Source: Bacteroidales bacterium
Lineage (GTDB): Bacteria > Bacteroidota > Bacteroidia > Bacteroidales > UBA7960
Reading direction: 5' to 3'
Assembly: GCA_046291875.1 (NCBI GenBank)
Contig: JBKBSF010000014.1
Coordinates: 4,569 to 68,568, forward strand
DNA: 64,000 nt
Part shown: piece after piece, positions 1-64,000 of the stretch
Position numbering within the stretch: position 1 is the stretch's first letter
Layout: the number at the start of each line of letters is the position of its first letter
The notes under the pieces: model-generated
Databases searched by the model: none
Told to the model about the DNA's origin: nothing
Seen by the model: the letters and a program-made list of their open reading frames with translations, nothing else
Position numbers and translations under genes: made by a program

Positions 1-745
1 TGGCATATCCGTACCCTTTGTATCCGCCGGTTTCTTCGCCCACGCCCCCCAGAGGGGTAAAGGCCGCACGGCCGGCAATGAGGTCTTCCAGCACCTCTGC
101 GGAGTTGGTTTTGCTTTCACCGTTTTCGTCGATCACCCACCCTTTGGGCATCTCTTTCCCCTGGCGGGCATATACCTCTACCTTGCCGCGCTGGGTAATG
201 GAGGTGGCGCAGTCGAGCAGGAACGGGAACGGCTCATCGCTGGGCATGCCAAAGGTGAGGGGGTTGGTACCCAGCATGTTCTCCACCCCAAAGGTGGGTG
301 CTATGGAGGGGCGTGCATTGGTACCGGTAATACCGATCATGTTCTCCTTTACGGCCATCAGCGGGTAGTAACCGGCAAAACCGTAATGGGTGGAGTTGCG
401 CACGGCCACCATACCCATACCGTATTTCTTCGCCTTCTCAATGGCAAGCTCCATGGCCTTGTACGAGATCACATGCCCCATGCCGTTATGGCCGTCCACC
501 ACGGCGGTGGTAGGGGTTTCCTTTACAATTTCAAAATGGGTTTCGGGGTTCAGAATGCCATCCTTGATGCGGTCGAGGTAGATGGGCTTCAAGCGGTTTA
601 CCCCGTGGGAGTCGAAGCCCAGCTTATCGGCCTGCACCAGCACATCGGCTACGATCTTGCCATCGGCACGCGGGATACCCGCCTTCTCCATCACATCAAT
701 CATAAAATTCTCAATCACTTCGAAGGGAATGAATTTTTCTTCCAT
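1..745 (-). CDS. Ldh_2 family (malate/L-lactate/ureidoglycolate-type) NAD(P)-dependent dehydrogenase; 3' end runs off the window start
   Basis: Minus-strand translation from the ATG at 745 reads MEEKFIPFEVIENFMIDVMEKAGIPRADGKIVADVLVQADKLGFDSHGVNRL...MVAVRNSTHYGFAGYYPLMAVKENMIGITGTNARPS..., which is typical of the Ldh_2 family. It has no in-window stop, so it is absent from the ORF track. Confidence 0.7.
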   Translation of the reverse strand, partial: MEEKFIPFEVIENFMIDVMEKAGIPRADGKIVADVLVQADKLGFDSHGVNRLKPIYLDRIKDGILNPETHFEIVKETPTTAVVDGHNGMGHVISYKAMELAIEKAKKYGMGMVAVRNSTHYGFAGYYPLMAVKENMIGITGTNARPSIAPTFGVENMLGTNPLTFGMPSDEPFPFLLDCATSITQRGKVEVYARQGKEMPKGWVIDENGESKTNSAEVLEDLIAGRAAFTPLGGVGEETGGYKGYGYA

Positions 746-1143
746 AATCTGTTGTCTTTAGTTTGGGTTTGTAATGGGTTTGATTTTTTTTCTGATCAAA
801 ATTAACCATAAATTCCGGTTGGTTGCAGCCGTGGTACAACACAATGCACACCAGGGGAAACAAAAGAAAATATGCTTATCCGCAATCTTGCCAGTAATTA
901 CCTTGCTGTCAGTTTTCCCAATCGTAATAGATTTCGTTTGAGAAGTTTTTCTTTCTTCAACTTTTTCCTTGATGAAAAAGTTGCAAAAAATCAAGGCTTC
1001 GCAGCTTTTTCGACAAAACTGCGGTCTCTTCGCTGAAAGATTTAAGGCCCCGCAATAAATCAAATACCCTGGACCAAATTTTAATGCAGTGCGGGTCTGC
1101 AAATCTTTTTAACCGCTTCGTTCATTGTTTTGTTACCGAAAAA

Positions 1144-1250
1144 TCTGCAAGGCCGTTTGAATATAATGCCAACCAAGCAAGACATACCAGGCAAAACATT
1201 TTACATAAATGCAAAAGCCTTAGTGACAAGAAAGCGGATAATCATTAAAC
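1144..1250 (+). repeat. Left arm of a ~100-bp imperfect inverted repeat (partner on the opposite strand at 2431-2531)
   Basis: The 57-nt core ctgcaaggccgtttgaatataatgccaaccaagcaagacataccaggcaaaacattt matches the reverse complement of 2475-2531 at about 50/57 positions. A second conserved block, tagtgacaagaaagcggata, matches tagtggcaagaatgcggata on the other arm. Confidence 0.75.
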
Positions 1251-1332
1251 AAAATTTTCCTTGTGCGGGGCTACCGGGATGCTTAAAATTTAGTAGATTT
1301 GCATTTGAACGACCAAAAACACACTTCAGGCT

Positions 1333-1893
1333 TTGGCTTCGTGCTTTTGGTTGTGTTTTTTTCAAAAGATCGATATACAACAGGGAAATGCATTTTTTGC
1401 CCATATTGTTCAACCCATTATGGAATTTACACACAACTTTCTTACTCCCCGCCGCAAATCGCCCATGCTGATAGTGATGGGTGCCATCCTGGTAGCTACT
1501 ACCCTTTACATTCAAATTTTTGAGTCGTTCCTCGACAGCATCGGTTTGGCCGTTACCAACCTTGCCATTGGCTTCAACCTGCTGGCCCGGGGCATAGGCC
1601 ATCCCCTGGAGGCATTGGCAGGGCGGCAGTATATCGCGGTAAACAGCCAATCTATTGAGCTGAAGCCCAAATTGCTGAAAAAGGCCAACCGGTTCCTATG
1701 GTCCGACATAGCGCAGCTGGAGCTGTGGCCCGGCCTTGTTGTGGTATCTACCCAACAGGGAAAAACCTTCAAGAAGCAGATCAGGGATCTGGATCCTGAA
1801 GTGCGCCACGAGTTTCTTATGACCCTTATACACCAGGCAGAAGACAAACAGATCCCGTGCCTGCGGCATGGCTATCTCACCAAGATGCGTTGA
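1333..1893 (+). CDS. Hypothetical membrane protein (one predicted TM segment, MLIVMGAILVATTLYIQIF); start uncertain (1333, or internal ATGs near 1420 or 1468)
   Basis: ORF-track 186-aa ORF lying between the two inverted-repeat arms; I see no recognisable family motif. Confidence 0.45.
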   Translation: MASCFWLCFFQKIDIQQGNAFFAHIVQPIMEFTHNFLTPRRKSPMLIVMGAILVATTLYIQIFESFLDSIGLAVTNLAIGFNLLARGIGHPLEALAGRQYIAVNSQSIELKPKLLKKANRFLWSDIAQLELWPGLVVVSTQQGKTFKKQIRDLDPEVRHEFLMTLIHQAEDKQIPCLRHGYLTKMR

Positions 1894-2015
1894 ACCCTTC
1901 ACGGTTTCAGATGTTAGTCTTGTGCCGGTGTTACAGTTGTATACAGGCAGAGGATCGGGCCGCAGGGCCGTAGTCCGCTGTCCGGCATTATTTACTCATC
2001 TTAAAAACCTGAACC

Positions 2016-2162
2016 ATGGCTAAGACAAAAGAACTTCTGGGACTTATAGTAGGATTTGCAGCCGGTACCTTTCTGGGTGCCCTTTTTGTAGCTGCCGACC
2101 GCTCCGACAAAAAGAAAAAGAAAAAAGAAGAACAGCCCGAAAAAGTCATTACGGTGAAATAA
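2016..2162 (+). CDS. Small (48 aa) single-TM protein with a Lys-rich tail (MAKTKELLGLIVGFAAGTFLGALFVAADRSDKKKKKKEEQPEKVITVK); below the ORF-track size cutoff
   Basis: ATG...TAA ORF read directly from the sequence; hydrophobic core followed by a K6 tract; it lies inside the IR-bounded segment. Confidence 0.35.
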   Translation: MAKTKELLGLIVGFAAGTFLGALFVAADRSDKKKKKKEEQPEKVITVK

Positions 2163-2430
2163 CCCCCGTGATCCTCCTTATTGCTTTTAGGATGATGCGC
2201 CCTCCTGCCGGTTACCCAACCCAATCCCTGTCTGGCAGTGGGATAACAGGGTATCGCTGCTTTTGCGGTGAACCGTCATGATGCTGTACAGGGAAGCCAG
2301 GATATGCCTGTGTGCTACTATCTGCATTTCCCGTTGACCCTCCCCGCCTTGCGGGCACCCCTCCCTGGGAGGGAGGGAAAGGGTGCAACCTTAAAGGATG
2401 GTAGTTGATTGCGGAACGGAAGAAAAACTT

Positions 2431-2531
2431 AATATAAATATCCGCATTCTTGCCACTATGGCAATTCCTTAGGAAAAATGTTTTGCCAGGTATGTCTCGC
2501 ATGGTTAGCTTTATATTCACTCGGCCTTGCA
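2431..2531 (-). repeat. Right arm of the ~100-bp imperfect inverted repeat (partner at 1144-1250)
   Basis: The reverse complement reads ctgcaaggccgagtgaatataaagctaaccatgcgagacatacctggcaaaacattt...tagtggcaagaatgcggata, i.e. about 80-88% identical to the left arm. Confidence 0.75.
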
Positions 2532-2751
2532 GAACCGAGGCCCTTTTCGGGGCCGAGCTCAATGTGACAAATAAAATAAAATAGATACACATTAAAAAAT
2601 TGACTTAAAGGCAATTACTGGCAGGATTGCAGGTAATGATTATACATAATTAAGGATCAATGCAAGTCTGGTTGAAACCCCAAAACGCCCTGAAAGGGCA
2701 GATTATAACAACACCATCCATCCCAAACCTAACCTAATTCCCCATTGCACC

Positions 2752-3564
2752 ATGCACAAAGAAGAAAAAGGCAACGTAGTATTATTTCAGTTCGAAACAC
2801 TGTTGCAACATAAGGATGTGCTGCACTTTGTATCGGGCAGGCACGGGGGGTACAGCAAGGGACCTTTCCAGAGCCTCAATATGGGCTTCCATGTGGGCGA
2901 CAGCGACTGGAATGTGTTGCAGAACCGCAAAAAGCTCGCAGCAGCCATGGGCCTGGAGCTCGACCAGCTCACCTTTGCCAACCAGACCCACAGCAGCAAC
3001 GTGGCCATGGTGGATGCCTCACACAAAGGGGCGGGCAGCCACGATTTACAAACCGCCTTTGCCAATACCGACGGACTGGTAACCAATGTGCCGGGCATCT
3101 GCCTGTGTGTGCAGGTGGCCGATTGCGTGCCTGTGTTGCTCTACGACCCGCACCAACGGGTGGTGGCCGCACTGCATGCAGGCTGGCGGGGCACCCTGAA
3201 AAACATTGCCAAAGCCGGTATCAAGGCCATGATGTACAACTACGGCTGCAACCCCGCGCATATACTGGCAGCCATTGGCCCTTCCAACGGGCCCTGCTGC
3301 TACCAGGTGGGTGAGGATGTAAAACAGGAAGCCCTCAGAAGCTTCGGCGATATTCGCCAAATCATCTCCCCTGCCCCGCAGGAAGGAAAATATATCTTCA
3401 ACCAGTGGAGGGCCAATTTTCTTCAACTGGTCGATTTTGGGGTGAAGGAAGAGCATATTGAAACCACCTCCCTTTGCAGCCACTGCCATCCGCAACACTT
3501 CTTCTCTTCGCGATTCGACAAGGGCCATACCGGCCGCTACAGTGCCGGAATCATGCTCCGATGA
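2752..3564 (+). CDS. pgeF: YfiH/PgeF family purine-nucleoside phosphorylase / multicopper polyphenol oxidoreductase (DUF152)
   Basis: Contains ADCVPVLLYDP...AALHAGWRGT and a C-terminal SLCSHCHPQHFFSSR, which are hallmarks of the YfiH family. Confidence 0.85.
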   Translation: MHKEEKGNVVLFQFETLLQHKDVLHFVSGRHGGYSKGPFQSLNMGFHVGDSDWNVLQNRKKLAAAMGLELDQLTFANQTHSSNVAMVDASHKGAGSHDLQTAFANTDGLVTNVPGICLCVQVADCVPVLLYDPHQRVVAALHAGWRGTLKNIAKAGIKAMMYNYGCNPAHILAAIGPSNGPCCYQVGEDVKQEALRSFGDIRQIISPAPQEGKYIFNQWRANFLQLVDFGVKEEHIETTSLCSHCHPQHFFSSRFDKGHTGRYSAGIMLR

Positions 3565-3662
3565 TCCTTCCCGGGCCCCTGCTTTCGCGGTGCAACGGCA
3601 AAACAACATTTTGTTCAAATATTATTGGCTTATGTGCGTGGAATTATCTATTTTAGGCCGCC

Positions 3663-3680
3663 TTTTCAGGCACCTGAAAA
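3663..3680. promoter_or_regulatory. Inverted repeat with 8-bp arms and a 2-bp spacer (TTTTCAGG ca CCTGAAAA), about 30 bp upstream of the OPT transporter start
   Basis: Seen directly in the sequence; its position fits an operator or promoter-overlapping site. Confidence 0.3.
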
Positions 3681-3710
3681 TATCACCATTCAAAACTTAA
3701 GTCAAAACAT

Positions 3711-5672
3711 ATGGAAGAAAACAAACAAAACATCACGGGCTTGCCCGAGAATGCCTATTCGGAACTTAAACCCGGCGAAGAGTACATTCCGGTAATGGCT
3801 CCCGACAAGATTTACCCCGAGGTAAATTTCCGCTCGGTATCATTGGGTTTGCTTATGGCAGTGATCTTTTCGGCGGCTGCCGCTTACCTGGGATTGAAGA
3901 TCGGGCAGGTTTTTGAAGCCGCCATCCCCATTGCCATCATCGCAGTGGGTTTGTCAACCCTTGCCAAGAGAAAAAATGCACTGGGCGAAAACGTGATCAT
4001 CCAGTCCATCGGTGCCAGTTCGGGAGTAATTGTGGCCGGAGCCATCTTTACCCTGCCCGCACTGTACATCCTTGACCTGGAGGCCCATTTCTACCAGGTA
4101 TTCTTCTCCTCATTGCTGGGGGGCTTCCTGGGCATCCTTTTCATCATCCCCTTCCGCAAGTATTTTGTGGCCGAGATGCATGGCAAGTACCCCTTCCCCG
4201 AAGCTACCGCCACCACAGAGGTGCTGGTATCGGGCGAGAAAGGCGGCGATCAGGCCAAAGTGCTGCTCTTTAGCGGTCTGATTGGCGGGTTGTACGATTT
4301 TATCATCGCCACCTTCGGCTGGTGGGCAGAGGAATTCTCCACCCGTGTACTCCCCTATGGTGAGGCACTGGCCGACAAAGCCAAGCTGGTTTTCAAGCTC
4401 AACGTAGGAGCCGCCATTGTGGGGCTGGGCTATATCATCGGATTGAAATATGCGGTGATCATCTGCGCCGGATCCTTTGTGGGCTGGTTTGTGATCATCC
4501 CCATGATTGCCCATGCTGCCGAGATGTTCGGAGGTATAGAGGCCATTACCGGGGCAAGTCCTGAAACCATCTTTGCACAGTATGTGCGTATGATCGGTAT
4601 CGGAGGTATTGCCATGGCCGGTGTGATCGGTATCATCCGCTCTTCCAAGGTAATCCGTACGGCCATCAGCCTGGCGGTGAAAGAGACCTTCAGCAAGCAT
4701 GCCAACAGCGATAACAACCTTCGTACCCGTCGCGATCTGCCCATGAGCATCATCCTGGGAGGTATATTGGTTACCGGCCTGTTGATCTTTATCTTCTTCC
4801 AGTTCGGCGTAGTGCACAACCTGGGCCATGCGTTGCTGGCGCTGGTTATCGTAATGATCATCTCCTTCCTGTTTACCACCGTGGCAGCCAATGCCATTGC
4901 CATTGTAGGTACCAACCCGGTATCGGGTATGACCCTGATGACCCTTATCATCACTTCGCTGGTGATGGCGGCAGCCGGATTGAGCGGCACCTCAGGTATG
5001 GTGGCAGCCCTTATCATCGGGGGTGTGGTATGTACTGCCCTGGCCATGGCCGGCGGCTTCATCACCGACCTTAAGATCGGGTACTGGCTCGGATCATCGC
5101 CCTACAAACAGCAGGGATGGAAGTTCCTGGGTACTGTGGTTTCTGCAGCTACCGTTGGGGGTGTTATCATCATCCTGAACCAGACTTACGGTTTCAAAGG
5201 CGAAGGAGCACTGGTAGCTCCCCAGGCCAATGCCATGGCTGCCGTAATTGAACCCATGATGACCGGCGGTTCGGCCCCCTGGTTGCTCTATGCTGCCGGC
5301 GCTGCCCTCTCGCTCATCCTTACCATGTTGGGTATTCCTGCCCTGGCTTTTGCACTGGGTATGTTTATCCCCATTGGCCTCAACACTCCTCTGCTGGTGG
5401 GCGGTATCATCTCTTACTATGTAACCAGCCGCAGCCAGGATCAGAAACTCAACAATGCACGCAAAGAACGCGGAACTCTTATTGCCAGCGGGTTTATTGC
5501 CGGGGGTGCCCTCATGGGCGTAATCAGTGCTATCCTTAAATTTGGCGGACTGGATGTGGAAGCCCACAACTGGGTGGCATCCAACGGTGCCCAGTACCTG
5601 GGATTGGTAATGTTTACTCTGCTCTGTGTGTACCTCTACAGAAATGCGCTGAAAGCCAAAAAAGAAGATTAA
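3711..5672 (+). CDS. OPT-family oligopeptide transporter (multi-pass membrane protein)
   Basis: 653-aa polytopic membrane protein whose N-terminal region (LKPGEEYIPVMAPDKIYPEVNFRSVSLGLLMAVIFSAAAAYLGLKIGQ) and size match the bacterial OPT family; peptidase T follows immediately. Confidence 0.7.
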   Translation: MEENKQNITGLPENAYSELKPGEEYIPVMAPDKIYPEVNFRSVSLGLLMAVIFSAAAAYLGLKIGQVFEAAIPIAIIAVGLSTLAKRKNALGENVIIQSIGASSGVIVAGAIFTLPALYILDLEAHFYQVFFSSLLGGFLGILFIIPFRKYFVAEMHGKYPFPEATATTEVLVSGEKGGDQAKVLLFSGLIGGLYDFIIATFGWWAEEFSTRVLPYGEALADKAKLVFKLNVGAAIVGLGYIIGLKYAVIICAGSFVGWFVIIPMIAHAAEMFGGIEAITGASPETIFAQYVRMIGIGGIAMAGVIGIIRSSKVIRTAISLAVKETFSKHANSDNNLRTRRDLPMSIILGGILVTGLLIFIFFQFGVVHNLGHALLALVIVMIISFLFTTVAANAIAIVGTNPVSGMTLMTLIITSLVMAAAGLSGTSGMVAALIIGGVVCTALAMAGGFITDLKIGYWLGSSPYKQQGWKFLGTVVSAATVGGVIIILNQTYGFKGEGALVAPQANAMAAVIEPMMTGGSAPWLLYAAGAALSLILTMLGIPALAFALGMFIPIGLNTPLLVGGIISYYVTSRSQDQKLNNARKERGTLIASGFIAGGALMGVISAILKFGGLDVEAHNWVASNGAQYLGLVMFTLLCVYLYRNALKAKKED

Positions 5673-5691
5673 CGGTTAAACAAACACAGTT

Positions 5692-6921
5692 ATGAAGCAA
5701 ACACTTTTAGAAAAATTCTACAAATACATCAGTATCGACACACAGGCCGATCCTGCTTCGCAAACTTTTCCCAGCACCAGCAAACAGATGAACCTGTCGA
5801 AGGTACTGGTGGAAGAGCTGCAGCAGATGGGCATTGCCGATGCTCATATGGATGATAAGGGATACGTAATGGCTACCCTTCCTTCCAACATCGACAAGGA
5901 TGTGCCGGTGATCGGCTTCCTGGCCCATGTGGATACAGCCCCCGATATGTCGGGAAAGGATATCAAACCCCAGATCGTGGAAGACTACGATGGAGAAGAT
6001 ATCCTGCTCAACACCCAAAAGGATATGTACCTGCGCGTGTCGGATTTTCCCGAATTGAAAAAATACATCGGACAAACCCTCATCACCACTGACGGAACCA
6101 CGCTGCTGGGAGCCGACGACAAAGCAGGTATTGCGGAAATCATGACCGCCATCGAGTACCTTACCCAGAACCCGCACATCAAGCATGGCACCATCAAGAT
6201 TGGTTTCACCCCCGACGAAGAGATCGGCAAAGGGGTAGATCATTTTGATGTGGATAAGTTTGGTGCACACTATGCCTACACCCTGGATGGTGGCGAAGTG
6301 GGTGAGCTGGAGTTCGAAAACTTCAATGCAGCCTATGCCAAGGTAATGGTGCAGGGAAGAAACGTACACCCCGGCATGGCCAAGCACAAGATGATCAACT
6401 CCATGATCGTGGGAAGTGAGTTCAACGATATGCTCCCGGTTTTCGACCGCCCGGAGTTTACCGAGCACTACGAAGGGTTCTTCCACCTTATTAAATTCGA
6501 TGGCACCGTGGAGGAGTCTACCCTGCAGTACATCATCCGCGATCACGACCGCACCCTTTTCGAAAAGCGCAAGCAGATGATCTACGATGTGGCCGATTTC
6601 ATCAACAAAAAGCATGGCGAAGGCACCATCAGGATCGAGATGAAAGACCAGTACTACAACATGCGCGAGAAGGTGGAACCGGTGTATCATATTGTGGAAA
6701 TTGCAGAGAAAGCCATGATTGAACTGGGCATCAAACCCCATATCAAACCCATCCGCGGTGGTACCGACGGATCGAGGCTTTCTTACATGGGACTGCCCTG
6801 CCCCAACATCTTTGCCGGCGGGCACAACTTCCATGGCAAGTACGAATTCATCCCCCTGGAAAGCATGGAAAAAGCTACCCAGGTGATACTGAAAATCATC
6901 GAATTGTACGCTAAGCAATAG
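5692..6921 (+). CDS. pepT: Peptidase T (tripeptide aminopeptidase, M20B family)
   Basis: 409 aa with GFLAHVDTAPD, LGADDKAGIAEIM, GFTPDEEIG and C-terminal IRGGTDGS motifs typical of PepT. Confidence 0.9.
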   Translation: MKQTLLEKFYKYISIDTQADPASQTFPSTSKQMNLSKVLVEELQQMGIADAHMDDKGYVMATLPSNIDKDVPVIGFLAHVDTAPDMSGKDIKPQIVEDYDGEDILLNTQKDMYLRVSDFPELKKYIGQTLITTDGTTLLGADDKAGIAEIMTAIEYLTQNPHIKHGTIKIGFTPDEEIGKGVDHFDVDKFGAHYAYTLDGGEVGELEFENFNAAYAKVMVQGRNVHPGMAKHKMINSMIVGSEFNDMLPVFDRPEFTEHYEGFFHLIKFDGTVEESTLQYIIRDHDRTLFEKRKQMIYDVADFINKKHGEGTIRIEMKDQYYNMREKVEPVYHIVEIAEKAMIELGIKPHIKPIRGGTDGSRLSYMGLPCPNIFAGGHNFHGKYEFIPLESMEKATQVILKIIELYAKQ

Positions 6922-6941
6922 GTTGTTTCGGCAATCTGTTA

Positions 6942-6981
6942 GAAGAGGTTTTCTGCCCGGCAGAAAGCCTCTTCTTTTTTT
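6942..6981 (+). terminator. Rho-independent terminator downstream of pepT
   Basis: gaagaggttttctgcc-cg-ggcagaaagcctcttc followed by a T7 run. Confidence 0.8.
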
Positions 6982-7108
6982 GGGGGATCCGGGGGTTGCA
7001 CTGTATTGCCGGGTGAGATGCAAAAAAACCAAAAGCCGTATAGCCCCTACCGCAGGCAAGCAGATAAATTCTAACTTTGCGCGTCATAAAAAAAAACTAT
7101 CTGAATCC

Positions 7109-8002
7109 ATGGAATTACGTATCGGAGAACTGGCTGCCCTGGGCACTGCATTTTGCTGGACCATCACTGCATTGGCCTTTGAAACCGCCAGCCGCAAGGT
7201 GGGCAGTGTGGCAGTAAATATCATCCGCCTGGTAATGGCGCTGGTGCTGCTGAGTATCTTTTCGTGGTTCACCAGGGGGCTGTTTTTCCCCACCGATGCC
7301 AGCTCCTACACCTGGTTCTGGCTGATCCTGTCGGGACTGGTGGGTTTCGTAATCGGCGACCTGTTTCTTTTTGAGGCCTTTACCCTGATCGGCTCGCGCC
7401 TCTCCATGCTCATCATGACCCTGGTGCCGCCCATCACAGCCATTACAGGCTGGATGCTCCTGAGTGAGCAGATGACCTGGTTCAACATACTGGGCATGAC
7501 CCTTACCATCTCCGGTATTGCACTGGTAATCTTCCAGCGCCAGACCAAAGGAGGGCAAAAGGTGAGCTACCCGGTCAAGGGATTGTTCTTTGCATTTCTG
7601 GGTGCTGCCGGACAAGCCATCGGCTACGTTTTGAGCAAGTTTGGCATGGGCGACTTCAATCCCTTTGCCGCTACACAGATCAGGGTGATTGCAGGGATTA
7701 TCGGCTTTGCCATCCTGGTAAGCTTTTTCAAAAGATGGAAGGCCGTATATGCCGCATTGCCACAGCGCAAACCCATGATGCTGATGCTGCTGGGTGCCAC
7801 CTTTGGCCCCTTTATAGGCGTATCGCTCTCGCTGCTGGCCGCCCAGCATACCTCCACCGGTATTGCCTCTACCATCATGGCCATCACACCCATTCTGCTT
7901 ATCCCCACTACCTTTTTCTTCTTCAAACAATCGGTAAGCTGGAAAGAAATTGCCGGAGCCATAATAAGCGTTGTGGGTGTATCGTTATTTTTTATTCTGT
8001 AA
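7109..8002 (+). CDS. EamA/DMT-family transporter (10-TM permease)
   Basis: Two EamA-like halves (…ALAFETASRKVGSVAVNIIRLVMALVLL… and …FLGAAGQAIGYVLSKFG…). The true start is the internal ATG 7109 (MELRIGE), downstream of the pepT terminator; the ORF-track start at 6923 would read through that terminator. Confidence 0.8.
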   Translation: MELRIGELAALGTAFCWTITALAFETASRKVGSVAVNIIRLVMALVLLSIFSWFTRGLFFPTDASSYTWFWLILSGLVGFVIGDLFLFEAFTLIGSRLSMLIMTLVPPITAITGWMLLSEQMTWFNILGMTLTISGIALVIFQRQTKGGQKVSYPVKGLFFAFLGAAGQAIGYVLSKFGMGDFNPFAATQIRVIAGIIGFAILVSFFKRWKAVYAALPQRKPMMLMLLGATFGPFIGVSLSLLAAQHTSTGIASTIMAITPILLIPTTFFFFKQSVSWKEIAGAIISVVGVSLFFIL

Positions 8003-8035
8003 TTACCCTCTGGGAAAACTCCAATACGTAAAGTC

Positions 8036-10399
8036 TTGAAATACTATCACATTATCCGGGAAAAGCTACGGGCTTTCTGGCAAAGGCTCCGGCAGGATGC
8101 CGGCTACCGCAAACAGGTTGCCCTTCGTTCACTCAGGATCATCCTGCTGGGTATGGCAGCAGGATTTGCCCTTGTCCTGTTGTTGTTTCTGAGCGTATGG
8201 GCAGGATTGTGGGGAAAATTGCCCCGCATGGCCGAACTGGCCTCCATCGAAAACCAGGTCTCCTCCGAAGTGTATGCCATCGATGGCGAATTGCTGGGCA
8301 AATATTTCATTTATGACCGGTCGCAGGTGAGCCTGGAACAGATCTCCCCCAATGTTATCAACAGCCTCATAGCCACTGAGGATGCACGTTTTTACCGGCA
8401 CCGTGGTATCGACTACCGCAGCCTGGGACGGGTGTTTTTCAAGACCCTGCTCATGGGCGAAACCTCCGCAGGGGGTGGCAGCACCCTGAGCCAGCAGCTG
8501 GCCAAAAACCTGTACACCCGCCAGAACAATGGCATCATGTCGCTGCCGGTAAGCAAATTCAGGGAGTTTATCATTGCACACCGCCTGGAAAGAATTTATT
8601 CCAAAGAAGATATCCTGGTGCTGTATCTGAATACGGTGCCATTGGGCGAGAATGTTTTTGGCATCAGTGCCGCATCGCTTCGGTTTTTCAACAAAAATCC
8701 ACGCGATCTGAAGGTGGAGGAAGCTGCCGTGCTCATTGGCATGCTCAAAGCCACCAGCTTTTACAACCCGCGCAGGTTTCCCGAAAGGGCACTGCAACGG
8801 CGCAATACCGTTATCGGGCAATTGCAACGCTATGATTATATCACTGCGCAGCAGGCCGATTCCCTTCGCCAGATCCCCCTCACATTGGACTACAACCCCA
8901 TGACCCACAACCAGGGCCCCGCACCCTACTTCAGGGAGAAGCTGCGCCTGGAGGTGGTGAAGATCCTGGAAGAATACAACACGCGCCATCAGACCCAATA
9001 CAACCTTTACACCGACGGGCTGCGCATCTATACCACCATCGACTATCAGTTGCAGCTCAATGCCGAGCGGGCCCTGCGCCGCCAGCTGGCTGCCCAGCAA
9101 AAGATCCTCGACAACCACTTTCAACGGGCTACCCCACAGCGTGCAGCCTCGTTGCTGCGCTCGCTGATGCGAAACTCCGACCGCTACCGGTCCATGCAAA
9201 GGGCACGGGTGGCAGAAAAGGAGATCGAAGAGGCCTTTGCCCGTGAAGCCCTGCTGGAGATGTTCTCCTGGGAGGGCCCCAAAGAGATGCGTATCAGCCC
9301 CATGGACTCTATCTTCCGTGCCCAGCAGATCATGCATGCCGGACTGGTATCGGTGGATGCTTCCAACGGACACATTCGGGCATGGGTGGGCGGTATCGAC
9401 TTCAGGTACTTCCAGTACGACCATGTGCAGGCACGCCGCCAGGCAGGCTCTACCTTCAAACCCTTCGTGTATGTTACGGCCCTGCAAATGGGGGTAGATC
9501 CGTGCGAATACGTCAGCAACGAGATACAGGTGTATGAAGATTTCGACGACTGGAGCCCACAGAACGCCAGCAGAGACCACGAAGGCTACTACAGCATGCT
9601 GGGTGCACTGGCACGATCTGTAAACACCATCAGCGCACACTACATCAGCCAGACCGGTGTTTTGCCCGTGATTGAGAATGCCCGTAAGGCCGGCATCCGC
9701 TCTCCCCTGCCCCCCGTGCCATCACTGGCCCTGGGCACTGCCGATGTAAGCCTGCTGGAGATGACACTGGCCTATGCACCCTTCCTCAACGAAGGGCAAA
9801 CCCTTGAACCCATCTGGCTGCTGCGCATAGAAGACAAAAATGGCACTGTGCTGTGGGAGGATAAACGTAAACGCAATCCCTCACAGGCATGGGAACCCCA
9901 TGTGGCCCTGCTGAGCAGAGAGATGCTCAGTGCTGTGGTTGACAGCGGTACCGCAGGCAGCCTGCGGTCGCGCCACGGGTTGCAGGGCAGTATAGCCGGT
10001 AAGACCGGAACCACCCAAAACAATGCCGACACCTGGTTTGTGGGTTTTAGTCCGCAACTCATTACCGGTGTATGGACCGGCCTGGAAAACCCTGCCTTTG
10101 CAGCCCTGTATGGCTCTCCGCTGGGATCGGGCGGCAGTGCTGTGCCTGTTTGGGGCGATTACATGCGCGAGGTGCAACGATCGGCACGCACCCGCAAATA
10201 TGCCCAGGGAAGCTTCTCACCGGTGCCCGACAGCCTGGCCCTGCAACTGCAGTGCGCCATGTTCCTGGAGGAGCTGCCCACAGAAAGCTGGTGGGAAAAT
10301 ATTTTCGGCACCCCCGATGAGCGCCACGAAAAACGGCCTGATCGCCAAAGAAAAGAGCGACCAAGCCGGTTACGAAGATTTTTCGAGAATATTTTCTGA
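8036..10399 (+). CDS. Class A penicillin-binding protein (PBP1A-type bifunctional glycosyltransferase/transpeptidase)
   Basis: GT51 motifs (ATEDARFYRHRGID, GGSTLSQQLAKNLY) and transpeptidase motifs STFKPFVY (SxxK) and KTGTT. Confidence 0.9.
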   Translation: MKYYHIIREKLRAFWQRLRQDAGYRKQVALRSLRIILLGMAAGFALVLLLFLSVWAGLWGKLPRMAELASIENQVSSEVYAIDGELLGKYFIYDRSQVSLEQISPNVINSLIATEDARFYRHRGIDYRSLGRVFFKTLLMGETSAGGGSTLSQQLAKNLYTRQNNGIMSLPVSKFREFIIAHRLERIYSKEDILVLYLNTVPLGENVFGISAASLRFFNKNPRDLKVEEAAVLIGMLKATSFYNPRRFPERALQRRNTVIGQLQRYDYITAQQADSLRQIPLTLDYNPMTHNQGPAPYFREKLRLEVVKILEEYNTRHQTQYNLYTDGLRIYTTIDYQLQLNAERALRRQLAAQQKILDNHFQRATPQRAASLLRSLMRNSDRYRSMQRARVAEKEIEEAFAREALLEMFSWEGPKEMRISPMDSIFRAQQIMHAGLVSVDASNGHIRAWVGGIDFRYFQYDHVQARRQAGSTFKPFVYVTALQMGVDPCEYVSNEIQVYEDFDDWSPQNASRDHEGYYSMLGALARSVNTISAHYISQTGVLPVIENARKAGIRSPLPPVPSLALGTADVSLLEMTLAYAPFLNEGQTLEPIWLLRIEDKNGTVLWEDKRKRNPSQAWEPHVALLSREMLSAVVDSGTAGSLRSRHGLQGSIAGKTGTTQNNADTWFVGFSPQLITGVWTGLENPAFAALYGSPLGSGGSAVPVWGDYMREVQRSARTRKYAQGSFSPVPDSLALQLQCAMFLEELPTESWWENIFGTPDERHEKRPDRQRKERPSRLRRFFENIF

Positions 10400-10404
10400 T
10401 TTGA

Positions 10405-10875
10405 TCAGTTGCGCCCGCGCCCTCGCTGGGCCCCGCGGCTTTCGCGAAGCAGGTTGCGGTTGAAATTTCTTTCTGCCTCATAGAGCTTTACCACCTTGCG
10501 CAGGGGTAAGATCTCCTTGAACCGTTCGTGGTACTGGCGGCGTAAAGCAGTCATCTCTTCCATATTGGCAATTTCCATGTCGGCCAGCTCCAGCAGCTGT
10601 GCATCGGTAAGCTGATCCAGCTCTGCCAGGCGAAGGCGTGCAGTTCTGTGGCGCACCATCATCTCATCTCGCTTGCGGTTGAACTCATTGTAAACCGGCC
10701 AGAAAACCTGTGCTTCTGCAGGGCTGAGCTCAAGCTCGGCGGTGAGAAAAGCAATGCGTCGTGCTTCCATCTGCCTGTGCTGCTCCTGCCGCTCACCCAT
10801 CTGGGCTGCCGAAACCAGGGAAAAAGTCACCAAAACCAGAGAGAAAACTGCGGATAAAAAGTTCTTTCGATACAT
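10405..10875 (-). CDS. Periplasmic LTXXQ / Spy-CpxP-like protein (signal peptide plus helical repeats)
   Basis: Signal peptide MYRKNFLSAVFSLVLVTFSLVSA, then LSPAEAQVFWPVYNEFNRKRDE… and LTDAQLLELADME… repeats; last gene of the ECF sigma operon. Confidence 0.6.
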   Translation of the reverse strand: MYRKNFLSAVFSLVLVTFSLVSAAQMGERQEQHRQMEARRIAFLTAELELSPAEAQVFWPVYNEFNRKRDEMMVRHRTARLRLAELDQLTDAQLLELADMEIANMEEMTALRRQYHERFKEILPLRKVVKLYEAERNFNRNLLRESRGAQRGRGRN

Positions 10876-10918
10876 AGGGTTGAGTTTTTGTGTTGCGCAA
10901 ATCAGATGGATTGAACCA

Positions 10919-11395
10919 TTAATCGAGAAGATCATCAATACCATCACCATGATAATCCAGGATATACTCTATAATGAAATCATCGCTGGGCACCACCTCT
11001 TCAGGGGAAGTGTCGTCCATTACCATATCCAGGTAAATATCGGTCTGATAGTCGGAGTACCAGGCCAGGTACTCCTCGTAAATAAGGTTGTCGTGTTCGC
11101 TGAGCAGATCGCCGTTGCCGGATTGATAAAGGAAGAAAAGGGCAGCAAAGGCTATGGCAAACAAAGTGGCAGCCACAGCAACAGGACGAAGCACCAGCAG
11201 GAATATCTCACGAGGGGTTCTGCGCTTGCGTTGGTGGATTTTCTCTGCGATGCTCTCAGGCATCTGCCCGAAGAAACCCTGCGGTACAACAAAGGGATTG
11301 GAGCCGGAGAATTTCTCCAGTTCCGGGGCTATTTCCCGCAGTTCCTTCCTGATATCGTCGTTGGGCATGTGCATAGTTGTATGGTGTTTAGACAC
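10919..11395 (-). CDS. Putative anti-sigma factor (single-TM protein with an acidic C-terminal domain)
   Basis: Cytoplasmic N-terminus, a TM segment (IFLLVLRPVAVAATLFAIAFAALFFLY) and a D/E-rich periplasmic tail; sits immediately downstream of the ECF sigma gene. The annotated start at 11395 is a GTG; an in-frame ATG at 11374 is an alternative. Confidence 0.55.
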   Translation of the reverse strand: MSKHHTTMHMPNDDIRKELREIAPELEKFSGSNPFVVPQGFFGQMPESIAEKIHQRKRRTPREIFLLVLRPVAVAATLFAIAFAALFFLYQSGNGDLLSEHDNLIYEEYLAWYSDYQTDIYLDMVMDDTSPEEVVPSDDFIIEYILDYHGDGIDDLLD

Positions 11396-11412
11396 AGAAA
11401 CTCCGCCGGGGT

Positions 11413-11970
11413 TTAATATGCCTTCATATAATCTTCAATTTTTTTTGCGGCATGATGGTAAGATGCCTTCAGAGCTCCTACCGATGTACCTAATACATCA
11501 GACATCTCCTCGTATTTCAGCTCATCGAAGTATCGCATATTAAATACCAGGCGTTGTTTTTCGGGCAGCTGCAGGATGGCTTTCTGTAGTTTTCGCTCTA
11601 TCTCCGATCCGGAAAAAGCCTGTGAGGTTTCCAGCGAACTCTCCAGGGTATATTCCACATCGCTCCAGGGCAGGAAAGACCAGCGTTTCTTCTTTTTGAG
11701 AAAGCTCAAGGCTTCGTTGGTGGCAATGCGGTACAGCCATGTAAAAAGCCCGGAATCGGCCCTGAATTCTCCAAGGCCTTTCCAGGCTTTAACAAAGGTA
11801 TCCTGGGTGAGGTCGCTGGCATCTTCGTGTTCTATCACCATCCTTCGGATGTGCCAGTAAACCTTCTCCTGGTATTTCCTTACAATAAGATTGAATGCAT
11901 AACCTGAGTTATCGGGGTTATGAAACATTTTGAGCAATACATCATCGTCGTAATGGCTCATGCAGAGCAA
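11413..11970 (-). CDS. RNA polymerase ECF-type sigma-70 factor
   Basis: Region 2 (DLTQDTFVKAWKGLGEF…FTWLYRIATNEALSF) and region 4 (LPEKQRLVFNMRYFDELKYEEMSDVLGTSVGALKASYHHAAKKI). Confidence 0.9.
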   Translation of the reverse strand: MLCMSHYDDDVLLKMFHNPDNSGYAFNLIVRKYQEKVYWHIRRMVIEHEDASDLTQDTFVKAWKGLGEFRADSGLFTWLYRIATNEALSFLKKKKRWSFLPWSDVEYTLESSLETSQAFSGSEIERKLQKAILQLPEKQRLVFNMRYFDELKYEEMSDVLGTSVGALKASYHHAAKKIEDYMKAY

Positions 11971-11973
11971 GGT

Positions 11974-12930
11974 TTATTTTTTCCTTGCTACGGCTTTCAG
12001 TGCTGCCTGTGCAATATGTTCTGCATCCAGACCATACTTTTTCATCAGTTGGTCGGGGGTGCCACTTTCGCCAAACTGATCCCAAACAGCAATCCTTTCC
12101 TGGGGTGCGGGGATATGTTGCGAAAGGACCTGCGAGATACAGTCGCCCAGACCACCATACACCTGGTGTTCTTCAGCCGTAACAACACACTGTGTTTTCT
12201 TTACAGACTCTATGACGGCTTCCACATCCAAAGGTTTAATGGTGTGGATATTTATTATTTCGGCGCTAACCCCTTTCTGATGAAGAATTTTGCAGGCTTC
12301 CAGTGCTTCCCATACCAGGTGGCCGCAGGCAAAAATGCTCACATCGGTGCCGGGGCTGAGCATCTGGGCTTTACCAATCTCAAACTTCTGGTCGGCGGGA
12401 ATAAATACGGGCACCTTTGGGCGGCCAAAGCGAAGGTAAACCGGGCCCTGGTGCTCTGCAATGGCCAGGGTGGCTGCTTTGGTTTGGTTGTAGTCGCACG
12501 GTACAATTACGGTCATATGCGGCAGCATACGCATCATACCGATGTCCTCCAGGATCTGGTGGGTGGCACCGTCTTCTCCCAGGGTAAGACCGGCATGCGA
12601 GGCACATATCTTTACGTTCTTTCCTGAGTAGGCAATAGACTGGCGGATCTGGTCGTACACCCTGCCAGTTGAAAAATTGGCAAAGGTGCCGGTAAATGGG
12701 ATTTTACCTCCAATAGTAAGCCCGGCTGCAATGCTCATCATATTGGCCTCGGCAATGCCCACCTGGAAGAACCTCTCGGGAAACTCCTTGATGAAGGCGT
12801 CCATCTTCAATGAACCTATCAGGTCGGCACAAAGGGCTACAACCTCCGGATTTCTGCGGCCGGCTTCCACCAGTCCTGCACCAAAGCCCGAGCGGGTATC
12901 CTGCTTTTCAGTAAAAGTATATTCAATCAT
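11974..12930 (-). CDS. Transketolase, C-terminal (pyrimidine-binding) subunit
   Basis: [17 protein letters not shown]…[14 protein letters not shown]…PCDYNQT motifs. Confidence 0.9.
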
Positions 12931-12955
12931 GACTATAATAAGTTTTTTTATGTTA

Positions 12956-14341
12956 TCAATTGCTTAAGTTGACCACTATTGACACCCCCGATTGGACACG
13001 AAAGGGCCTGTCGATGGAAAAAATGGTTTGGTTGGAGGCTCTGGAACGGTACACCACTCTGTAATTGCCGGGCTGCAGGTACAGGGTTTCGCTTTGCACA
13101 TTGTCGCGCATTACGTGCACCTCGTGCAGCTCGTTGCCCTCTTCGTGCAGCACCTTGGCATGACCGTTGGCCGGCAGACGTATTACGGCTATGCCCGGCT
13201 GAGGCACCTCTACTGTGGTAGTATGGCTTTGCTTGATCTCCACATTGCGTATATGGATACGTGGCAACGACAATACCTCCAGATCGTAACGGCCCACCAG
13301 GTATTTCTCTGTATTGCCAAAGTTCTGGGTGGTGAGGGTTTCTGTTTCGCCATGCCTGCGCACAATGGCCCGGTAGGCTACCTGGGGCGATCCGCCTACC
13401 AGCAAGGTAAGCCGGCCCTGAGGAGCTGAAACAGGAATAATATTGTGCCGCCCCGGATTGATGCGGATACTGTCCTTGCGCACCGGAGGCATGGTATGCA
13501 CTACCATATCATAAATAACCAGGGGATCGAAATAGTGCAAGGTATCGGGTACCCCACGATGGTTGAGGGTATGCACAAAGTTCTCCATGATGCGCCCGCT
13601 GGTACGATCGTAAAACGTAATGGGCACATTGGTTTCGTTGGGCAGACCATTCACATCCAGCAGATTAACCTGCGCTGTGGTATTATCCAAAGCCTGCGAG
13701 ATCACTATATTCAGGCTTTGGCGGAACTCCACCTCGCTGGTGGCATCGAAATACTGCCCCACACATTCGAAATCGGCTCTGAAGTCGCGGCCAATCCCAA
13801 TGATAAAGGGTTTAAGGATAATACCTTTTGCCTGCAGGTCGCGCGATACAGCGCACGGATCACCACCGCACTCTTCAATACCATCGGTAATAAGAACGAT
13901 GATATTGCGGCAATTGTCGCAGGGAGGGAAGTCGTGCTGGGCTCTCTCCAGCGACATGGCGATGGGTGTGGTACCCCGGGGGGTAATACTTCGCAAGCGC
14001 TGCTTGATATTCCATACGTTATTATCGGCAAAAGGGATCTCCAGCCGCGAATCGTCGCAGTCCTGGGGCGGGAAACGTTTCTGGTGCCCGTAAACCCTCA
14101 GGGCAAGCTGCGTATTTTCGATATGGGCAAGGCTGTCGAGGAGTTCGATGAGCAGATTGCGGGCAATATTGATGCGCATATCGCTCTGCCAGCGGGCAAA
14201 CATACTTTGCGAGGCATCGAAGATAAAAAGGATCCTTGTCAGAGGCGGCTGTTTCTTTTCCTGTACCGGGGGTTGGCCCGGGGAAAGACTCACTGCTCCT
14301 GTAAGCAGGACAAATAGAATGAAATAATTCCTTAACTTCAA
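12956..14341 (-). CDS. Secreted von Willebrand factor A (VWA) domain protein
   Basis: Signal peptide, then the MIDAS motif [11 protein letters not shown]…[10 protein letters not shown]; 461 aa. It lies between the two transketolase subunit genes on the same strand. Confidence 0.75.
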
Positions 14342-14440
14342 TTCATATGGTATTTAAAGGTTCCTCAATTTCCCTTGTTTTACGACAGCAGCCGGCATAA
14401 GTTGCACGATCCGGTTGCCGGATTATGTTTTGCAGCGGGA

Positions 14441-15286
14441 TCAATAATCGCCCAGAGTGGCTTCAAAACTGGCCAAGGCCTTTTCCAGCTGCTCATCGTT
14501 GGGAGCAATGCCGTGCCATTTGTGCGATCCCATCATGAAATCGACACCATAGCCCATTTCGGTGCGCATAAGGATGAGCACGGGCTTCTGGTTGCCACAT
14601 TTCTGTTTTGCCTGGGGTATTACTTCCAGGATCTGCTGCATATCATTTCCGTTCATCTCCAGTACTTCCCATCCAAAGGCTTCCCATTTGGCTTTCAGAT
14701 CGCCCAAAGGCATCACTTTATCTACGGGGCCATCGATCTGCTGACCGTTGTAGTCAACAATACCAATCAGGTTGTCCACCTTACGACCGGCGGCAAACAT
14801 GGCAGCTTCCCAGATCTGGCCTTCCTGCAGCTCGCCGTCGCCCATCAGGCAATATACCGTGGAGGGGTCGTTGTTGAGCTTTTTGGCAAGGGCAGCACCA
14901 CAGGCTACGCTCAAGCCCTGCCCCAGCGAACCACTGGCTACACGAACCCCGGGCAATCCTTCCTCGGTAGCGGGATGCCCCTGCAAACGCGAATTGATCT
15001 TACGAAAGGTCGACAACTCCTTCACATCAAAATAACCACTGCGAGCCAGTACACTGTACCAAACTGCCGACAGGTGCCCATTGGACAGGAAAAAAGCATC
15101 CTCTCCGTGCGCATCCATATCAAATGCATTGGGATTGTGCTTCATCAGCGAAAAATACATGGCCGTAAAAAAATCAGCACACCCCAGGGCTGCACCCGGG
15201 TGACCCGATTGTACAGCATGTACCATTCGTAAACAATCACGCCGCACCTGCGCCGCTATCTGTTGCAATTCTTTAATATCAGGCAT
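14441..15286 (-). CDS. Transketolase, N-terminal (thiamine-diphosphate-binding) subunit
   Basis: SGHPGAALGCADFFTAMYF…GSLGQGL…CLMGDGELQEGQIWEA motifs. Confidence 0.9.
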   Translation of the reverse strand: MPDIKELQQIAAQVRRDCLRMVHAVQSGHPGAALGCADFFTAMYFSLMKHNPNAFDMDAHGEDAFFLSNGHLSAVWYSVLARSGYFDVKELSTFRKINSRLQGHPATEEGLPGVRVASGSLGQGLSVACGAALAKKLNNDPSTVYCLMGDGELQEGQIWEAAMFAAGRKVDNLIGIVDYNGQQIDGPVDKVMPLGDLKAKWEAFGWEVLEMNGNDMQQILEVIPQAKQKCGNQKPVLILMRTEMGYGVDFMMGSHKWHGIAPNDEQLEKALASFEATLGDY

Positions 15287-15289
15287 TTC

Positions 15290-15624
15290 TTGCGATTTAT
15301 TATTTTTTGGTTAAACAATTTAAGCCCAGTTTCAAAGCACAAAGGTACGCAATAATGAAAACAGAGTGAATGCTTTTTTTGCCTCAACAGACTTTTATGA
15401 GCAAAACACCCTTTTGCGGGAACCGAAAATTAGCCGGTTTTTTACTTTTTGCTTTTTTTTAGGGCACCCCCCTCAAAAAAACAAGGAAGGGTTTTCTTTT
15501 TTTCATCTATTTTCACCTCACCCCCTCACTTTTTCATCCACCCTCAATTTTTTTCTACTTTTTTCTTGACACACCCCATCTTTTTTTTACCTTTGCTTCG
15601 AAATTTTTAAAAAACCGAACCTCC
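15290..15624. promoter_or_regulatory. Divergent promoter region (transketolase N-subunit leftwards, glnN rightwards) with alternating C-rich (CACCCC-TCA) blocks and T6-T8 tracts
   Basis: Four or more copies of a CACCC(C)TCA motif, each followed by a T-run, between 15460 and 15590. Confidence 0.35.
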
Positions 15625-17817
15625 ATGAGCAACCGAAGATTTACTGCATTAAAAGAAGCATTGAGCCACGCTCCGCAGGAAATACCTGTCGTTCCCACCA
15701 AAGTATCTGAGTATTTTGGCAACAATGTGTTCAACGACAAAGCCATGCGCGAGTACCTTCCCGACGATGTGTACCGCAGCATCAGCGAGAACATTGAAAA
15801 ATCAGAACGTATCGACAAAAAGGTAGCCGACCAGGTTGCTTCGGCCATGCGTGCCTGGGCCATCAGCAAAGGTGCAACGCACTATACCCACTGGTTTCTG
15901 CCTCTCAATGGTGCCACTGCCGAAAAACATGACTCCTTCTTCAGCCCTTCCACTTCCGACAACCGTAGCATAGAGCAGTTCGACGGCAGCAAATTGGTAC
16001 AACAGGAACCCGATGCCAGCAGTTTTCCCAGTGGCGGATTGCGCAACACCTTCGAAGCAAGAGGATACTCTGCCTGGGACCCCTCATCCCCTGCCTTTAT
16101 CATGGATGGCACCCTTTGCATCCCCACCATATTTGTATCTTACACAGGTGAAGCCCTTGACTTCAAAATGCCTTTGCTGAAAACCCTCAGCCTGATCGAC
16201 TCTGTAGCCACCGACATCTGCCAGTTGTTCGACCGCAGCATTACCCGCGTATATCCTACCCTGGGATGGGAACAGGAGTATTTTCTTATTGACGAGGCCC
16301 TGTATCATGCCCGCCCCGACCTGGTAATGACCGGCCGCACCCTCCTGGGCCACTCTCCTGCCAAGGGCCAGCAGCTTGAAGATCATTACTTTGGTGCCAT
16401 TGCCCCGCGTGTAAAGGCCTTCATGAGCGAATTTGAGGTGGAAGCCTGGAAACTGGGTATCCCGGTAAAAACCCGTCACAACGAGGTGGCTCCCAACCAG
16501 TTTGAGCTTGCTCCCGTTTACGAGGAGGCCAATATTGCCATCGACCACAATCAGCTGGTAATGGTAATTATGGATAAAGTGGCCCGTAAGCACAAATTCC
16601 GCATCCTCTTCCATGAGAAACCTTTTGCAGGAGTAAACGGAAGTGGTAAACACAACAACTGGTCGCTGGCAACCAACACCGGAAAAAACCTGCTCAGCCC
16701 CGGCCATACCCCCAAAACCAACCTGCTCTTCCTTACGTTCTTCATCAACTTCATCAAAGCAGTGCACCAGCATGCCGATCTGCTGCGTGCAGCCATTGCT
16801 TCTGCAGGCAACGACCACCGGCTTGGTGCCAATGAGGCTCCGCCCGCCATTATCTCTGTTTTTATTGGCTCGCAGCTCACCCAGGTACTCAACGACCTGG
16901 AAAAAAAGGTAAAAGACCGCAAAATGACACCCGATGAGAAGACCGACCTTAAACTGAACATCGGAAAAATTCCGCAAATCATTCTGGACAATACCGACCG
17001 CAACCGCACCTCTCCCCTGGCTTTTACAGGCAACAAGTTTGAATTCAGGGCCGTAGGATCGTCTGCCAACTGTGCCCCTGCCATGATTGTACTCAACACC
17101 ATACTGGCCGAGCAGCTCAAACTATTCAAACTGCAGGTAGATCAGGCCATGGAAAAAGGAGAAGATAAGGATGAGGCGATCTTTAAAATACTCCGGGATT
17201 ACATTATCGAATCGCGCCCCATTTTGTTTGAAGGCAACGGATACAGCGACGAATGGGTTGAAGAGGCTGCCCGCAGAGGCCTTTCCAATTTCAAAAACAC
17301 CCCCGATGCTCTGGCAGCCTATGTATCTGACAGCACCATGAAGTTGTTTACCGAAAACAACATATTTACCCATAAAGAGCTGGAAGCACGCTGGGAGATC
17401 AGGCACGAAAACTATGCTAAGGTGATCCAGATCGAATCCAGGGTACTGGCCGACCTTGCCGGAAACCACATCATCCCCACTGCCATCCGCTACCAGAATA
17501 TACTGGTGGAGAATGTGAAGGGATTGAAAGAGATCCTCTCAGAAGAACAGTTTAACAAACAGGCTGAATTGCAACGCTACATCATCGGCAAGATCTCCGA
17601 ACATATTATAAGTATTCGCGAAGATGTAAAAAACATGATTGAACAGCGCAAAGAAGCCAACAGCATTGAACACGCCGGCGAAAGAGCCACTTTCTACTGC
17701 AATGTGGTGAAGCCCTACCTGGAGCAGATCCGCTATCATGTAGACAAGCTGGAAGTGCTGGTTGACGACGAAATGTGGACCCTTCCCAAATACAGGGAAA
17801 TGCTCTTCATTAAATAA
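15625..17817 (+). CDS. glnN: Glutamine synthetase type III (GSIII)
   Basis: 730 aa, the size of GSIII enzymes such as the Bacteroides one; also carries GS-family motifs (…KPFAGVNGSGKHNNWS…, NEVAPNQFELAPVYE). Confidence 0.85.
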   Translation: MSNRRFTALKEALSHAPQEIPVVPTKVSEYFGNNVFNDKAMREYLPDDVYRSISENIEKSERIDKKVADQVASAMRAWAISKGATHYTHWFLPLNGATAEKHDSFFSPSTSDNRSIEQFDGSKLVQQEPDASSFPSGGLRNTFEARGYSAWDPSSPAFIMDGTLCIPTIFVSYTGEALDFKMPLLKTLSLIDSVATDICQLFDRSITRVYPTLGWEQEYFLIDEALYHARPDLVMTGRTLLGHSPAKGQQLEDHYFGAIAPRVKAFMSEFEVEAWKLGIPVKTRHNEVAPNQFELAPVYEEANIAIDHNQLVMVIMDKVARKHKFRILFHEKPFAGVNGSGKHNNWSLATNTGKNLLSPGHTPKTNLLFLTFFINFIKAVHQHADLLRAAIASAGNDHRLGANEAPPAIISVFIGSQLTQVLNDLEKKVKDRKMTPDEKTDLKLNIGKIPQIILDNTDRNRTSPLAFTGNKFEFRAVGSSANCAPAMIVLNTILAEQLKLFKLQVDQAMEKGEDKDEAIFKILRDYIIESRPILFEGNGYSDEWVEEAARRGLSNFKNTPDALAAYVSDSTMKLFTENNIFTHKELEARWEIRHENYAKVIQIESRVLADLAGNHIIPTAIRYQNILVENVKGLKEILSEEQFNKQAELQRYIIGKISEHIISIREDVKNMIEQRKEANSIEHAGERATFYCNVVKPYLEQIRYHVDKLEVLVDDEMWTLPKYREMLFIK

Positions 17818-17838
17818 GGTTTTGCCACCTTGAATGAA

Positions 17839-17880
17839 AAGAGGCTGCCTGCGTTTGCGCGGGCAGCCTCTTGCTTTGAA
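17839..17880. terminator. Bidirectional rho-independent terminator between convergent glnN and the ABC ATPase gene
   Basis: Perfect 11-bp stem aagaggctgcc / ggcagcctctt with a 12-nt loop, flanked by A- and T-rich sequence. Confidence 0.65.
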
Positions 17881-17893
17881 TACATTATTTTTA

Positions 17894-18559
17894 TCACAGG
17901 CTTTGTTGCTGCACCATCAAACCATCTTTCATGGTGATTTTTCGGTCGGCCATATTGGCCAGCTCCTGGTTGTGTGTTACAATCACAAATGTTTGCCCAA
18001 GCTTTTCGCGCAACTGAAAAAAGAGCTTGTGAAGCTCTGCCGATGTTTCAGAGTCCAGGTTTCCGCTGGGCTCGTCGGCAAGTACTACTGCGGGCTCATT
18101 GATCAGCGAGCGGGCCACTGCCACCCTCTGCTGTTCTCCTCCCGACAGCTGACCCGGTTTGTGGGTGAGGCGATCGGCCAATCCCAGCAGCTGCAGCAAC
18201 TCTCTGGCCCTGGTTTCGGTTTTCTGGGGCGAACGGTTGCCAATAAATGCCGGAATGCACACATTCTCCAATGCCGTAAACTCCGGCAACAAATGGTGAA
18301 ACTGAAAAACAAAACCAATGTTATTGTTTCGGAAAGCGGAAAGTTGTTTGTCGTTGAGGCCAAGCAGCGACTGTCCGTTGATGCTGATCTGCCCCTGGTC
18401 GGCTTTATCCAGGGTACCCAGGATATGCAACAGGGTGGTTTTGCCTGCACCTGAGGCTCCTACAATGGAAACAATTTCCGATCGGGCAATCTGCAGATCA
18501 ATCCCCTTGAGTACCTGAAGAGATCCATAGGCTTTTCTGATGTTGGTGGCTTGTATCAT
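17894..18559 (-). CDS. ABC transporter ATP-binding protein (LolD/MacB-associated type)
   Basis: Walker [10 protein letters not shown], signature [10 protein letters not shown], Walker [12 protein letters not shown]. Confidence 0.9.
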
Positions 18560-18569
18560 GTTGGGTCTT

Positions 18570-21017
18570 TTATGCCCCCCTGATTTGCTGATAATCCAAA
18601 TGATAAAGGATCTTCAGGGAAAGGCTGTTATACTGGGGTGAATCCCAGAGCAGCCCAAAATTATCAAAATAACTGTTTACAATGCCCGATTTTTCGTGCA
18701 GGATTGCATTTTTCCATACCACGTTCAAACTGGAGCCGGGGGCAAATAGCCAGGTAAACACCAGGTCGATATTGAAGGAGTTGAAGTTGAAATCGCGGGT
18801 CTGCCCCAGGGAGTGCTCCAGATTTCTGTCCAGAAGGCCATCCTGCTGCAGGGCATAAAAGCCGGCATACTGCCCGCGCGACCAGTACTGGCGCATACGG
18901 AAGCTGAAGTAAAGATCGTTGCGCAGAATATAATCGCTGGTAAATACATTTTCTACGGTGGTTACATCGCGGTTGCCGAAGATTACCTGATCGCCATCGC
19001 GGGCAGCAAACCCCACATCATTCTGATTGAAATTGAGCACCAGTGAATTCACAAAGGAGAACTGATCGCTGAACCGGTACCGGGGAGCAATGCGATAGGA
19101 TGTGCTGGTATTATCGAAGCTTGCAATATGATTGTAATTGAATTGCAGGTCGAGGGCAAAGGGTTTGCGGTAATCCGACGACAGCCCGGCCCATCCGCCA
19201 ACGGCCCGTGGTCTGACAAACATACGCCCCGGAGTACGGGCTTCGTAATAGTCTTTTCTGTCGCGCGGATGAAAATACAATCCGTGCCACAAGAAGGTAT
19301 ACCCTTGGGTAGTGCCACTGGTAGAATACTCCACATACATATTTTCCAACCCGTAATTACTGTAGCGGGCTTCGTTCTGGAACCTGATACGGTTGCGCCA
19401 GTTGCGCATCACCCAGATAGGATCGAGCACATTGTAATTGAGGTCTACCCGGTCGGCAATCTGGTTGTTGCGATGGGTAAGGCCCAGGTCGTTGTCGTTG
19501 AATTTGGGATTGATGGCATTGCGGTTGAGAGAGAACTGAAACGGACCCCTGGTTTTGGCAAAGGAGCTGCTGTAGCGGCTTCCTATCTCTACTTCAAAAC
19601 GATCGTCCAGTTCTTCATTTTTATGGTACAGCTGGTTGAAAGCCCCCGAGAGATGAAACTGCCATGTATTGGAAGCATCCACCAGGGTAGCCCCGGCACC
19701 GGTAACATTGGCGTGGCGGTACTTTCCAGAACGCAACACGTTGGTATTGATCACATACAGCGATGAATTGTTGCGCATGGCCTGGTCAAACACAAGGATA
19801 TTGTAATTGGTGGCCGCATCGGTCTGCAGCTTTCTTACGTTGCCTTCAAAATCTTCAAAACGTGCAAAAGTATTATCGGTAATGGCGTTAAACAAGCCAA
19901 TACCCAGACCGTTGTTGGTGCGTCCGGTAAGTTTAAAGGCATTTACCAGTCGGTTTTGTGCAGGATTATCAATGAGCACTTCCCCCTCTTGTGCCTGCAT
20001 ACCCGCACGACCATACTCAAGAGGGCGCCCCCCTATTCTGCGCGAATAAAACAATCCCCCCCGATGAAAAAGGTCCATGGACTCCTGAAAAAAAGGTCGC
20101 TGTTCGCCATGCACCGTTTCGAAAGCCGATAGGTTTTTCACCTGGTTGTCGGAGGGTACCTGGCTGAAATCAGGCATCAGGGTCATATCAAAAGTAAAAC
20201 TCTCATTGATTCCGTATTTCAGATCGAGCCCCCCTCCAAAACTGTTGGAAAAATTACTTACCCCTTCCATTTGGTGCGGATAATGACTGGAGGCCGTTGA
20301 GAGATAGGGTATCAGAGAGAGGCGCAAAGGAGCTTTGATCTGGCAGATACCTGTGAGTTGTCCCCAGTACACCAGATTGTTGGAAGCGTCTCTTTCTTCC
20401 AGCGCCCAGTGGTTCATTTCGCGGAAACGCCGGATGTTGCGATAGAGCTGCATGCCCCATGTCTGACACTCTGTGGCAGGAAAGCGAATGGCCGAATAAG
20501 GAATTCTCATCTCCACGGTCCATCCCTGCTCATGAATCTTAACTGCACTTTCCCATATGCCGTCGTAGGTGTTGTCCTGGCGTCGGAAATCGCGTTGCAC
20601 CCCCGAGGCAGACACCTCAAAGGTATATGCGTCTAATTGGTTGTTGTAAGTATCGAGGCGGATACCAAAAGCATCGGCATTGAGGCTTGCATCACGCTGA
20701 CCCAATTGACGGAGAATACTGTCGGGGGCGCTGTCGAAAAGCATTGCACCGATGTAAATGGCCTTGTCGTCGTAAAGAATTCTCACCTCGGTACGCTGAG
20801 AGGGTTGTCCGTAATACAGTGGGTCGTATTGCACAAAATCGCTGATCACCTCTGCCATCCCCCATATCTCAGGCTCCAGGTACCCATCAATGGAAGGAGC
20901 TTTGTAGGTACGTTGAGTAAAGGCCTGCTGCACATGGCGTTTGGTGCTGGCCAGAGCAGTAACGTGGAAACTGGAAATAAAAAGAAGGGTGATTGCGATA
21001 AATCTGCTCATGAACAT
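18570..21017 (-). CDS. Large secreted/outer-membrane protein, DUF5916 / CBM9-like N-terminal domain family
   Basis: Signal peptide; the N-terminal region ([29 protein letters not shown]…) resembles carbohydrate-binding family 9-like/DUF5916 proteins found in Bacteroidetes. Confidence 0.45.
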
Positions 21018-21105
21018 GTGTATAACAGGCTTTTTAGACTACCAACCGAAACCTGCTTGCTTCAGATTTCCCCAGCAATATCAAGGCATTCGGCAGTAGG
21101 CTAAA

Positions 21106-21188
21106 ATATAAAAAACCCGTTATACCGCACAAAGTAAAACCCGCAAACAGCATAAGATTAACTTATTTTAGCTATTTGCGGGTTTTAC
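21106..21188 (-). terminator. Long hairpin (perfect 14-bp stem gtaaaacccgcaaa / tttgcgggttttac) plus a downstream T-tract on the minus strand
   Basis: Seen directly; positioned after the 21282-21716 gene and before the DUF5916 gene start. Confidence 0.5.
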
Positions 21189-21281
21189 CTGAGCCGTGTT
21201 ACAGAAAACCACGGTTTACAGGCTTCAGCACGGTTATTTGAAGATGCTACGGCAGAAAGTCCTTACACCTTTGTTTCCTCT

Positions 21282-21716
21282 TTAAGACCCTTGTCCTGGC
21301 ACCTCTAAAGGGTCAGCCATTTCGCTCACTGAGGGGTTTTCTGCAGGAGTGCCCTCCCTGTCTTTCGGAATGGTATTGCCTTTGGAGGGATCCTGGATTT
21401 TATCCTCCTTGTTTACACTTTCCTGAGCCCCCGCAGAAGGCTGCGTGGCAGTTTCTGCGGGTTGCGGATTGCCACTGGGCGCTGCTCCGGATCGGGTGCG
21501 GGGTTCTGCACTTACCGGTGCCGCCTGGGGTGTGGATTGTGGTGCAGCTTCCTCCGTAACGGCCGGGGCAACCTTTATCATTCCCCTGAGAGGAGTATCG
21601 GGTTGCAATACAAAGCTCAGTGCTGCAATGGCCAAAAAGCAAACCGCCAAGCCCGACAGAGAGAAAATCAACAATCTGATATTGCGTTTGCCAGAATCTG
21701 GATAGTTATTTTGCAT
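21282..21716 (-). CDS. Hypothetical membrane-anchored Pro/Ala/Gln-rich low-complexity protein
   Basis: N-terminal TM segment (LLIFSLSGLAVCFLAIAALSF) then a P/A/T/Q-rich tail; 29 bp downstream of the barrel gene. Confidence 0.4.
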   Translation of the reverse strand: MQNNYPDSGKRNIRLLIFSLSGLAVCFLAIAALSFVLQPDTPLRGMIKVAPAVTEEAAPQSTPQAAPVSAEPRTRSGAAPSGNPQPAETATQPSAGAQESVNKEDKIQDPSKGNTIPKDREGTPAENPSVSEMADPLEVPGQGS

Positions 21717-21745
21717 AAATCCGAAAGACCTAAAAAGTGAATATT

Positions 21746-23104
21746 CTAAAACAGGAAGTTCAGCCCGATGTACAAACCACCGCTGCCATCGCGTTTGTCG
21801 CGCGGAGTACCATAATCCACGGCCACAATGAAGTTTTCATTCATGGCAATTCTGAATCCGCCACCATAGGTAATATGCAACTTTTCCTGGTCGGTGAGGA
21901 AGAAATCGCTGAGCAACAAACCGTCCAGCTGAGCTGCAGAAGGTTTGTCGAAATCAATCTCTCTGATTACCTGTCCCATATCGGTAAAAGCATTCAATGC
22001 CAGGTAAATGTTTTGCTTAAACAGATCGAAACGGACAAATTTCCATCGCAATTCAAAGTTTCCATAGGCTACAGCATCGCCTACTACGCGGTTGCGCAAC
22101 ATGCCACGCACGGTTTTGGAGCCTCCTACCCCATCGGTATTGGATGAAGCAGAAAAGGAGTTGATCTGGTAGGGCTGCATAAAAAACGGCACATCGCCGG
22201 TAAGGGTTCCCTGGTAGTTCAGCCTGTAAGCAAAGGAAAGCACTTCGTCAACCAGTGTAAAATACTGGCGGTGCGTAGCTGAAATCTTGGTATAGCCGAA
22301 GTCTCCGTTGCCCAGAAAATCAGGAGCCACAAAAAAGACCACCTCCGACCAGATCCCTTTCATGGGATTGGGTTCGTTGTCGCGGGTATCGTAAACAGTA
22401 CCCAGTTTCAGGTGGTTGGTCCATCCTCCATCCTTTTCATTGTCGCTAATGATCCCCCAATCAACATATCGGTCGTAAAGGCCAGGTACATCAGGCAAAA
22501 GATCATCACCCGATTTACCTTTGTTGAGCGCATCAATATCTACAGAAGCCACCTGGTTGTTGAGGATACCAAACCCGGCCACCCAGCGCAATTCCCGGCC
22601 TCTGATGGGCCCCTGGAAGTCGGCAATAAACCGGAACATCTGGCGCTCATGCCGATAAAACATACGGGTAACATAATCGGCGTGGTTGTCGTCTTCCCAG
22701 TTGGCATTATAAACGGCATTGTAGCCATTGAAACCATAAAAATCGAGGGCCTTCTCCGTAAAATAGCTCAGGTCGGAGGTAACCCTTATGCCGGGGATAA
22801 GAAACTCAGAATCGTAAAAAAGTCTGTTGATACCACTCCCCTTGGTATAGCGGGATATTTCTGCATAAATGGAGTGTCTGTATTTGGGAAAGGTGGAGCC
22901 ATCGCCATAATGGTAAAAATTTACCAACCCACCATACTGAAAACCAAGGTCAGTATTGAAGGAAACAGCGGGTAATGCACCAAAGCCCCATCCGGTTTTT
23001 ACAGGACGGTCAGGAATGCTGTCAGGTGAAGCCACAAGCACCGGACTTGTTAACACAAATGCCAAAACAAACATGGCAGCAAGCATTGCAGTTTTCTTTC
23101 TCAT
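21746..23104 (-). CDS. Outer-membrane beta-barrel protein (Omp85/surface-antigen-like family member, function unknown)
   Basis: Signal peptide, alternating aromatic/Gly beta-strand pattern, C-terminal …GLNFLF. Confidence 0.5.
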   Translation of the reverse strand: MRKKTAMLAAMFVLAFVLTSPVLVASPDSIPDRPVKTGWGFGALPAVSFNTDLGFQYGGLVNFYHYGDGSTFPKYRHSIYAEISRYTKGSGINRLFYDSEFLIPGIRVTSDLSYFTEKALDFYGFNGYNAVYNANWEDDNHADYVTRMFYRHERQMFRFIADFQGPIRGRELRWVAGFGILNNQVASVDIDALNKGKSGDDLLPDVPGLYDRYVDWGIISDNEKDGGWTNHLKLGTVYDTRDNEPNPMKGIWSEVVFFVAPDFLGNGDFGYTKISATHRQYFTLVDEVLSFAYRLNYQGTLTGDVPFFMQPYQINSFSASSNTDGVGGSKTVRGMLRNRVVGDAVAYGNFELRWKFVRFDLFKQNIYLALNAFTDMGQVIREIDFDKPSAAQLDGLLLSDFFLTDQEKLHITYGGGFRIAMNENFIVAVDYGTPRDKRDGSGGLYIGLNFLF

Positions 23105-23532
23105 AAAAAACAGGGTTTAGTTAAAGCAGCGTAAAGTTAAAATTTTTAACTATCCGAATTTCTATATTTTACGAAGGTTGCGTTTTAAATGTGATAAGAG
23201 GTTTCCTTGCCAGAACAAAGTAATGTAAAGCTTGTAGTTGAGCCGGATTGAAAGCTCTCCTGTGGTTCTGCTCCCCTTGTAGATTCATAGATTCAGGATT
23301 TGCAGAGCGTCGCGGAGTATTCACCTGACAGTTCGATGGATCACCGAAACAAGGTAGGTACAAAGAAAAACTTCAAAAACTTGTTATTTTTATTTAGACT
23401 GTTTCTAAATAATGTTTACATTTGCAACTGCAAACAGCAATCAAATCCAAGGGTTTGTTGCAGAAAAAATATTGTTAACTGAAATAGCGAAAATTCCTCA
23501 AGTTTTTAATCTCCTCCTAGATATGTAATGAG

Positions 23533-23562
23533 CAGGCAGACTAACCTCTGCCTGTTTTTTTT
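23533..23562 (+). terminator. Orphan plus-strand rho-independent terminator (8-bp GC stem plus T8) with no annotated plus-strand gene upstream
   Basis: caggcaga-ctaacc-tctgcctg followed by TTTTTTTT. Confidence 0.6.
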
Positions 23563-23565
23563 ACT

Positions 23566-23599
23566 GAAAAAGGCTGCCTGTATTACTACAGACAGCCTT
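23566..23599 (-). terminator. Terminator of the acyl-CoA dehydrogenase gene (minus strand)
   Basis: aaggctg(c/t)ctgt stem with a 6-nt loop, followed by a T5 tract on the minus strand; immediately after the stop at 23621. Confidence 0.55.
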
Positions 23600-23620
23600 T
23601 TGATGTTTAAGTTCTCAGGA

Positions 23621-25333
23621 TTATTCCCAGGTAATTTTGTAGGTTCCCAGGTTTTTCTCTTCGAAAGAACGGATAAATTCTGCGCGCGAAGCACACTCTG
23701 TTTTGGCCTTACGCACAAAGATCTCGAGAGATCTGCGGTATTGCCCATCGCGGTGTGTATCTTGCAAAAGCAAGTAGCTCATGATGATATAGCCTGCCAT
23801 TTCGACCAGTCTGCGAGCGTGAAAATCGATCAGTTCGGTATTTTTACCTTCATGCACCTGTTTGCCGAGCGCTTCAAAATCGTCGGTCAGTTCAACCAGG
23901 ATCGACTTCAGGTATTCAAACTCCGGCTTCACATGTTGCTGTTCGTACTCGCGGATGAGTTTCAGGTAGGCACCATTGCCCACGGCACGGATAGCGGCAA
24001 CCACCTGCAGCTGAGAGGTTCCCTCATAGATATTGGTAATACGGGCATCACGGAAGAGTCTTTCCACCGGAAAGTCTTTCATGTATCCTGTACCGCCATG
24101 TACCTGCAGTGCATCGGAAGCAATCTCATTGCAATATTCGCTGGCAAAGAGTTTAAGCAGCGGGGTAAGTGCATCGGCAACACGGGTATGGTGCTTGGCA
24201 TCGTTTCTTTCTTCGGGCTCCAGCTTGCGTTCTTCTTCAATGAAAGAATATGCTTTGTAGATATCAACATAGCGAGCGGTTTCGTAGAGCAATGAGCGGG
24301 CAGCATCAATTTTTGCACGCATCACAGAAAGCATCTCGTATACAGCCGGATAGCTGATAATGGGTTTTCCGAACTGCTCACGTTCGTAGGCATATTTGAT
24401 AGCTTCTCTGTAGGCAGCCTCTGCAATACCCACTGATTGTGCACCTACGCCCAGTCGGGCAGAGTTCATCAGCGACATTACATACTTAATAAGACCCATT
24501 CGGCGTTCGCCCACCAGCTGCGCAGGAGCATCCTTAAACACCAGTTCGCAGGTTGGCGAACCTTTGATACCCAGTTTGTTTTCGATACGGCGGATGGTAA
24601 CGGCTTTGTGCTTGCGGTCGTACACAAACAACGAAAGTCCACGGCCATCGGTAGTGCCGGGCTCAGTACGAGCCAGTACCAGGCTGATATCGGCATCGCC
24701 GTTGGTGATGAAACGCTTCACACCATTGAGGAACCATTGCTGTTTTTGCTCATCGTAGGTACCTTTGAGCTGTACGGCCTGCAGGTCGGATCCGGCATCA
24801 GGCTCGGTGAGGTCCATGGCAGCGGTGGCACCCTGGTTGAAACGGGGCAGAAATTCTTTTCTGATCTCTTCGTTGGCAAACTCGTGCAGAGTTTCGGCAC
24901 AGTCCTGAAGCCCCCAGATATTGGCAAAACCGGCATCGGCTCTCGAAACCAACTCAGCGGCCATCACATAGGGCACCATGGCAAAGTTCAGTCCACCATA
25001 TTCGCGTGGCAACGACATACCAATAAGGCCGGCCTTGGTGAGGGTATCATGGTTTTCCTGTGTACCGGGTGCATATACAACCTCATTGTTGATCAGTTGC
25101 GGACCATCATGGTCTACAGCTTCCGCATTGGGAGCAATGGTTTCCCCGCAAATCTCACCCACAATCTCCAGTACCTTGTCGTAGGAATCCAGTGCATCCT
25201 CATAGTCCTGGAATGCATAATCGTATTTGTCCTTATCGGCAAAATTTTTCTCTTTCAACCGGATGATCTTCTCCATCAGGTGATGCTTGAGGTGAAACTT
25301 CAAGCTGGGGTTATCTGTATAAAAATTTTCCAT
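23621..25333 (-). CDS. Acyl-CoA dehydrogenase (long, ~570 aa, Etf-coupled type)
   Basis: ACAD motifs (…TEPDAGSD…, GERRMGL…, …IYEGTSQLQ) with an extended C-terminal domain; EtfBA are encoded just upstream. Confidence 0.85.
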   Translation of the reverse strand: MENFYTDNPSLKFHLKHHLMEKIIRLKEKNFADKDKYDYAFQDYEDALDSYDKVLEIVGEICGETIAPNAEAVDHDGPQLINNEVVYAPGTQENHDTLTKAGLIGMSLPREYGGLNFAMVPYVMAAELVSRADAGFANIWGLQDCAETLHEFANEEIRKEFLPRFNQGATAAMDLTEPDAGSDLQAVQLKGTYDEQKQQWFLNGVKRFITNGDADISLVLARTEPGTTDGRGLSLFVYDRKHKAVTIRRIENKLGIKGSPTCELVFKDAPAQLVGERRMGLIKYVMSLMNSARLGVGAQSVGIAEAAYREAIKYAYEREQFGKPIISYPAVYEMLSVMRAKIDAARSLLYETARYVDIYKAYSFIEEERKLEPEERNDAKHHTRVADALTPLLKLFASEYCNEIASDALQVHGGTGYMKDFPVERLFRDARITNIYEGTSQLQVVAAIRAVGNGAYLKLIREYEQQHVKPEFEYLKSILVELTDDFEALGKQVHEGKNTELIDFHARRLVEMAGYIIMSYLLLQDTHRDGQYRRSLEIFVRKAKTECASRAEFIRSFEEKNLGTYKITWE

Positions 25334-25381
25334 TTTTTGTTCTTTTAGTCAATTTGTCCCTAAGTAAGCGAACCATTCAAA

Positions 25382-26401
25382 TTACTTTGAATTTTGTTTG
25401 TAGAATTTGATCATTTTGGGGATGATGTCTTCCACATTACCAATGATCACATAATCGGCGATCTGGTTGATGGGTGCTTTGGGATCGTTGTTGATAGAAA
25501 TGATTTTGGCCGATTCGTTCATACCGGCAGTATGCTGCACCGCCCCCGATATACCGCAAGCGATATAGAGTTTGGGGCGCACGGTGATACCTGTTTGCCC
25601 CACCTGACGGGCATGGTCTACAAAACCGGCATCTACAGCAGCACGTGAGGCTCCCACTTCTCCTCCCAGCAAATCTGCCAGTTCGAAAAGAAGATCGAAA
25701 TTGTCTTTAGAACCTACACCATATCCACCCGATACGATAATTTGTGAGTTTTTGATATTTACCTTCTGCTTCTCAATATGTCTTTCAATGATCTCAACCG
25801 CCATAAGGCTTTCGTTGAGTATGGTATCCACATTGATCTGCTTGATCTCGCCGTGGTAAGTGGCATTGAAAATCTCCTTTTTCATCACCCCTTCGCGCAC
25901 GGTTGCCATTTGTGGCCGTGTATCGGGGTTGATGATGGTGGCAATGATGTTTCCACCGAAGGCCGGACGGATCTGGTAAAGCAGATTTTTATACTCTTTT
26001 CCGGTTTTGTTTTCGGTATGGTCGCCAAAAACAAGGCTGGTGCAGTCGGCCGTAAGACCACACTTGAGAGAAGATGCCACGCGGGGGGCCAGGTCGCGAC
26101 CCACAGAGGTGGCTCCAAAGAGAGCAATTTCGGGTTGCTCCTGCTTAAAGAGATTTACGATGATCTCTGTATGAGGAAGGGTAAGATAGGGATACAAACG
26201 CGAGTTGTCGGCCATGTGGATCACATCCACACCATAGGGAAAGATTTGCTTTTCAATCCCTTTGAGGTTGTGGCCTATTACGATTGCTTCCAGTTTGCGG
26301 TCGATTTCGTTGGCGAGCTTACGCCCCTTGGTAAGGAGTTCAAGGCTCACCTCTGCAACATGACCGTCTTCGATTTCGCAATAAACAAATATATTATTCA
26401 C
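25382..26401 (-). CDS. etfA: Electron transfer flavoprotein alpha subunit
   Basis: FAD-binding C-terminal motifs …VSGGYGVGSKDNFDLL…PKLYIACGISGAVQHTAGM. Confidence 0.9.
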   Translation of the reverse strand: MNNIFVYCEIEDGHVAEVSLELLTKGRKLANEIDRKLEAIVIGHNLKGIEKQIFPYGVDVIHMADNSRLYPYLTLPHTEIIVNLFKQEQPEIALFGATSVGRDLAPRVASSLKCGLTADCTSLVFGDHTENKTGKEYKNLLYQIRPAFGGNIIATIINPDTRPQMATVREGVMKKEIFNATYHGEIKQINVDTILNESLMAVEIIERHIEKQKVNIKNSQIIVSGGYGVGSKDNFDLLFELADLLGGEVGASRAAVDAGFVDHARQVGQTGITVRPKLYIACGISGAVQHTAGMNESAKIISINNDPKAPINQIADYVIIGNVEDIIPKMIKFYKQNSK

Positions 26402-26434
26402 GGTAAAGATTTTTTCGTTAATGACTGCTTAAGC

Positions 26435-27304
26435 TTAGCCGATCACGTGGCTGTCGATGAGTTCTTTCATCAGGAAATCGATATCCTTGTCGCTGGGGGT
26501 AAGCTCCACAGAGTCTTTGCGTGCCAGCACAACATTTTCGATTTTCTTTACTTTGGTGGGAGAACCCGATAATCCCAGGTATTGCACATCGGCGTCGAGG
26601 TCGGCCACACTCCACTCTTCGATACGCAGGTAGGGCTTATTGGTCATCATTTCGGTGTAGTCCTTGGTTTCCTCCTGTAGTTCGGATACCGTGCGGGCAT
26701 GCTTAAACTTCATGAGCAGTTTGGCATGGCGTGGACGACAAGCGGGAGCCGAGCTGTGCACGGTAATAAGCAGCGGAGTTTTTCCTTTTACTACCTCCAC
26801 CCCGCGCTCAAGCCTTCTTTTGATGATCAGCTCATCCTGGTTGATCTCAAGCACCTCTTCGCAGTAAGTAACCTGGGGGATATTGAGTTTCTCTGCCACC
26901 TGGGGTCCTACCTGAGCGGTATCGCCATCGATGGCCTGGCGGCCGGCAATTACCAGATGGGGCTGCAACTTCTTCACTGCCAAAGAAATGGCATAAGAAG
27001 TGGCAAGGGTGTCAGAACCGGCAAACTTGCGGTCGGTGATCAGGTAACCGCTATCGGCACCTCTGTACATGGCCTCACGAATAATTTCGGCGGCACGGGG
27101 GGGGCCCATGGTCAGGATAATGATCTCCACATCATCCTTGCGGTCTTTGATCCTCAGCGCCTGCTCCAATGCATGCAGATCTTCAGGGTTGAAGATGGCC
27201 GGCAATGCGCTGCGGTTTACAGTACCATCGGCCTTCATGGCGTCCTTACCCACATTGCGGGTATCTGGCACTTGCTTGGCTAAAACAACAATTCTAAAAC
27301 TCAT
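26435..27304 (-). CDS. etfB: Electron transfer flavoprotein beta subunit
   Basis: MSFRIVVLAKQVPDTRNV…NPEDLHALEQAL typical of EtfB/FixA. Confidence 0.9.
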   Translation of the reverse strand: MSFRIVVLAKQVPDTRNVGKDAMKADGTVNRSALPAIFNPEDLHALEQALRIKDRKDDVEIIILTMGPPRAAEIIREAMYRGADSGYLITDRKFAGSDTLATSYAISLAVKKLQPHLVIAGRQAIDGDTAQVGPQVAEKLNIPQVTYCEEVLEINQDELIIKRRLERGVEVVKGKTPLLITVHSSAPACRPRHAKLLMKFKHARTVSELQEETKDYTEMMTNKPYLRIEEWSVADLDADVQYLGLSGSPTKVKKIENVVLARKDSVELTPSDKDIDFLMKELIDSHVIG

Positions 27305-27410
27305 GAATCTTGGGTTTTCTTGATTAGTTAGTTTACATAAATTTTTTCCCGCGGCAAATATAGAAAAATAATCGGAAAACAGACAAAACGCCTACAATCC
27401 TTATTTTCAA

Positions 27411-28259
27411 CTATTTACCCTTCGCCTTGTCGTCGCAATCTCCCTGACAGGTGAAACAATCGTTTATGAGCGTATCGCTGATACCCATGGTTGAATAACC
27501 TCCATCGTGGAAAAGGTTTTGCATGGTAACCATACGTGTGAAATCAGAGAACAGGGTAATACAATAATCAGCACACTGATCGGAAGTAGCATTGCCCAGA
27601 GGCGACATGCAATTGGCATAAGAATAGAATGCATCGAAACCGCCTACTCCTTTACCGGCAGTGGTAATGGTGGGCGACTGAGAAACGGTATTTACCCTTA
27701 CTTTGCGCTTTTTGCCATAATGATACCCGAAGCTGCGTGCAATGGATTCCAGCATGGCTTTGGCCTGGGCCATATCGCTGTAGGAAGAATAGGTACGTTG
27801 GGCGGCAATGTATGAGAGTGCCACCACGCTGCCCCATTCGTTGATGGCGTCCATCTGGTAAGCTGCCTGCAATACCTTATGCAGTGAAATGGCTGAAACA
27901 TCAAGGGTTTTATTGAGGTAATCGTAATTCAGATCGGTGTAGTGCAGTCCTTTGCGAACATTGGGCGACATCCCTACAGAATGCAATATAAAATCAAGTT
28001 TACCACCCAGTATCTTCATACTTTCCTGCAGCAGGTTTTCAATTTCATCAAATTGTGTGATGTCGGCAGGCACAACTTCGGCCCCGGTTTTTTCTCCAAG
28101 CCTGAAGATATCGCCTTTACGCAACGCAATGGGTGCATTGGTGAGTACAAATGTGGCTCCTTCTGCCTTGGCTTTTTCGGCTACTTTCCAGGCGATAGAA
28201 TTTTCATCCAGTGCGCCGAAAATAATGCCTTTCTTTCCTTTTAAGAGATTGTGTCCCAT
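27411..28259 (-). CDS. fabI: Enoyl-[acyl-carrier-protein] reductase (NADH), FabI
   Basis: GKKGIIFGALDENSIAW…active-site region …SYIAAQRTYSSYSDMAQAKAMLE… (Tyr/Lys); carries a C-terminal Cys-rich tail CFTCQGDCDD. Confidence 0.85.
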   Translation of the reverse strand: MGHNLLKGKKGIIFGALDENSIAWKVAEKAKAEGATFVLTNAPIALRKGDIFRLGEKTGAEVVPADITQFDEIENLLQESMKILGGKLDFILHSVGMSPNVRKGLHYTDLNYDYLNKTLDVSAISLHKVLQAAYQMDAINEWGSVVALSYIAAQRTYSSYSDMAQAKAMLESIARSFGYHYGKKRKVRVNTVSQSPTITTAGKGVGGFDAFYSYANCMSPLGNATSDQCADYCITLFSDFTRMVTMQNLFHDGGYSTMGISDTLINDCFTCQGDCDDKAKGK

Positions 28260-28266
28260 TTTATTA

Positions 28267-29940
28267 CTAATTTTTGTGAATACTCTGTTTTTGAATTAAC
28301 TCTTGTGCAGCTTGTAAAACACTGCTGCTGGGGTTGTCTCCTCCCAGCATTTTTGCTATCTCCACTACCCTCTCCTGCGTGTCAACACGTCGGACGAGAG
28401 TTTTTGTATGTTTATTTTCTGTTTTCTTGTACACGATAAAATGTCTGTCGCCTTTGGCCGCTACCTGCGGAAGGTGTGTTATAGAAATCACCTGCATGCT
28501 TTGACCTATCTTCTCGAGGATCGTACCCATCTTAAAGCCAATCTCACCCGATACACCGGTATCAATTTCATCGAAGATGATGGTGGGTAAGAGGTTTTTC
28601 ATGGAGATGACCGATTTGATGGCGAGCATAAGCCTTGAGAGTTCTCCTCCCGAAGCCACCTTCTCCAGGTTCTGGGGTTGAGCGCCCAGGTTGGCAGAGA
28701 AAAGAAACTCCAGCTCATCGCTGCCACGGGGAGTAACATCGGGGGTCGGGGTTTGCTTCACCACGAAACGGGCGTTGGGCATTCCCAGCTCTTTCAACAG
28801 GGCGCAGATCTGGTTTTCCAGCTTCGGAACAGCTTTTTTGCGACGTTCAGAAATGGCACCTGCCTGCACTACCAGCTTTTCGCGAATGGAATTGCTCTGT
28901 AGCTGCAAGCGGGCAATCTCCTCCTCCAGCGATTCAAAGCCGTTGATCTTCAGAAAATAATCCTCACGAATGCTGATGAGTTCGCTCATATCAGCGGCAT
29001 TGTGTTTATGCATGAGTTTCTGAAGCAGGTCGTAGCGTTGCTGAAGCTCCATTTGCCTGCGCGGATCATCGGCAATATCTTCCTTGCGCCGGCTCACCTC
29101 CATGGCTATATCTTTCAGCTCAATCTCTGCTGACTGCAACCGCTGAAACAACTCCTCAAAGGAGTTGCTGAACCGGGTCAGCGACCGGAAAAGCTGTGCT
29201 GTTTCGGCCAGCAAAGAAAGGGTATTGCCCGGCTGCGACTGAAGCAGAAAATCGGCCTTTTCCAGATTATTACGTATCTCGGCGGCATGCGAGAGGATCT
29301 CCAGCTCGCTTTCCAGCTCACCAAATTCATCTTCGCTCAAGGCTGCCTTAAACAGCTCATCGTACTGAAACCGGAAATAATCAAGATCGGTACGGACCTG
29401 CTTTTCCTGTTCCTGCAATTGCAGCAAGGTACGGTTTACTCTGGCGAGCTCCTGGTATTGAATCTGGTAGGCAGAAAGCAATTCGGCATTGGAAGCAAAG
29501 GCATCCAGCACCTGGAAGCGGAAATCAGATTGGCCCACCACCAGGTTTTGATGTTGCGAATGGATATCGATGAGTTTTTCTGCAAGTTCTTTCATCACCG
29601 GCAGATTTACGGGTGTATCGTTGATAAAGGCACGCGATTTTCCCTGCGGAGTAATCTCTCTGCGAAAGATGGCCACCGGATCATAATCCAGCTCGTTCTG
29701 CTCAAAAAAACCTTTCAGGTTAAGGTTTTGGATATGGAAAGTGCCTTCGATAATGCACTTTTTTTCCTGGTCGAGCAGCACACGGGTATCGGCCCTCTGC
29801 CCCAGTATCATACCCAGGGCACCCAGCAGGATAGATTTTCCTGCGCCGGTTTCTCCGGTAATAATGGTAAGGCCCGAATCAAAACTGATGTCCAGTTTTT
29901 CGATCAGGGCATAATTCTCAATCAGGAGACTTTTAAGCAT
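28267..29940 (-). CDS. recN: DNA repair protein RecN
   Basis: MLKSLLIENYALIEKLDISFDSGLTIITGETGAGKSILLGAL… and a C-terminal ABC-type signature/D-loop region. Confidence 0.9.
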   Translation of the reverse strand: MLKSLLIENYALIEKLDISFDSGLTIITGETGAGKSILLGALGMILGQRADTRVLLDQEKKCIIEGTFHIQNLNLKGFFEQNELDYDPVAIFRREITPQGKSRAFINDTPVNLPVMKELAEKLIDIHSQHQNLVVGQSDFRFQVLDAFASNAELLSAYQIQYQELARVNRTLLQLQEQEKQVRTDLDYFRFQYDELFKAALSEDEFGELESELEILSHAAEIRNNLEKADFLLQSQPGNTLSLLAETAQLFRSLTRFSNSFEELFQRLQSAEIELKDIAMEVSRRKEDIADDPRRQMELQQRYDLLQKLMHKHNAADMSELISIREDYFLKINGFESLEEEIARLQLQSNSIREKLVVQAGAISERRKKAVPKLENQICALLKELGMPNARFVVKQTPTPDVTPRGSDELEFLFSANLGAQPQNLEKVASGGELSRLMLAIKSVISMKNLLPTIIFDEIDTGVSGEIGFKMGTILEKIGQSMQVISITHLPQVAAKGDRHFIVYKKTENKHTKTLVRRVDTQERVVEIAKMLGGDNPSSSVLQAAQELIQKQSIHKN

Positions 29941-30052
29941 AGGGGTCCGTTGCAAAAATATCAGCGAAGCGACAAAGTTACGAAACTTTGCGAAACACAG
30001 GGCTCAGGCAAGGAGATGGGATAAAAATTAAACAATTGTTCGCCGGGTAAGG

Positions 30053-30967
30053 CTATTGCCTGGGCTGGTTTATGCGGCGGTATTTGGCTGCATTGGCGGG
30101 ATCTATCTCAGAGAGGATCTGTACTACCTGGTTCTTCTCCATGGCAGGAGCTTCGGTAAACAGGCTCACCAGCTCGTCGCCTTTGGTGGTCATAATGATC
30201 GACATCAGATAGCTGCCCGGACGCTGACGATGAACCCGCTGAAAGGTTTCCAGTGCACTTACCACATCGGCACGGGCCATATCCATATTGTCGGTCATGC
30301 GGTCGAAACCCAGCCGATGGTAGGTATACAAGGCCTGCCTGATACCTGCGTATTGCGAGTTAAAGATGTTTTCCATCAGCCAGTATCTGTTGCGTTGGCC
30401 TTCAAAGGATTTCCACCCTCTTTCGGTGGCATTCTGTGCAAGATTTACAATGGCCTGCGCCTTTTCAAAAAAAGGTGTACCTCCCATGGGAGTAAAGGTA
30501 TCGAAATCGAAACCTATGATCAGGTAAGCATAAAAGGCCAATACAGAGGTAAGGTTACTGGTAAAGGTGTTCTCAGCATATTCGAGGGTTTGATTCTCCA
30601 CATAGCGGAAGGAGAAGTCGCGATCGTTGTGATTGAGGATGGGGGTGCTGTAAGAGGTTCTGAAAACAGGCCTGCGCGACTGTACCTGGATGGTGCCCCT
30701 GTATTCATCGCTCCCAACCTTTTCACTGACAGTGATCAGGATACTGCCTTCGATGCGCTCCTCAGGTTTAAACTGGTACTCGGTCCAGTTTCGCTGATTG
30801 ATAAACTCATGGATGGACGACTGAAGCGTTTGCATGATCTGGCGATCGGTTTCCGACATTCCCGGAGTGGAGATCTGCACCATTACCTGAAGCTCCTGCG
30901 CTTTAAGAGGGGCGTTAAGGCAGATCAGCAGAAAAACTGAAACAAGGCCGAAGAAGGTATTACGCAT
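30053..30967 (-). CDS. Secreted hypothetical protein (DUF4835-like; commonly syntenic with recN/coaBC in Bacteroidetes)
   Basis: Signal peptide; no catalytic motif; the context matches a conserved Bacteroidetes block. Confidence 0.5.
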   Translation of the reverse strand: MRNTFFGLVSVFLLICLNAPLKAQELQVMVQISTPGMSETDRQIMQTLQSSIHEFINQRNWTEYQFKPEERIEGSILITVSEKVGSDEYRGTIQVQSRRPVFRTSYSTPILNHNDRDFSFRYVENQTLEYAENTFTSNLTSVLAFYAYLIIGFDFDTFTPMGGTPFFEKAQAIVNLAQNATERGWKSFEGQRNRYWLMENIFNSQYAGIRQALYTYHRLGFDRMTDNMDMARADVVSALETFQRVHRQRPGSYLMSIIMTTKGDELVSLFTEAPAMEKNQVVQILSEIDPANAAKYRRINQPRQ

Positions 30968-30998
30968 AATTCAATTCAATTAACTAAACGAAAAAAAG

Positions 30999-32207
30999 CT
31001 ATGGGTGCCGCTCCATGCACTGGGCAAGCTTGTCAGCTATATCTGCGGCAATTTGTTTCTTGGTTTTTAAATCAAACCTCAAAACCTCGTTTTTATTGTC
31101 TATGATCTGTACTTTGTTGGTATCGTATCCGAAGCCTGCGCCGGGGTCGTTGAGGGAATTGAGCACGATAAAATCCAGGTTTTTTTTCTGAAGTTTCTTC
31201 AGGGCATTCTCCATCTCATTATCGGTTTCCAGGGCAAAGCCTGCCAGCACCTGGTTGCTTTTTTTCTCCTTTCCGAGGGAGGCCAGAATATCGGGATTGG
31301 GCACCAGGCTGAGAGTGAGGTTCTCATCTGATCTTTTGATCTTGGAGGAAGGGGTTTGGGCAGGCCTGTAATCGGCCACCGCGGCGGTGAGAATGGCGGC
31401 ATCCATGGTGGGAAACAAATCTGTTGCAGTTTCAAACATCTGCAAGGCACTTACCACATCGTACCGGATTATATTGGGATGGGTGGCAGTAAGGTTAACG
31501 GGGCCAGCCACCAGATGTACCTGTGCTCCCCTGGCTGCCAGTTCGCCCGCAATGGCAAATCCCATCTTTCCGGTAGAATGGTTCCCGATAAAGCGCACCG
31601 GATCGATATTTTCGTGGGTAGGGCCGGCGGTGATCAGTACCTTTTTGCCATGCATACTGCCCGGTTTATCACAATAAGCTTTTACTGCTTCAAAGATAGC
31701 TTCGGGTTCTTCCATTCTGCCTTTGCCTTCGTAGCCGCAAGCCAGAAAACCCGAGGCGGGTTCAATCATTTCCACACCATTCTCCTGCAAATACTTCATA
31801 TTACGCTGAAAGGCAAAATGCTCATACATCTTACAATTCATGGCCGGAGCCATGAAAACCTTCTTGTCAAAAGCCATCAGCGAGGTAGAGAGGGCATCAT
31901 CGGCAATGCCATTGGCGTATTTCCCGATGATATTGGCAGTGGCAGGAGCTACCACAAATACATCGCCCCAGTCGGTAAGGCTGATGTGTTCGGTGGTATA
32001 GTCGTTGTCGGGAGCAAATACCTTATCGTACACCTTACTCTGGGAGAGTGATTCGAGCGAAACACGCGTAACAAACCACATGGCATTTTCAGTGGCCACC
32101 ACACGCACGTTGGCACCCGCCTTTTTGAAATAGCGGATCAGGTGAAGGCTCTTATAGGCAGCTATGCCGCCGCTGATGCCTATGATAATATTTTTTCCCT
32201 CAAGCAT
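30999..32207 (-). CDS. coaBC: Bifunctional phosphopantothenoylcysteine decarboxylase / phosphopantothenate-cysteine ligase
   Basis: N-terminal flavoprotein domain (KNIIIGISGGIAAYKSLHLIRYFKKAGANVRVV) and C-terminal CoaB domain (…GFALETDN…). Confidence 0.9.
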   Translation of the reverse strand: MLEGKNIIIGISGGIAAYKSLHLIRYFKKAGANVRVVATENAMWFVTRVSLESLSQSKVYDKVFAPDNDYTTEHISLTDWGDVFVVAPATANIIGKYANGIADDALSTSLMAFDKKVFMAPAMNCKMYEHFAFQRNMKYLQENGVEMIEPASGFLACGYEGKGRMEEPEAIFEAVKAYCDKPGSMHGKKVLITAGPTHENIDPVRFIGNHSTGKMGFAIAGELAARGAQVHLVAGPVNLTATHPNIIRYDVVSALQMFETATDLFPTMDAAILTAAVADYRPAQTPSSKIKRSDENLTLSLVPNPDILASLGKEKKSNQVLAGFALETDNEMENALKKLQKKNLDFIVLNSLNDPGAGFGYDTNKVQIIDNKNEVLRFDLKTKKQIAADIADKLAQCMERHP

Positions 32208-32383
32208 AAGAAAGTCTAATGGTTTTACACACAACTTATAAGGGTGACCGCGCTACTGTTTTGGGGTAAAGATTCAAAAAGGGTTTTTGAGAATGGGGGT
32301 TTGCTGTGTATGAAAAACGCAATACAAACACCTTCATTTTCAAAAACCCCGGCAATATCTTTTCCTTACCTTACAGGGCAGGA

Positions 32384-32704
32384 TCAGTCCTTCTCAGGAA
32401 TACGGTAATAGATCTTGTCGTTGAGATACTCGCTGATTGCGATCAGGCTGGGCTTGGGCAATTGTTCGTAATAGCGGGCAATTTCGATCTGTTCACGGTT
32501 TTCGAAAACTTCCTCCAGGTTGTCGGTAGAGGTGGCAAACTCAGAAAGTTTGGTGTTGAGTTCTTCTTTCATCTCCATACCGATCTGATTGGCTCTTTTG
32601 GCAACAATCACCACCGACTGATAAATATTCTGGGTTTCCTGATCAAACTGCCTCAGGTCGCGGGTTACGGTATTGCTCTCTGCTTTTACTTTTTTGTAAT
32701 CCAT
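32384..32704 (-). CDS. rpoZ: Small acidic protein, probable RNA polymerase omega-subunit-like protein
   Basis: 106 aa; VVIVAKRANQIG… resembles the omega core; lies at the conserved position between coaBC and bamD. Confidence 0.5.
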   Translation of the reverse strand: MDYKKVKAESNTVTRDLRQFDQETQNIYQSVVIVAKRANQIGMEMKEELNTKLSEFATSTDNLEEVFENREQIEIARYYEQLPKPSLIAISEYLNDKIYYRIPEKD

Positions 32705-32754
32705 GGTTTACAAGAATAATATTAAGGATAAATGATAAACAAGGGGTGACGGAA

Positions 32755-33585
32755 TTAGTTTTGCCCGGCAGCGATCTGCTCGAGTCGTGCAATTTGCTCC
32801 AGTGCGGTACGGTTCATGCGGTCGGCCTGGCTCATAAGGTCGGAGTCGGGAAAACGGTTGGTGAAACGGCGGTGTGCCTCCACCACATTGCGGTAGCGCT
32901 CCATTTGTCTGATTTCGATACTGTTTTCTGCAAAAAGAAAGTGCGACCGAACAATATGAAACATGGCCTGCTCACGATAAGGTGTGTCAGGGAAATCGCG
33001 CATGAGGTTCTGAAAAGATCTTACTGCCGCATTGTAATCGCGGATGTTGAAATAGAGCATGGCAGTGTTGAAAGCTTTTATCTCCAGTTTTGCCCTAAGC
33101 TCGTCGATCAGATCGTTGGATTGAGCAACACGTTCGCTGGTGGGGAAACGGTTTACAAAAGCCTGAAGCTCTCTGATGGCTTCACGTGTGGGGGTTTGAT
33201 CCAGACTGGGACGCGGCGAAAGCAAATATTTGCAATAAGCGCTCATGAACAAAAACTCCTCCACGTGCACACTGCGCGGGAAGGCAGTTGTAAAGGTTCT
33301 GAAGTAATGGCCCGCCAGGATGTAATCTCCCTGGTGATAATGAGCCCAGGCATAATAATAGTTGAGGTTCTCAGCATGGGAGGTTCCTCTGAATACGGGT
33401 ATGATGTCGTTGAGCAAACCCAGGGCACGCGTATAGTCTCCTTTTTCGTAATACTCTATGGCTTTCTCCTTTTTGAGCATTACATCATCGCTCTTAAGCA
33501 GTTTCTGGTATTTGCTGCAGGAGGCAAACAGGAGCATACCTGCCATCAGAATGAATAATCCCTTCTTGAATTCCGGTTTTAACAT
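32755..33585 (-). CDS. bamD: Outer membrane protein assembly factor BamD (TPR lipoprotein)
   Basis: Lipoprotein signal (…LMAGMLLFASC) and TPR-like repeats; conserved position next to rpoZ/coaBC/recN. Confidence 0.75.
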   Translation of the reverse strand: MLKPEFKKGLFILMAGMLLFASCSKYQKLLKSDDVMLKKEKAIEYYEKGDYTRALGLLNDIIPVFRGTSHAENLNYYYAWAHYHQGDYILAGHYFRTFTTAFPRSVHVEEFLFMSAYCKYLLSPRPSLDQTPTREAIRELQAFVNRFPTSERVAQSNDLIDELRAKLEIKAFNTAMLYFNIRDYNAAVRSFQNLMRDFPDTPYREQAMFHIVRSHFLFAENSIEIRQMERYRNVVEAHRRFTNRFPDSDLMSQADRMNRTALEQIARLEQIAAGQN

Positions 33586-33736
33586 GAATTTTTTTGTTAT
33601 GTGAATGTGCTTACTGCTTTCAAAAACAATTTGCAAAGGTAATGATTTCTTTGGTTTGTGCGCATGTAAAACGAGAAACTAAAGGAGGAATTATGCACTT
33701 GCAAACAATTTTAGGAAATAATAACAGGAAAGCCTC

Positions 33737-34498
33737 TCAAAAGCCCAGCACTTCTTTGAGCCGTGTGTATCCTGCTTTGCTCACGGCTACCTTGTTTCCG
33801 TTGTGCAAAATGGCTATGTAAGCATCTTTTGAATAGGGCTCAATGCGGCTAACGGCAGAAACTTTGAGAATAAATGAGCGATGCACTCTCACAAACTCGG
33901 CAGGTTTCAGCTTTTCCTCATAAAATCGCAGGGTTTGTTTTTTTACCCATTGCTCCTGGGGTGTGTGGATGATCACATAATCGTCGCTGGCTTCCAGGTA
34001 AAGAATGTCGTCGCACAACACCACAGCAATCTGATTGCCCGAGCGTATAACGATTCGCTCAAGAAACCGACCCACACCCATTGCCTGCTCTGCAACTTTC
34101 AGGGCTTTTTCGGCTTGTACAGGCCTTGTGGCAAGTTTTTCCAGGGCTTTGTCAACGGCTTTGTTGAATCGTTCGTTGCTTATGGGTTTGAGCAGGTAAT
34201 CGCACGTGTTGTAATCGAACGACTTAATGGCAAACTCGTCGTAGGCCGTGGTAAAAATAATCAGCGGGAGGTCTTCGCCCCTGAGGAGTTCGAGCATTTC
34301 AAAGCCATTGATTCGTGGCATTTGTATATCGAGAAATATCAGCTCTGGCTTTTGCTCCATAATCATGCGGGCACCCTCAAAGCCATCGGTGCATTGTGCC
34401 ACCACCTCAATCTGAGGGTATTGCTGCAGAAATGAGGTGAGCAGGTGCCTGGCAGGTGCTTCATCTTCAATGATCAGAGCTCTTATCTTTTTTTCCAT
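33737..34498 (-). CDS. LytTR-family two-component response regulator
   Basis: Receiver domain (IIEDEAPARHLL…FLDIQMPRINGFEML) plus a C-terminal LytTR DNA-binding domain. Confidence 0.9.
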   Translation of the reverse strand: MEKKIRALIIEDEAPARHLLTSFLQQYPQIEVVAQCTDGFEGARMIMEQKPELIFLDIQMPRINGFEMLELLRGEDLPLIIFTTAYDEFAIKSFDYNTCDYLLKPISNERFNKAVDKALEKLATRPVQAEKALKVAEQAMGVGRFLERIVIRSGNQIAVVLCDDILYLEASDDYVIIHTPQEQWVKKQTLRFYEEKLKPAEFVRVHRSFILKVSAVSRIEPYSKDAYIAILHNGNKVAVSKAGYTRLKEVLGF

Positions 34499-34504
34499 GG
34501 TACA

Positions 34505-35575
34505 TCATTTTTTTGAGGAATGCGCAAAAACAAGCGGCATGGTAAGCCTTACAAGAAATACTGAGCCTGCAGCCCCGGCAGATACATGCTGAGAAGAACC
34601 GTAGATCAGGTGCATCCGGTTGCGGATGTTCTCAAGCCCTACCCCTTCGCCTTTGAACTTTTTAAACCGGGGGTCAAATCCATTCTCCACCTCCAGTACC
34701 AGCTTATCATCTGCAGTAAAAGCTCTGAGCACTACTGTGGAGGAGCCTTCCATCTGCTGTACACCATGCTTTACAGCATTTTCAAAAACCGGCTGAAGGA
34801 TCAGTGCCGGGATTCGGGCTTCATTGAGCCTGGGATCCAGTTCAAAGGACCAGTGCAGCTTTTCCTCAAAACGAACCTTTTCAATTTGCAAATACAGGGC
34901 AATGTTGTTGATCTCCTCTTCCAGGGTTGTGGTTTGCATGGCATCCTGCCGCAAAGCAATCCGAAGAAAATCGGAGAGCAAACCTACCATCTCACGCGCT
35001 TTATCGGGGCTGTAGAGGGTAAGGGCTGAAATGGAGTTGAGGCTGTTGTAGATAAAATGTGGGTTGAGCTGGTTTTTGAGTGCCTGCAATTCGGTTTTTT
35101 GCAGCAACACTTTCAGTTCACTCTCGCGCTGGGCAGCCTCCTGCACCGACGACTGGTAAATAGAGAGAAAAAAGGAAAGGTATACCAGACTGGCCACAAA
35201 CAAACCTGCAATAAAACGAAGCGCCAGGGAACCCTGCAAAAACGCTGTATACACCGGGTGTGTTGCAAACAGTTGCTGTAGAATCCATTGTGTTGAGAAC
35301 AGCCAGGCCGAAACCAGCAACACCCCCGCAATTACACTGTTGCGGATACTGCTGTGGGAGGTCAGGCTCTCTGTACGCGCATAGCGGATTACATAATAAA
35401 GGCTTAACAAGGCAAAATTGAGTAAAAAAACCGAAAGAACTGAATCTACAGCCGCTATAAACCAAACCATTTCGTACCTCAAATGAAACAGCAGAAAATG
35501 AACAAACGAAACTACCAGGGTAAAAACCAGGTAGTTTCGAAAGAATAGTTTTGTGGCTATAAGTTGTTGTGGCAT
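34505..35575 (-). CDS. Membrane sensor histidine kinase (LytS/His_kinase-type, partner of the LytTR regulator)
   Basis: Multiple TM segments, then QLNPHFIYNSLNSISAL (H-box) and a HATPase_c region. Confidence 0.85.
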   Translation of the reverse strand: MPQQLIATKLFFRNYLVFTLVVSFVHFLLFHLRYEMVWFIAAVDSVLSVFLLNFALLSLYYVIRYARTESLTSHSSIRNSVIAGVLLVSAWLFSTQWILQQLFATHPVYTAFLQGSLALRFIAGLFVASLVYLSFFLSIYQSSVQEAAQRESELKVLLQKTELQALKNQLNPHFIYNSLNSISALTLYSPDKAREMVGLLSDFLRIALRQDAMQTTTLEEEINNIALYLQIEKVRFEEKLHWSFELDPRLNEARIPALILQPVFENAVKHGVQQMEGSSTVVLRAFTADDKLVLEVENGFDPRFKKFKGEGVGLENIRNRMHLIYGSSQHVSAGAAGSVFLVRLTMPLVFAHSSKK

Positions 35576-35586
35576 AACAAAAGCAT

Positions 35587-36291
35587 TTACTTGATCTCAC
35601 CGCCACCAAACAACACCAGTCCTTTGATGTAGAGGATACGCTCAGGGTTCTCAATTACATCTTTCTTTTCCAGCTTACGCTCATCGGAGAAACCTCCGAA
35701 GATGGCAGAAACTTCGGTTTTGATCTCCCAGCCCTCTGGTACCCTGATGGAGGTGCCGCCAAACACGCACAGCATATCTATGGCATTTACCCCGGGTGCC
35801 AGTTGCGCATAGCGCATATCAATCTCGCTGCCACCGAAGATAGAGGTAATCTGGCCTCCTTTGAAATTCTGGGTTTTGAGCTTTTTCTCACCACCGCCGA
35901 AGATATTCACCTCGTTGATGTAATCATTGATATCTGCCCCTTCCGGAATATTGATCTCTCGTTTGGTAAAAGTGGGTTTACGGATCAGGATGGCAAGCCC
36001 TGCTACTATCAATACCAGCGGGATAGCAAAACGTACCACTTCCCAGAAACGCATATCCATGATCTCACCTGTTACAAACACGGATCCCAGCAAAAACAGT
36101 ATAATACCTGTGGTTTTGTTCTTTTCGGTGATCATAAAAACAATACCCAGCACTACCAGCAACGATTTCCAGGAGAAAACGTAATGGGGAAGATCCCACG
36201 GAAGAAGATTATAATAGCGCAGCATAAGCACTACTCCGGCAAGTAACAGGATAAATCCCAGCAACATCCTTTTTTCAATATGTGATCTCAT
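35587..36291 (-). CDS. LiaF-like membrane protein with a C-terminal toast-rack (DUF2154/DUF4097-type) domain
   Basis: Four N-terminal TM segments, then five periodic xIFGG(G/S) beta-strand repeats (NIFGGGEKK, SIFGGSEID, CVFGGTSIRV, AIFGGFSDE, VLFGGGEIK). Confidence 0.55.
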   Translation of the reverse strand: MRSHIEKRMLLGFILLLAGVVLMLRYYNLLPWDLPHYVFSWKSLLVVLGIVFMITEKNKTTGIILFLLGSVFVTGEIMDMRFWEVVRFAIPLVLIVAGLAILIRKPTFTKREINIPEGADINDYINEVNIFGGGEKKLKTQNFKGGQITSIFGGSEIDMRYAQLAPGVNAIDMLCVFGGTSIRVPEGWEIKTEVSAIFGGFSDERKLEKKDVIENPERILYIKGLVLFGGGEIK

Positions 36292-36478
36292 CTTTTAAAA
36301 ATTTTAAGGTTGAACGGACAACAATCGCATGATAAATGTTTGCCCGGATAATTGTATTAATGTATCATGCTCACTCCACTCGTTAGTTGAAGAATGTGAA
36401 GCAAAATTAGGGTGAACCAGAAGGTTGTGTGAGCCAGAATCGGTAAATGCCATCTGGCCATCGGTGAGTGGCTTCTTC

Positions 36479-36880
36479 TCAGTTGTCTCTGTCTTCCAGA
36501 TCGCTGATATGCAGATTGAGGGCCTTAACACTTATATTGATTTCCCATATGCTTATGGCCAGTGAGATGATGAGCAACACCAGCCCCAGCCCGAATATAA
36601 TCTCAGCAGCCAGGTTTTTGCCCACATAGATAAGAAACATGCTGAGCACACAAAGCAACAGGCTGCCCACACCATAGATCTGCATACTTTTTATCAGGTA
36701 TACCCTTCTTCGCAGGTTGTCGATCTGTCCGTAAAGCAATTCAGAGGGGTTCTCTTTGTATTTGGCATGCAGGCTGCGTACCAGTTGTGCCAGGGTGAGA
36801 AACCGGTTGGTATAGGCCAGCAATATCAAAGAAATAGCTGAAAACAAAAGGGCAGGCGTAGTTAAGTTCAAGGGTTCCAT
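36479..36880 (-). CDS. Small 3-TM membrane protein, DUF2721-like
   Basis: 133 aa; N-terminal ALLFSAISLILLAYTNRFLTLAQLVRSL pattern. Confidence 0.45.
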   Translation of the reverse strand: MEPLNLTTPALLFSAISLILLAYTNRFLTLAQLVRSLHAKYKENPSELLYGQIDNLRRRVYLIKSMQIYGVGSLLLCVLSMFLIYVGKNLAAEIIFGLGLVLLIISLAISIWEINISVKALNLHISDLEDRDN

Positions 36881-37144
36881 GCGGCAAAAAAATTAGGGGT
36901 TAACACAGGTTCGAAAGTACAATTTTTTCAAACAGACCTCTTCAATCATTTTTAGTTGATGTATTTTTAGAAAATTATTAGACAAAATCATCTCTGAAGC
37001 AATCGAAACCACTACTTTTATACTTCATAAAAACACCACCATTTTTTGAAATATTCTGAATTCGGGGGCATCTTTTAAAAAACATATCGACACATATACT
37101 TGTTTAGGGATACAAAAAGCAACATTAACAAATCCTGAAAGAAA

Positions 37145-39544
37145 TTGAAAACAAAGACTATTTTACTCGCTGGGATACTTTTGCTGATGGGTTTAAGCCT
37201 AACCCAGGCCCAGAATGGCACCATAAGGGGTCGGGTGTTCAACGAAAAGAACAATGAGCCTCTTCCTTTCACCAACATTATCATTGAAGGCACCAATATT
37301 GGAAGCACCACCGACCTTGACGGCAATTTTATTTTTGCAGGACTGCAGCCTGGTTTTGTGAGGCTGCGTGTTTCGGCAGTGGGCTTTGAAGAGAGGGTAA
37401 CCGAAGACTTCCAGGTTTCCAATGTACGTGTAGCCACCATCGACATTGCCATGCGCGAACGTCAGTTTGAGCTGGAAGAAGTAGTGGTAGCTGCCTCACA
37501 GTTTCAACGCCGGGAGGAAAGTCCTGTATCGTTGCGCCGGTTGGGTATTTCGGAAATTGAACGCAACCCGGGAGGCAACCGCGACATCTCAAAGGTAATA
37601 CAGTCCTTGCCGGGGGTTGCCTTTACACCTGCTTTCCGCAACGACGTGATCATTCGCGGAGGTGGCCCCAACGAGAACAGGTTTTTCCTCGACGGAGTGG
37701 AGATCCCCAACCTCAACCACTTTGCCACACAAGGCTCAGGGGGTGGGCCTGTGGGTATCATCAATGTGGATTTTATCCGTGAGGTAGAAATGTACTCCTC
37801 TGCGTTCCCTGCCAACCGTGGCAATGCCCTTAGCTCGGTATTTGAATTCCGCCAGGTAAGAGGAAACAACGAAAGGCTTAATTTCAGAGGTGCCGTGGGG
37901 GCCAGCGACCTGGCTCTTACCCTCGATGGGCCCATTACCGACAATACCACCATGATCTTTTCGCTGCGCCGCTCTTACCTGCAGTTTCTGTTCAGTGTTA
38001 TCGGGCTGCCATTTCTGCCCACTTACAACGATTTCCAGTTTAAAACCGATACCCGCCTGAGCGATAAGGCAGAACTTACCGTAATTGGTATTGGAGCACT
38101 GGACCAGTTTCGTCTCAATCTGGATGCCAACGAAACCGAGGAACAAAGGTTTATCCTGGACTATCTGCCGGTAAACGAACAATGGAACTATACCATGGGG
38201 GTGGTTTACCGCAGATTCCGCACCAATGGGTTCGACCGGGTAGTGCTCAGCCGCAACATGCTGAGAAATTTTTCATGGAAATACCCCGACAATGATGAAT
38301 CCCGACCCCGCATTTTCGATTATGTTTCCGATGAGATCGAAAATAAAATCCGCTACGAGCGCACCACTCAAATGGGTCCATGGAGGTTTATATACGGTGC
38401 CGGGGGAGAATATGCAAAATACCTGGCCGACACCTACCGCGAAACATTCTTCCAGAATCAACTGGACACCATACAGTTTGATTCCTTCCTTGAGATGTAC
38501 AAAGGAAGTTTGTTTGGGCAGGTTACGCGCAACCTTTATAACGATAAGCTGAGTCTTTCCTTTGGCCTTCGCACCGACTTCAACAACTACTCCGCCAGCA
38601 TGGCCAATCCTTTCAACCAACTATCGCCGCGCCTTTCGGCCTCCTACAAGCTCAACGACCAATGGTCGCTCAGTGCCAGTACCGGCAGATTTTACCAGCT
38701 TCCCTCCTACACTACGCTGGGTTTCAGAGACAATCTGGGGGTGCTGAGGAATAAGGAGAATGATCTTACTTTCATTGGGGTAAACCATTATGTAACAGGT
38801 TTTGAATACCTGCCCACCCGCCAAACGAAAATTTCGCTGGAGGGCTTCTACAAGGCATACAGCAATTATCCCTTCTCAGTAAAAGACAGTGTAGCCATTG
38901 GCAGCAAAGCTGCAGATTTTGGTGTTTTTGGCGATGAAGAGGTTACCTCTACCAGCCGTGGGCGTGCTTACGGTGCCGAATTGCTCTATCGCGAACAGAG
39001 ATTTGAAGGGTTGAATATAATCCTTTCCTACACCTTTGTAAGAAGCGAATTTGAAAGCAAACGCACCAATAGTTTCATCCCCTCAGCCTGGGACAACCGG
39101 CATATCCTCAACGTTACCGCTACCCGCAAACTACCCCGCAACTGGGATGTGGGGGCCAAATTCCGCTTCTCCGGCGGTGCTCCCTACACCCCTTTCGACC
39201 TGGAGACCTCCTCGCGGGCTGAAGCATGGGACACCCAGCGCCTGGGATTTCTGGATTTCTCCAGTTTCAACTCACAACGTCTGCCGGGCTTCCATCAGCT
39301 CGACCTCAGGGTAGACAAAGGCTATTTCTTCAACAATTTCTCCCTGATGTTTTACCTGGATATACAGAATGTATACAATTTCCAGTCGCAACTGCCTCCC
39401 AACCTGTTGCGTGCTACCGACGAAAACGGCATGCCTCTTCCGGCACAGGCCGATGAAAACGGTGTAATGCGTTATCCATTGAAAGAGTTGCGTAACTTTA
39501 CCGGCAACGTATTACCCACCATAGGCATTATGTTCGAATTTTAA
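37145..39544 (+). CDS. TonB-dependent outer-membrane receptor (carboxypeptidase-regulatory-like N-domain, plug and barrel)
   Basis: Signal peptide; GTIRGRVFNEKNNEPLPFTNIIIEGTNIGSTTDLDGNFIF (CarbopepD_reg-like); plug region; C-terminal …GIMFEF. Confidence 0.85.
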   Translation: MKTKTILLAGILLLMGLSLTQAQNGTIRGRVFNEKNNEPLPFTNIIIEGTNIGSTTDLDGNFIFAGLQPGFVRLRVSAVGFEERVTEDFQVSNVRVATIDIAMRERQFELEEVVVAASQFQRREESPVSLRRLGISEIERNPGGNRDISKVIQSLPGVAFTPAFRNDVIIRGGGPNENRFFLDGVEIPNLNHFATQGSGGGPVGIINVDFIREVEMYSSAFPANRGNALSSVFEFRQVRGNNERLNFRGAVGASDLALTLDGPITDNTTMIFSLRRSYLQFLFSVIGLPFLPTYNDFQFKTDTRLSDKAELTVIGIGALDQFRLNLDANETEEQRFILDYLPVNEQWNYTMGVVYRRFRTNGFDRVVLSRNMLRNFSWKYPDNDESRPRIFDYVSDEIENKIRYERTTQMGPWRFIYGAGGEYAKYLADTYRETFFQNQLDTIQFDSFLEMYKGSLFGQVTRNLYNDKLSLSFGLRTDFNNYSASMANPFNQLSPRLSASYKLNDQWSLSASTGRFYQLPSYTTLGFRDNLGVLRNKENDLTFIGVNHYVTGFEYLPTRQTKISLEGFYKAYSNYPFSVKDSVAIGSKAADFGVFGDEEVTSTSRGRAYGAELLYREQRFEGLNIILSYTFVRSEFESKRTNSFIPSAWDNRHILNVTATRKLPRNWDVGAKFRFSGGAPYTPFDLETSSRAEAWDTQRLGFLDFSSFNSQRLPGFHQLDLRVDKGYFFNNFSLMFYLDIQNVYNFQSQLPPNLLRATDENGMPLPAQADENGVMRYPLKELRNFTGNVLPTIGIMFEF

Positions 39545-39555
39545 AAAACAAAACC

Positions 39556-40335
39556 ATGCATACCCCAAGATATTTTACCAGCTTTTTAATCCTTTTGGTA
39601 CTCTTGCCACTGGTTACTTCTTTTATGGCCGACACTGGCCCTGCACAAAGATGGTGGCAACGCAAAAGACAAGTGGCCCCCCCCGAGCGTATCACTACCC
39701 TGGAAGAGAAAAACGGAATTCAACTGGAGATCGTTTTCGCCAAAGGACGGGCACACAACCACCCTTTGATGGCATTCTGGATTGAGGACACCATGGGCGG
39801 ATATATCCATAGCCTGTATGTGGCAGAATCCATTGCCAAAGGCTACTTCCGCCATGGCGATGCATCTACCGGACGCTGGGAACCCGGCCCGCTTCGCCGC
39901 CCTGCCGCTCTGCCCTACTGGGGGCATAAACGGGGTGTAAAAGCTCCCGACGGCTATTTCATCCCCACACAAGACAATCCCATGCCTGATGCAGTAACAG
40001 GGCCTACACCCAAATCCAGTTTTGTATTGCATACACGCCTGCGCCATGCAGAGCCCAGGGTTTTCAACCTGCTGATGGAGATCAACCAGTCGTGGGACTG
40101 GAACCGCCACTGGCACAACAACCGTTTCCCCGACGATCCGCACTACAAAACCTCCAGCCAACCTGCGCTGGTGTATATGGCCACCATCGACCTGAATTCT
40201 CCCCAAAGAGAATTTATAATGAGACCCATAGGCCACAGCCACTGGTCGGGTGCTACAGGGGAACTGTTCAAAGACCTAAGTACCATAACCACCGCATTGC
40301 AGATTGCAGACCAGGTAACCGTGAGAATTCCCTGA
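39556..40335 (+). CDS. Secreted hypothetical protein downstream of the TonB receptor (possibly DUF2271-like)
   Basis: Signal peptide; …LMAFWIEDTMGGYIHSLYV… region; I have no firm family assignment. Confidence 0.4.
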   Translation: MHTPRYFTSFLILLVLLPLVTSFMADTGPAQRWWQRKRQVAPPERITTLEEKNGIQLEIVFAKGRAHNHPLMAFWIEDTMGGYIHSLYVAESIAKGYFRHGDASTGRWEPGPLRRPAALPYWGHKRGVKAPDGYFIPTQDNPMPDAVTGPTPKSSFVLHTRLRHAEPRVFNLLMEINQSWDWNRHWHNNRFPDDPHYKTSSQPALVYMATIDLNSPQREFIMRPIGHSHWSGATGELFKDLSTITTALQIADQVTVRIP

Positions 40336-40356
40336 TCGGCAAAACTACCGATTTTC

Positions 40357-40412
40357 AAACCTTCCTGCTGCCAGCTCCCGAAGCCATGCAGGAAGGTTTG
40401 TCTTTTATATTT
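40357..40412 (+). terminator. Rho-independent terminator
   Basis: Perfect 12-bp stem aaaccttcctgc / gcaggaaggttt with a 19-nt loop, followed by a T-rich tract. Confidence 0.75.
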
Positions 40413-40462
40413 CCTACCCAAAAACGGGTTAAAATTTTTCTGTTCCCCCCTTTTTTAGTATT

Positions 40463-41644
40463 TTGGGCGCACAGGCACAATTCAGCACTATGGAATTACT
40501 CAACAACCAACAGCTAAAAGACTTGCTCTCGCTGCGCAAACAGCTCCACCAGAACCCCGAATTGTCGGGGCAGGAGAAAGAAACCTCTTCCACTCTGGAG
40601 AGTTTCCTGCGCCAGACCTCACCCCAAAAGCTCATTACCGGACTTGGGGGCTACGGGCTGGCAGGGGTGTATGTTTTCGACACAAAAGGACCCACCATAC
40701 TTGTGCGAGCCGATATGGATGCACTCCCCATTGAAGAGGTAAATACCTTTGGCCATAAATCGCGAAATCCAGGTGTATCGCACAAATGCGGGCACGATGG
40801 CCACAGTGCTGTTTTGGCCGGGCTGGCCCTGGCACTTGCCCACAAGCCTCTGAATGCCGGCAGGGTGGTATTGCTGTTTCAACCTGAAGAGGAAACCGGG
40901 CAGGGCGCCGCCAAGGTAATTGCTGATGAGGCTTTCCGAATGATTCAGCCCGACTTTGCACTGGCATGGCACAATTTGCCCGGCTATGAAAAAGCGGCCG
41001 TGGTATTGCGCGAAGGCCCTTTTGCAGCTGCTTCTACAGGCATGATAGTAAAAATTGCAGGAGCCTCCAGTCATGCCGCCCATCCGGAGCAGGGCAACAG
41101 CCCCGCGGCAATGCTGGCAGAAGCGATGCTCCAACTGCCCCGGATACCCTCCCTCAAAGCTGATCTTTTTCAGGATTTCGCCCTGGCAACCATCATCCAT
41201 GCAAAACTGGGTGAAGTAGCCTTTGGCACCAATCCCGGAAAAGCGGTGCTGATGGCTACACTTAGAACATTCCTCAATGCCGATATGAAGGTGCTGAAAA
41301 AGCAGGCCGAAATCCTTTGCAAAACCCTTGCAGAAGAACACAAACTGAAGATCGAAATTGAATGGACAGAGGAGTTTCCGGCAACCATCAACAATCCTGA
41401 CCTGGTAAAAACCATTGCCCGCGTGAGCGAAAATCTGGGCGAGAAGGTGATACACATAGAAGAGCCCTTCCGCTGGTCGGAAGATTTTGGTCATTTCACC
41501 AGCCACTTCAAGGCAGCACTCCTGGGTATGGGCAGCGGTACCGATAGTCCGGGGCTGCACAACAGCGATTACGATTTCCCCGACGAGATCCTCCCCCATG
41601 TAGTGCAGGTATTGTATCATACGGTTAAGAAACTGATAGAATAA
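40463..41644 (+). CDS. M20D-family amidohydrolase (N-acyl-amino-acid / hippurate hydrolase type)
   Basis: …VRADMDALPIEEVN…HKCGHDGH…PEEETGQGA… metal-binding motifs. Confidence 0.8.
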   Translation: MGAQAQFSTMELLNNQQLKDLLSLRKQLHQNPELSGQEKETSSTLESFLRQTSPQKLITGLGGYGLAGVYVFDTKGPTILVRADMDALPIEEVNTFGHKSRNPGVSHKCGHDGHSAVLAGLALALAHKPLNAGRVVLLFQPEEETGQGAAKVIADEAFRMIQPDFALAWHNLPGYEKAAVVLREGPFAAASTGMIVKIAGASSHAAHPEQGNSPAAMLAEAMLQLPRIPSLKADLFQDFALATIIHAKLGEVAFGTNPGKAVLMATLRTFLNADMKVLKKQAEILCKTLAEEHKLKIEIEWTEEFPATINNPDLVKTIARVSENLGEKVIHIEEPFRWSEDFGHFTSHFKAALLGMGSGTDSPGLHNSDYDFPDEILPHVVQVLYHTVKKLIE

Positions 41645-41655
41645 ACCCCTATGCC

Positions 41656-42807
41656 ATGTTCCATACTTCTCACATCGAAATCAGCCGCTCGGCCTATCGG
41701 AAAAACATCAGGTACCTGCGTAAGGTAGTGGGCGAGAAACCTGTTATTTCATCGGTAATAAAGGGCAATGCCTATGGGCATGGTATAGAGCATATGGTGC
41801 CGTTGGCGGAAGGTGCCGGATTGAAGCATTTCAGCGTGTTTTCAGCCTCTGAGGCGTTGCAGGTGTGCAGAGTAAAAAAGCCAACCTCCGACGTTATGAT
41901 CATGGGTCATCTGGATGATGAGCAGATAGAATGGGCCATAGAGCATGAGGTGGAATTTTTTGTCTTCGACCCCGAGAGGCTGGAAAAATGTCTTGAAATG
42001 GCCCGCAAACTCAATAAGCCCGCCAGGATACATATTGAAGCCGAAACAGGATTCAACCGAACAGGTTTCGACTACAATTATCTGCCAGAACTGATGAAAA
42101 CATTGCAATCTCACCGGGAGCATTTCATCTTCGAAGGCCTTTGCACCCATTATGCAGGGGCAGAAAGTATTGCCAATTATGTGCGTGTACGGGAGCAGAT
42201 CTCTTTGTACAAGAAGTTCTACAAGTTTTTCTGGCGCCACCAGCTTATCCCCAATAAGAAACATACGGCATGCTCGGCGGCAGTGCTGAGCTATCCGACC
42301 ACCATCATGGATATGGTGCGCATCGGCATTGCCCAGTATGGCTTCTGGCCGAGCCCCGAAACCCAGATGTTTCGCTTCCATAAGGACCCTACCGACGACA
42401 ACCCGCTACGCAGGCTCATTTCCTGGAAAAGCCGGGTGATGGTGGTAAAAGAAGTGGAAGCAGGCGACTTTGTGGGATACGGCTCCAGTTACCTTGCCAA
42501 CAAAAAGATGAAGATTGCCATTGTGCCCGTGGGTTACAGCAACGGATTCAGCAGATCATTGTCCAACATGGGCCGGGTGCTTATACGTGGTAAACGGGTG
42601 CCGGTAATTGGCACCGTAACCATGAACACCATGACGGTAAATGTAACTGACATTCCCCATGTGGAGAAAGGCGATGAGGTGGTGCTCATTGGTAATCAAA
42701 AACGGTTGAGCATCAGTGTGGCCTCCTTTTCTGAGATGAGCAATGAGCTCAATTACCAGACCCTGACCCGCCTTCCGGCAGATATACCCCGCCAGGTGGT
42801 GAAATGA
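41656..42807 (+). CDS. alr: Alanine racemase
   Basis: PLP-lysine motif SVIKGNAYGHG; overall fold-type III length and C-terminal domain. Confidence 0.85.
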   Translation: MFHTSHIEISRSAYRKNIRYLRKVVGEKPVISSVIKGNAYGHGIEHMVPLAEGAGLKHFSVFSASEALQVCRVKKPTSDVMIMGHLDDEQIEWAIEHEVEFFVFDPERLEKCLEMARKLNKPARIHIEAETGFNRTGFDYNYLPELMKTLQSHREHFIFEGLCTHYAGAESIANYVRVREQISLYKKFYKFFWRHQLIPNKKHTACSAAVLSYPTTIMDMVRIGIAQYGFWPSPETQMFRFHKDPTDDNPLRRLISWKSRVMVVKEVEAGDFVGYGSSYLANKKMKIAIVPVGYSNGFSRSLSNMGRVLIRGKRVPVIGTVTMNTMTVNVTDIPHVEKGDEVVLIGNQKRLSISVASFSEMSNELNYQTLTRLPADIPRQVVK

Positions 42808-42817
42808 ATTTATCTCC

Positions 42818-45800
42818 TCACCCTTTTTTCTTCTCACTGAGCACTTTGCGAATGCCCTCCAGGCTATCCACAAACAAAGTCATCTGACCAATCACCTGTG
42901 CCATACGGTCGGCATCGCCCAGGCCCCTGATGCGATTATTTTTCACAAAAGTATCCTTGATGAGCTGCCAGCGTTGTTGGCGTATTTCGTCCAGAAGTTC
43001 CATAATCTCGAAAAGCTTGAGCATATTGGCTTCGGCTCCGGAGGTGAGGGTTTGCGATTCGTTCTGATAATGGCTCAGAAGCAATTGCAGCACCTCTTCA
43101 TCATTGAGGATCGGCACAACCTGGCTCATGAGCTTGTTCATATCGCGGTAAGACCCCTGGAGTTTGAAGGGAGGCTCCACACGATAATCGTCGGCCATGG
43201 CAGCAGAAGCAATGTATTGTGCATTCACTTTGAGTACCACATCGCGGATTTGCATACACTTTTTGAGTACCTGCACACAATCCTGGATCTCCTGCGTGGA
43301 GAGGTTCCCCTCCATATCGGGCAATGCACCCTCCTCATTCTCAACAAAACGAACCAGCTTGTAAAGGTTTTCCATGCTGAATCGGGTAAGCGATTTGAGG
43401 AATGGATTGGAGGTGAGCCCATTCTCGATAAGGCTCAGGTTAAACAGATCCTGGCGGTTGGTGGTCATATCTCCCAGGTTGTAAATATCGGCCCGGTTGG
43501 AGAGCATATCGGGTATCTGGAATTTCTCTCCACTTTCGGTATAGGGGTTTCCGGCCATCACCACACAAAAACGTTTGCCTCTGAAATCGTAGGTTTTGGC
43601 CTGCCCGTTGTATACCCCATCCATTTTGCGCTGGGCATCGGACAGGGAAATAAATTTCTGCAGAAACTCGGTGTTGCAATGCTGTATATCATCCAGGTAG
43701 AGCATTACATTATCGCTCATTTCAAAGGCAAGGTTGAGCTTCTGGAGCTCCTGCCGTGCAGCAGCATTGCGAGCTTCCGCAGGATCTACCGAAGTGATCT
43801 CGTGCCCCAGCGAAGGCCCGTTGATCTTCATAAAGATCAAACCCAAACGATCGGCAACATATTCCATCAGGGTGGTTTTCCCATAGCCCGGAGGGGAGAT
43901 CAACAGAAGCATCCCCGAGCGGTCGGAGCGTTTATCCTGTCCATAAGCTCCGATCTGCCTTGCAAAGTTGGCACCTATAAGCGGGAAATATACTTCGTTG
44001 ATGAGCTTGTTGCGCACAAAAGAGGTAAGCACCTGTGTTTTGAACTCATGAAGCCGAAGGTTTTTCTTCTTCTCTTCAATCAACTGGTGTTTAAGCTGTT
44101 GCAGCTGCAGGAAACGCGGTTGTACAACCTGAATGAAGTGGCGCAAACGATCTGACAGCCGATGAAAATCGAACACATAAACCTTATCGCTGGCATCTGC
44201 CGGCAACGACCGCAATCCTTCTATGTTTTGCACCCCGCTCAGATGCAGTATATAATCCGGTTCGGAAGAATCGGGCATAAGACACGAAGTAAGCTCATCG
44301 ATGAGATATCCTTTGGCTTTCTTGCCTTTGGCATTGAGGAATGTGGTAACCCAGGAACGAGAGAGATGCCAAAGGGCCTCCGGAAAGGGTTCCAGCCCTT
44401 TCTGGGCTTCTGCAAAGATGATGTCTGCATTTTTCTCGCGCAGGTATTTTTTGAAATCCTTCAGCAGGTCAGCGGCATGTTTATCCAGGGCAAATCCGGG
44501 AGTGGCCTGCTCTTCGGCCAGGTAGGTTGCTGCAAGCAACGGGTCGGTTTCGGTAAAGAGCTGATGCTCCTGCGAGAAAGCAGTAATAGACTGAGCCAGC
44601 TTGGCAAGAAGGTGCTTGTAGTTTTCTTTTTGCTCAAACACCTGCTGCATCAGGTTGATAAACACAAACTGCTTTTTGAAATAGTCCTTTTTGTCCTGGG
44701 GTGCATAGTACCAGAAGATCCTGGCCAGCACCCTGGCGGCAGCCGGATATCGAAGCATCCCCAGGTCGCGGTGTTTTTCGAGCAGGTTCTGCAGCAGTGG
44801 CAATGCATCGCTGTCGTGCACCCCTTTTACAAATCCTTCACCGTAATTCGATCCCATATAGTCGGCAATGGCTTGTACCAACTGTTTCTCTTCATAGATT
44901 TTGTAGGGGTCGAGGTTTTCAAACACTTTCCAGGCCAGGTATTCGGCCCTGGCCACCAGGCGGTTTTCTGAGGGCAGCTGCTGCTCCCATACATCCTGCA
45001 ACTGATCTATGATGGCACTGTTGATGGGCTCGTAAAAGGAGGTGCCGGTAAGATGGTAAAAGTAGCTGCGATCTTTCAGAACCAGGGTCAGATCGAGGGG
45101 TTGGGTATTTACGGCAAACCGGTGTTCACCCATACGGATCACATTGTCGCCATCTTCAAAAAGCTCTTTGCGATCTTTCAGGGCCCGCACAGACTCCTGC
45201 TGCAAAACCTGTATCTGGTTGCGAAGGTCTTCAGATTTAGCAGAGTCATCAAGCTTCTCCAGCTGATCGGCAATGTCTCTTACTTTCTCGATCATCAGAT
45301 CGGATGCGAAATATCCGTTGATCTCGGTTTCGGAGGTAAGGCTCTTTGCCTTGTTGGCAATCCCTTTGAGGATTCGCTGGGCAGATCCGAACAAGGTATT
45401 GGTGCGGCGGTTGCGGGCTTCGGTCAGACTCACCTTCCGGGTTTCGAAGGCAGCATATACAGCCTCACGCTTTTCGGTGATCTTTTCGGAAAAATCTTCA
45501 TAATCGGCAAACTTACCCTCCAGCTCTTCAAGCTGTATGGAGAGCCGCGTAAGATACTCATCGCATTTGGCAGGTTCGGTGGCCAGCTCCATAAAGTTTA
45601 CCACCGACTGTTCAAAAAGGGTCATCTGTGCCTGGAAGTCGGCACGTGCTTCCTTCTCGCCCAATTGCCGGCGTTTGTTGTTCAGGGCCTGGCGCTGCTG
45701 ATTGAGGCGTGAGAAAATCAGGGAGATATTCTCAATGATTTTGGTGGAATGCGAAGTATCTTCAATCTTAAGGTTGTTGATGATATCGATGAGCAGTTCA

Positions 45801-47659
45801 AGCTTTTGTGCCAGCTCATCGAAGCGGGTTTCGAGCTTGCGGGCATCTACCACTTTGGTAAGTTGCTCCACCATGCCCTCCAGCTCATCCATGCTTTGCT
45901 GGTAGTAGGCCAGAGCATTGTCTTGCAGCAGAAAATCCACACAACCACTGGCAAGCAATTCAGCCCTTTCGGCAATTTGTTTTTCCAGGGCAGCCACCAC
46001 CTCCATGTTGATATAGCGCAGGTTGCGCAGGCCAATGATCTCTCCCCTGATACCCCGCATGCGGGCCAGCAGAGAAACATACTGATCGAGGGTATCGAAG
46101 CTGGCACTGCGGGTATCAAAGAGGATCTTTTCCACCGTTTGGGAAACTTTCTCCAGTGCTGCAGCCGTATTGCGCCTTATCTGCACCACCTTCTCAAACT
46201 CATCGATGGCCGACATGGCAACCTTCCTGAGTTGTTTGAGCGGCTGCTGCAGGCCTGCCCCGGTTTCATTCTTAAGCCAGAAGTAGCCATCCATGATCGC
46301 CTGGCTCTTCTGCAAAATATCTTTGTAAAGACCCTGGTAGGAGTCCTCTTTGCTGAGCAAAACGATGAGTTCCTGTACCTCGGCCATTGCCTTTACAATG
46401 GCCTTGTTGCCGATCTTGTAAAGCTCGTGGTCCTGGTACTGGGTACCGGGCAATACCTCACGGGTGTAAGGTGTTTGCCAGATCTGGATCAGGTGGTGCC
46501 TGCCAGGATCGGTTTCTTTGTTGAAATAGCACAGCTCGCCCTTATCGAACAAGGTATAACCATTGCAGAAGATGGGCGTTTTTACGGTTTGCTCAATAAC
46601 GTTGTACGACAAAATAACAAAGTCGTGGTTCTTCTCTTCGTAAAACACAAAAAGAAAATCCTCGCCATTGGGCGACTGTATCCTTTGGAGGAATTTAACC
46701 CCTTCGATGCGCCTGTCGAAGATCTTGTATTCGCCCGTTTGCAGGTAATAGCCGTTGGAGAGGATGATCCCCTGATCGTCGGGCAACAAAATACCCGCAT
46801 CTCTGAGAGTATCTACCCTTACCACATTTTTAATCCGATGGTTGAAAATGAAGTAGCGATCCTCTTCCAGGTAAGGTTTAATTTTGAGCAACACAATATT
46901 TCCCAGGTCGCAGAAATGGATCTCACCATCATCGAGCGACTGGTCTTTTTGCTCTACATCTTCACGGTAAATCCCCAGGCCATCTTCGGTATTGTCTTCC
47001 ACCTTTATGGTAAGATCTCCCTGTACGGTTTCCACAAACACTTTGTCGGCAATGGATACATGAGGATTTTTGCCTATCCGCTGCATATCGCGTGTGGCTT
47101 TGGTCCAGGTAAACTCATGCTGATTGGGAAAACGAACCTCTGCAGCACTGCGCGAGTCTATATATACCAGTTCGGTATCGCGGATCAGCCATTTGAATGC
47201 TTTAACATCGGAGGGGCTGTCGGAGAGCTGGAAGAGCATGTAGAGGAAGTTTTCGCGGACGGCGAATCGGGAAAACCGGGTATGGCGAAAGAACTTATAG
47301 AGGTTCTGTAGCTCATTGGCAAAATCCTTATCCTTAATGATATCCAGAGGTGCCGGATGAAACTCGTTTTCCTGGAATTTGTAAACACTGAAAACATCAG
47401 AGATCTCCAGAATAGTTTTCAACCCCAGCCTTACGTTGTATCCCAGGAGGCATACCCCGGCAACTGATACCAGGTCGCGGGCCAGGCAGTGGTGTTCGGT
47501 ATCTACCCTTACATTGGAAACCAGTTTAAAGTCGATGGCCCCAAATACTTTCTGGCGCTCTTTGTTGAGGAGTTGAAGCTGTTCGGCAAGCGCGCGGCGT
47601 TGTTCCTGCAGGCGGCTCTGTATGATTTCGTATGTACCTTTTTCTATTGTGTTGTCCAT
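42818..47659 (-). CDS. Giant (1613 aa) protein with a MoxR/AAA_5-class AAA+ ATPase module near the C-terminus, a long central coiled-coil region and a large N-terminal region of unknown fold
   Basis: Walker A LLLISPPGYGKTTLMEY (about nt 43871-43900), Walker B VMLYLDDIQHCN (about 43683-43700), MoxR-like sensor region FCVVMAGNPYTESGEKFQIPDMLSNRADI. Start taken at the ATG 47659 (MDNTIEK) rather than the ORF-track 47728. It lies co-directional with, and 94 bp downstream of, the flotillin gene. Confidence 0.7.
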   Translation of the reverse strand: MDNTIEKGTYEIIQSRLQEQRRALAEQLQLLNKERQKVFGAIDFKLVSNVRVDTEHHCLARDLVSVAGVCLLGYNVRLGLKTILEISDVFSVYKFQENEFHPAPLDIIKDKDFANELQNLYKFFRHTRFSRFAVRENFLYMLFQLSDSPSDVKAFKWLIRDTELVYIDSRSAAEVRFPNQHEFTWTKATRDMQRIGKNPHVSIADKVFVETVQGDLTIKVEDNTEDGLGIYREDVEQKDQSLDDGEIHFCDLGNIVLLKIKPYLEEDRYFIFNHRIKNVVRVDTLRDAGILLPDDQGIILSNGYYLQTGEYKIFDRRIEGVKFLQRIQSPNGEDFLFVFYEEKNHDFVILSYNVIEQTVKTPIFCNGYTLFDKGELCYFNKETDPGRHHLIQIWQTPYTREVLPGTQYQDHELYKIGNKAIVKAMAEVQELIVLLSKEDSYQGLYKDILQKSQAIMDGYFWLKNETGAGLQQPLKQLRKVAMSAIDEFEKVVQIRRNTAAALEKVSQTVEKILFDTRSASFDTLDQYVSLLARMRGIRGEIIGLRNLRYINMEVVAALEKQIAERAELLASGCVDFLLQDNALAYYQQSMDELEGMVEQLTKVVDARKLETRFDELAQKLELLIDIINNLKIEDTSHSTKIIENISLIFSRLNQQRQALNNKRRQLGEKEARADFQAQMTLFEQSVVNFMELATEPAKCDEYLTRLSIQLEELEGKFADYEDFSEKITEKREAVYAAFETRKVSLTEARNRRTNTLFGSAQRILKGIANKAKSLTSETEINGYFASDLMIEKVRDIADQLEKLDDSAKSEDLRNQIQVLQQESVRALKDRKELFEDGDNVIRMGEHRFAVNTQPLDLTLVLKDRSYFYHLTGTSFYEPINSAIIDQLQDVWEQQLPSENRLVARAEYLAWKVFENLDPYKIYEEKQLVQAIADYMGSNYGEGFVKGVHDSDALPLLQNLLEKHRDLGMLRYPAAARVLARIFWYYAPQDKKDYFKKQFVFINLMQQVFEQKENYKHLLAKLAQSITAFSQEHQLFTETDPLLAATYLAEEQATPGFALDKHAADLLKDFKKYLREKNADIIFAEAQKGLEPFPEALWHLSRSWVTTFLNAKGKKAKGYLIDELTSCLMPDSSEPDYILHLSGVQNIEGLRSLPADASDKVYVFDFHRLSDRLRHFIQVVQPRFLQLQQLKHQLIEEKKKNLRLHEFKTQVLTSFVRNKLINEVYFPLIGANFARQIGAYGQDKRSDRSGMLLLISPPGYGKTTLMEYVADRLGLIFMKINGPSLGHEITSVDPAEARNAAARQELQKLNLAFEMSDNVMLYLDDIQHCNTEFLQKFISLSDAQRKMDGVYNGQAKTYDFRGKRFCVVMAGNPYTESGEKFQIPDMLSNRADIYNLGDMTTNRQDLFNLSLIENGLTSNPFLKSLTRFSMENLYKLVRFVENEEGALPDMEGNLSTQEIQDCVQVLKKCMQIRDVVLKVNAQYIASAAMADDYRVEPPFKLQGSYRDMNKLMSQVVPILNDEEVLQLLLSHYQNESQTLTSGAEANMLKLFEIMELLDEIRQQRWQLIKDTFVKNNRIRGLGDADRMAQVIGQMTLFVDSLEGIRKVLSEKKKG

Positions 47660-47753
47660 GAAGATAATTGGCAAATGAATGAATAGAAACCACCGGCGGG
47701 CCTGGCACAAAAGAGCCCGCCAGTGCAATTGAGGGGTTATTCAGAAGCGGGGA

Positions 47754-49775
47754 TTAGCCCAGTTTCTTCTTATCAAGGCCCAGATCTTTGGCCATACTGA
47801 GCAGGTTTGACAAAAACCCCTGGTCTTCTTCGCTGGCCTTCAGCTGCATCTGTGCGATGAGGGCAGCAATGGAAAGGTTTTTCAGGTTCTCGCTGGTAAT
47901 GCCGTACTTGTCGGCAATTTCCCTGATGCGATCCATGAGGTTGGCAGTGCCTGGCTCGCCATTGCCCAACAGGGAAGTTTTGATCTGATCGATGGTTTGA
48001 GAATGCTCTACCAACTTGTCAATTCCCTTGGCATGCGATATTTGCCTGATGAGGTTTTCGAAGAAGGTATTGTCGCCACCCACGATATCGATCTTGGCGG
48101 TTTTGAATGCTTCGGCAAGTACCTTGGCCTGTGCATCGGCAATATCCTTCTGGATGCTGATCTGGGCAAGTTCTACCTCTTTCTCCTTGGAGAGTTTCAG
48201 TCTGAACTCTTCGTGCTCTTTGCCGGCATCGTTGAGTTGTTTCATGGCACCCGCCTTTTCCTGGATACCCCTGGCTTCGGCTTTGGCTTTTTCTTCGATC
48301 ACTTCGGCTTCTACCAAACCTTCTTTGCGTTTTGCTTCGGCCATCTTTTCCACTACAGCGGCATCTACAAATCCCTGGCGCTCCTGCGCATCGGCCTTGG
48401 CATGCATTACCTGTGCTTCCGACAAACCCAGTGTGGCTTCTTCCTTGGCTTTGGCATCGGCAATGATTTTGCGCGCTTCAGCATCCTTATCGGCGGCTTC
48501 CTTGCGGGCATTGGCCTCCACCAGGATACGCTGGGCATCAAACTTGGCAGCCTTCTCTTTGGCTTCGGCAGATTTCACCTCTTCGATCATGTTTCTTTCG
48601 GCCTCTTTGGCAGCCTCAATGAGGGTAACATCCTTCTGGCGGTTGGCTTCCTTGAGAGCTTCCACATCCTTGATCTTCTCCTGCTCTTCCACCACGGTTT
48701 TCTGCATGGCCACACGTTCGCGGATGGTATCCTGGATATTTTTCTTCTCTACTTCAATGGCCTTTTCTTTTTCTATCTGGGCCAATGATACGATGCGTTC
48801 CCTTTCAGTGGCTTCCAGATCGCGGTCTTTCTTCACACGCTCCAGCTCTACCGCTTCGGCTCTTTGTTTGTTCTTTTCGGCGATGATGATCTGGCGTTGC
48901 TTGTTTTGCTCCTGAATCTCCAGTTGTTCTTCGGTGCTGATCTTAACGGTTTCTGACCGAAGCTTCTCTTCTGCAGTTACCTTATCGATCTCTGCCTGCT
49001 CGCGGGCTTTGATGGTTTCTACCTCGCGGCGTTGCGATTCTTCTTTCTCCTTTAGCTGCTTCTCGAGCTCCAGGATCGCTTCGCGGGCTTCCACATCCTG
49101 CTTCTTGATGGTCTTCTCCTCATCGCGGCGGATAAGGTTTGCCTTTACATTCTGCACAGCAGTAAGTTCAGTAATCTTTTTGATACCTTCCGCATCGAGA
49201 ATGTTGTTGGGATCGAGATTTTCGATCTTGGTCTGTTCCAGGTAGTCGATGGCACAGTCGTCGAGTACATATCCATTGAGGTCGGTACCAATGATATCGA
49301 TGATCTCATCGCGAAACTCGCGTCGTGCTTCATAGAGTTCGATAAACTCAAACTTCTTACCCACACTCTTGAGGGCTTCGGAGAATTTGGCTTCGAAAAG
49401 GCTTTCGAGGGTTTCGTGGTCGGACGCCCTTGCACAGCCAATGGTTTGGGCCACATTGATAATATCCTGCACCGACTTGTTTACCCTGACAAAGAAGGCC
49501 ACTTTGATATCGGCCCGCATATTGTCCTTGCAGATAAGGCCGTCCTTGTTCATACGTGAGATCTCCAGCTTTTTCACGGAGATATCCATGATCTCTTCTT
49601 TGTGAAGAATGGGAATAACCAGTCCGGCATTGAAAAAGATTTTTACACCACCCTGGCCGGTGCGTACCAGCACCCTGCCCTGGCTTACCTTTTTGTACAT
49701 CGAAATAAGCCACATGAGCAGGCCGATGAGTACCACCACGCCCAGGAAGGCCACTACATAAAAAGATTCAATCAT
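47754..49775 (-). CDS. Flotillin/SPFH (band-7) family protein with a long Glu/Lys/Ala-rich coiled coil (YqiK-like)
   Basis: N-terminal TM segment plus SPFH domain (…VSQGRVLVRTGQGGVKIFFNAGLVIPILHKEEIMDISV…) and a heptad-repeat region of about 350 aa. Confidence 0.85.
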   Translation of the reverse strand: MIESFYVVAFLGVVVLIGLLMWLISMYKKVSQGRVLVRTGQGGVKIFFNAGLVIPILHKEEIMDISVKKLEISRMNKDGLICKDNMRADIKVAFFVRVNKSVQDIINVAQTIGCARASDHETLESLFEAKFSEALKSVGKKFEFIELYEARREFRDEIIDIIGTDLNGYVLDDCAIDYLEQTKIENLDPNNILDAEGIKKITELTAVQNVKANLIRRDEEKTIKKQDVEAREAILELEKQLKEKEESQRREVETIKAREQAEIDKVTAEEKLRSETVKISTEEQLEIQEQNKQRQIIIAEKNKQRAEAVELERVKKDRDLEATERERIVSLAQIEKEKAIEVEKKNIQDTIRERVAMQKTVVEEQEKIKDVEALKEANRQKDVTLIEAAKEAERNMIEEVKSAEAKEKAAKFDAQRILVEANARKEAADKDAEARKIIADAKAKEEATLGLSEAQVMHAKADAQERQGFVDAAVVEKMAEAKRKEGLVEAEVIEEKAKAEARGIQEKAGAMKQLNDAGKEHEEFRLKLSKEKEVELAQISIQKDIADAQAKVLAEAFKTAKIDIVGGDNTFFENLIRQISHAKGIDKLVEHSQTIDQIKTSLLGNGEPGTANLMDRIREIADKYGITSENLKNLSIAALIAQMQLKASEEDQGFLSNLLSMAKDLGLDKKKLG

Positions 49776-49790
49776 AGTTGTAAGAGTTTT

Positions 49791-50444
49791 TTAAGGTTGA
49801 TATTTCTGAACAAGAAAGAATTTCCGGTCTGGCGATTCTTCGAGAATGATTACGGTATCGTTGTAAGGGATGGGTTCTCCATCGATGGAGCGGGCATACA
49901 CCCTGATCACATCTTTCATAACATGTACCTCTATCTGCCCCAGGCGGTTCTGCCCCATGGGCGAGATTACCCGGCCGGTTTTGCCAATGAAATCGATGGG
50001 TTCTTCTCCTTTGTGGTTAAACATGGCATAGAGCTTCACAAAAGGTTTTGCCACTACTTTGGTAACCAGCATACTGGCAATAAACCCAGGCACATACACC
50101 GCAAAACCCAGTATGTTGTGCGAGATTCCCAGGATGGCCGTAACGTTTACATTGATCAGCCACATGGAGAACACCACCAGGGTAATGATGAAGATGATGG
50201 GCAGCTCGCCAATGTAAAAAAACTTCAGCATGGCATTCCAGAAACCGTCGCCATCCGGATTTCCGGCCTCGGGTTTTGAGATATCGCCGGTGTCGGCATC
50301 AAAATCCACATCGGCATCGGTATCGGCCAGATCAAAGTCGAACCCTGTAAAGATCACCACCAGCCAGTACAAGGTAACGAAGATAACCAGCAGGCTCAGG
50401 ATGAAGTTGGCCGGAGCAAAGGCAATATGAAACAGTTTTTCCAT
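49791..50444 (-). CDS. NfeD/YqiJ-like membrane protein (OB-fold partner of flotillin)
   Basis: N-terminal TM segments, an acidic DFDLADTDADVDFDAD loop and a C-terminal OB-fold-like region (…GKTGRVISPMGQNRLGQIEVHVMKDVIRVYARS…). Confidence 0.7.
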   Translation of the reverse strand: MEKLFHIAFAPANFILSLLVIFVTLYWLVVIFTGFDFDLADTDADVDFDADTGDISKPEAGNPDGDGFWNAMLKFFYIGELPIIFIITLVVFSMWLINVNVTAILGISHNILGFAVYVPGFIASMLVTKVVAKPFVKLYAMFNHKGEEPIDFIGKTGRVISPMGQNRLGQIEVHVMKDVIRVYARSIDGEPIPYNDTVIILEESPDRKFFLVQKYQP

Positions 50445-50495
50445 TTCTGTGCATAGATTAGGTTAAAGAGCTCTGGGAGGCAGTCAATGGCAGGT

Positions 50496-51206
50496 TTACC
50501 CATTGGTGGGGGGTTCGTTCAGGCCCATTTGCTTTTTGAGTTCTTTCAGCTCATCATCCAGAGACAGGTTTTCCAGGGTTTCGCTAACGCGCTGATCGGC
50601 GGAGCGCTGCCCGGCCAACTCGCCATAGGCTTCGGCCAGAGCTTCATCCTGCATCACCTTTTCCTTCATGCGCTCCAGCATCGATACAACGCCGGTGCTG
50701 TCCATGCTGGTCATCTGCTTGTTGATCTTCACAGTAGCACTGCTCACCTTAACGCGGGCTTTGAGGGTGCGAAGCTCATTCTCCCATTGCTTGATCTCAG
50801 CCTTAATCCGCGCCACATTCTGCTCCAGGGTAGCAACCTGCTTTTCAAGGCTGGCAACATCTTCTGTAATGATGCGGATCTCCTGCGTAACTTTGGCTTT
50901 GCGCTTGAGGTTTTCCTTCACAAGATCGTCGGCCTGAGCTGCATCCAGTTCGCCTTGCTGGGCCTTGCGCAGCAACAGCATCGATTTATTGTGCAGATCT
51001 TCCTCCAGGCTGCTTTGCTCAGTAAGTTCTTTTTTCCGGCGGATATGCATGGCTTTTACTTCGGCCAGCGAGCGCATTGCACTCTCCTGGTTGTCCTGCA
51101 TATCGCGAAGCCCCTGTTCGATCATTTTGATGGGATCTTCCAGCTTATCGATGGCAGAATGGGTCTCTGCCTGCCCTATTTTAAACAATCTGCGTAAAAC
51201 TTTCAT
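50496..51206 (-). CDS. pspA: PspA/IM30 (phage-shock protein A / Vipp1) family protein
   Basis: MKVLRRLFKIGQAETHSAIDKLEDPIKMIEQGLRDMQDNQESAMRSLAEVKA… helical coiled-coil protein with the PspA N-terminal signature. Confidence 0.85.
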   Translation of the reverse strand: MKVLRRLFKIGQAETHSAIDKLEDPIKMIEQGLRDMQDNQESAMRSLAEVKAMHIRRKKELTEQSSLEEDLHNKSMLLLRKAQQGELDAAQADDLVKENLKRKAKVTQEIRIITEDVASLEKQVATLEQNVARIKAEIKQWENELRTLKARVKVSSATVKINKQMTSMDSTGVVSMLERMKEKVMQDEALAEAYGELAGQRSADQRVSETLENLSLDDELKELKKQMGLNEPPTNG

Positions 51207-51218
51207 GACTATATATTT

Positions 51219-51614
51219 TTAGTGTGATTTTGAAAACGATAGAATTTCATTGGAATATTCGGAGAGTAAGAGAGCCAGGGAGTTTATGGTGCTTTCCAGC
51301 TCTTTAAGATCGAGCGTTTCCACCTGTAGGGTGTTGCGAAAAATCACCTTCTCTCCCGTTTCATCCAGCACAAATGCTCCGTGCACGATGTCGCGGTTTT
51401 TGATGAGCAACTTTCTGAAAATGGAAGTATCCTCCTTCACATCAAAAAGGTACTGCTCAATAATAACTATGGGCGCTGCAACTCCGATCACCATATTCTT
51501 CACCCCCATCTCCTCCTCATCAATCACAAGGAGGTTGTCAGCTTCATTTTCATACAGAACAGAGTAGCCCAGTTCGGTAACATAGTCTTTTACTTTATAG
51601 AAATAGGTATCCAT
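51219..51614 (-). CDS. YbjN-like (putative sensory-transduction regulator / chaperone-like) domain protein
   Basis: About 130 aa; …YSVLYENEADNLLVIDEEEMGVKNMVIGVAAPIVIIEQYL…FVLDETGEKVIFRNTL… resembles YbjN. Start assumed at the ATG (MDTYFYK…) within the longer ORF-track call. Confidence 0.5.
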   Translation of the reverse strand: MDTYFYKVKDYVTELGYSVLYENEADNLLVIDEEEMGVKNMVIGVAAPIVIIEQYLFDVKEDTSIFRKLLIKNRDIVHGAFVLDETGEKVIFRNTLQVETLDLKELESTINSLALLLSEYSNEILSFSKSH

Positions 51615-51672
51615 ACATGAGGTTTTTATAGGGTTTTTTATAGTATTGGTCTTGCAAAGAATTCGGTGCACA

Positions 51673-51768
51673 ATGATAATAAGAATTTTTTACAATGCAA
51701 AAATTTTCAACATTTTTTTTGCAAATATTATTAGCAATTTGTAATTTTGACAAAAAAAACAGCAAGCC
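51673..51768. promoter_or_regulatory. AT-rich divergent promoter region between the psp-like operon and the XRE regulator gene; contains the 8-bp palindrome TTTGCAAA and several TTGCAAA/TTGTAAT half-sites
   Basis: Seen in the sequence. Confidence 0.4.
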
Positions 51769-52398
51769 ATGTCAGTATTTGGAAAGAATATCAGGAAGAT
51801 ACGCAGTGTAAGAGGCCTCACACAGGCCCAGCTGGCGGAGATGATCGATGTAAGCCGCGGCCAGATCAGCTCCTACGAAGAGGGTCGTGCAGAACCCAAA
51901 ATCGAAACCATACTAAAAACGGCAGAGGTGTTTCATATCAACACCGACCTGCTGTTGCGCGGCAACCTCACGGTAAATCAGCTGGCAGGATTTACCCTGC
52001 CCGATGTAAGTAAAAGCAAGCCGGCGTCGCAGCAGGAGCAGGAACCGAGGCTTTTCAGGTTCTTACCCCGCAACACCCGCGAAATACCCGCCCACGAGCT
52101 GGCTCCCAACCCATGGGTAAAGAAGAACGACATCGTGCTGGCAGTACCGGCCAAGGTGCTCATGGGGAAAATGATGATCATTCATGCGGCAAAAGGATCC
52201 TTTATGGGCCGGATAAGTTTTGAGGATGCCAAAAACGTTAGCATTGATACGGCCGAAAAAACCTTACTCCAGCCCAGGGAAACCCTCGAAGTGCTGGGTA
52301 TATACTCGCCTGTGCAGAACCTATCGCCCTTGGAAGAAAAACTGCTCAACCTGGAAGCCAGGGTACAAAAACTCGAAATGCAATTAAAAAGCCGCTGA
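51769..52398 (+). CDS. XRE-family (Cro/C1 HTH) transcriptional regulator with a C-terminal domain of unknown function
   Basis: IRKIRSVRGLTQAQLAEMIDVSRGQISSYEEGRAEP HTH motif; divergently transcribed from the ybjN-pspA-nfeD-flotillin-ATPase operon. Confidence 0.8.
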   Translation: MSVFGKNIRKIRSVRGLTQAQLAEMIDVSRGQISSYEEGRAEPKIETILKTAEVFHINTDLLLRGNLTVNQLAGFTLPDVSKSKPASQQEQEPRLFRFLPRNTREIPAHELAPNPWVKKNDIVLAVPAKVLMGKMMIIHAAKGSFMGRISFEDAKNVSIDTAEKTLLQPRETLEVLGIYSPVQNLSPLEEKLLNLEARVQKLEMQLKSR

Positions 52399-52402
52399 TC
52401 CT

Positions 52403-53314
52403 ATGCCCCAAAAATTGTATCACCTTCAAAAACTCCAACACATGGTAAAAACAGGACTTCTCTTCGCAGCTTTGTTTTTGGGGCTCTGCTCCTGCAATTT
52501 AATTTCTGAGCATTTCATCAGAAAATCGGGTGAAATGGAAAAGCAGGGCAACACCGACAAAGCCATACGCTTCCTGCTGGCTGCCGAAGTACTGGATAAG
52601 AAAAATCCGGATATCAACCTGCAAATTGCGGCACACTACCTTGCGCTGGAGCAGGAGGACTGGGCCAGAACAGAATACTACAAGGCGATGAATAAAAACA
52701 CTTCAAGCGGTGAACTGGTAATGGCCTGCATAGGTATGGAGATTAAAACCGGCAACTACTGGTCGGCATTGAGCCTTTTCAGAAAGCTGGATATGTCGCA
52801 TGCCAAATCGCCTGATCTGCCCTATGCTCTCAAAGGATTGGCCTATTTTGGCATTCCCAACTACGATAGTGTGATAGTGTATTTCGACCAAGCCATTCAT
52901 CACTGTCCCGACCGGGCCGTCCACTATATTCACAGAGGTTATGCACTTGCGGCCCTGGAGCGGTATCCGGAAGCCCTTGCCGATTACCGCACAGCAGTGA
53001 GTATCGACTCATTGCGTCCGGATGTTTTTCTCAACAAGGCAGACCTGTGGTATATCCTGGAAGATTACCCGCGGGCCCTGGTAAACTACAACCTTGCCAT
53101 GGCACTTATGCATAAAAGGTATGGCATTACAGAGCAGGCAACGGTGGTATATCACAACCGCGCCAGGACCTACCTGGCCCTGGGCGATACCCTGCGTGCC
53201 ATGAAAGACCAGGCCACTGCCAGCGACCTGGGCCCCGCAGACCCTATCCGCCGTTTCGACCTCTTCGGTTCCGATATCATCAGAATGGCACTGGCACAAA
53301 GACCGGGGAGTTGA
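52403..53314 (+). CDS. TPR-repeat lipoprotein
   Basis: Lipobox …LFLGLCSC and several TPR-like helical repeats. Confidence 0.6.
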   Translation: MPQKLYHLQKLQHMVKTGLLFAALFLGLCSCNLISEHFIRKSGEMEKQGNTDKAIRFLLAAEVLDKKNPDINLQIAAHYLALEQEDWARTEYYKAMNKNTSSGELVMACIGMEIKTGNYWSALSLFRKLDMSHAKSPDLPYALKGLAYFGIPNYDSVIVYFDQAIHHCPDRAVHYIHRGYALAALERYPEALADYRTAVSIDSLRPDVFLNKADLWYILEDYPRALVNYNLAMALMHKRYGITEQATVVYHNRARTYLALGDTLRAMKDQATASDLGPADPIRRFDLFGSDIIRMALAQRPGS

Positions 53315-53380
53315 ACGATAAGTCGGTGGGAGGGGTGTAATAAATAGCCTGAAATACTCCTTTGGCACGCTGAACCCACA

Positions 53381-53538
53381 ATGAGGTTTCAACTGGATAT
53401 TCCTGAGACTCCAACCCACCTGTCAATAAACATACATTTTTGAAGGCTTTAATCAATGCAAACAAAGCCCTTGCTGAGCTCAAAGGAATAGCGAAAAGAC
53501 TACCCAACCCATCCATGCTGGTAAATACTATTGCGCTT
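53381..53538 (+). pseudogene. Fic/Doc-family protein N-terminal remnant (frameshifted, lacking the catalytic core)
   Basis: Frame reading …NKHTFLKALINANKALAELKGIAKRLPNPSMLVNTIAL matches the conserved N-terminus of Bacteroidetes Fic proteins and then diverges; the upstream ATG (MRFQLDIPETP…) is in a different frame with an intervening stop. Confidence 0.5.
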
Positions 53539-53851
53539 AGTTATTCTGGAGGGCGGCATAGAAACCGAGGGGCAGCTTTTTGAACCCGGACAACTGCTGG
53601 TGGCAACCCAGAGTACTTTGGGCGAGTTTACCCTGCAACCCAACAGCAGGGTCTATATCTTTGGAGGAGAACCCTTTTCTGAACAAAGATTCATTGACTG
53701 GAACTTTGTTTCTTCTGACAAAAATCTCATCGACAAGGCAAAACAGAAGTGGAAAGATCAGGCTTTTGAAAAAGTAAAGGGCGACGAAGCTGAGTTTATC
53801 CCCTACCCCCTCAATTTCGAAAAAAACACACTACAAGGGGGTAGTAATTAG
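53531..53851 (+). pseudogene. Pirin-family C-terminal domain fragment (only ~100 aa; the N-terminal cupin domain is missing)
   Basis: …VILEGGIETEGQLFEPGQLLVATQSTLGEFTLQPNSRVYIFGGEPFSEQRFIDWNFVSSDKNLIDKAKQKWKDQAF… fits the pirin C-terminal pattern (GGEP…W/GPFVMN-like…I…A…). Confidence 0.5.
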
Positions 53852-54183
53852 TTTTTTGATTAATTGCAATCTTGCTAGCACTACGTTTAACGAAAGACAA
53901 AGATTTTTTGACAAAAAAATGCAATTGGTCTGGCCACTTTCTGAAACACCTGATCCATAGCAATCAAGGAACTCTGTCAGCGACAAAAAAAATTCCAACA
54001 CTTGCAAATTCAGTCTCTTAACCCATATGGGATATCAGGATCCGGAATATTTTGAGGCCACATTGGCTAATGCATCCCAAAGATTACTCAATTTAACCTA
54101 TATTTGATAGAGAAACACCAATACCAGGGAGGTGCTGCAATACTGCATTTCCCCAACCTCCATTCCAAAAACCCAATTCTACC

Positions 54184-57100
54184 ATGACCCGATCTTCCTT
54201 TGTCCTTGCCTTCGCTCTGCTTCTTTCCACTTTTTCATGGGGGCAGGATTTTGCCAAAATCCCTGCAACACATCAAAGCCATCCTGAGCTGGGCACCACC
54301 CGCCCTGCATCGGTAATCTCTCTACTGGCCTACGAGCTGGTGCATTTGCGCACCACCCATTCGCGCACTTTTCTCAATGCCAATAAAACCCGTACGCTGG
54401 TGTATTCTACAGCTCCCTTACATTACCTTGACGACAATGGTTTCTATATTTCCCTACAAAACAGACTAACAGCCCGGGAGCCCGGCCAATACCAAATGCC
54501 TGATATGAACCCTGTGCATCACTTCAATGAGCTTACAGGACGCACCGGCTTTTCCCATGCAGGTGCAACCATGCATATCGAACCCCAAAAGGTAACCTTT
54601 GGTTCTTCGGAGCAAACCCAAACCCAAGTTGCAACCCATCAAAGCCGGACCAGGGAGGTATCCGCCAGCCTGATCAACACCCGGGAGATTTTTCCGGGTA
54701 TCGATATGCGGCAGGAGTTTTTCGATTTTGCCCAGAAAACCCATTATATCCTCCGCCATTCTTCCGATATCCTCTACTGGGCCGATCATATGGTTGTAGA
54801 AAATCTTATTACTATTCCCGACAACCTGCGCCTGGTTCTGGTGGATGAGGAGCAAATGGAAGTTGTAAACAGTGAGGGAGATCCTGTTTTTCGGTTTCAT
54901 CCGGCCGTGGTTACCGACCAAACACCCATTGCTGCCAAATTCAGCCATCAGAGGCCCCACAGTATGGTGCAGTACGAGCTGGAGCAAAACACTCCCGGAC
55001 AGTATATTTGGCGTATGGTTGTAGATGCTCAATGGTTGCGTGCTCCTGAGCGGGTTTTCCCGGTGATCGTTGATCCGGTGATCTCCATTGTGAACAATGA
55101 GGTGGTTCCCAGTTGTGTTTTCCCAAATTATCAATCCAATACGCTGCAGATCAATGTACCTCAGGGAGAAACCATCCTCTGGACCGATATCACCTACGAT
55201 TTTGTGGCTGTGTCCGGGTCCAGTGCATGGATATCAGACCAACGCAGTTATGTATCGGGCAGTGCAGGCGAAACAGCTGTTTTGTCAGAATCCATTGATA
55301 CTCCGGGCACACATACTTACATCATCAATAATTCTCATATTGCCAACGGGGTTTCTCCGGGTCAGATCGAGCTCACCTTCCATGCCTCACGCAATTGGGG
55401 CGGATCGGGCTGCAATGCCTCATTCAACTTTATCAACCGGCGCACCGTTGAGGTGCATTATGGCACCATCGAGTTTGGCGATGGGCCACTATACATCAAC
55501 GAATACAGTGCTTCCAACCGCACCCATTACGATGGTTTCGGACGCACCGAAGACTGGATTGAGCTTTTCAATGCCGATACTGAAAACTATTTTAACCTGG
55601 AAGGTTATTACCTGAGCAACGATCCCGATGATCCGCTGAAGTGGCAGATCCCTGCAGCCATCATCCCTCCGGGGGGCAAAGTGCTGGTATACTGCTCCAA
55701 CCGCGATTTTGCCAGTGGTACAGTGCTGCATGCCAATTTTAATCTAACCCAGTTGCGCCCCGATGCCATTGTATTGTCGAACCCTCAAGGCGAACTCATG
55801 GAATCGGTGCAGATGGAGAGGACCCAGATCAACCATTCGCGTGGGCGGATTACCGATGGAAGCCCTCAATGGGGTATCTTCACCCACCCTACTCCGCTGC
55901 AGCCCAATGCACAGGCGAGGCTGGCCTACACCTCCACACCTGCCTTCAGCCTGCCTGCAGGAAGCTATTCGGGTACTGTACAGGTGGAGATCACCTCAGA
56001 GAACCCCAACGAAATCATACGGTACACCCTCAACGGTTCTACCCCCAACACTTCTTCGCCCATCTACACTGCACCCATCTCCCTGACCTCTACCACCGTA
56101 TTGAGGGCCAGGGCTTTTCATAACAACCCCGACACCATTCCGGGCTTCATCGAAACAGCCACCTATTTCTTTGACGAAAACCACCAGTTGCCCATATTTT
56201 CCTTTGCAGGTGATACGGATCTGTTGCAACTTTTCAATGGAAACAACTCACTGCGGCCCCTGGGCAACTTTGAGTTCTTCGATCAGGAGGGTGTATTCCA
56301 GGATAAAAATTTCGGCGATTTCAACAAACATGGCAACGACTCCTGGAGCTACCCACAAAGGGGAGTTGATTTTATATCGAGAGATGACTATGGCTACCAA
56401 CGCCGGCTCGAATACCCCTTCTTTGCTACCAAAGACCGCACGAGGTTTCGCCGCCTGATGGTAAAAGCTGCCGCCAACGATAATTATCCTTTTGAGAATG
56501 GTGGGGCACACATCAGAGACTCTTATATCCAAACCTTATCGCAGCTGGCGGGCCTGGATCTCGACGAACGCAGCTCTACCAACGTAATTGTATATCTCAA
56601 CGGGCAATACTGGGGAGTTTATGATCTCAGAGAAAGGGTCGACGACAATAATTTCACCGACCATTACTATGGCCAGGATTATCTCTATCGCGACAGCGAT
56701 AACTACCTTCAGTTCATCAAAACCTGGGGCAATACCTATGCTCATTTTGGCAATCAACCCGCCATTCAGGCCTGGAGCCACTTGAAGAGCTATGTGGCCA
56801 GCAACAATATGGGCGAGAAAGCTCATTTCGATTATGTGGACTCCCAACTCAATATCCAGAGCCTGATCGACTATTTTGTACTAAACTCCTTTGTGGTATC
56901 GCGCGACTGGCTCAACTACAACACGGGATGGTGGCGCGGCAGGAACCCGGAGGGTCAGGCACAGCAATGGCGCTATTATGTGTGGGATATGGAAGCAGCC
57001 ATGGGCCATTTCCATAACTATACAGGGCTGCCCAATGCCACTGCCACTGCCCCGCCCTGCCAGGCCGAAAACCTCAATGTGGGCGATGGACACACACAGA

Positions 57101-59646
57101 TTATCCGGAAACTGATCCAGGAAAACCCCCAGGTAAGGGAAAGGTATATTACCCGCTACATCGATCTGCTCAACACCCACTTCAGCTATGATAATGCGGT
57201 GGCAGTGCTCGACAGTATGGTAAACAATATTGCTCCCGAGATGCCCCGGCAAATCCAGCGCTGGGGGGGCAATATGCAAACCTGGCAAAACAATGTGCAG
57301 AACATCCGCAATTTCCTGCAGGCTCGCACCCAATACCTGGTAAACGGGTTGAAGGATTGCTACAACCTTACCGGCCCCTATGCCACGCAAATCAGCGTAT
57401 ACCCGCAGCAGGCAGGTACCGTAAGGATGAATTCTGTGCAACTTTCTGATTTCCCATTTCAGGCTTCACTGTATGGCAATATCACCACTAAGCTGGAGGC
57501 ACAGGCCGCCACAGGCTTTATCTTCAGCCACTGGGAGATCAATGGCAGCATACAAACCCCGCTGCCATCCGGAAGAACCATTGACTTGCTGCTTACACAG
57601 GCCGGTAGTATCACAGCCCACTTTGTTCCATTTCCCGGAGATGATTTCGAGCTGATCCATTACTGGCATTTCAATAACCTTCCTGAAGGAGAACTTACCC
57701 AGGTACACGCTGATTTTTCCATTGCAGGTATGCCCGGCACACTTTCCTATCCCGGCAGCGGAACTGGTTTTATGGATATTCGTACCCACAGAGATGAAGA
57801 TCCGGTTTCGGATTTCAACCTGCGAATGGGGCAGCAACCTGCCCAGGGAGCCGTGCTAAGGGCACGCAACCCTGCACATACCCGTGAGTTGCTCTTCAAA
57901 GCACCCTCAACGGGCTATGCCAGTCTGGTAGTAAGCTATGCGGCCACACGCACCAGCAGTGGTGCACAGAAACAGCGGTTCCAGTATTCGCCCGATGCAG
58001 GCAACACCTGGATTACCTTTGGGGCCGATATGGACATCCCCTTTATTGGAGAGTACGGTGTCGACCCCGAAGTGGGGATTTATGCCCACATTACCCTGGA
58101 TCTGTCGGAAATTGAAGCCATAAACAACAATCCTGATCTCAGATTCCGCATACTGGCCCTACCCCCGGGCAATGATAACACCAGTGGCAACCAGCGAATT
58201 GACAATTTCACTGTAGATGGCATACCCATGGGCGGAGAGGCTGTGCAACTGGCATTCTCACTGATCAACGACAACCTGCCCGTTTACACAATGGAGCCCT
58301 TTGATCTGTGGGTGATGGCTCAAGACGAAAACGGGCTCCCGGCACAGGCCCAACAGGACTATGCTGTATCTCTTAGCCTTGAAAATGGCAGTGGAAATCT
58401 CTCGGGGGTTCTGACGGCAATACTGGAGCAAGGTAATGCTTCGGTGCTGTTCGAAGGCATCACCTACAACACTGCAGAAACAGGTGTGGTGCTCAGGGCA
58501 GAGGCAGCAGGTCTTTCTCCGGCAATCTCCAACCCCTTCGATGTAACTACCCGAACCTGGCTGCTCGAGGTTACCCTCAATATACCAGACGCCGGAACCA
58601 TACCTGGCACCGGAGCCTATGCACAGGGAACTGAAGTAACCCTCGAAGCCATCCCCAATCCGGGATACACCTTCCTGCACTGGTCTTTTCAGTCCAGCAT
58701 ACTAAGTACCGATCTGGTATATACATTCATGATGCCTGCATCAGACCTTACTTTACAGGCTCATTTCACCGAAACCCTGCCCGACAATTACCAGCTGGTG
58801 CATTACTGGCATTTCAACACCCTTACCAACAGTGCTGTAAGCCAGGTGCAATCTGACTTTTCGGCCCAGGGACTCTCTGCCCTGATCACTTACCCCGGCA
58901 CTGGCGAAGGCTTTATGGACGGACGTACACACCGCGATGCCGACCCCGTATCTGACTACAACCTGCGGTTGGGGCAGGCACCGGCACAAGGGGCAGTGCT
59001 GAGGTTCAGAAATCCGGCACATACACGCGAATTGCGATTCCAGATCCCCTCCACAGGTTACAAAGACCTGATGGTAAAATATGCCACAACACGCACTTCC
59101 AATGGGGCTCAGCAGCAGCAGTTTCAATACTCACCCGATGGGGGCACCAGCTGGTTCAACCATGGAGATGTGCTGGAGGTACCTTTCATTGGTGAATTGG
59201 GAGTGGATCCTGAGGTTGGGGTATATGCTTTTGTCTCCCTTGATTTTTCAGGTATTGAAGAGGTAAACAACAACCCCGATCTGTATTTCCGGATACTCTC
59301 AACCGGCCCTGGCAGCGACAACAGCAGTGGTAACCAACGCATTGATAACTTCAGTGTTGATGGGATTCCTCTGAGTGGTGTATCAACCGACCCCATCCCT
59401 TTGCCCGAAGGAAAAATGACACTCAGCCCCAACCCTGCCCACAGCCATGTTACACTCCAGTTGCCTGAGGCTGTGCAGACCTGGATCCGGATTGTGGATA
59501 TCAACGGGCATGAGCTGCATCGATTCTTAATGACCGAAACAAGTTACCAGCTCGATGTTTCAGGGTTGGCCCCCGGTATGTACATTATACAGGCGCTGGG
59601 TGCAAATACAGGTCATTCATGGAATGCCAGGCTTATTATCCGGTAG
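54184..59646 (+). CDS. Giant (1820 aa) secreted CotH-kinase-family protein with a lamin-tail domain (LTD), chitobiase/hexosaminidase-C-like and List-Bact repeat domains, and a T9SS C-terminal sorting domain
   Basis: Signal peptide; LTD (…RTEDWIELFNADTENYFNLEGYYLSND…GGKVLVY); CotH region (…YPQRGVDFISRDDYGYQRRLEYPFF…VIVYLNGQYWGVYDLRERVDDNNF…); C-terminal …LSPNPAHSHVTLQLPEAVQTWIRIVDINGHELHRF…GMYIIQA… T9SS sorting domain. Confidence 0.75.
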   Translation: MTRSSFVLAFALLLSTFSWGQDFAKIPATHQSHPELGTTRPASVISLLAYELVHLRTTHSRTFLNANKTRTLVYSTAPLHYLDDNGFYISLQNRLTAREPGQYQMPDMNPVHHFNELTGRTGFSHAGATMHIEPQKVTFGSSEQTQTQVATHQSRTREVSASLINTREIFPGIDMRQEFFDFAQKTHYILRHSSDILYWADHMVVENLITIPDNLRLVLVDEEQMEVVNSEGDPVFRFHPAVVTDQTPIAAKFSHQRPHSMVQYELEQNTPGQYIWRMVVDAQWLRAPERVFPVIVDPVISIVNNEVVPSCVFPNYQSNTLQINVPQGETILWTDITYDFVAVSGSSAWISDQRSYVSGSAGETAVLSESIDTPGTHTYIINNSHIANGVSPGQIELTFHASRNWGGSGCNASFNFINRRTVEVHYGTIEFGDGPLYINEYSASNRTHYDGFGRTEDWIELFNADTENYFNLEGYYLSNDPDDPLKWQIPAAIIPPGGKVLVYCSNRDFASGTVLHANFNLTQLRPDAIVLSNPQGELMESVQMERTQINHSRGRITDGSPQWGIFTHPTPLQPNAQARLAYTSTPAFSLPAGSYSGTVQVEITSENPNEIIRYTLNGSTPNTSSPIYTAPISLTSTTVLRARAFHNNPDTIPGFIETATYFFDENHQLPIFSFAGDTDLLQLFNGNNSLRPLGNFEFFDQEGVFQDKNFGDFNKHGNDSWSYPQRGVDFISRDDYGYQRRLEYPFFATKDRTRFRRLMVKAAANDNYPFENGGAHIRDSYIQTLSQLAGLDLDERSSTNVIVYLNGQYWGVYDLRERVDDNNFTDHYYGQDYLYRDSDNYLQFIKTWGNTYAHFGNQPAIQAWSHLKSYVASNNMGEKAHFDYVDSQLNIQSLIDYFVLNSFVVSRDWLNYNTGWWRGRNPEGQAQQWRYYVWDMEAAMGHFHNYTGLPNATATAPPCQAENLNVGDGHTQIIRKLIQENPQVRERYITRYIDLLNTHFSYDNAVAVLDSMVNNIAPEMPRQIQRWGGNMQTWQNNVQNIRNFLQARTQYLVNGLKDCYNLTGPYATQISVYPQQAGTVRMNSVQLSDFPFQASLYGNITTKLEAQAATGFIFSHWEINGSIQTPLPSGRTIDLLLTQAGSITAHFVPFPGDDFELIHYWHFNNLPEGELTQVHADFSIAGMPGTLSYPGSGTGFMDIRTHRDEDPVSDFNLRMGQQPAQGAVLRARNPAHTRELLFKAPSTGYASLVVSYAATRTSSGAQKQRFQYSPDAGNTWITFGADMDIPFIGEYGVDPEVGIYAHITLDLSEIEAINNNPDLRFRILALPPGNDNTSGNQRIDNFTVDGIPMGGEAVQLAFSLINDNLPVYTMEPFDLWVMAQDENGLPAQAQQDYAVSLSLENGSGNLSGVLTAILEQGNASVLFEGITYNTAETGVVLRAEAAGLSPAISNPFDVTTRTWLLEVTLNIPDAGTIPGTGAYAQGTEVTLEAIPNPGYTFLHWSFQSSILSTDLVYTFMMPASDLTLQAHFTETLPDNYQLVHYWHFNTLTNSAVSQVQSDFSAQGLSALITYPGTGEGFMDGRTHRDADPVSDYNLRLGQAPAQGAVLRFRNPAHTRELRFQIPSTGYKDLMVKYATTRTSNGAQQQQFQYSPDGGTSWFNHGDVLEVPFIGELGVDPEVGVYAFVSLDFSGIEEVNNNPDLYFRILSTGPGSDNSSGNQRIDNFSVDGIPLSGVSTDPIPLPEGKMTLSPNPAHSHVTLQLPEAVQTWIRIVDINGHELHRFLMTETSYQLDVSGLAPGMYIIQALGANTGHSWNARLIIR
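57644..58236 (+). repeat. Intragenic tandem-duplicated module, copy 1 (~198 aa: DFELIHYWHFNNLPEGELTQVHADFSIAGMPGTLSYPGSGTGFMDIRTHRDEDPVSDFNLRMGQQPAQGAVLRARNPAHTREL…NQRIDNFTVDGIPMGG)
   Basis: Protein-level identity of about 65-70% with copy 2; each copy is preceded by a List-Bact-type repeat. Confidence 0.7.
58783..59380 (+). repeat. Intragenic tandem-duplicated module, copy 2 (DNYQLVHYWHFNTLTNSAVSQVQSDFSAQGLSALITYPGTGEGFMDGRTHRDADPVSDYNLRLGQAPAQGAVLRFRNPAHTREL…NQRIDNFSVDGIPLSG)
   Basis: See copy 1. Confidence 0.7.
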
Positions 59647-59700
59647 AATAAACGAAAGTATCCCGGTTCGAAAAACCAGAGGCTGAGGAAAGAGAAAATG

Positions 59701-59746
59701 CCGAAGCGGTACCCGATCTTCCATCGGATACCGCTTCGGTTTTCTT
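59701..59746. terminator. Bidirectional rho-independent terminator between the convergent CotH-family and TolC-family genes
   Basis: 11-bp perfect stem ccgaagcggta / taccgcttcgg with an internal sub-stem, followed by TTTTCTT. Confidence 0.75.
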
Positions 59747-59793
59747 ACGCGCAAGAAATTAATCCAGAGAGTCTCATTGGGAGAGACCTTGGA

Positions 59794-61113
59794 TTACAAT
59801 TGCTCCAGTATCCTTCCGGAGAGTTGCAACAGGCTGATCTCAGCCATTTTGGCCTGGTATTGTATGGAGAGTAATCTTTCTTCTGCTTCCAGCAGGTTTT
59901 TCTGCACTTCGCGCAACTCAAAACCTGAGAGAGCTCCCAGCCTGTAGCGATCGAAGGCGATATCCAGGTTTTCACGGGCTACTTCCAGGTTTTGGGTTTC
60001 CAACCCCAAAAGACGCATATTATTGGTGTAGGCATTGAAAAGGGTAAGCAGATCTGCATGGATTTCCTGCCTCATTCGCTCCAGGGCCAGCTCCTGATTT
60101 TCGAGCTGTATACGAGCGTTGCTTTGCTGTCGTTGTAAATTGCGCCCATCATAGAGGTTAATCCCAACGGTAAGGCCATAATTCATCCCCCAGGTTTGTT
60201 GCTGGCTGATGGCTCCGCTTTGCGAATTGCTCAGGGTGTAGCCATAGCCCGAGGTAAGGTTCAGGTAGGGCAATCGCCTGGAGCGGATCATCTCAAGGTC
60301 GTAGGCAGAGATGATACGGTTTTGCAAGGCCATGTTGATGGCGGTATTCTGCGATGCTACATCCTCACGCAGCACATCGAACTGCAATCCGGGATTGACC
60401 AGGATTAGTGTATCGGCGGGTACCAGCCCTGCATTAAGATCCTCTGCGGCTACCAGCTCAGCCAGGCGTATCCTGGAGGCACTTAGCACTTCGTATTGTC
60501 TTTCCAGCCGCGAGCTGTCGGCATTGAGATTTACCTGGGCCTGAAGCAGGCGTACTTTCGAGCCCGAGCCCAGCAGAAAATGTTCCTGTTCTATCCGTAC
60601 CCGCTCTTTGGAAAGGTCTACAGCATATTGCAGATTGGAAAACAACCTTTGCTGCTGCACATAAAAATAGTATTCGGCTGCCACCCGGGCAACCAGGTTT
60701 TCCAAAGCCATCCGGGTGTTGAGCTCCGAAAGACTTCTCAGCTCATCCAGCTGACGATAGCGGATCTGTGCCCTGAATCCGTCAAACAACATCCAGCTGC
60801 CCTGCAAGGTAGCATTGAACGCAGTGTTGTGAATATTGCGCAAGGCGTTCTCACTGCCATCGCGCAGTACCTGGTCGGTATTATTGAGATTGCCCGAAAA
60901 CTGCGACCTTACATCCAGAGAGGGCAGCATACCCGCATTGCCCAATGAAACATTGTTGACTGAGATCTGTTGCTGATTGCGTACAATGCGCAGAGAATAG
61001 TTGTTCTCAAGGGCCAGATCAACAACCTGCTCAAGGCTCATGGGCAATTGGGCCTTAAGGGGAACAGCAACACACAATAGTATACTAACGAACAGCAGGG
61101 GCAGTTTCTTCAT
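59794..61113 (-). CDS. TolC-family outer-membrane efflux protein
   Basis: Signal peptide MKKLPLLFVSILLCVAVPLKAQ, two OEP repeats, the typical …LENNYSLRIVRNQQ… start; overlaps the end of the upstream RND pump gene by about 29 bp. Confidence 0.85.
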   Translation of the reverse strand: MKKLPLLFVSILLCVAVPLKAQLPMSLEQVVDLALENNYSLRIVRNQQQISVNNVSLGNAGMLPSLDVRSQFSGNLNNTDQVLRDGSENALRNIHNTAFNATLQGSWMLFDGFRAQIRYRQLDELRSLSELNTRMALENLVARVAAEYYFYVQQQRLFSNLQYAVDLSKERVRIEQEHFLLGSGSKVRLLQAQVNLNADSSRLERQYEVLSASRIRLAELVAAEDLNAGLVPADTLILVNPGLQFDVLREDVASQNTAINMALQNRIISAYDLEMIRSRRLPYLNLTSGYGYTLSNSQSGAISQQQTWGMNYGLTVGINLYDGRNLQRQQSNARIQLENQELALERMRQEIHADLLTLFNAYTNNMRLLGLETQNLEVARENLDIAFDRYRLGALSGFELREVQKNLLEAEERLLSIQYQAKMAEISLLQLSGRILEQL

Positions 61114-64000
61114 CTTCAACATTCTTTTTGGCACTGGAAACATATGAATAAATGGCGGGTACCACATACAGGGTAAGGAAAGTAGAAATGATAAGTCCAC
61201 CTATCACGGCAACCCCCATGGAAATTCTCCCCTGGGCACCCTGCCCTATTCCCAGGGTAAGAGGAAACACTCCCAGGATGGTTGAAAGGCTTGTCATGAG
61301 GATGGGGCGGAAGCGCTGTGCCGCCGCATACTTTATGGCTTCAATTTTTTCCATACCTTGTTGTTTGCGCTGGTTGGCAAATTCCACCATGAGGATTCCG
61401 TTTTTCGACACCAGCCCTATGAGCATGATAATTCCGATCTGGCTGAAAATATTCATGGTAACATCAAAATACCACATAAAGAAAAATGCGCCGGTAAGAG
61501 CCAGAGGTACCGTACCCATCACGATAAACGGATCGCGGAAGCTCTCAAACTGAGCCGAAAGCACCAGAAATATCAGCAGCAATGCGAGCCCAAAGGCAAA
61601 CAGCAGGCTGGTTGCACTCTCCTGGAAATCGCGTGAGTCTCCTGTTAGGGCAGTACGGAAGGTTTCGTCCAGTTGTTCATCGGCAATACGGTTCATCTCG
61701 GCAATACCTTCTCCGATGGTGTAGCCGGGAGCCAGGCCTGAAGAAACCGTTGCCGACACAAAACGGTTGTAGCGAAACAATTGTGGCGGTGCGGTTTGCT
61801 CCTGCAAGGAAACCAGATTGTCGAGCTGGATCATATCTCCATGATTGTTTCGAACATACAGCGATTTCAGATCCAGGGGTTTGTTGCGGTTTTCGCGGGC
61901 CAGCTCTCCCAGTATCTGGTACTGCTTGCCATGCATAAAGAAGTAGCCAAACCTTTGCCCGGAGAGTGCCAGCTGAAGTGTCTGCCCGATATTCTGGGTA
62001 GATACACCCATGAGGTTGGCTTTGTCGCGATTGATGGAAACCTGCAGTTCAGGTTTGGTGAAACGCAGGTTCACGTTGGCCATCTGCAGCACTTCGCTCT
62101 GATCTACCGCTTCCATAAAGGAAGGAAGCACTTCGCGCAGCTTGTCGATGCTCTGGGCCTGCAGCACATATTGCACAGGCATGCCTGAACGACGGCCACC
62201 AAAGGTGGATTGTTGAATTACAAAGGCTCTTGCACGGGTCATGGTTCTTACCCTTGCTGAGAGGTAATCGGCAATTTCCTGCTGGCTGCGGCTACGCTGC
62301 GAAGGAGGCACAAGAATTACACGCACATTGGCCCACGATCCGAATACCATGTAGATCACCCCTTCCGCCTCGGGCACCTCATCCATTACCATTTGTGCCA
62401 CCTCAAAAATGTAATCGCGGGTAAACTCATAGGTTGCCCCCTCTGGGGTCTGGGCATTGATGGTGATCTGTGAGCGGTCTTCCGTTGGAGCCAACTCTCC
62501 AGGAATGTTCAGATACAATAGTATGATTATTCCTATTGCACCGAGAAGAATCAGGATACTCGCCCACCTTACGGCCATAAATCGCTCCAGCGAATTGCGG
62601 TAGGCATCGTTGAGCGCTTTGAAAAAACCTTCTGTCTTGTGGTACAAGGCTCCCCGGGTTTTGCGTTGTTTCAGGATCTTGGTGGAGAGCATGGGGGTAA
62701 AGGTAAGAGCAACAAAGGAGCTGATGGCTACCGCCCCGGCTATCACGATACTGAATTCGCGAAACAACCGCCCTGTCATCCCTTCCAGGAAAACAATGGG
62801 TATAAATACCGCCACCAGGGTAATGGTGGTGGCAATGATGGCAAAAAAGATCTCCTGAGCACCCTTTAAACCTGCCTGGCGCGGGGTCATCCCCTGCTCA
62901 ATCTTCACATAGATATTCTCCATCATCACAATGGCATCGTCAACCACCAGGCCGATGGCAAGCACGATGGCAAGCAGGGTAAGTACATTGATAGTAAATC
63001 CTGCCAGGTACATGATAAAGAACGCTCCCACCAACGAAACCGGTATCACCAGGATGGGAATGAGCGTGGTGCGCCAGTCGCGCAGGAAGAAGAAAATGAT
63101 CACTACCACAAGGATGAAGGCAATAAATATGGTATTGCGCACTTCTGCTATGGAAGACCTGATATACTGCGTGTTGTCGAATCCCACCTGGTAGAACACA
63201 TCGTCGGGCAGGTCGCGCTGGATATGCTCCAGTCGGCGGTACACCTCATCGGCTATTTCGATATGATTGGAACCGGGCTGAGGAATGATAGCCACACCCA
63301 GCATAGGAATACCATCGCGCATAAGGATGCTTCGCAGGTCTTCAGACCCCAGCTCCGCCCTGCCGATATCCATAAACCGCACCACCTGATCGCCCTCCTG
63401 GCGTATGATAAGGTTATTGAATTCGTCGGGTGTGGTAAGCAACCCCAGCGTACGGATGGTAAGCTCTGTAGTTGCCCCTTCGATACTACCCGAGGGAAGC
63501 TCAACGTTTTCGCGGGCTATGGCGTTGCGCACATCCAGTGGGGTAAGGTTGTACCCGGCAAGTTTGGCCGGATCCATCCAAAGGCGCATACTCCAACGGC
63601 GCTGCCCCCAGATGGGCACGGCACTCACCCCATCGATGGTTTGCAATCTCTCGCGAAAGGTTAGTTCGGCAATCTCTGAAAGTTCCATCAGGGAGCGCCG
63701 GTCGCTCTGGATATTGATAAACATAATGGGGCTTGCATCGGCATCTGCTTTTGAAACCACAGGCGGATCCACATCGCGTGGCAGCAGGCGCTGGGCCTGG
63801 GCCACCTTGTCGCGAACATCGTTGGCAGCGGTTTCCATATCCACACTCAACTCAAACTCAACGGTAATGTTGCTGCCTCCCTGGCGGCTAACACTGGTAA
63901 TGGAACGAATACCCGGCACAGCATTGATGGCCTGCTCAAGGGGTTCGGTAATCTGGGCGTCTACAACATCGGAATTAGCTCCCGGGTAGGAGGTTCGTAC
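61085..64000 (-). CDS. RND efflux transporter permease (AcrB/HAE1 family); 5' end lies beyond the window end
   Basis: …NITVEFELSVDMETAANDVRDKV…, multiple TM blocks, C-terminal …VVPAIYSYV…; the reading frame stays open to nt 64000 (…VRTSYPGANSDVVDAQITEPLEQAIN…). Confidence 0.9.
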   Translation of the reverse strand, partial: VRTSYPGANSDVVDAQITEPLEQAINAVPGIRSITSVSRQGGSNITVEFELSVDMETAANDVRDKVAQAQRLLPRDVDPPVVSKADADASPIMFINIQSDRRSLMELSEIAELTFRERLQTIDGVSAVPIWGQRRWSMRLWMDPAKLAGYNLTPLDVRNAIARENVELPSGSIEGATTELTIRTLGLLTTPDEFNNLIIRQEGDQVVRFMDIGRAELGSEDLRSILMRDGIPMLGVAIIPQPGSNHIEIADEVYRRLEHIQRDLPDDVFYQVGFDNTQYIRSSIAEVRNTIFIAFILVVVIIFFFLRDWRTTLIPILVIPVSLVGAFFIMYLAGFTINVLTLLAIVLAIGLVVDDAIVMMENIYVKIEQGMTPRQAGLKGAQEIFFAIIATTITLVAVFIPIVFLEGMTGRLFREFSIVIAGAVAISSFVALTFTPMLSTKILKQRKTRGALYHKTEGFFKALNDAYRNSLERFMAVRWASILILLGAIGIIILLYLNIPGELAPTEDRSQITINAQTPEGATYEFTRDYIFEVAQMVMDEVPEAEGVIYMVFGSWANVRVILVPPSQRSRSQQEIADYLSARVRTMTRARAFVIQQSTFGGRRSGMPVQYVLQAQSIDKLREVLPSFMEAVDQSEVLQMANVNLRFTKPELQVSINRDKANLMGVSTQNIGQTLQLALSGQRFGYFFMHGKQYQILGELARENRNKPLDLKSLYVRNNHGDMIQLDNLVSLQEQTAPPQLFRYNRFVSATVSSGLAPGYTIGEGIAEMNRIADEQLDETFRTALTGDSRDFQESATSLLFAFGLALLLIFLVLSAQFESFRDPFIVMGTVPLALTGAFFFMWYFDVTMNIFSQIGIIMLIGLVSKNGILMVEFANQRKQQGMEKIEAIKYAAAQRFRPILMTSLSTILGVFPLTLGIGQGAQGRISMGVAVIGGLIISTFLTLYVVPAIYSYVSSAKKNVEDEETAPAVR

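Follow-up and report, generated by a model that had tools for sequence, protein, structure and literature searches.

Two independent insertions of a previously undescribed MITE very probably account for an inverted repeat around resident genes in a Bacteroidales genome

Between the Ldh_2 and pgeF genes of an uncultured Bacteroidales bacterium lies an imperfect inverted repeat, which we consider very probably to be the result of two MITEs, a full and a deleted copy, that inserted independently of each other and flank native genes in opposite orientations. The stretch of DNA analysed, called the window below, comprises 64,000 nucleotides (contig JBKBSF010000014.1, positions 4,569 to 68,568). The element represents a previously undescribed and unannotated MITE family and, to judge from the sequences compared, this family still moves, or did so until recently, in an uncultured Bacteroidota population.

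Results

An earlier note on this DNA had reported inverted repeats of about 100 bp bounding a 1.4-kb segment at positions 1144-2531, and the repeat proved to be real. A repeat finder run on the window returned inverted arms at 1144-1208 and 2469-2533 (65 nt ungapped, 86% complementary). Gapped blastn within the window aligned 1144-1262 on the plus strand with 2533-2420 on the minus strand at 78% over 119 columns (E 1.7e-20), and MAFFT alignment of the arms gave a mean column identity of 82%. This alignment also recovered the second block of similarity described at the time, TAGTG(A/G)CAAGAA(A/T)GCGGATA. Overall, the identity of the two arms is 78-86%, no exact match between them being longer than 13 nt, and the 22-nt arm core AGACATACCWGGCAAAACATTT is found in two places only in the 64 kb, the arms themselves, with 0 expected from 100 shuffles. 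A coding function of the arms found no support: substitutions between them showed no synonymous bias in any frame when inspected by eye, and a 126-aa ORF spanning the right arm had no Pfam match.

The pairing continues beyond the interval first reported. Positions 876-916 pair with 2596-2636 (80%, E 3.8e-4; repeat finder and blastn), and the repeat finder also paired 872-897 with 1220-1245. A pattern search for the 22-nt terminal motif ATGAWTATCCGCWWTCYTGCCA gave exactly four occurrences in the window, where 0.03 were expected, at 872-893 (+), 1224-1245 (-), 2434-2455 (+) and 2619-2640 (-). Since the repeats extend outward past both arms and the terminal motif is present four times, the region contains two units, 872-1245 and 2434-2640. 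The arms are the homologous L-end, about 100 bp, of each of these units, and the element borders originally placed at 1143/1144 and 2531/2532 both fall inside them.

The first unit, MITE copy 1, is a full-length copy of 374 bp at 872-1245, identified by homology over its whole length, its TIRs and strain comparison. It lies on the minus strand relative to an alignment orientation with the L-end first, between the divergent Ldh_2 and ORF157 genes. Its identity to a copy at a different site in a related contig (L003, 5759-6133) is 89% over the whole length, and the family HMM spans it end to end (E 2.5e-126). The R-end TIR, ATGCTTATCCGCAATCTTGCCA (872-893, plus strand), has one mismatch to the TIR consensus. 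The L-end TIR, ATGATTATCCGCTTTCTTGTCA (1224-1245, minus strand), recognized by the motif and by the 872-897/1220-1245 pairing, is the second block mentioned above. Repeat search, MAFFT, blastn and the family alignment agree on an L-end module at 1144-1245 (minus strand), which corresponds to the left arm, and stem identity, RNAalifold and the folding z-score delimit a conserved core at 948-1154 (minus strand) consisting of a long imperfect hairpin and a second hairpin. Copy 1 is bordered by the remnants of a target-site duplication (TSD), AAAAGAAAAT at 862-871 and TAAACAAAAT at 1246-1255, which match each other at 8/10 positions, a match that is weak when taken alone because the target is A-rich.

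The second unit, MITE copy 2, is located between ORF48 and pgeF at 2434-2640 on the plus strand, and homology, TIRs and strain comparison identify it as an internally deleted copy of 207 bp, opposite in orientation to copy 1. When compared to the L003 copy, its L-end (2434-2533) is 91% and its R-end (2597-2640) 80% identical, and the family HMM gave two matches (E 7.7e-31 and 2.5e-6). The pattern search located the L-end TIR, ATAAATATCCGCATTCTTGCCA (2434-2455, plus strand), and a decayed R-end TIR, ATCATTACCTGCAATCCTGCCA (2619-2640, minus strand), with three mismatches, in the region that pairs with 876-916. The L-end module at 2434-2533 (plus strand), assigned by the same four comparisons as in copy 1, is the right arm. 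The core is missing and in its place stands a hairpin module, AACCGAGGCCCTTTTCGGGGCCGAGCTCAATGTGAC...CATTA (2534-2595, plus strand), giving the order L-end, AACCGAG-hairpin-CGAGCTCAATG...CATTA, R-end. The same module is found twice in a 477-bp variant (L005 2372-2848; an allele in L005 and L017), where the two modules form a direct repeat flanking the core. Copy 2 looks like a deletion derivative, as a deletion between the two direct-repeat modules of the 477-bp variant gives its arrangement; the simplest origin would be recombination or slippage between them. The 10-mers flanking copy 2, AAAACTTAAT and TATACATAAT, match at 7/10 positions, and its left flank is not colinear with that of relatives, about 55 bp being replaced. 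Both window copies have degenerate TSDs, at 8/10 and 7/10, within A/T-rich DNA, and their mobility is therefore deduced from their TIRs and from the strain comparison. As the two copies are oppositely oriented, their L-ends point towards each other, with 1.19 kb of native DNA in between.

Related loci were collected by exact look-up of the 48-aa ORF, which gave 19 contigs from several metagenomes, followed by blastn against the window and alignments. The flanks of the related strains are 94-99% identical to the window. Four contigs (L004, L006, L009 and L010; 94-98% identical) keep the order Ldh_2-ORF157-ORF48-pgeF and have neither arm, unrelated spacers of about 70 and about 120 bp replacing window positions 822-1276 and 2421-2706, respectively. 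The copy 1 site is without the element in these four and in L003, and filled in L005/L013 (98% identical), in which copy 2 is absent. Copy 2 is missing from all of L003-L010, among them L005 and L008 with 97-99% identity to the window. Between the two units, the native chromosomal block 1277-2420 (plus strand) keeps its colinearity, at 94-98% identity, in all related strains, whether these carry the MITEs or not. Only the two flanking units vary, each independently, and the 1.4-kb segment therefore never came or went as a unit, contrary to what the earlier note had envisaged as one of several alternatives. Its proposal of a transposase-less mobile element was right as to the kind of element and wrong as to the unit, which is not one element of 1.4 kb; there are two MITE copies of about 0.2-0.4 kb.

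The enclosed ORF157 and ORF48 are resident genes, not cargo. ORF157 (1420-1893, plus strand) encodes a conserved hypothetical protein with an N-terminal hydrophobic segment, which is 157 aa long in all related contigs. Its start is the ATG at 1420 and not the TTG at 1333, and the 186-aa ORF first described here has to be shortened to this length; the 48-aa ORF and the GC-rich hairpins described with it were confirmed. Full-length homologues of ORF157 were present in 28 cluster representatives at E<=1e-3, down to about 25% identity, and the protein had no Pfam or NCBIfam match. ORF48 (2016-2162, plus strand) encodes a small TM/Lys-rich protein that is identical on 19 contigs. Codon differences between strains amount to 4-5 synonymous versus 0-4 non-synonymous in ORF157 and to 1-3 synonymous and 0 non-synonymous in ORF48. 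Both genes are present at a constant position in all strains and are under purifying selection. The host belongs to the Bacteroidota, as indicated by a T9SS sorting domain in the window, by a SusC/RagA receptor model that matches there weakly and in part, and by SusC/D/E genes next to a further copy of the element, in L014 (see below).

Inverted copies with R-type TIRs at their outer edges would also permit a composite, MITE-bounded transposon in which the outer TIRs at 872 and 2640 act jointly and carry ORF157 and ORF48 as cargo, and such structures are documented in other systems (PMC13367494, PMC3934969). We regard this arrangement as extremely improbable here: the supposed cargo occupies the same position in strains with neither copy and in L005 with copy 1 only, and the two ORFs have diverged at the pace of the core genes around them. 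Moreover, the outer 10-mers, 862-871 and 2641-2650, match at 6/10 positions, which does not exceed the A/T-rich background and is below the match within each copy's own pair.

Recombination at the arms by an invertase, the arms serving as sites between which a 1.2-kb block flips in a phase-variable manner, is likewise a reading to which we give hardly any credence. The repeats are inverted, and short-read contigs 100% identical to the window break at 1148 and at 2535/2551, near the arm borders; these breaks, however, fall on MITE module borders, as a dispersed repeat would give. The invertible promoters and shufflons of Bacteroidota, which share with the present locus inverted repeats around a short segment, use short, near-identical repeats that are conserved in relatives and employed with an invertase. 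Here, by contrast, the repeats are about 100 bp long, only 78-86% identical without an exact run above 13 nt, and absent from close relatives. All assembled contigs that connect the block with a flank have it in one and the same orientation, and the second orientation was never seen among them.

A third reading takes the arms as paralogous elements, regulatory in cis or leader RNAs, whether promoters or sRNA genes, from which transcripts run inward. The left arm is indeed upstream of ORF157, and the element has a high degree of secondary structure. The arms are nevertheless dispensable in relatives in which both ORFs are retained, and a conserved TAnnTTTG box is located at 1293-1300, in native DNA outside the left arm. 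No sigma-70-like or Bacteroidota-type box was evident in the arms in a scan and by eye, and the scan for sigma-70 promoters and terminators showed no enrichment over shuffles. The right arm has no downstream ORF on its own strand, antisense noise apart. Comparison with Rfam, suggested for the arms at the outset, gave no relevant match even at E<=10; in the 64 kb nothing reached the gathering threshold, and the best sub-threshold matches in 700-2800 had E 2.7-8.7. This regulatory reading, which the earlier note had listed, is thus very unlikely.

The MITE interpretation extends to further sites. At a third site, between pgeF and an OPT transporter gene, the element is present in L003, L005, L007, L017 and L020. 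The site is empty, with one 10-mer, in the window and in L002, L004, L006, L008, L018, L019 and L021. The empty state (window 3603-3612) reads ...GGCAAA ACAACATTTT GTTCAAA. In the filled state, GGCAAA and ACAACATTTT are followed by the element, which begins with ATGAATATCCGC and ends with CGGATAATCAT, and by a second ACAACATTTT and GTTCAAA. The TSD at this site is a clean and perfect 10 bp, checked against the empty site. Copies at other loci, and the core in L016 described below, were located by translating open frames of the element and matching spurious ORFs in a protein database. A copy of 376 bp in L015 (9230-9605) has a perfect 10-bp TSD, AAAAACTAGT, read from the filled site alone, and a copy with decayed ends lies at an unrelated locus in L014 (9803-10177). 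The neighbours of this last copy are SusC/D/E genes. In total, five TIR-bearing insertion sites are known, three of which are polymorphic among strains with 94-100% identical flanks.

Searches with regular expressions and nhmmer revealed no further copies in the related loci (about 0.3 Mb). Among metagenome contigs, a 26-base degenerate L-end pattern matched no contig beyond one already known. The exact 22-mer, the only form searched in species-representative genome contigs, had a single match, in a coding region of a Sulfurimonadaceae MAG; being inside a coding region and without flanking similarity, it was rejected as a chance match. The plasmid and phage collections, searched by blastn in distant mode, and the viral contigs contained no match to the element.

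We assign the element to the MITEs since its TIRs, TSDs, lack of a conserved ORF, low G+C, stem-loop and polymorphic sites correspond to the defining features listed for these elements in PMC4596501. The lengths of the copies, 374, 207, 375, 376, 375 and 477 bp, are within the MITE range of 50-1000 bp. A full copy of about 375 bp is composed of an L-end of about 100 bp including its TIR, a core of about 210 bp and an R-end of about 70 bp including its TIR, and some variants carry nested hairpin modules of 55-60 bp. The TIRs are imperfect, about 22-30 bp long, and of the form ATGAWTATCCGC..TCYTGCCA. The 22-nt motif bounds every copy at both ends, with 0-1 mismatches in young copies and three in decayed ends, and the copies with perfect TSDs, in L003 and L015, have identical 22-nt TIRs. 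Six-frame translation found no open frame conserved among the copies, the longest stop-free stretch being 90 aa, and the database 'homologues' of the element frames turned out to be only spurious ORFs on other copies. The G+C content of the copy regions is 36-42%, versus 50-62% in flanking genes; all copies are intergenic, between called genes, and a full copy forms a long stem-loop when folded (z -4.0). Neither the window nor the related loci (about 0.3 Mb) contained a transposase or an autonomous element with these TIRs. The 10-bp TSD and the ATG...CAT terminus alone were judged too unsafe a basis for assigning the element to an IS family.

The most unusual part of the element is its centre. 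In copy 1, the core is made up of a long imperfect hairpin of about 160 nt (995-1154), with a variable apical loop at about 1054-1089, and of the second hairpin with a 10-bp stem (958-967/974-983); its folding z-score is -4.1. Among the four full copies, the core without the loop is 97.9-98.6% identical, as compared to 73-91% for the L-ends and 66-93% for the R-ends, and by eye the divergence of the apical loop in the alignment is similar to that of the ends. Conservation so much stronger in the centre than in the subterminal DNA is unusual among MITEs. Given that the TIRs of the L003 and L015 copies are identical and the core stems 98-99% identical, the termini and the core stems appear to be the parts of the element under constraint. 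A contig from a different metagenome (L016) shows homology to the core only, with unrelated flanks. Its core is 70-73% identical overall, long identical stretches included, and retains the fold with nine compensatory pairs in which both sides have changed (RNAalifold). Co-variation between the halves of a palindromic transposon is another possible source of such a 'compensatory' pattern.

This conservation suggests that the core has a function, which may be cis-acting in transposition or exerted at the RNA or DNA level. One may ask whether the conserved hairpin of about 210 nt is itself the real functional unit, as an RNA gene, a terminator or a protein-binding palindrome, for which the TIR shell is one vehicle. 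The identity of the core stems (98-99%, as against 66-92% for shell and loop) and the L016 core, homologous on its own between unrelated flanks and with its nine compensatory pairs, speak for such a unit. At five of six sites, however, core and shell travel as one TSD-flanked unit, copy 2 and the L005 allele persist with the core lost or disrupted, and co-variation between palindrome halves would equally be expected if transposon ends and a transposase evolve together. On balance we consider this reading rather unlikely; it is compatible with the MITE explanation and does not exclude it. Within the MITE explanation, the central hairpin would most likely be a structural module of the element that is required in cis or otherwise selected.

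Discussion

The anatomy of TIRs and TSDs suggests how the element may move. The MITE inserts into A/T-rich intergenic DNA with a 10-bp TSD, and its movement presumably depends on a DDE transposase that acts in trans. Such an enzyme, encoded elsewhere in the genome, would bind both TIRs, cut the target with a 10-bp stagger and join the ends of the element, and gap repair afterwards would make the 10-bp duplication.

The Correia elements of Neisseria are bacterial MITEs. Others have been described as BrickBuilt, MITE239 and MITE464/PgRS in Porphyromonas gingivalis, itself a member of the Bacteroidota (PMC4596501), and as MITEAba12 in Acinetobacter (PMC6382973). Like bacterial MITEs, the present element is small (0.2-0.5 kb), non-coding, A/T-rich and intergenic, has TIRs, a TSD and several copies, differs in its insertions between strains and folds into a long stem-loop. 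Unlike the named ones, it has a centre much better conserved than its subterminal DNA and, in some variants, the nested 55-60-bp hairpin modules. The TSD is 10 bp here, versus 2-9 bp reported for IS elements of P. gingivalis (PMC4596501), and no sequence similarity of the element to Rfam, plasmid or phage collections was detected. It belongs to a well-known kind, in which a conserved core that preserves its structure is unusual.

Pairs of MITEs bracketing genes are known from the TIME-COMPs, which are MITE-bounded composite transposons (PMC13367494), and from an Acinetobacter johnsonii integron flanked by two 439-bp MITEs (PMC3934969). The two copies described here bracket genes in the same way. 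They differ in that the bracketed genes are resident, that the same site is found with zero or one copy, and that the pair has no single surrounding TSD. The two-insertion explanation corrects the tempting misreading of this locus as a transposon carrying two membrane-protein genes; the inverted-repeat geometry would be a by-product of two unrelated insertions.

The MITE insertions differ between strains in intergenic DNA close to promoters, upstream of ORF157, Ldh_2 and pgeF, and could there change the expression of adjoining genes; they could also break short-read assemblies. A stronger proposal for the core, which we put forward tentatively and hold to be somewhat unlikely, is that 948-1154 is a functional structured module, either an RNA or a protein-bound DNA palindrome, that is under strong purifying selection, has been kept with compensatory changes across Bacteroidota lineages and is spread by the MITE shell. 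If this were true, the core might be a transposition enhancer acting in cis, a type that has not been described in bacterial MITEs; alternatively, it might be a portable bidirectional terminator or regulatory RNA. The central hairpin is the sole part of the element of wider interest and, if functional, would provide a small, testable case of a structured module spread by transposition.

Core hairpin and nested modules of the MITE

The core hairpin of the MITE lies at 948–1154 on the minus strand. Its stems were 98–99% identical among the MITE copies, against 66–92% for the ends and the loop of the same copies. In the distant copy L016, the homologous core (10242–10492 of that contig) preserved the fold through nine compensatory pairs despite unrelated flanks. 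Rfam contained no family matching this hairpin.

Some MITE copies contain nested modules of 55 to 60 bp, composed of AACCGAG, a short GC hairpin and CGAGCTCAATG, followed further on by CATTA. One module is found at 2534–2595 of the window and two, at 2472–2531 and 2690–2745, in L005, one of the related contigs. Two different sequences were seen for the module hairpin, with pairing kept in both (GGCCC/GGGCC versus CCC/GGG), and no module was detected outside MITE copies in the ~194 kb searched. The L005 allele, which carries modules, and the module-free allele of the related contig L003 share one insertion site and have identical ends. Modules were therefore gained or lost after insertion, or by conversion from another copy.

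ORF157 and non-coding DNA around the MITE copies

ORF157 (1420–1893) is one of a small family of unannotated proteins, about 150–160 residues long, with an N-terminal hydrophobic segment; the family comprises 28 cluster representatives, and neither Pfam nor NCBIfam holds a model for it. Upstream of it, in the region 1293–1372, a conserved Bacteroidota-type −7 box (TAnnTTTG; TAGATTTG in the window and TACATTTG in relatives) is carried by native DNA, at a distance of 48 bp downstream from MITE copy 1. Between this box and the ORF157 start, the window and L005 alone have a hairpin followed by a T-run (~1311–1372); the other strains have a different leader.

A 122-bp spacer (1894–2015) separates ORF157 from ORF48 and includes a GC-rich hairpin. 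It is 100% identical to strain L004, compared with 98% identity for the adjoining coding DNA and 89–93% for non-coding DNA elsewhere in the native block. This spacer may be a constrained non-coding element. The GC-rich hairpins that the earlier note placed within a transposon-like segment are indeed present at 2335–2390, nested as CCCGCCTTGCGGG, CCCTCCC..GGGAGGG and GCACCC..GGGTGC, but they are part of the native block, with ~93% identity in relatives. No T-run follows them. Further on, hypervariability among strains marks the intergenic region upstream of pgeF (window 2641–2706 versus L004 4650–4775 and L005 1342–1459), with short GC hairpins swapped (GCCCTGAAAGGGC in the window versus GTTCC(A/G)(G/T)AGGAAC and ATCCCGTAGGGAT in relatives), while its flanks maintain 97–99% identity.

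Short-read contig ends at MITE module borders

The short-read contigs L011 and L002 from sample SRR31360865 match the window at 100% identity and terminate at 1148, 2535 and 2551, coinciding with MITE module borders, and one 1404-bp contig of this sample corresponds exactly to 1148–2551. Such ends are compatible with a dispersed repeat tangling the assembly graph, and could be misread as the sign of an invertible or excisable segment.

Follow-up and report, generated by a model that had tools for sequence, protein, structure and literature searches.

Flotillin genes are preceded by the gene of a partner protein of the NfeD-like kind in both the yqiJ-yqiK locus of E. coli and the yuaF-floT locus of B. 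subtilis. The E. coli yqiJ-yqiK locus carries neither a gene for a giant ATPase downstream nor PspA or CesT genes. [quoted passage not shown] With respect to ATPases, canonical members of the MoxR group act together with a VWA-domain partner. Vps4/CdvC-ESCRT-III systems resemble the locus described here in idea only, in that an AAA+ ATPase is encoded beside a protein of the ESCRT-III superfamily.

The whole gene architecture has been described by Ravi et al. in 2024 (mSystems 9:e00847-23; PMC11237479), where section 19 and Table S3 include a divergent regulator combining cHTH and protease domains. The example given in that section, from Dokdonia donghaensis (ANH61663.1), comprises a CesT/Tir-PspA pair, YqiJ/YuaF, Band-7/flotillin, and a protein with β-propeller, coiled-coil, and AAA+ parts; a shorter flotillin-YqiJ-ATPase form in other lineages is also mentioned there, together with the same contextual inference. 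The gene association is thus already known from comparative genomics (Ravi et al. 2024). The Dokdonia operon and the locus in the window (the whole 64-kb stretch of DNA analyzed here) are alike in their six genes, gene order, orientation, and phylum, and nothing essential differs; compared with the published cassette, the C-terminal domain of the regulator in the window is shortened and gave no S24 match. Four features reported below, i.e., a 19-bp operator, a hairpin behind the flotillin gene, the AAA_5/MoxR-like assignment of the ATPase, and the probable loss of S24 catalytic residues, do not appear in section 19 and Table S3. An original prediction made for this DNA had presented the giant ATPase as an uncharacterized Psp component; the ATPase is indeed no experimentally characterized component of Psp systems, whereas the implied novelty is lost to the architecture given in the cited section (PMC11237479).

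RESULTS

Gene content of the cassette

The locus represents, for Bacteroidota, a membrane-scaffold cassette that is real, conserved, and widespread in bacteria. Five co-directional ORFs on the minus strand are separated by 12, 51, 15, and 94 bp (Table 1), as had been read from the DNA initially, and profile and structure checks showed the gene identities proposed at that time to be essentially right, a YbjN label excepted. The neighbors of the cassette in the window are housekeeping genes, namely for an alanine racemase, an M20 peptidase, and a TonB-dependent receptor. A TPR gene lies 4 bp downstream of the regulator gene and was excluded from the system because it is not conserved at the other loci. 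No RNA family of Rfam was found within positions 42000 to 53500.

TABLE 1 Features of the cassette, in positions of the window
Feature	Coordinates	Strand	Basis or remark
Giant protein, 1613 aa	42818..47659	-	Pfam: DUF3686, DUF7902, AAA, AAA_5
AAA+ core (about residues 1243-1400)	43460..43933	-	Walker motifs; N1371 = candidate sensor 1
DUF7902 (residues 581-665), within long helical middle region	45665..45919	-	Pfam E = 1.7e-24
DUF3686 region (residues 24-460), helix then β-propeller	46280..47590	-	Pfam E = 6e-180
G+C-rich stem-loop, 13-bp stem, followed by T-rich tail	47691..47725	-	Just past flotillin stop codon
YqiK-type flotillin, 673 aa	47754..49775	-	Band_7 match; similarity to E. coli YqiK
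YqiJ/YuaF-type (NfeD-like) membrane protein, 217 aa	49791..50444	-	Family profile
PspA/IM30 family protein, 236 aa	50496..51206	-	PF04012
CesT/Tir-like chaperone, 131 aa from ATG 51614	51219..51614	-	PF22550 CesT_Tir_1
19-bp imperfect palindrome TTGCTAATAATATTTGCAA, candidate operator of XRE repressor	51719..51737	.	Divergent region
XRE/Cro-C1 HTH regulator, 209 aa	51769..52398	+	HTH_19 and HTH_3, E about 1e-14

For the first gene of the array, which had been labeled YbjN-like, Pfam gave no YbjN match; CesT_Tir_1 (PF22550) was the sole match at E values up to 0.01 and was covered over its full length (E = 3e-52; 176.4 bits versus a cutoff of 27). The ORF is open to a GTG at position 51671, corresponding to 150 residues. 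As the Pfam match begins at residue 20 and the homologues are about 131 residues long, translation probably starts at ATG 51614, and the 150-residue version is probably too long. With this start codon, the divergent intergenic region measures 154 bp instead of the 96 bp assumed previously. The 236-residue protein is, judged from its sequence, a member of the PspA/IM30 family, PF04012 matching residues 3 to 226 (E = 8.7e-37; 127.3 bits versus a cutoff of 33.9), and neither a canonical PspA nor LiaH. Specifically, an assignment as equivalog of E. coli PspA (TIGR02977) was rejected at 52.8 bits versus a cutoff of 243, and one as LiaH at 31.9 bits versus a cutoff of 380. Pairwise similarity to the E. 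coli yjf products is weak (E = 2e-5 over 79 residues for PspA and YjfJ; E = 0.09 for the chaperone and YjfI), and orthology is therefore not claimed; the cassette has no counterpart of the polyamine genes found in the yjf operon.

The NfeD-like gene is located immediately upstream of the flotillin gene, at a distance of 15 bp, an order shared with yqiJ-yqiK and yuaF-floT. Full-length scans of the encoded 217-residue protein against Pfam and NCBIfam gave no YqiJ assignment; the window protein alone remained below threshold for NfeD (E = 0.047) and reaches YqiJ/NfeD solely via its family profile. Within this family, YqiJ_N was matched by 18 of 47 members, and the family profile aligned with B. 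subtilis YuaF (2k14; E = 0.008) and with E. coli YqiJ (hhalign; 96.4% probability, E = 1e-9).

The flotillin, which has 673 residues compared with the 553 of E. coli YqiK, is composed of an N-terminal hydrophobic segment, an SPFH domain, a helical region of about 346 residues rich in E, K, A, Q, and R, and a C-terminal domain. In its full length, the protein received no Band_7 or flotillin assignment from Pfam or NCBIfam, and single-sequence and profile searches against the PDB yielded no matches. When the N-terminal 236 residues were scanned alone, Band_7 (PF01145) was matched by residues 29 to 191 (E = 5e-14; 53 bits versus a cutoff of 23.6). The similarity to E. coli YqiK (31% identity over 444 residues; E = 8e-52) extends past the SPFH domain.

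The giant protein combines a β-propeller with a MoxR-like ATPase core

From the N to the C terminus, the 1613-residue protein features a helix, a β-propeller, a long helical region, an AAA_5/MoxR-like ATPase, and a helical C-terminal part. Its start codon, ATG 47659, agrees with the invariant M1 of the homologues, of which more than 3700 were found, including one 100%-identical protein from a Bacteroidales metagenome-assembled genome. The AlphaFold2 model of the N-terminal part (pLDDT, 87.8; pTM, 0.88) contains a helix formed by residues 7 to 39 and an all-β segment spanning residues 45 to 395. When the DUF3686 region was compared with the PDB by Foldseek, the top-ranked structures were those of β-propeller proteins, e.g., IFT-A, DCAF1, Elp1, Vps11, and PON1, with E values of about 1e-6. 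Among the proteins searched, this propeller was confined to giants of about 1.6 to 2.0 kaa or their fragments; no publication on DUF3686 turned up in the literature searched. Note that the model of the C terminus is of moderate quality, probably due to the shallower alignment used.

Both motifs named in the original prediction were located in the sequence, Walker A (GYGKTT) at positions 43871 to 43888 and Walker B (LYLDD) at positions 43688 to 43702. The possibility of degenerate or nonconserved Walker motifs had been raised as well; however, the two motifs, the candidate sensor-1 asparagine, and conserved arginines do not vary among homologues representing about seven phyla. In its core, the ATPase is of the AAA_5/MoxR-like and not of the Vps4-like type, which agrees with the MoxR class and the clade distinct from Vps4 initially assigned. 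Its best structural matches belong to the MoxR family (NorQ, CbbQ, and RavA), and it covers the AAA_5 profile over nearly the full length, whereas the alignment with the classical AAA profile PF00004 is restricted to profile positions 1 to 73 of 131 and p97 and Rix7, matched in the PDB by sequence, are aligned over the Walker A region only. The MoxR-specific model AAA_3 was not among the Pfam matches of the protein. Sensor 1 is followed by NP, nine residues, and IPDML..R, an arrangement that we take to resemble the MoxR motif. Compared with NorQ, CbbQ, and RavA, the giant protein has about 1240 residues fused upstream of the ATPase and lacks a VWA partner: Pfam detected no VWA domain in the protein itself, and no VWA-domain partner is encoded at any of 80 loci. 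Moreover, its Walker B motif carries DD instead of DE, so that fast hydrolysis is not assured.

Flotillin and YqiJ are the constant partners of the ATPase

In a gene neighborhood survey of the kind suggested along with the first reading of the DNA, flotillin was encoded directly upstream of the giant protein at 70 of the 73 loci that could be evaluated, which represent about ten phyla. The original prediction thereby withstood its own synteny test. These comprise a set of 66 loci, with flotillin at this position in 63 cases and yqiJ present in 60, and 7 further loci from Gammaproteobacteria, Actinomycetota, and Deinococcota, all of which (7/7) have flotillin directly upstream. At three loci, flotillin is missing although ample DNA is available upstream. 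Within the 66-locus set, PspA, the chaperone, and the repressor accompany the core at 36 of 46 Bacteroidota loci and at none of the 17 loci from other phyla. PspA adjacency was otherwise seen on one Pseudomonas megaplasmid, pQBR103, where a yjfIJ-type operon directly upstream of the yqiJ-like, SPFH, and giant genes represents an independent juxtaposition (yjfI-pspA...yqiJ-like-SPFH-giant). When all ORFs within 10 kb of the giant genes were clustered (80 loci), only the six cassette families recurred, which marks the cassette as self-contained.

The core order is fixed, i.e., a YqiJ/YuaF-type protein, a YqiK-type flotillin, and the protein of about 1600 residues, and in Bacteroidota it is preceded by the CesT-like chaperone-PspA pair and the divergent XRE repressor gene. 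The constant partner of the giant protein is flotillin/YqiJ, and PspA, chaperone, and repressor are an add-on. The original prediction of a Psp operon extended by an ATPase had this relationship backwards, as the part shared by about ten phyla is YqiJ-flotillin-ATPase, in agreement with the shorter form noted by Ravi et al. for other lineages.

A conserved hairpin and a candidate operator

Terminator-like hairpins had been said to be missing between the genes. This was wrong, as a strong stem-loop is situated behind the flotillin stop codon (Table 1); a simple hairpin scan had missed it, possibly through its loop-size limit. The 94-nt gap between the flotillin gene and the giant gene folds at -27.1 kcal/mol (z = -2.7), and hairpins of ≤-15 kcal/mol behind the flotillin gene were present at 49 of 65 related loci compared with 11 of 65 coding controls. 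At the equivalent position in locus L006, a hairpin is built from a different sequence. The element may act as a leaky terminator, as an attenuator, or by stabilizing the RNA. Its conservation makes a simple, uniform co-transcription of the giant gene uncertain and, together with extra small ORFs found between the two genes at some loci, counts against taking co-transcription of flotillin and ATPase for granted. Inspection by eye revealed no convincing Bacteroidetes-type promoter between the hairpin and the start codon of the giant gene, a result that is not decisive.

The divergent Cro/C1-type HTH gene was confirmed (Table 1), and its divergent orientation is kept in 36 loci. Behind the HTH, the regulator has a short degenerate C-terminal domain followed by a coiled coil. 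Peptidase_S24 was matched by 11 of 24 relatives of the regulator and not by the window protein. In an alignment with E. coli LexA, S119 is paired with Glu and K156 with Arg in most relatives, pointing to a probable loss of the catalytic residues from the peptidase-like domain. A classification as a CI/LexA-type regulator with the S24 catalytic Ser and Lys was rejected: the HTH is present, but the catalytic residues are mostly replaced.

In the divergent region, TTTGCAAA had been regarded as a palindrome. It is indeed present, at positions 51718 to 51725, and covers one half-site of the 19-bp imperfect palindrome listed in Table 1. As read from the DNA, the promoter of the regulator has a TTTG -33 element of the Bacteroidetes type, with which the longer palindrome overlaps. 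This palindrome has no second copy in the 64-kb window (0.04 occurrences expected), and matches with up to three mismatches were found in 25 of 37 homologous intergenic regions versus 5 of 3700 shuffles.

DISCUSSION

The most likely role of the cassette, proposed here tentatively since we place the whole explanation somewhat below even odds, is the ATP-driven remodeling of a flotillin scaffold, with PspA being recruited for membrane sealing. Flotillin and its YqiJ partner would assemble, like other SPFH proteins, into a large oligomeric scaffold at the inner membrane, on the side of the cytoplasm, and the giant protein, oligomerizing via its AAA+ module, would dock on this scaffold through the propeller and the helical arm and spend ATP to assemble, open, or recycle it. 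The CesT-like chaperone would hold PspA until needed; PspA would then be recruited to the scaffold site and seal or stabilize the damaged membrane, in analogy to a B. subtilis SPFH protein that PspA reportedly needs for its link to the membrane (PMC8581546). Binding of the XRE repressor to the palindrome overlapping the divergent promoters would silence the cassette as long as no envelope signal lifts the repression, and the hairpin may lower ATPase expression relative to that of the abundant scaffold protein or separate the two. The points counted against this mechanism are the missing VWA partner, the DD in Walker B, the hairpin and the small ORFs, and the three loci without flotillin.

Alternatively, the flotillin scaffold could be a mere platform at which the giant protein acts on clients, e.g., by unfolding or extracting damaged membrane proteins, while the scaffold itself is not remodeled. 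The same synteny speaks for such a function, and the β-propeller and the long helical arm could serve as a substrate or adaptor module. HflK/C cages, which house the AAA protease FtsH, provide a model. SPFH cages around AAA proteases are likewise established for prohibitin and the m-AAA protease (PMC13376388). Pfam detected, however, no protease or other catalytic domain in the giant protein or any conserved neighbor, and the cassette contains no conserved client gene. To our knowledge, members of the MoxR/AAA_5 group are also not typical unfoldases, and we consider client processing unlikely.

Rather improbable in our view is the main idea of the original prediction, in which the giant ATPase supplies PspA with energy, as a functional Vps4 analogue that disassembles or recycles ESCRT-III-like PspA polymers. 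PspA and the giant protein do share one operon-like array at 36 Bacteroidota loci and on pQBR103, and according to a 2025 review, bacteria have no known Vps4-like PspA regulator (PMC7619361), so that this role is vacant. In contrast to Vps4/CdvC, the giant protein belongs to another AAA+ lineage, has no MIT domain detectable by Pfam, and has flotillin rather than an ESCRT-III-like protein as its constant partner.

Very improbable is an anti-phage or other conflict system with the membrane proteins as effectors and a CI/LexA-like repressor as the switch, even though the cassette is self-contained with variable flanks, shows a patchy spread across phyla at 43 to 57% identity, and has a regulator with an XRE HTH and an S24-like domain that resembles defense-associated HTH regulators such as RmrA and CapH. 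No PADLOC model matches any structural gene; the only matches were generic coiled-coil and HTH ones, and the comparison of the giant protein with mad8 (E = 0.003) gave no significant stretch. Homologues were absent from 50,697 phage records, and a search of 72,556 plasmid records gave only 13, most of them on megaplasmids or chromids. The housekeeping neighbors in the window and the S24-like domain mostly lacking its catalytic Ser and Lys also argue against a defense-like module, an option mentioned initially and now without support from either PADLOC or phage records. A DNA repair ATPase, for which nothing speaks but two database labels (Pfam describes DUF3686 as "ATPase involved in DNA repair," and NCBI names the product "DNA repair ATPase"), is effectively excluded, as DUF3686 is a β-propeller and not an ATPase, Pfam and NCBIfam gave no match to a nuclease, helicase, or DNA-binding domain in the giant protein, and its constant neighbors are all membrane proteins.

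Two questions come together at this locus, namely, how bacterial flotillin assemblies are built and turned over and whether the ESCRT-III-like PspA polymers of bacteria have an ATP-consuming partner. As the association itself is already published, the gain is to be expected from experiments and not from discovery, and the present analysis adds testable handles: flotillin/YqiJ as the constant partner, the 19-bp candidate operator, the probable loss of the catalytic residues of the S24-like domain, and the conserved hairpin, which may set the flotillin:ATPase ratio. The locus offers a concrete ATPase candidate conserved across about ten phyla. It is possible, if doubtful, that the giant protein is the first dedicated ATP-driven remodeler of a bacterial flotillin scaffold, coupling scaffold turnover to PspA-dependent repair in Bacteroidota under the control of a dedicated repressor; if true, its part with respect to flotillin would be that of Vps4 with respect to ESCRT-III.

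Gene content of the cassette

Mechanical ORF listing gave five co-directional minus-strand genes, separated by the same 12, 51, 15, and 94 bp that had originally been read, and one divergent plus-strand gene. These gaps presuppose that the gene of the 1613-aa ATPase, termed the giant here, starts at ATG 47659, which is the invariant M1 of its homologues. For the first gene, the long ORF of 150 aa from GTG 51671 is probably too long, judging from a Pfam match that begins at residue 20 and from homologues of about 131 aa; with the probable start ATG 51614, the divergent intergenic region measures 154 bp rather than the 96 bp first assigned to it.

Positions of the cassette genes, motifs, and neighboring features in the window
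Feature	Position	Strand	Description
cesT-like gene	51219-51614	-	start at ATG 51614 (probable)
pspA	50496-51206	-	
yqiJ-like gene	49791-50444	-	217 aa
flotillin gene	47754-49775	-	673 aa
giant gene	42818-47659	-	1613 aa
Walker A	43871-43888		GYGKTT
Walker B	43688-43702		LYLDD
Stem-loop	47691-47725	-	13-bp G+C-rich stem, then T-rich tail
Regulator gene	51769-52398	+	XRE/Cro-C1 HTH
Palindrome	51719-51737		19 bp, imperfect, TTGCTAATAATATTTGCAA
Regulator promoter, TTTG	51718-51721		20 nt before the next element
Regulator promoter, second element	51742-49		TAATTTTG
TPR-repeat protein gene	52403-53314	+	starts 4 bp past the regulator stop codon
CotH-family protein gene	54184-59646	+	1820 aa; CotH kinase, lamin-tail, chitobiase-C, and Fn3-associated domains, InlB B-repeat, T9SS C-terminal sorting signal
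Antisense ORFs	42974-47311	+	opposite the giant gene
Antisense ORFs	47997-48915	+	opposite the flotillin gene

Among the products, PspA (PF04012, 127 bits) and the divergent XRE regulator were borne out by Pfam; the PspA scores far below the cutoffs of both the E. coli PspA and the LiaH equivalog models. The small first gene, previously labeled YbjN-like, returned no YbjN match and instead matched CesT_Tir_1 with 176 bits. The flotillin assignment was upheld by a Band_7 match to the N-terminal 236 residues (E = 5e-14), which did not appear when the 673-aa protein was scanned whole, and by an alignment across 444 aa in which it is 31% identical to YqiK of E. coli (E = 8e-52); its residues 200 to 545 consist to 62% of E, K, A, Q, and R. 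For the 217-aa protein, labeled NfeD/YqiJ-like, the NfeD match of the single sequence stayed below threshold (E = 0.047). YqiJ_N was matched by 18 of its 47 relatives, and the family profile aligned with YuaF of B. subtilis (E = 0.008) and, in hhalign, with YqiJ of E. coli (96.4%, E = 1e-9).

Several further features were observed in the window. The TPR gene may be co-transcribed with the regulator gene, beside which it is not conserved in other loci, and the product encoded farther downstream is a large secreted CotH-family protein. The strand opposite the giant and flotillin genes contains long ORFs of 393, 269, 219, 520, 263, and 299 aa, and a strong AT skew of -0.27 at 48 to 50 kb coincides with the E/K/A/Q/R-rich region of flotillin.

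Conservation of the gene neighborhood

Giant homologues were compared in 80 genome loci from Bacteroidota, Planctomycetota, Verrucomicrobiota, Kiritimatiellota, Desulfobacterota, Clostridia, and Omnitrophota. Clustering of every ORF within 10 kb yielded only six recurring families, i.e., the giant (80 loci), flotillin (67), the yqiJ-like gene (59), the HTH gene (36), pspA (36), and the cesT-like gene (32), and their order was always divergent HTH gene and cesT-like-pspA pair, where present, followed by yqiJ-like, flotillin, and giant. Synteny of the giant was set beforehand as the test that could refute the prediction, which passes it: among loci offering 3.1 kb or more of upstream sequence, flotillin was found in 63 of 66 (yqiJ, 60/66), and flotillin lay directly upstream in each of seven additional loci (Gammaproteobacteria, Actinomycetota, and Deinococcota). 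By contrast, pspA occurred in 36 of the 63 loci that extend 6 kb or more upstream, 36/46 in Bacteroidota versus 0/17 in other phyla. Cultivable carriers are available in Chryseobacterium, Sphingobacterium, Flavobacterium, and Riemerella. The constant partner is flotillin/YqiJ and PspA is accessory, which shifts the focus away from the Psp-centered framing chosen at first. An independent second link to PspA is provided by the 425-kb megaplasmid pQBR103 of Pseudomonas fluorescens SBW25, where a polyamine operon (yjfI-pspA-rhomboid-DUF2491-DUF350-DUF1190-glutathionylspermidine synthase) directly precedes yqiJ-like-SPFH-giant (positions 84437 to 97641).

Individual loci deviate from this layout. 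In loci L005, L007, L019, L036, L046, and others, flotillin and the giant are separated by between one and four short ORFs (about 80 to 230 aa) with little conservation, with one cluster (c10) recurring in this gap in Hymenobacter. In L052, L063, and L067, where the upstream DNA exceeds 7 kb in each case, the giant has no upstream flotillin or yqiJ. The pspA homologue of one Bacteroidota locus (L035) is found downstream of the giant instead of upstream, and on the other strand (15958-16689, minus), and three others (L012, L023, and L047) share a four-gene set 3' of the giant (about 183 to 214, 242 to 278, 287 to 294, and 521 aa), the 521-aa member being seen in L012 and L047.

Architecture of the giant protein

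Pfam assigned residues 24 to 460 to DUF3686 (E = 6e-180) and residues 581 to 665 to DUF7902, with weak AAA and AAA_5 matches at residues 1251 to 1376. The AlphaFold2 model of residues 1 to 480 is confident (pLDDT 87.8, pTM 0.88) and begins with a helix, after which comes an all-beta domain; since its top-ranked Foldseek matches are beta-propeller proteins, DUF3686 is a propeller. A propeller search of 1.84 billion cluster representatives returned 654 clusters, whose full-length members all measure about 1.6 to 2.0 kaa; the giant thus represents one fixed architecture.

For residues 1150 to 1613, model quality was only moderate (pLDDT 69); the model has the core of an AAA+ protein, in which a beta-hairpin comes ahead of the sensor-1 strand. 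The predicted Walker A (K1261) and Walker B (D1323/D1324) motifs are present as described. Homologues from about seven phyla keep both motifs, including the DD of Walker B, without variation, as they do N1371 and several arginines. AAA_5 spans nearly its whole profile in 27 of 27 family members, whereas the classical AAA model ends at Walker B, and matches to the PDB sequences of Rix7 and p97 cover the Walker A neighborhood only; the proposed MoxR-class rather than Vps4-like core is provisionally supported. No VWA partner accompanies the giant in the 80 loci, which is therefore not a canonical MoxR system.

Regulator and candidate operator

The HTH gene is divergent wherever the cesT-pspA pair occurs, and also in two Chryseobacterium loci lacking the pair. 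Peptidase_S24 matched the C-terminal half of 11 of 24 regulator relatives; the S24-like domain of the window regulator is shorter still. In an alignment of regulators (L005, L010, L023, L036, and others) with E. coli LexA, the catalytic Ser119 is replaced by Glu and Lys156 by Arg in most members; the regulator of L014 retains Ser. The S24-like domain is probably a non-catalytic dimerization or sensing module.

The 19-bp palindrome is common to the intergenic regions and occurs once in the window (0.04 expected); allowing up to three mismatches, it was found in 25 of 37 Bacteroidota intergenic regions versus 5 of 3,700 shuffles. The palindrome noted originally, TTTGCAAA, covers one half-site of it. 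Hymenobacter-type loci carry the variant GCTCA...TGAGC, which suggests that operator and repressor co-evolve. In the window, the palindrome overlaps a Bacteroidetes-type promoter of the regulator gene. The palindromes of several relatives additionally overlap a TAnnTTTG promoter that points toward the operon, at its -33 TTTG. We infer repression and autoregulation by the XRE regulator at this candidate operator.

A conserved hairpin downstream of flotillin

The stem-loop in the 94-bp gap 3' of flotillin, missed by a consensus scan for hairpins, contradicts the earlier statement that terminator-like hairpins are lacking; the gap folds with -27.1 kcal/mol (z = -2.7). In the closest relative (L006), a hairpin of different sequence, followed by a T-run, occupies the same place. 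When the most stable 45-nt fold in the first 100 nt past the flotillin stop was taken for each of 65 loci, the median was -17.8 kcal/mol, compared with -8.5 for shuffles and about -11 for coding controls; -15 kcal/mol was reached in 49/65 loci versus 11/65 controls, and all 40 shuffles were beaten in 41/65. About half of these hairpins are followed by a T-rich tail, and their sequences are unrelated between loci. The hairpin is a position-specific, conserved element, which may act as a leaky terminator, attenuator, or RNA-stabilizing element. Given this hairpin, the giant may or may not be co-transcribed with the genes before it.

Discussion

The observation behind the original prediction is real, although it erred on hairpins and on one start codon, and its interpretation is partly right but centered on the wrong partner. 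As a prediction from comparative genomics, the cassette architecture is already in print: Ravi et al. (2024, PMC11237479) call abbreviated flotillin-YqiJ-ATPase operons more widespread and, in a supplementary table, list a divergent "cHTH+Protease" gene for Dokdonia donghaensis. A 2025 review (PMC7619361) still treats the roles of Band-7 partners as undetermined. Our literature search found no experimental work on this giant ATPase.

Tentatively, and with somewhat less than an even chance for the model as a whole, we favor ATP-driven handling of a flotillin/YqiJ scaffold by the giant, with PspA recruitment and XRE control. Flotillin and YqiJ would form a membrane scaffold, and the giant, oligomerizing via its AAA+ module and docking via propeller and helical arm, would use ATP for scaffold assembly, opening, or recycling. 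The CesT-like protein would serve as a chaperone restraining PspA, which would then be recruited to the scaffold and seal damaged membrane; for this step, an account of B. subtilis, in which an SPFH protein links PspA to the membrane, offers a parallel (PMC8581546). The XRE repressor would keep the cassette silent as long as no envelope signal is received.

Alternatively, the scaffold could be a platform for an ATPase acting on clients, which appears unlikely. Vps4-like action of the giant on PspA is rather more doubtful; the 2025 review states that bacteria have no known ATPase acting on PspA in the manner of Vps4. A defense system is improbable, as there is no PADLOC match, phage copies are absent and plasmid copies few, and the neighbors are housekeeping genes. 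Because DUF3686 is a propeller, neither "ATPase involved in DNA repair" nor "DNA repair ATPase" is a justified name, and such a function is barely credible.

The conserved hairpin points to different production levels of scaffold and ATPase, and it may set the flotillin-to-ATPase ratio. The cassette bears on questions of flotillin and PspA dynamics.
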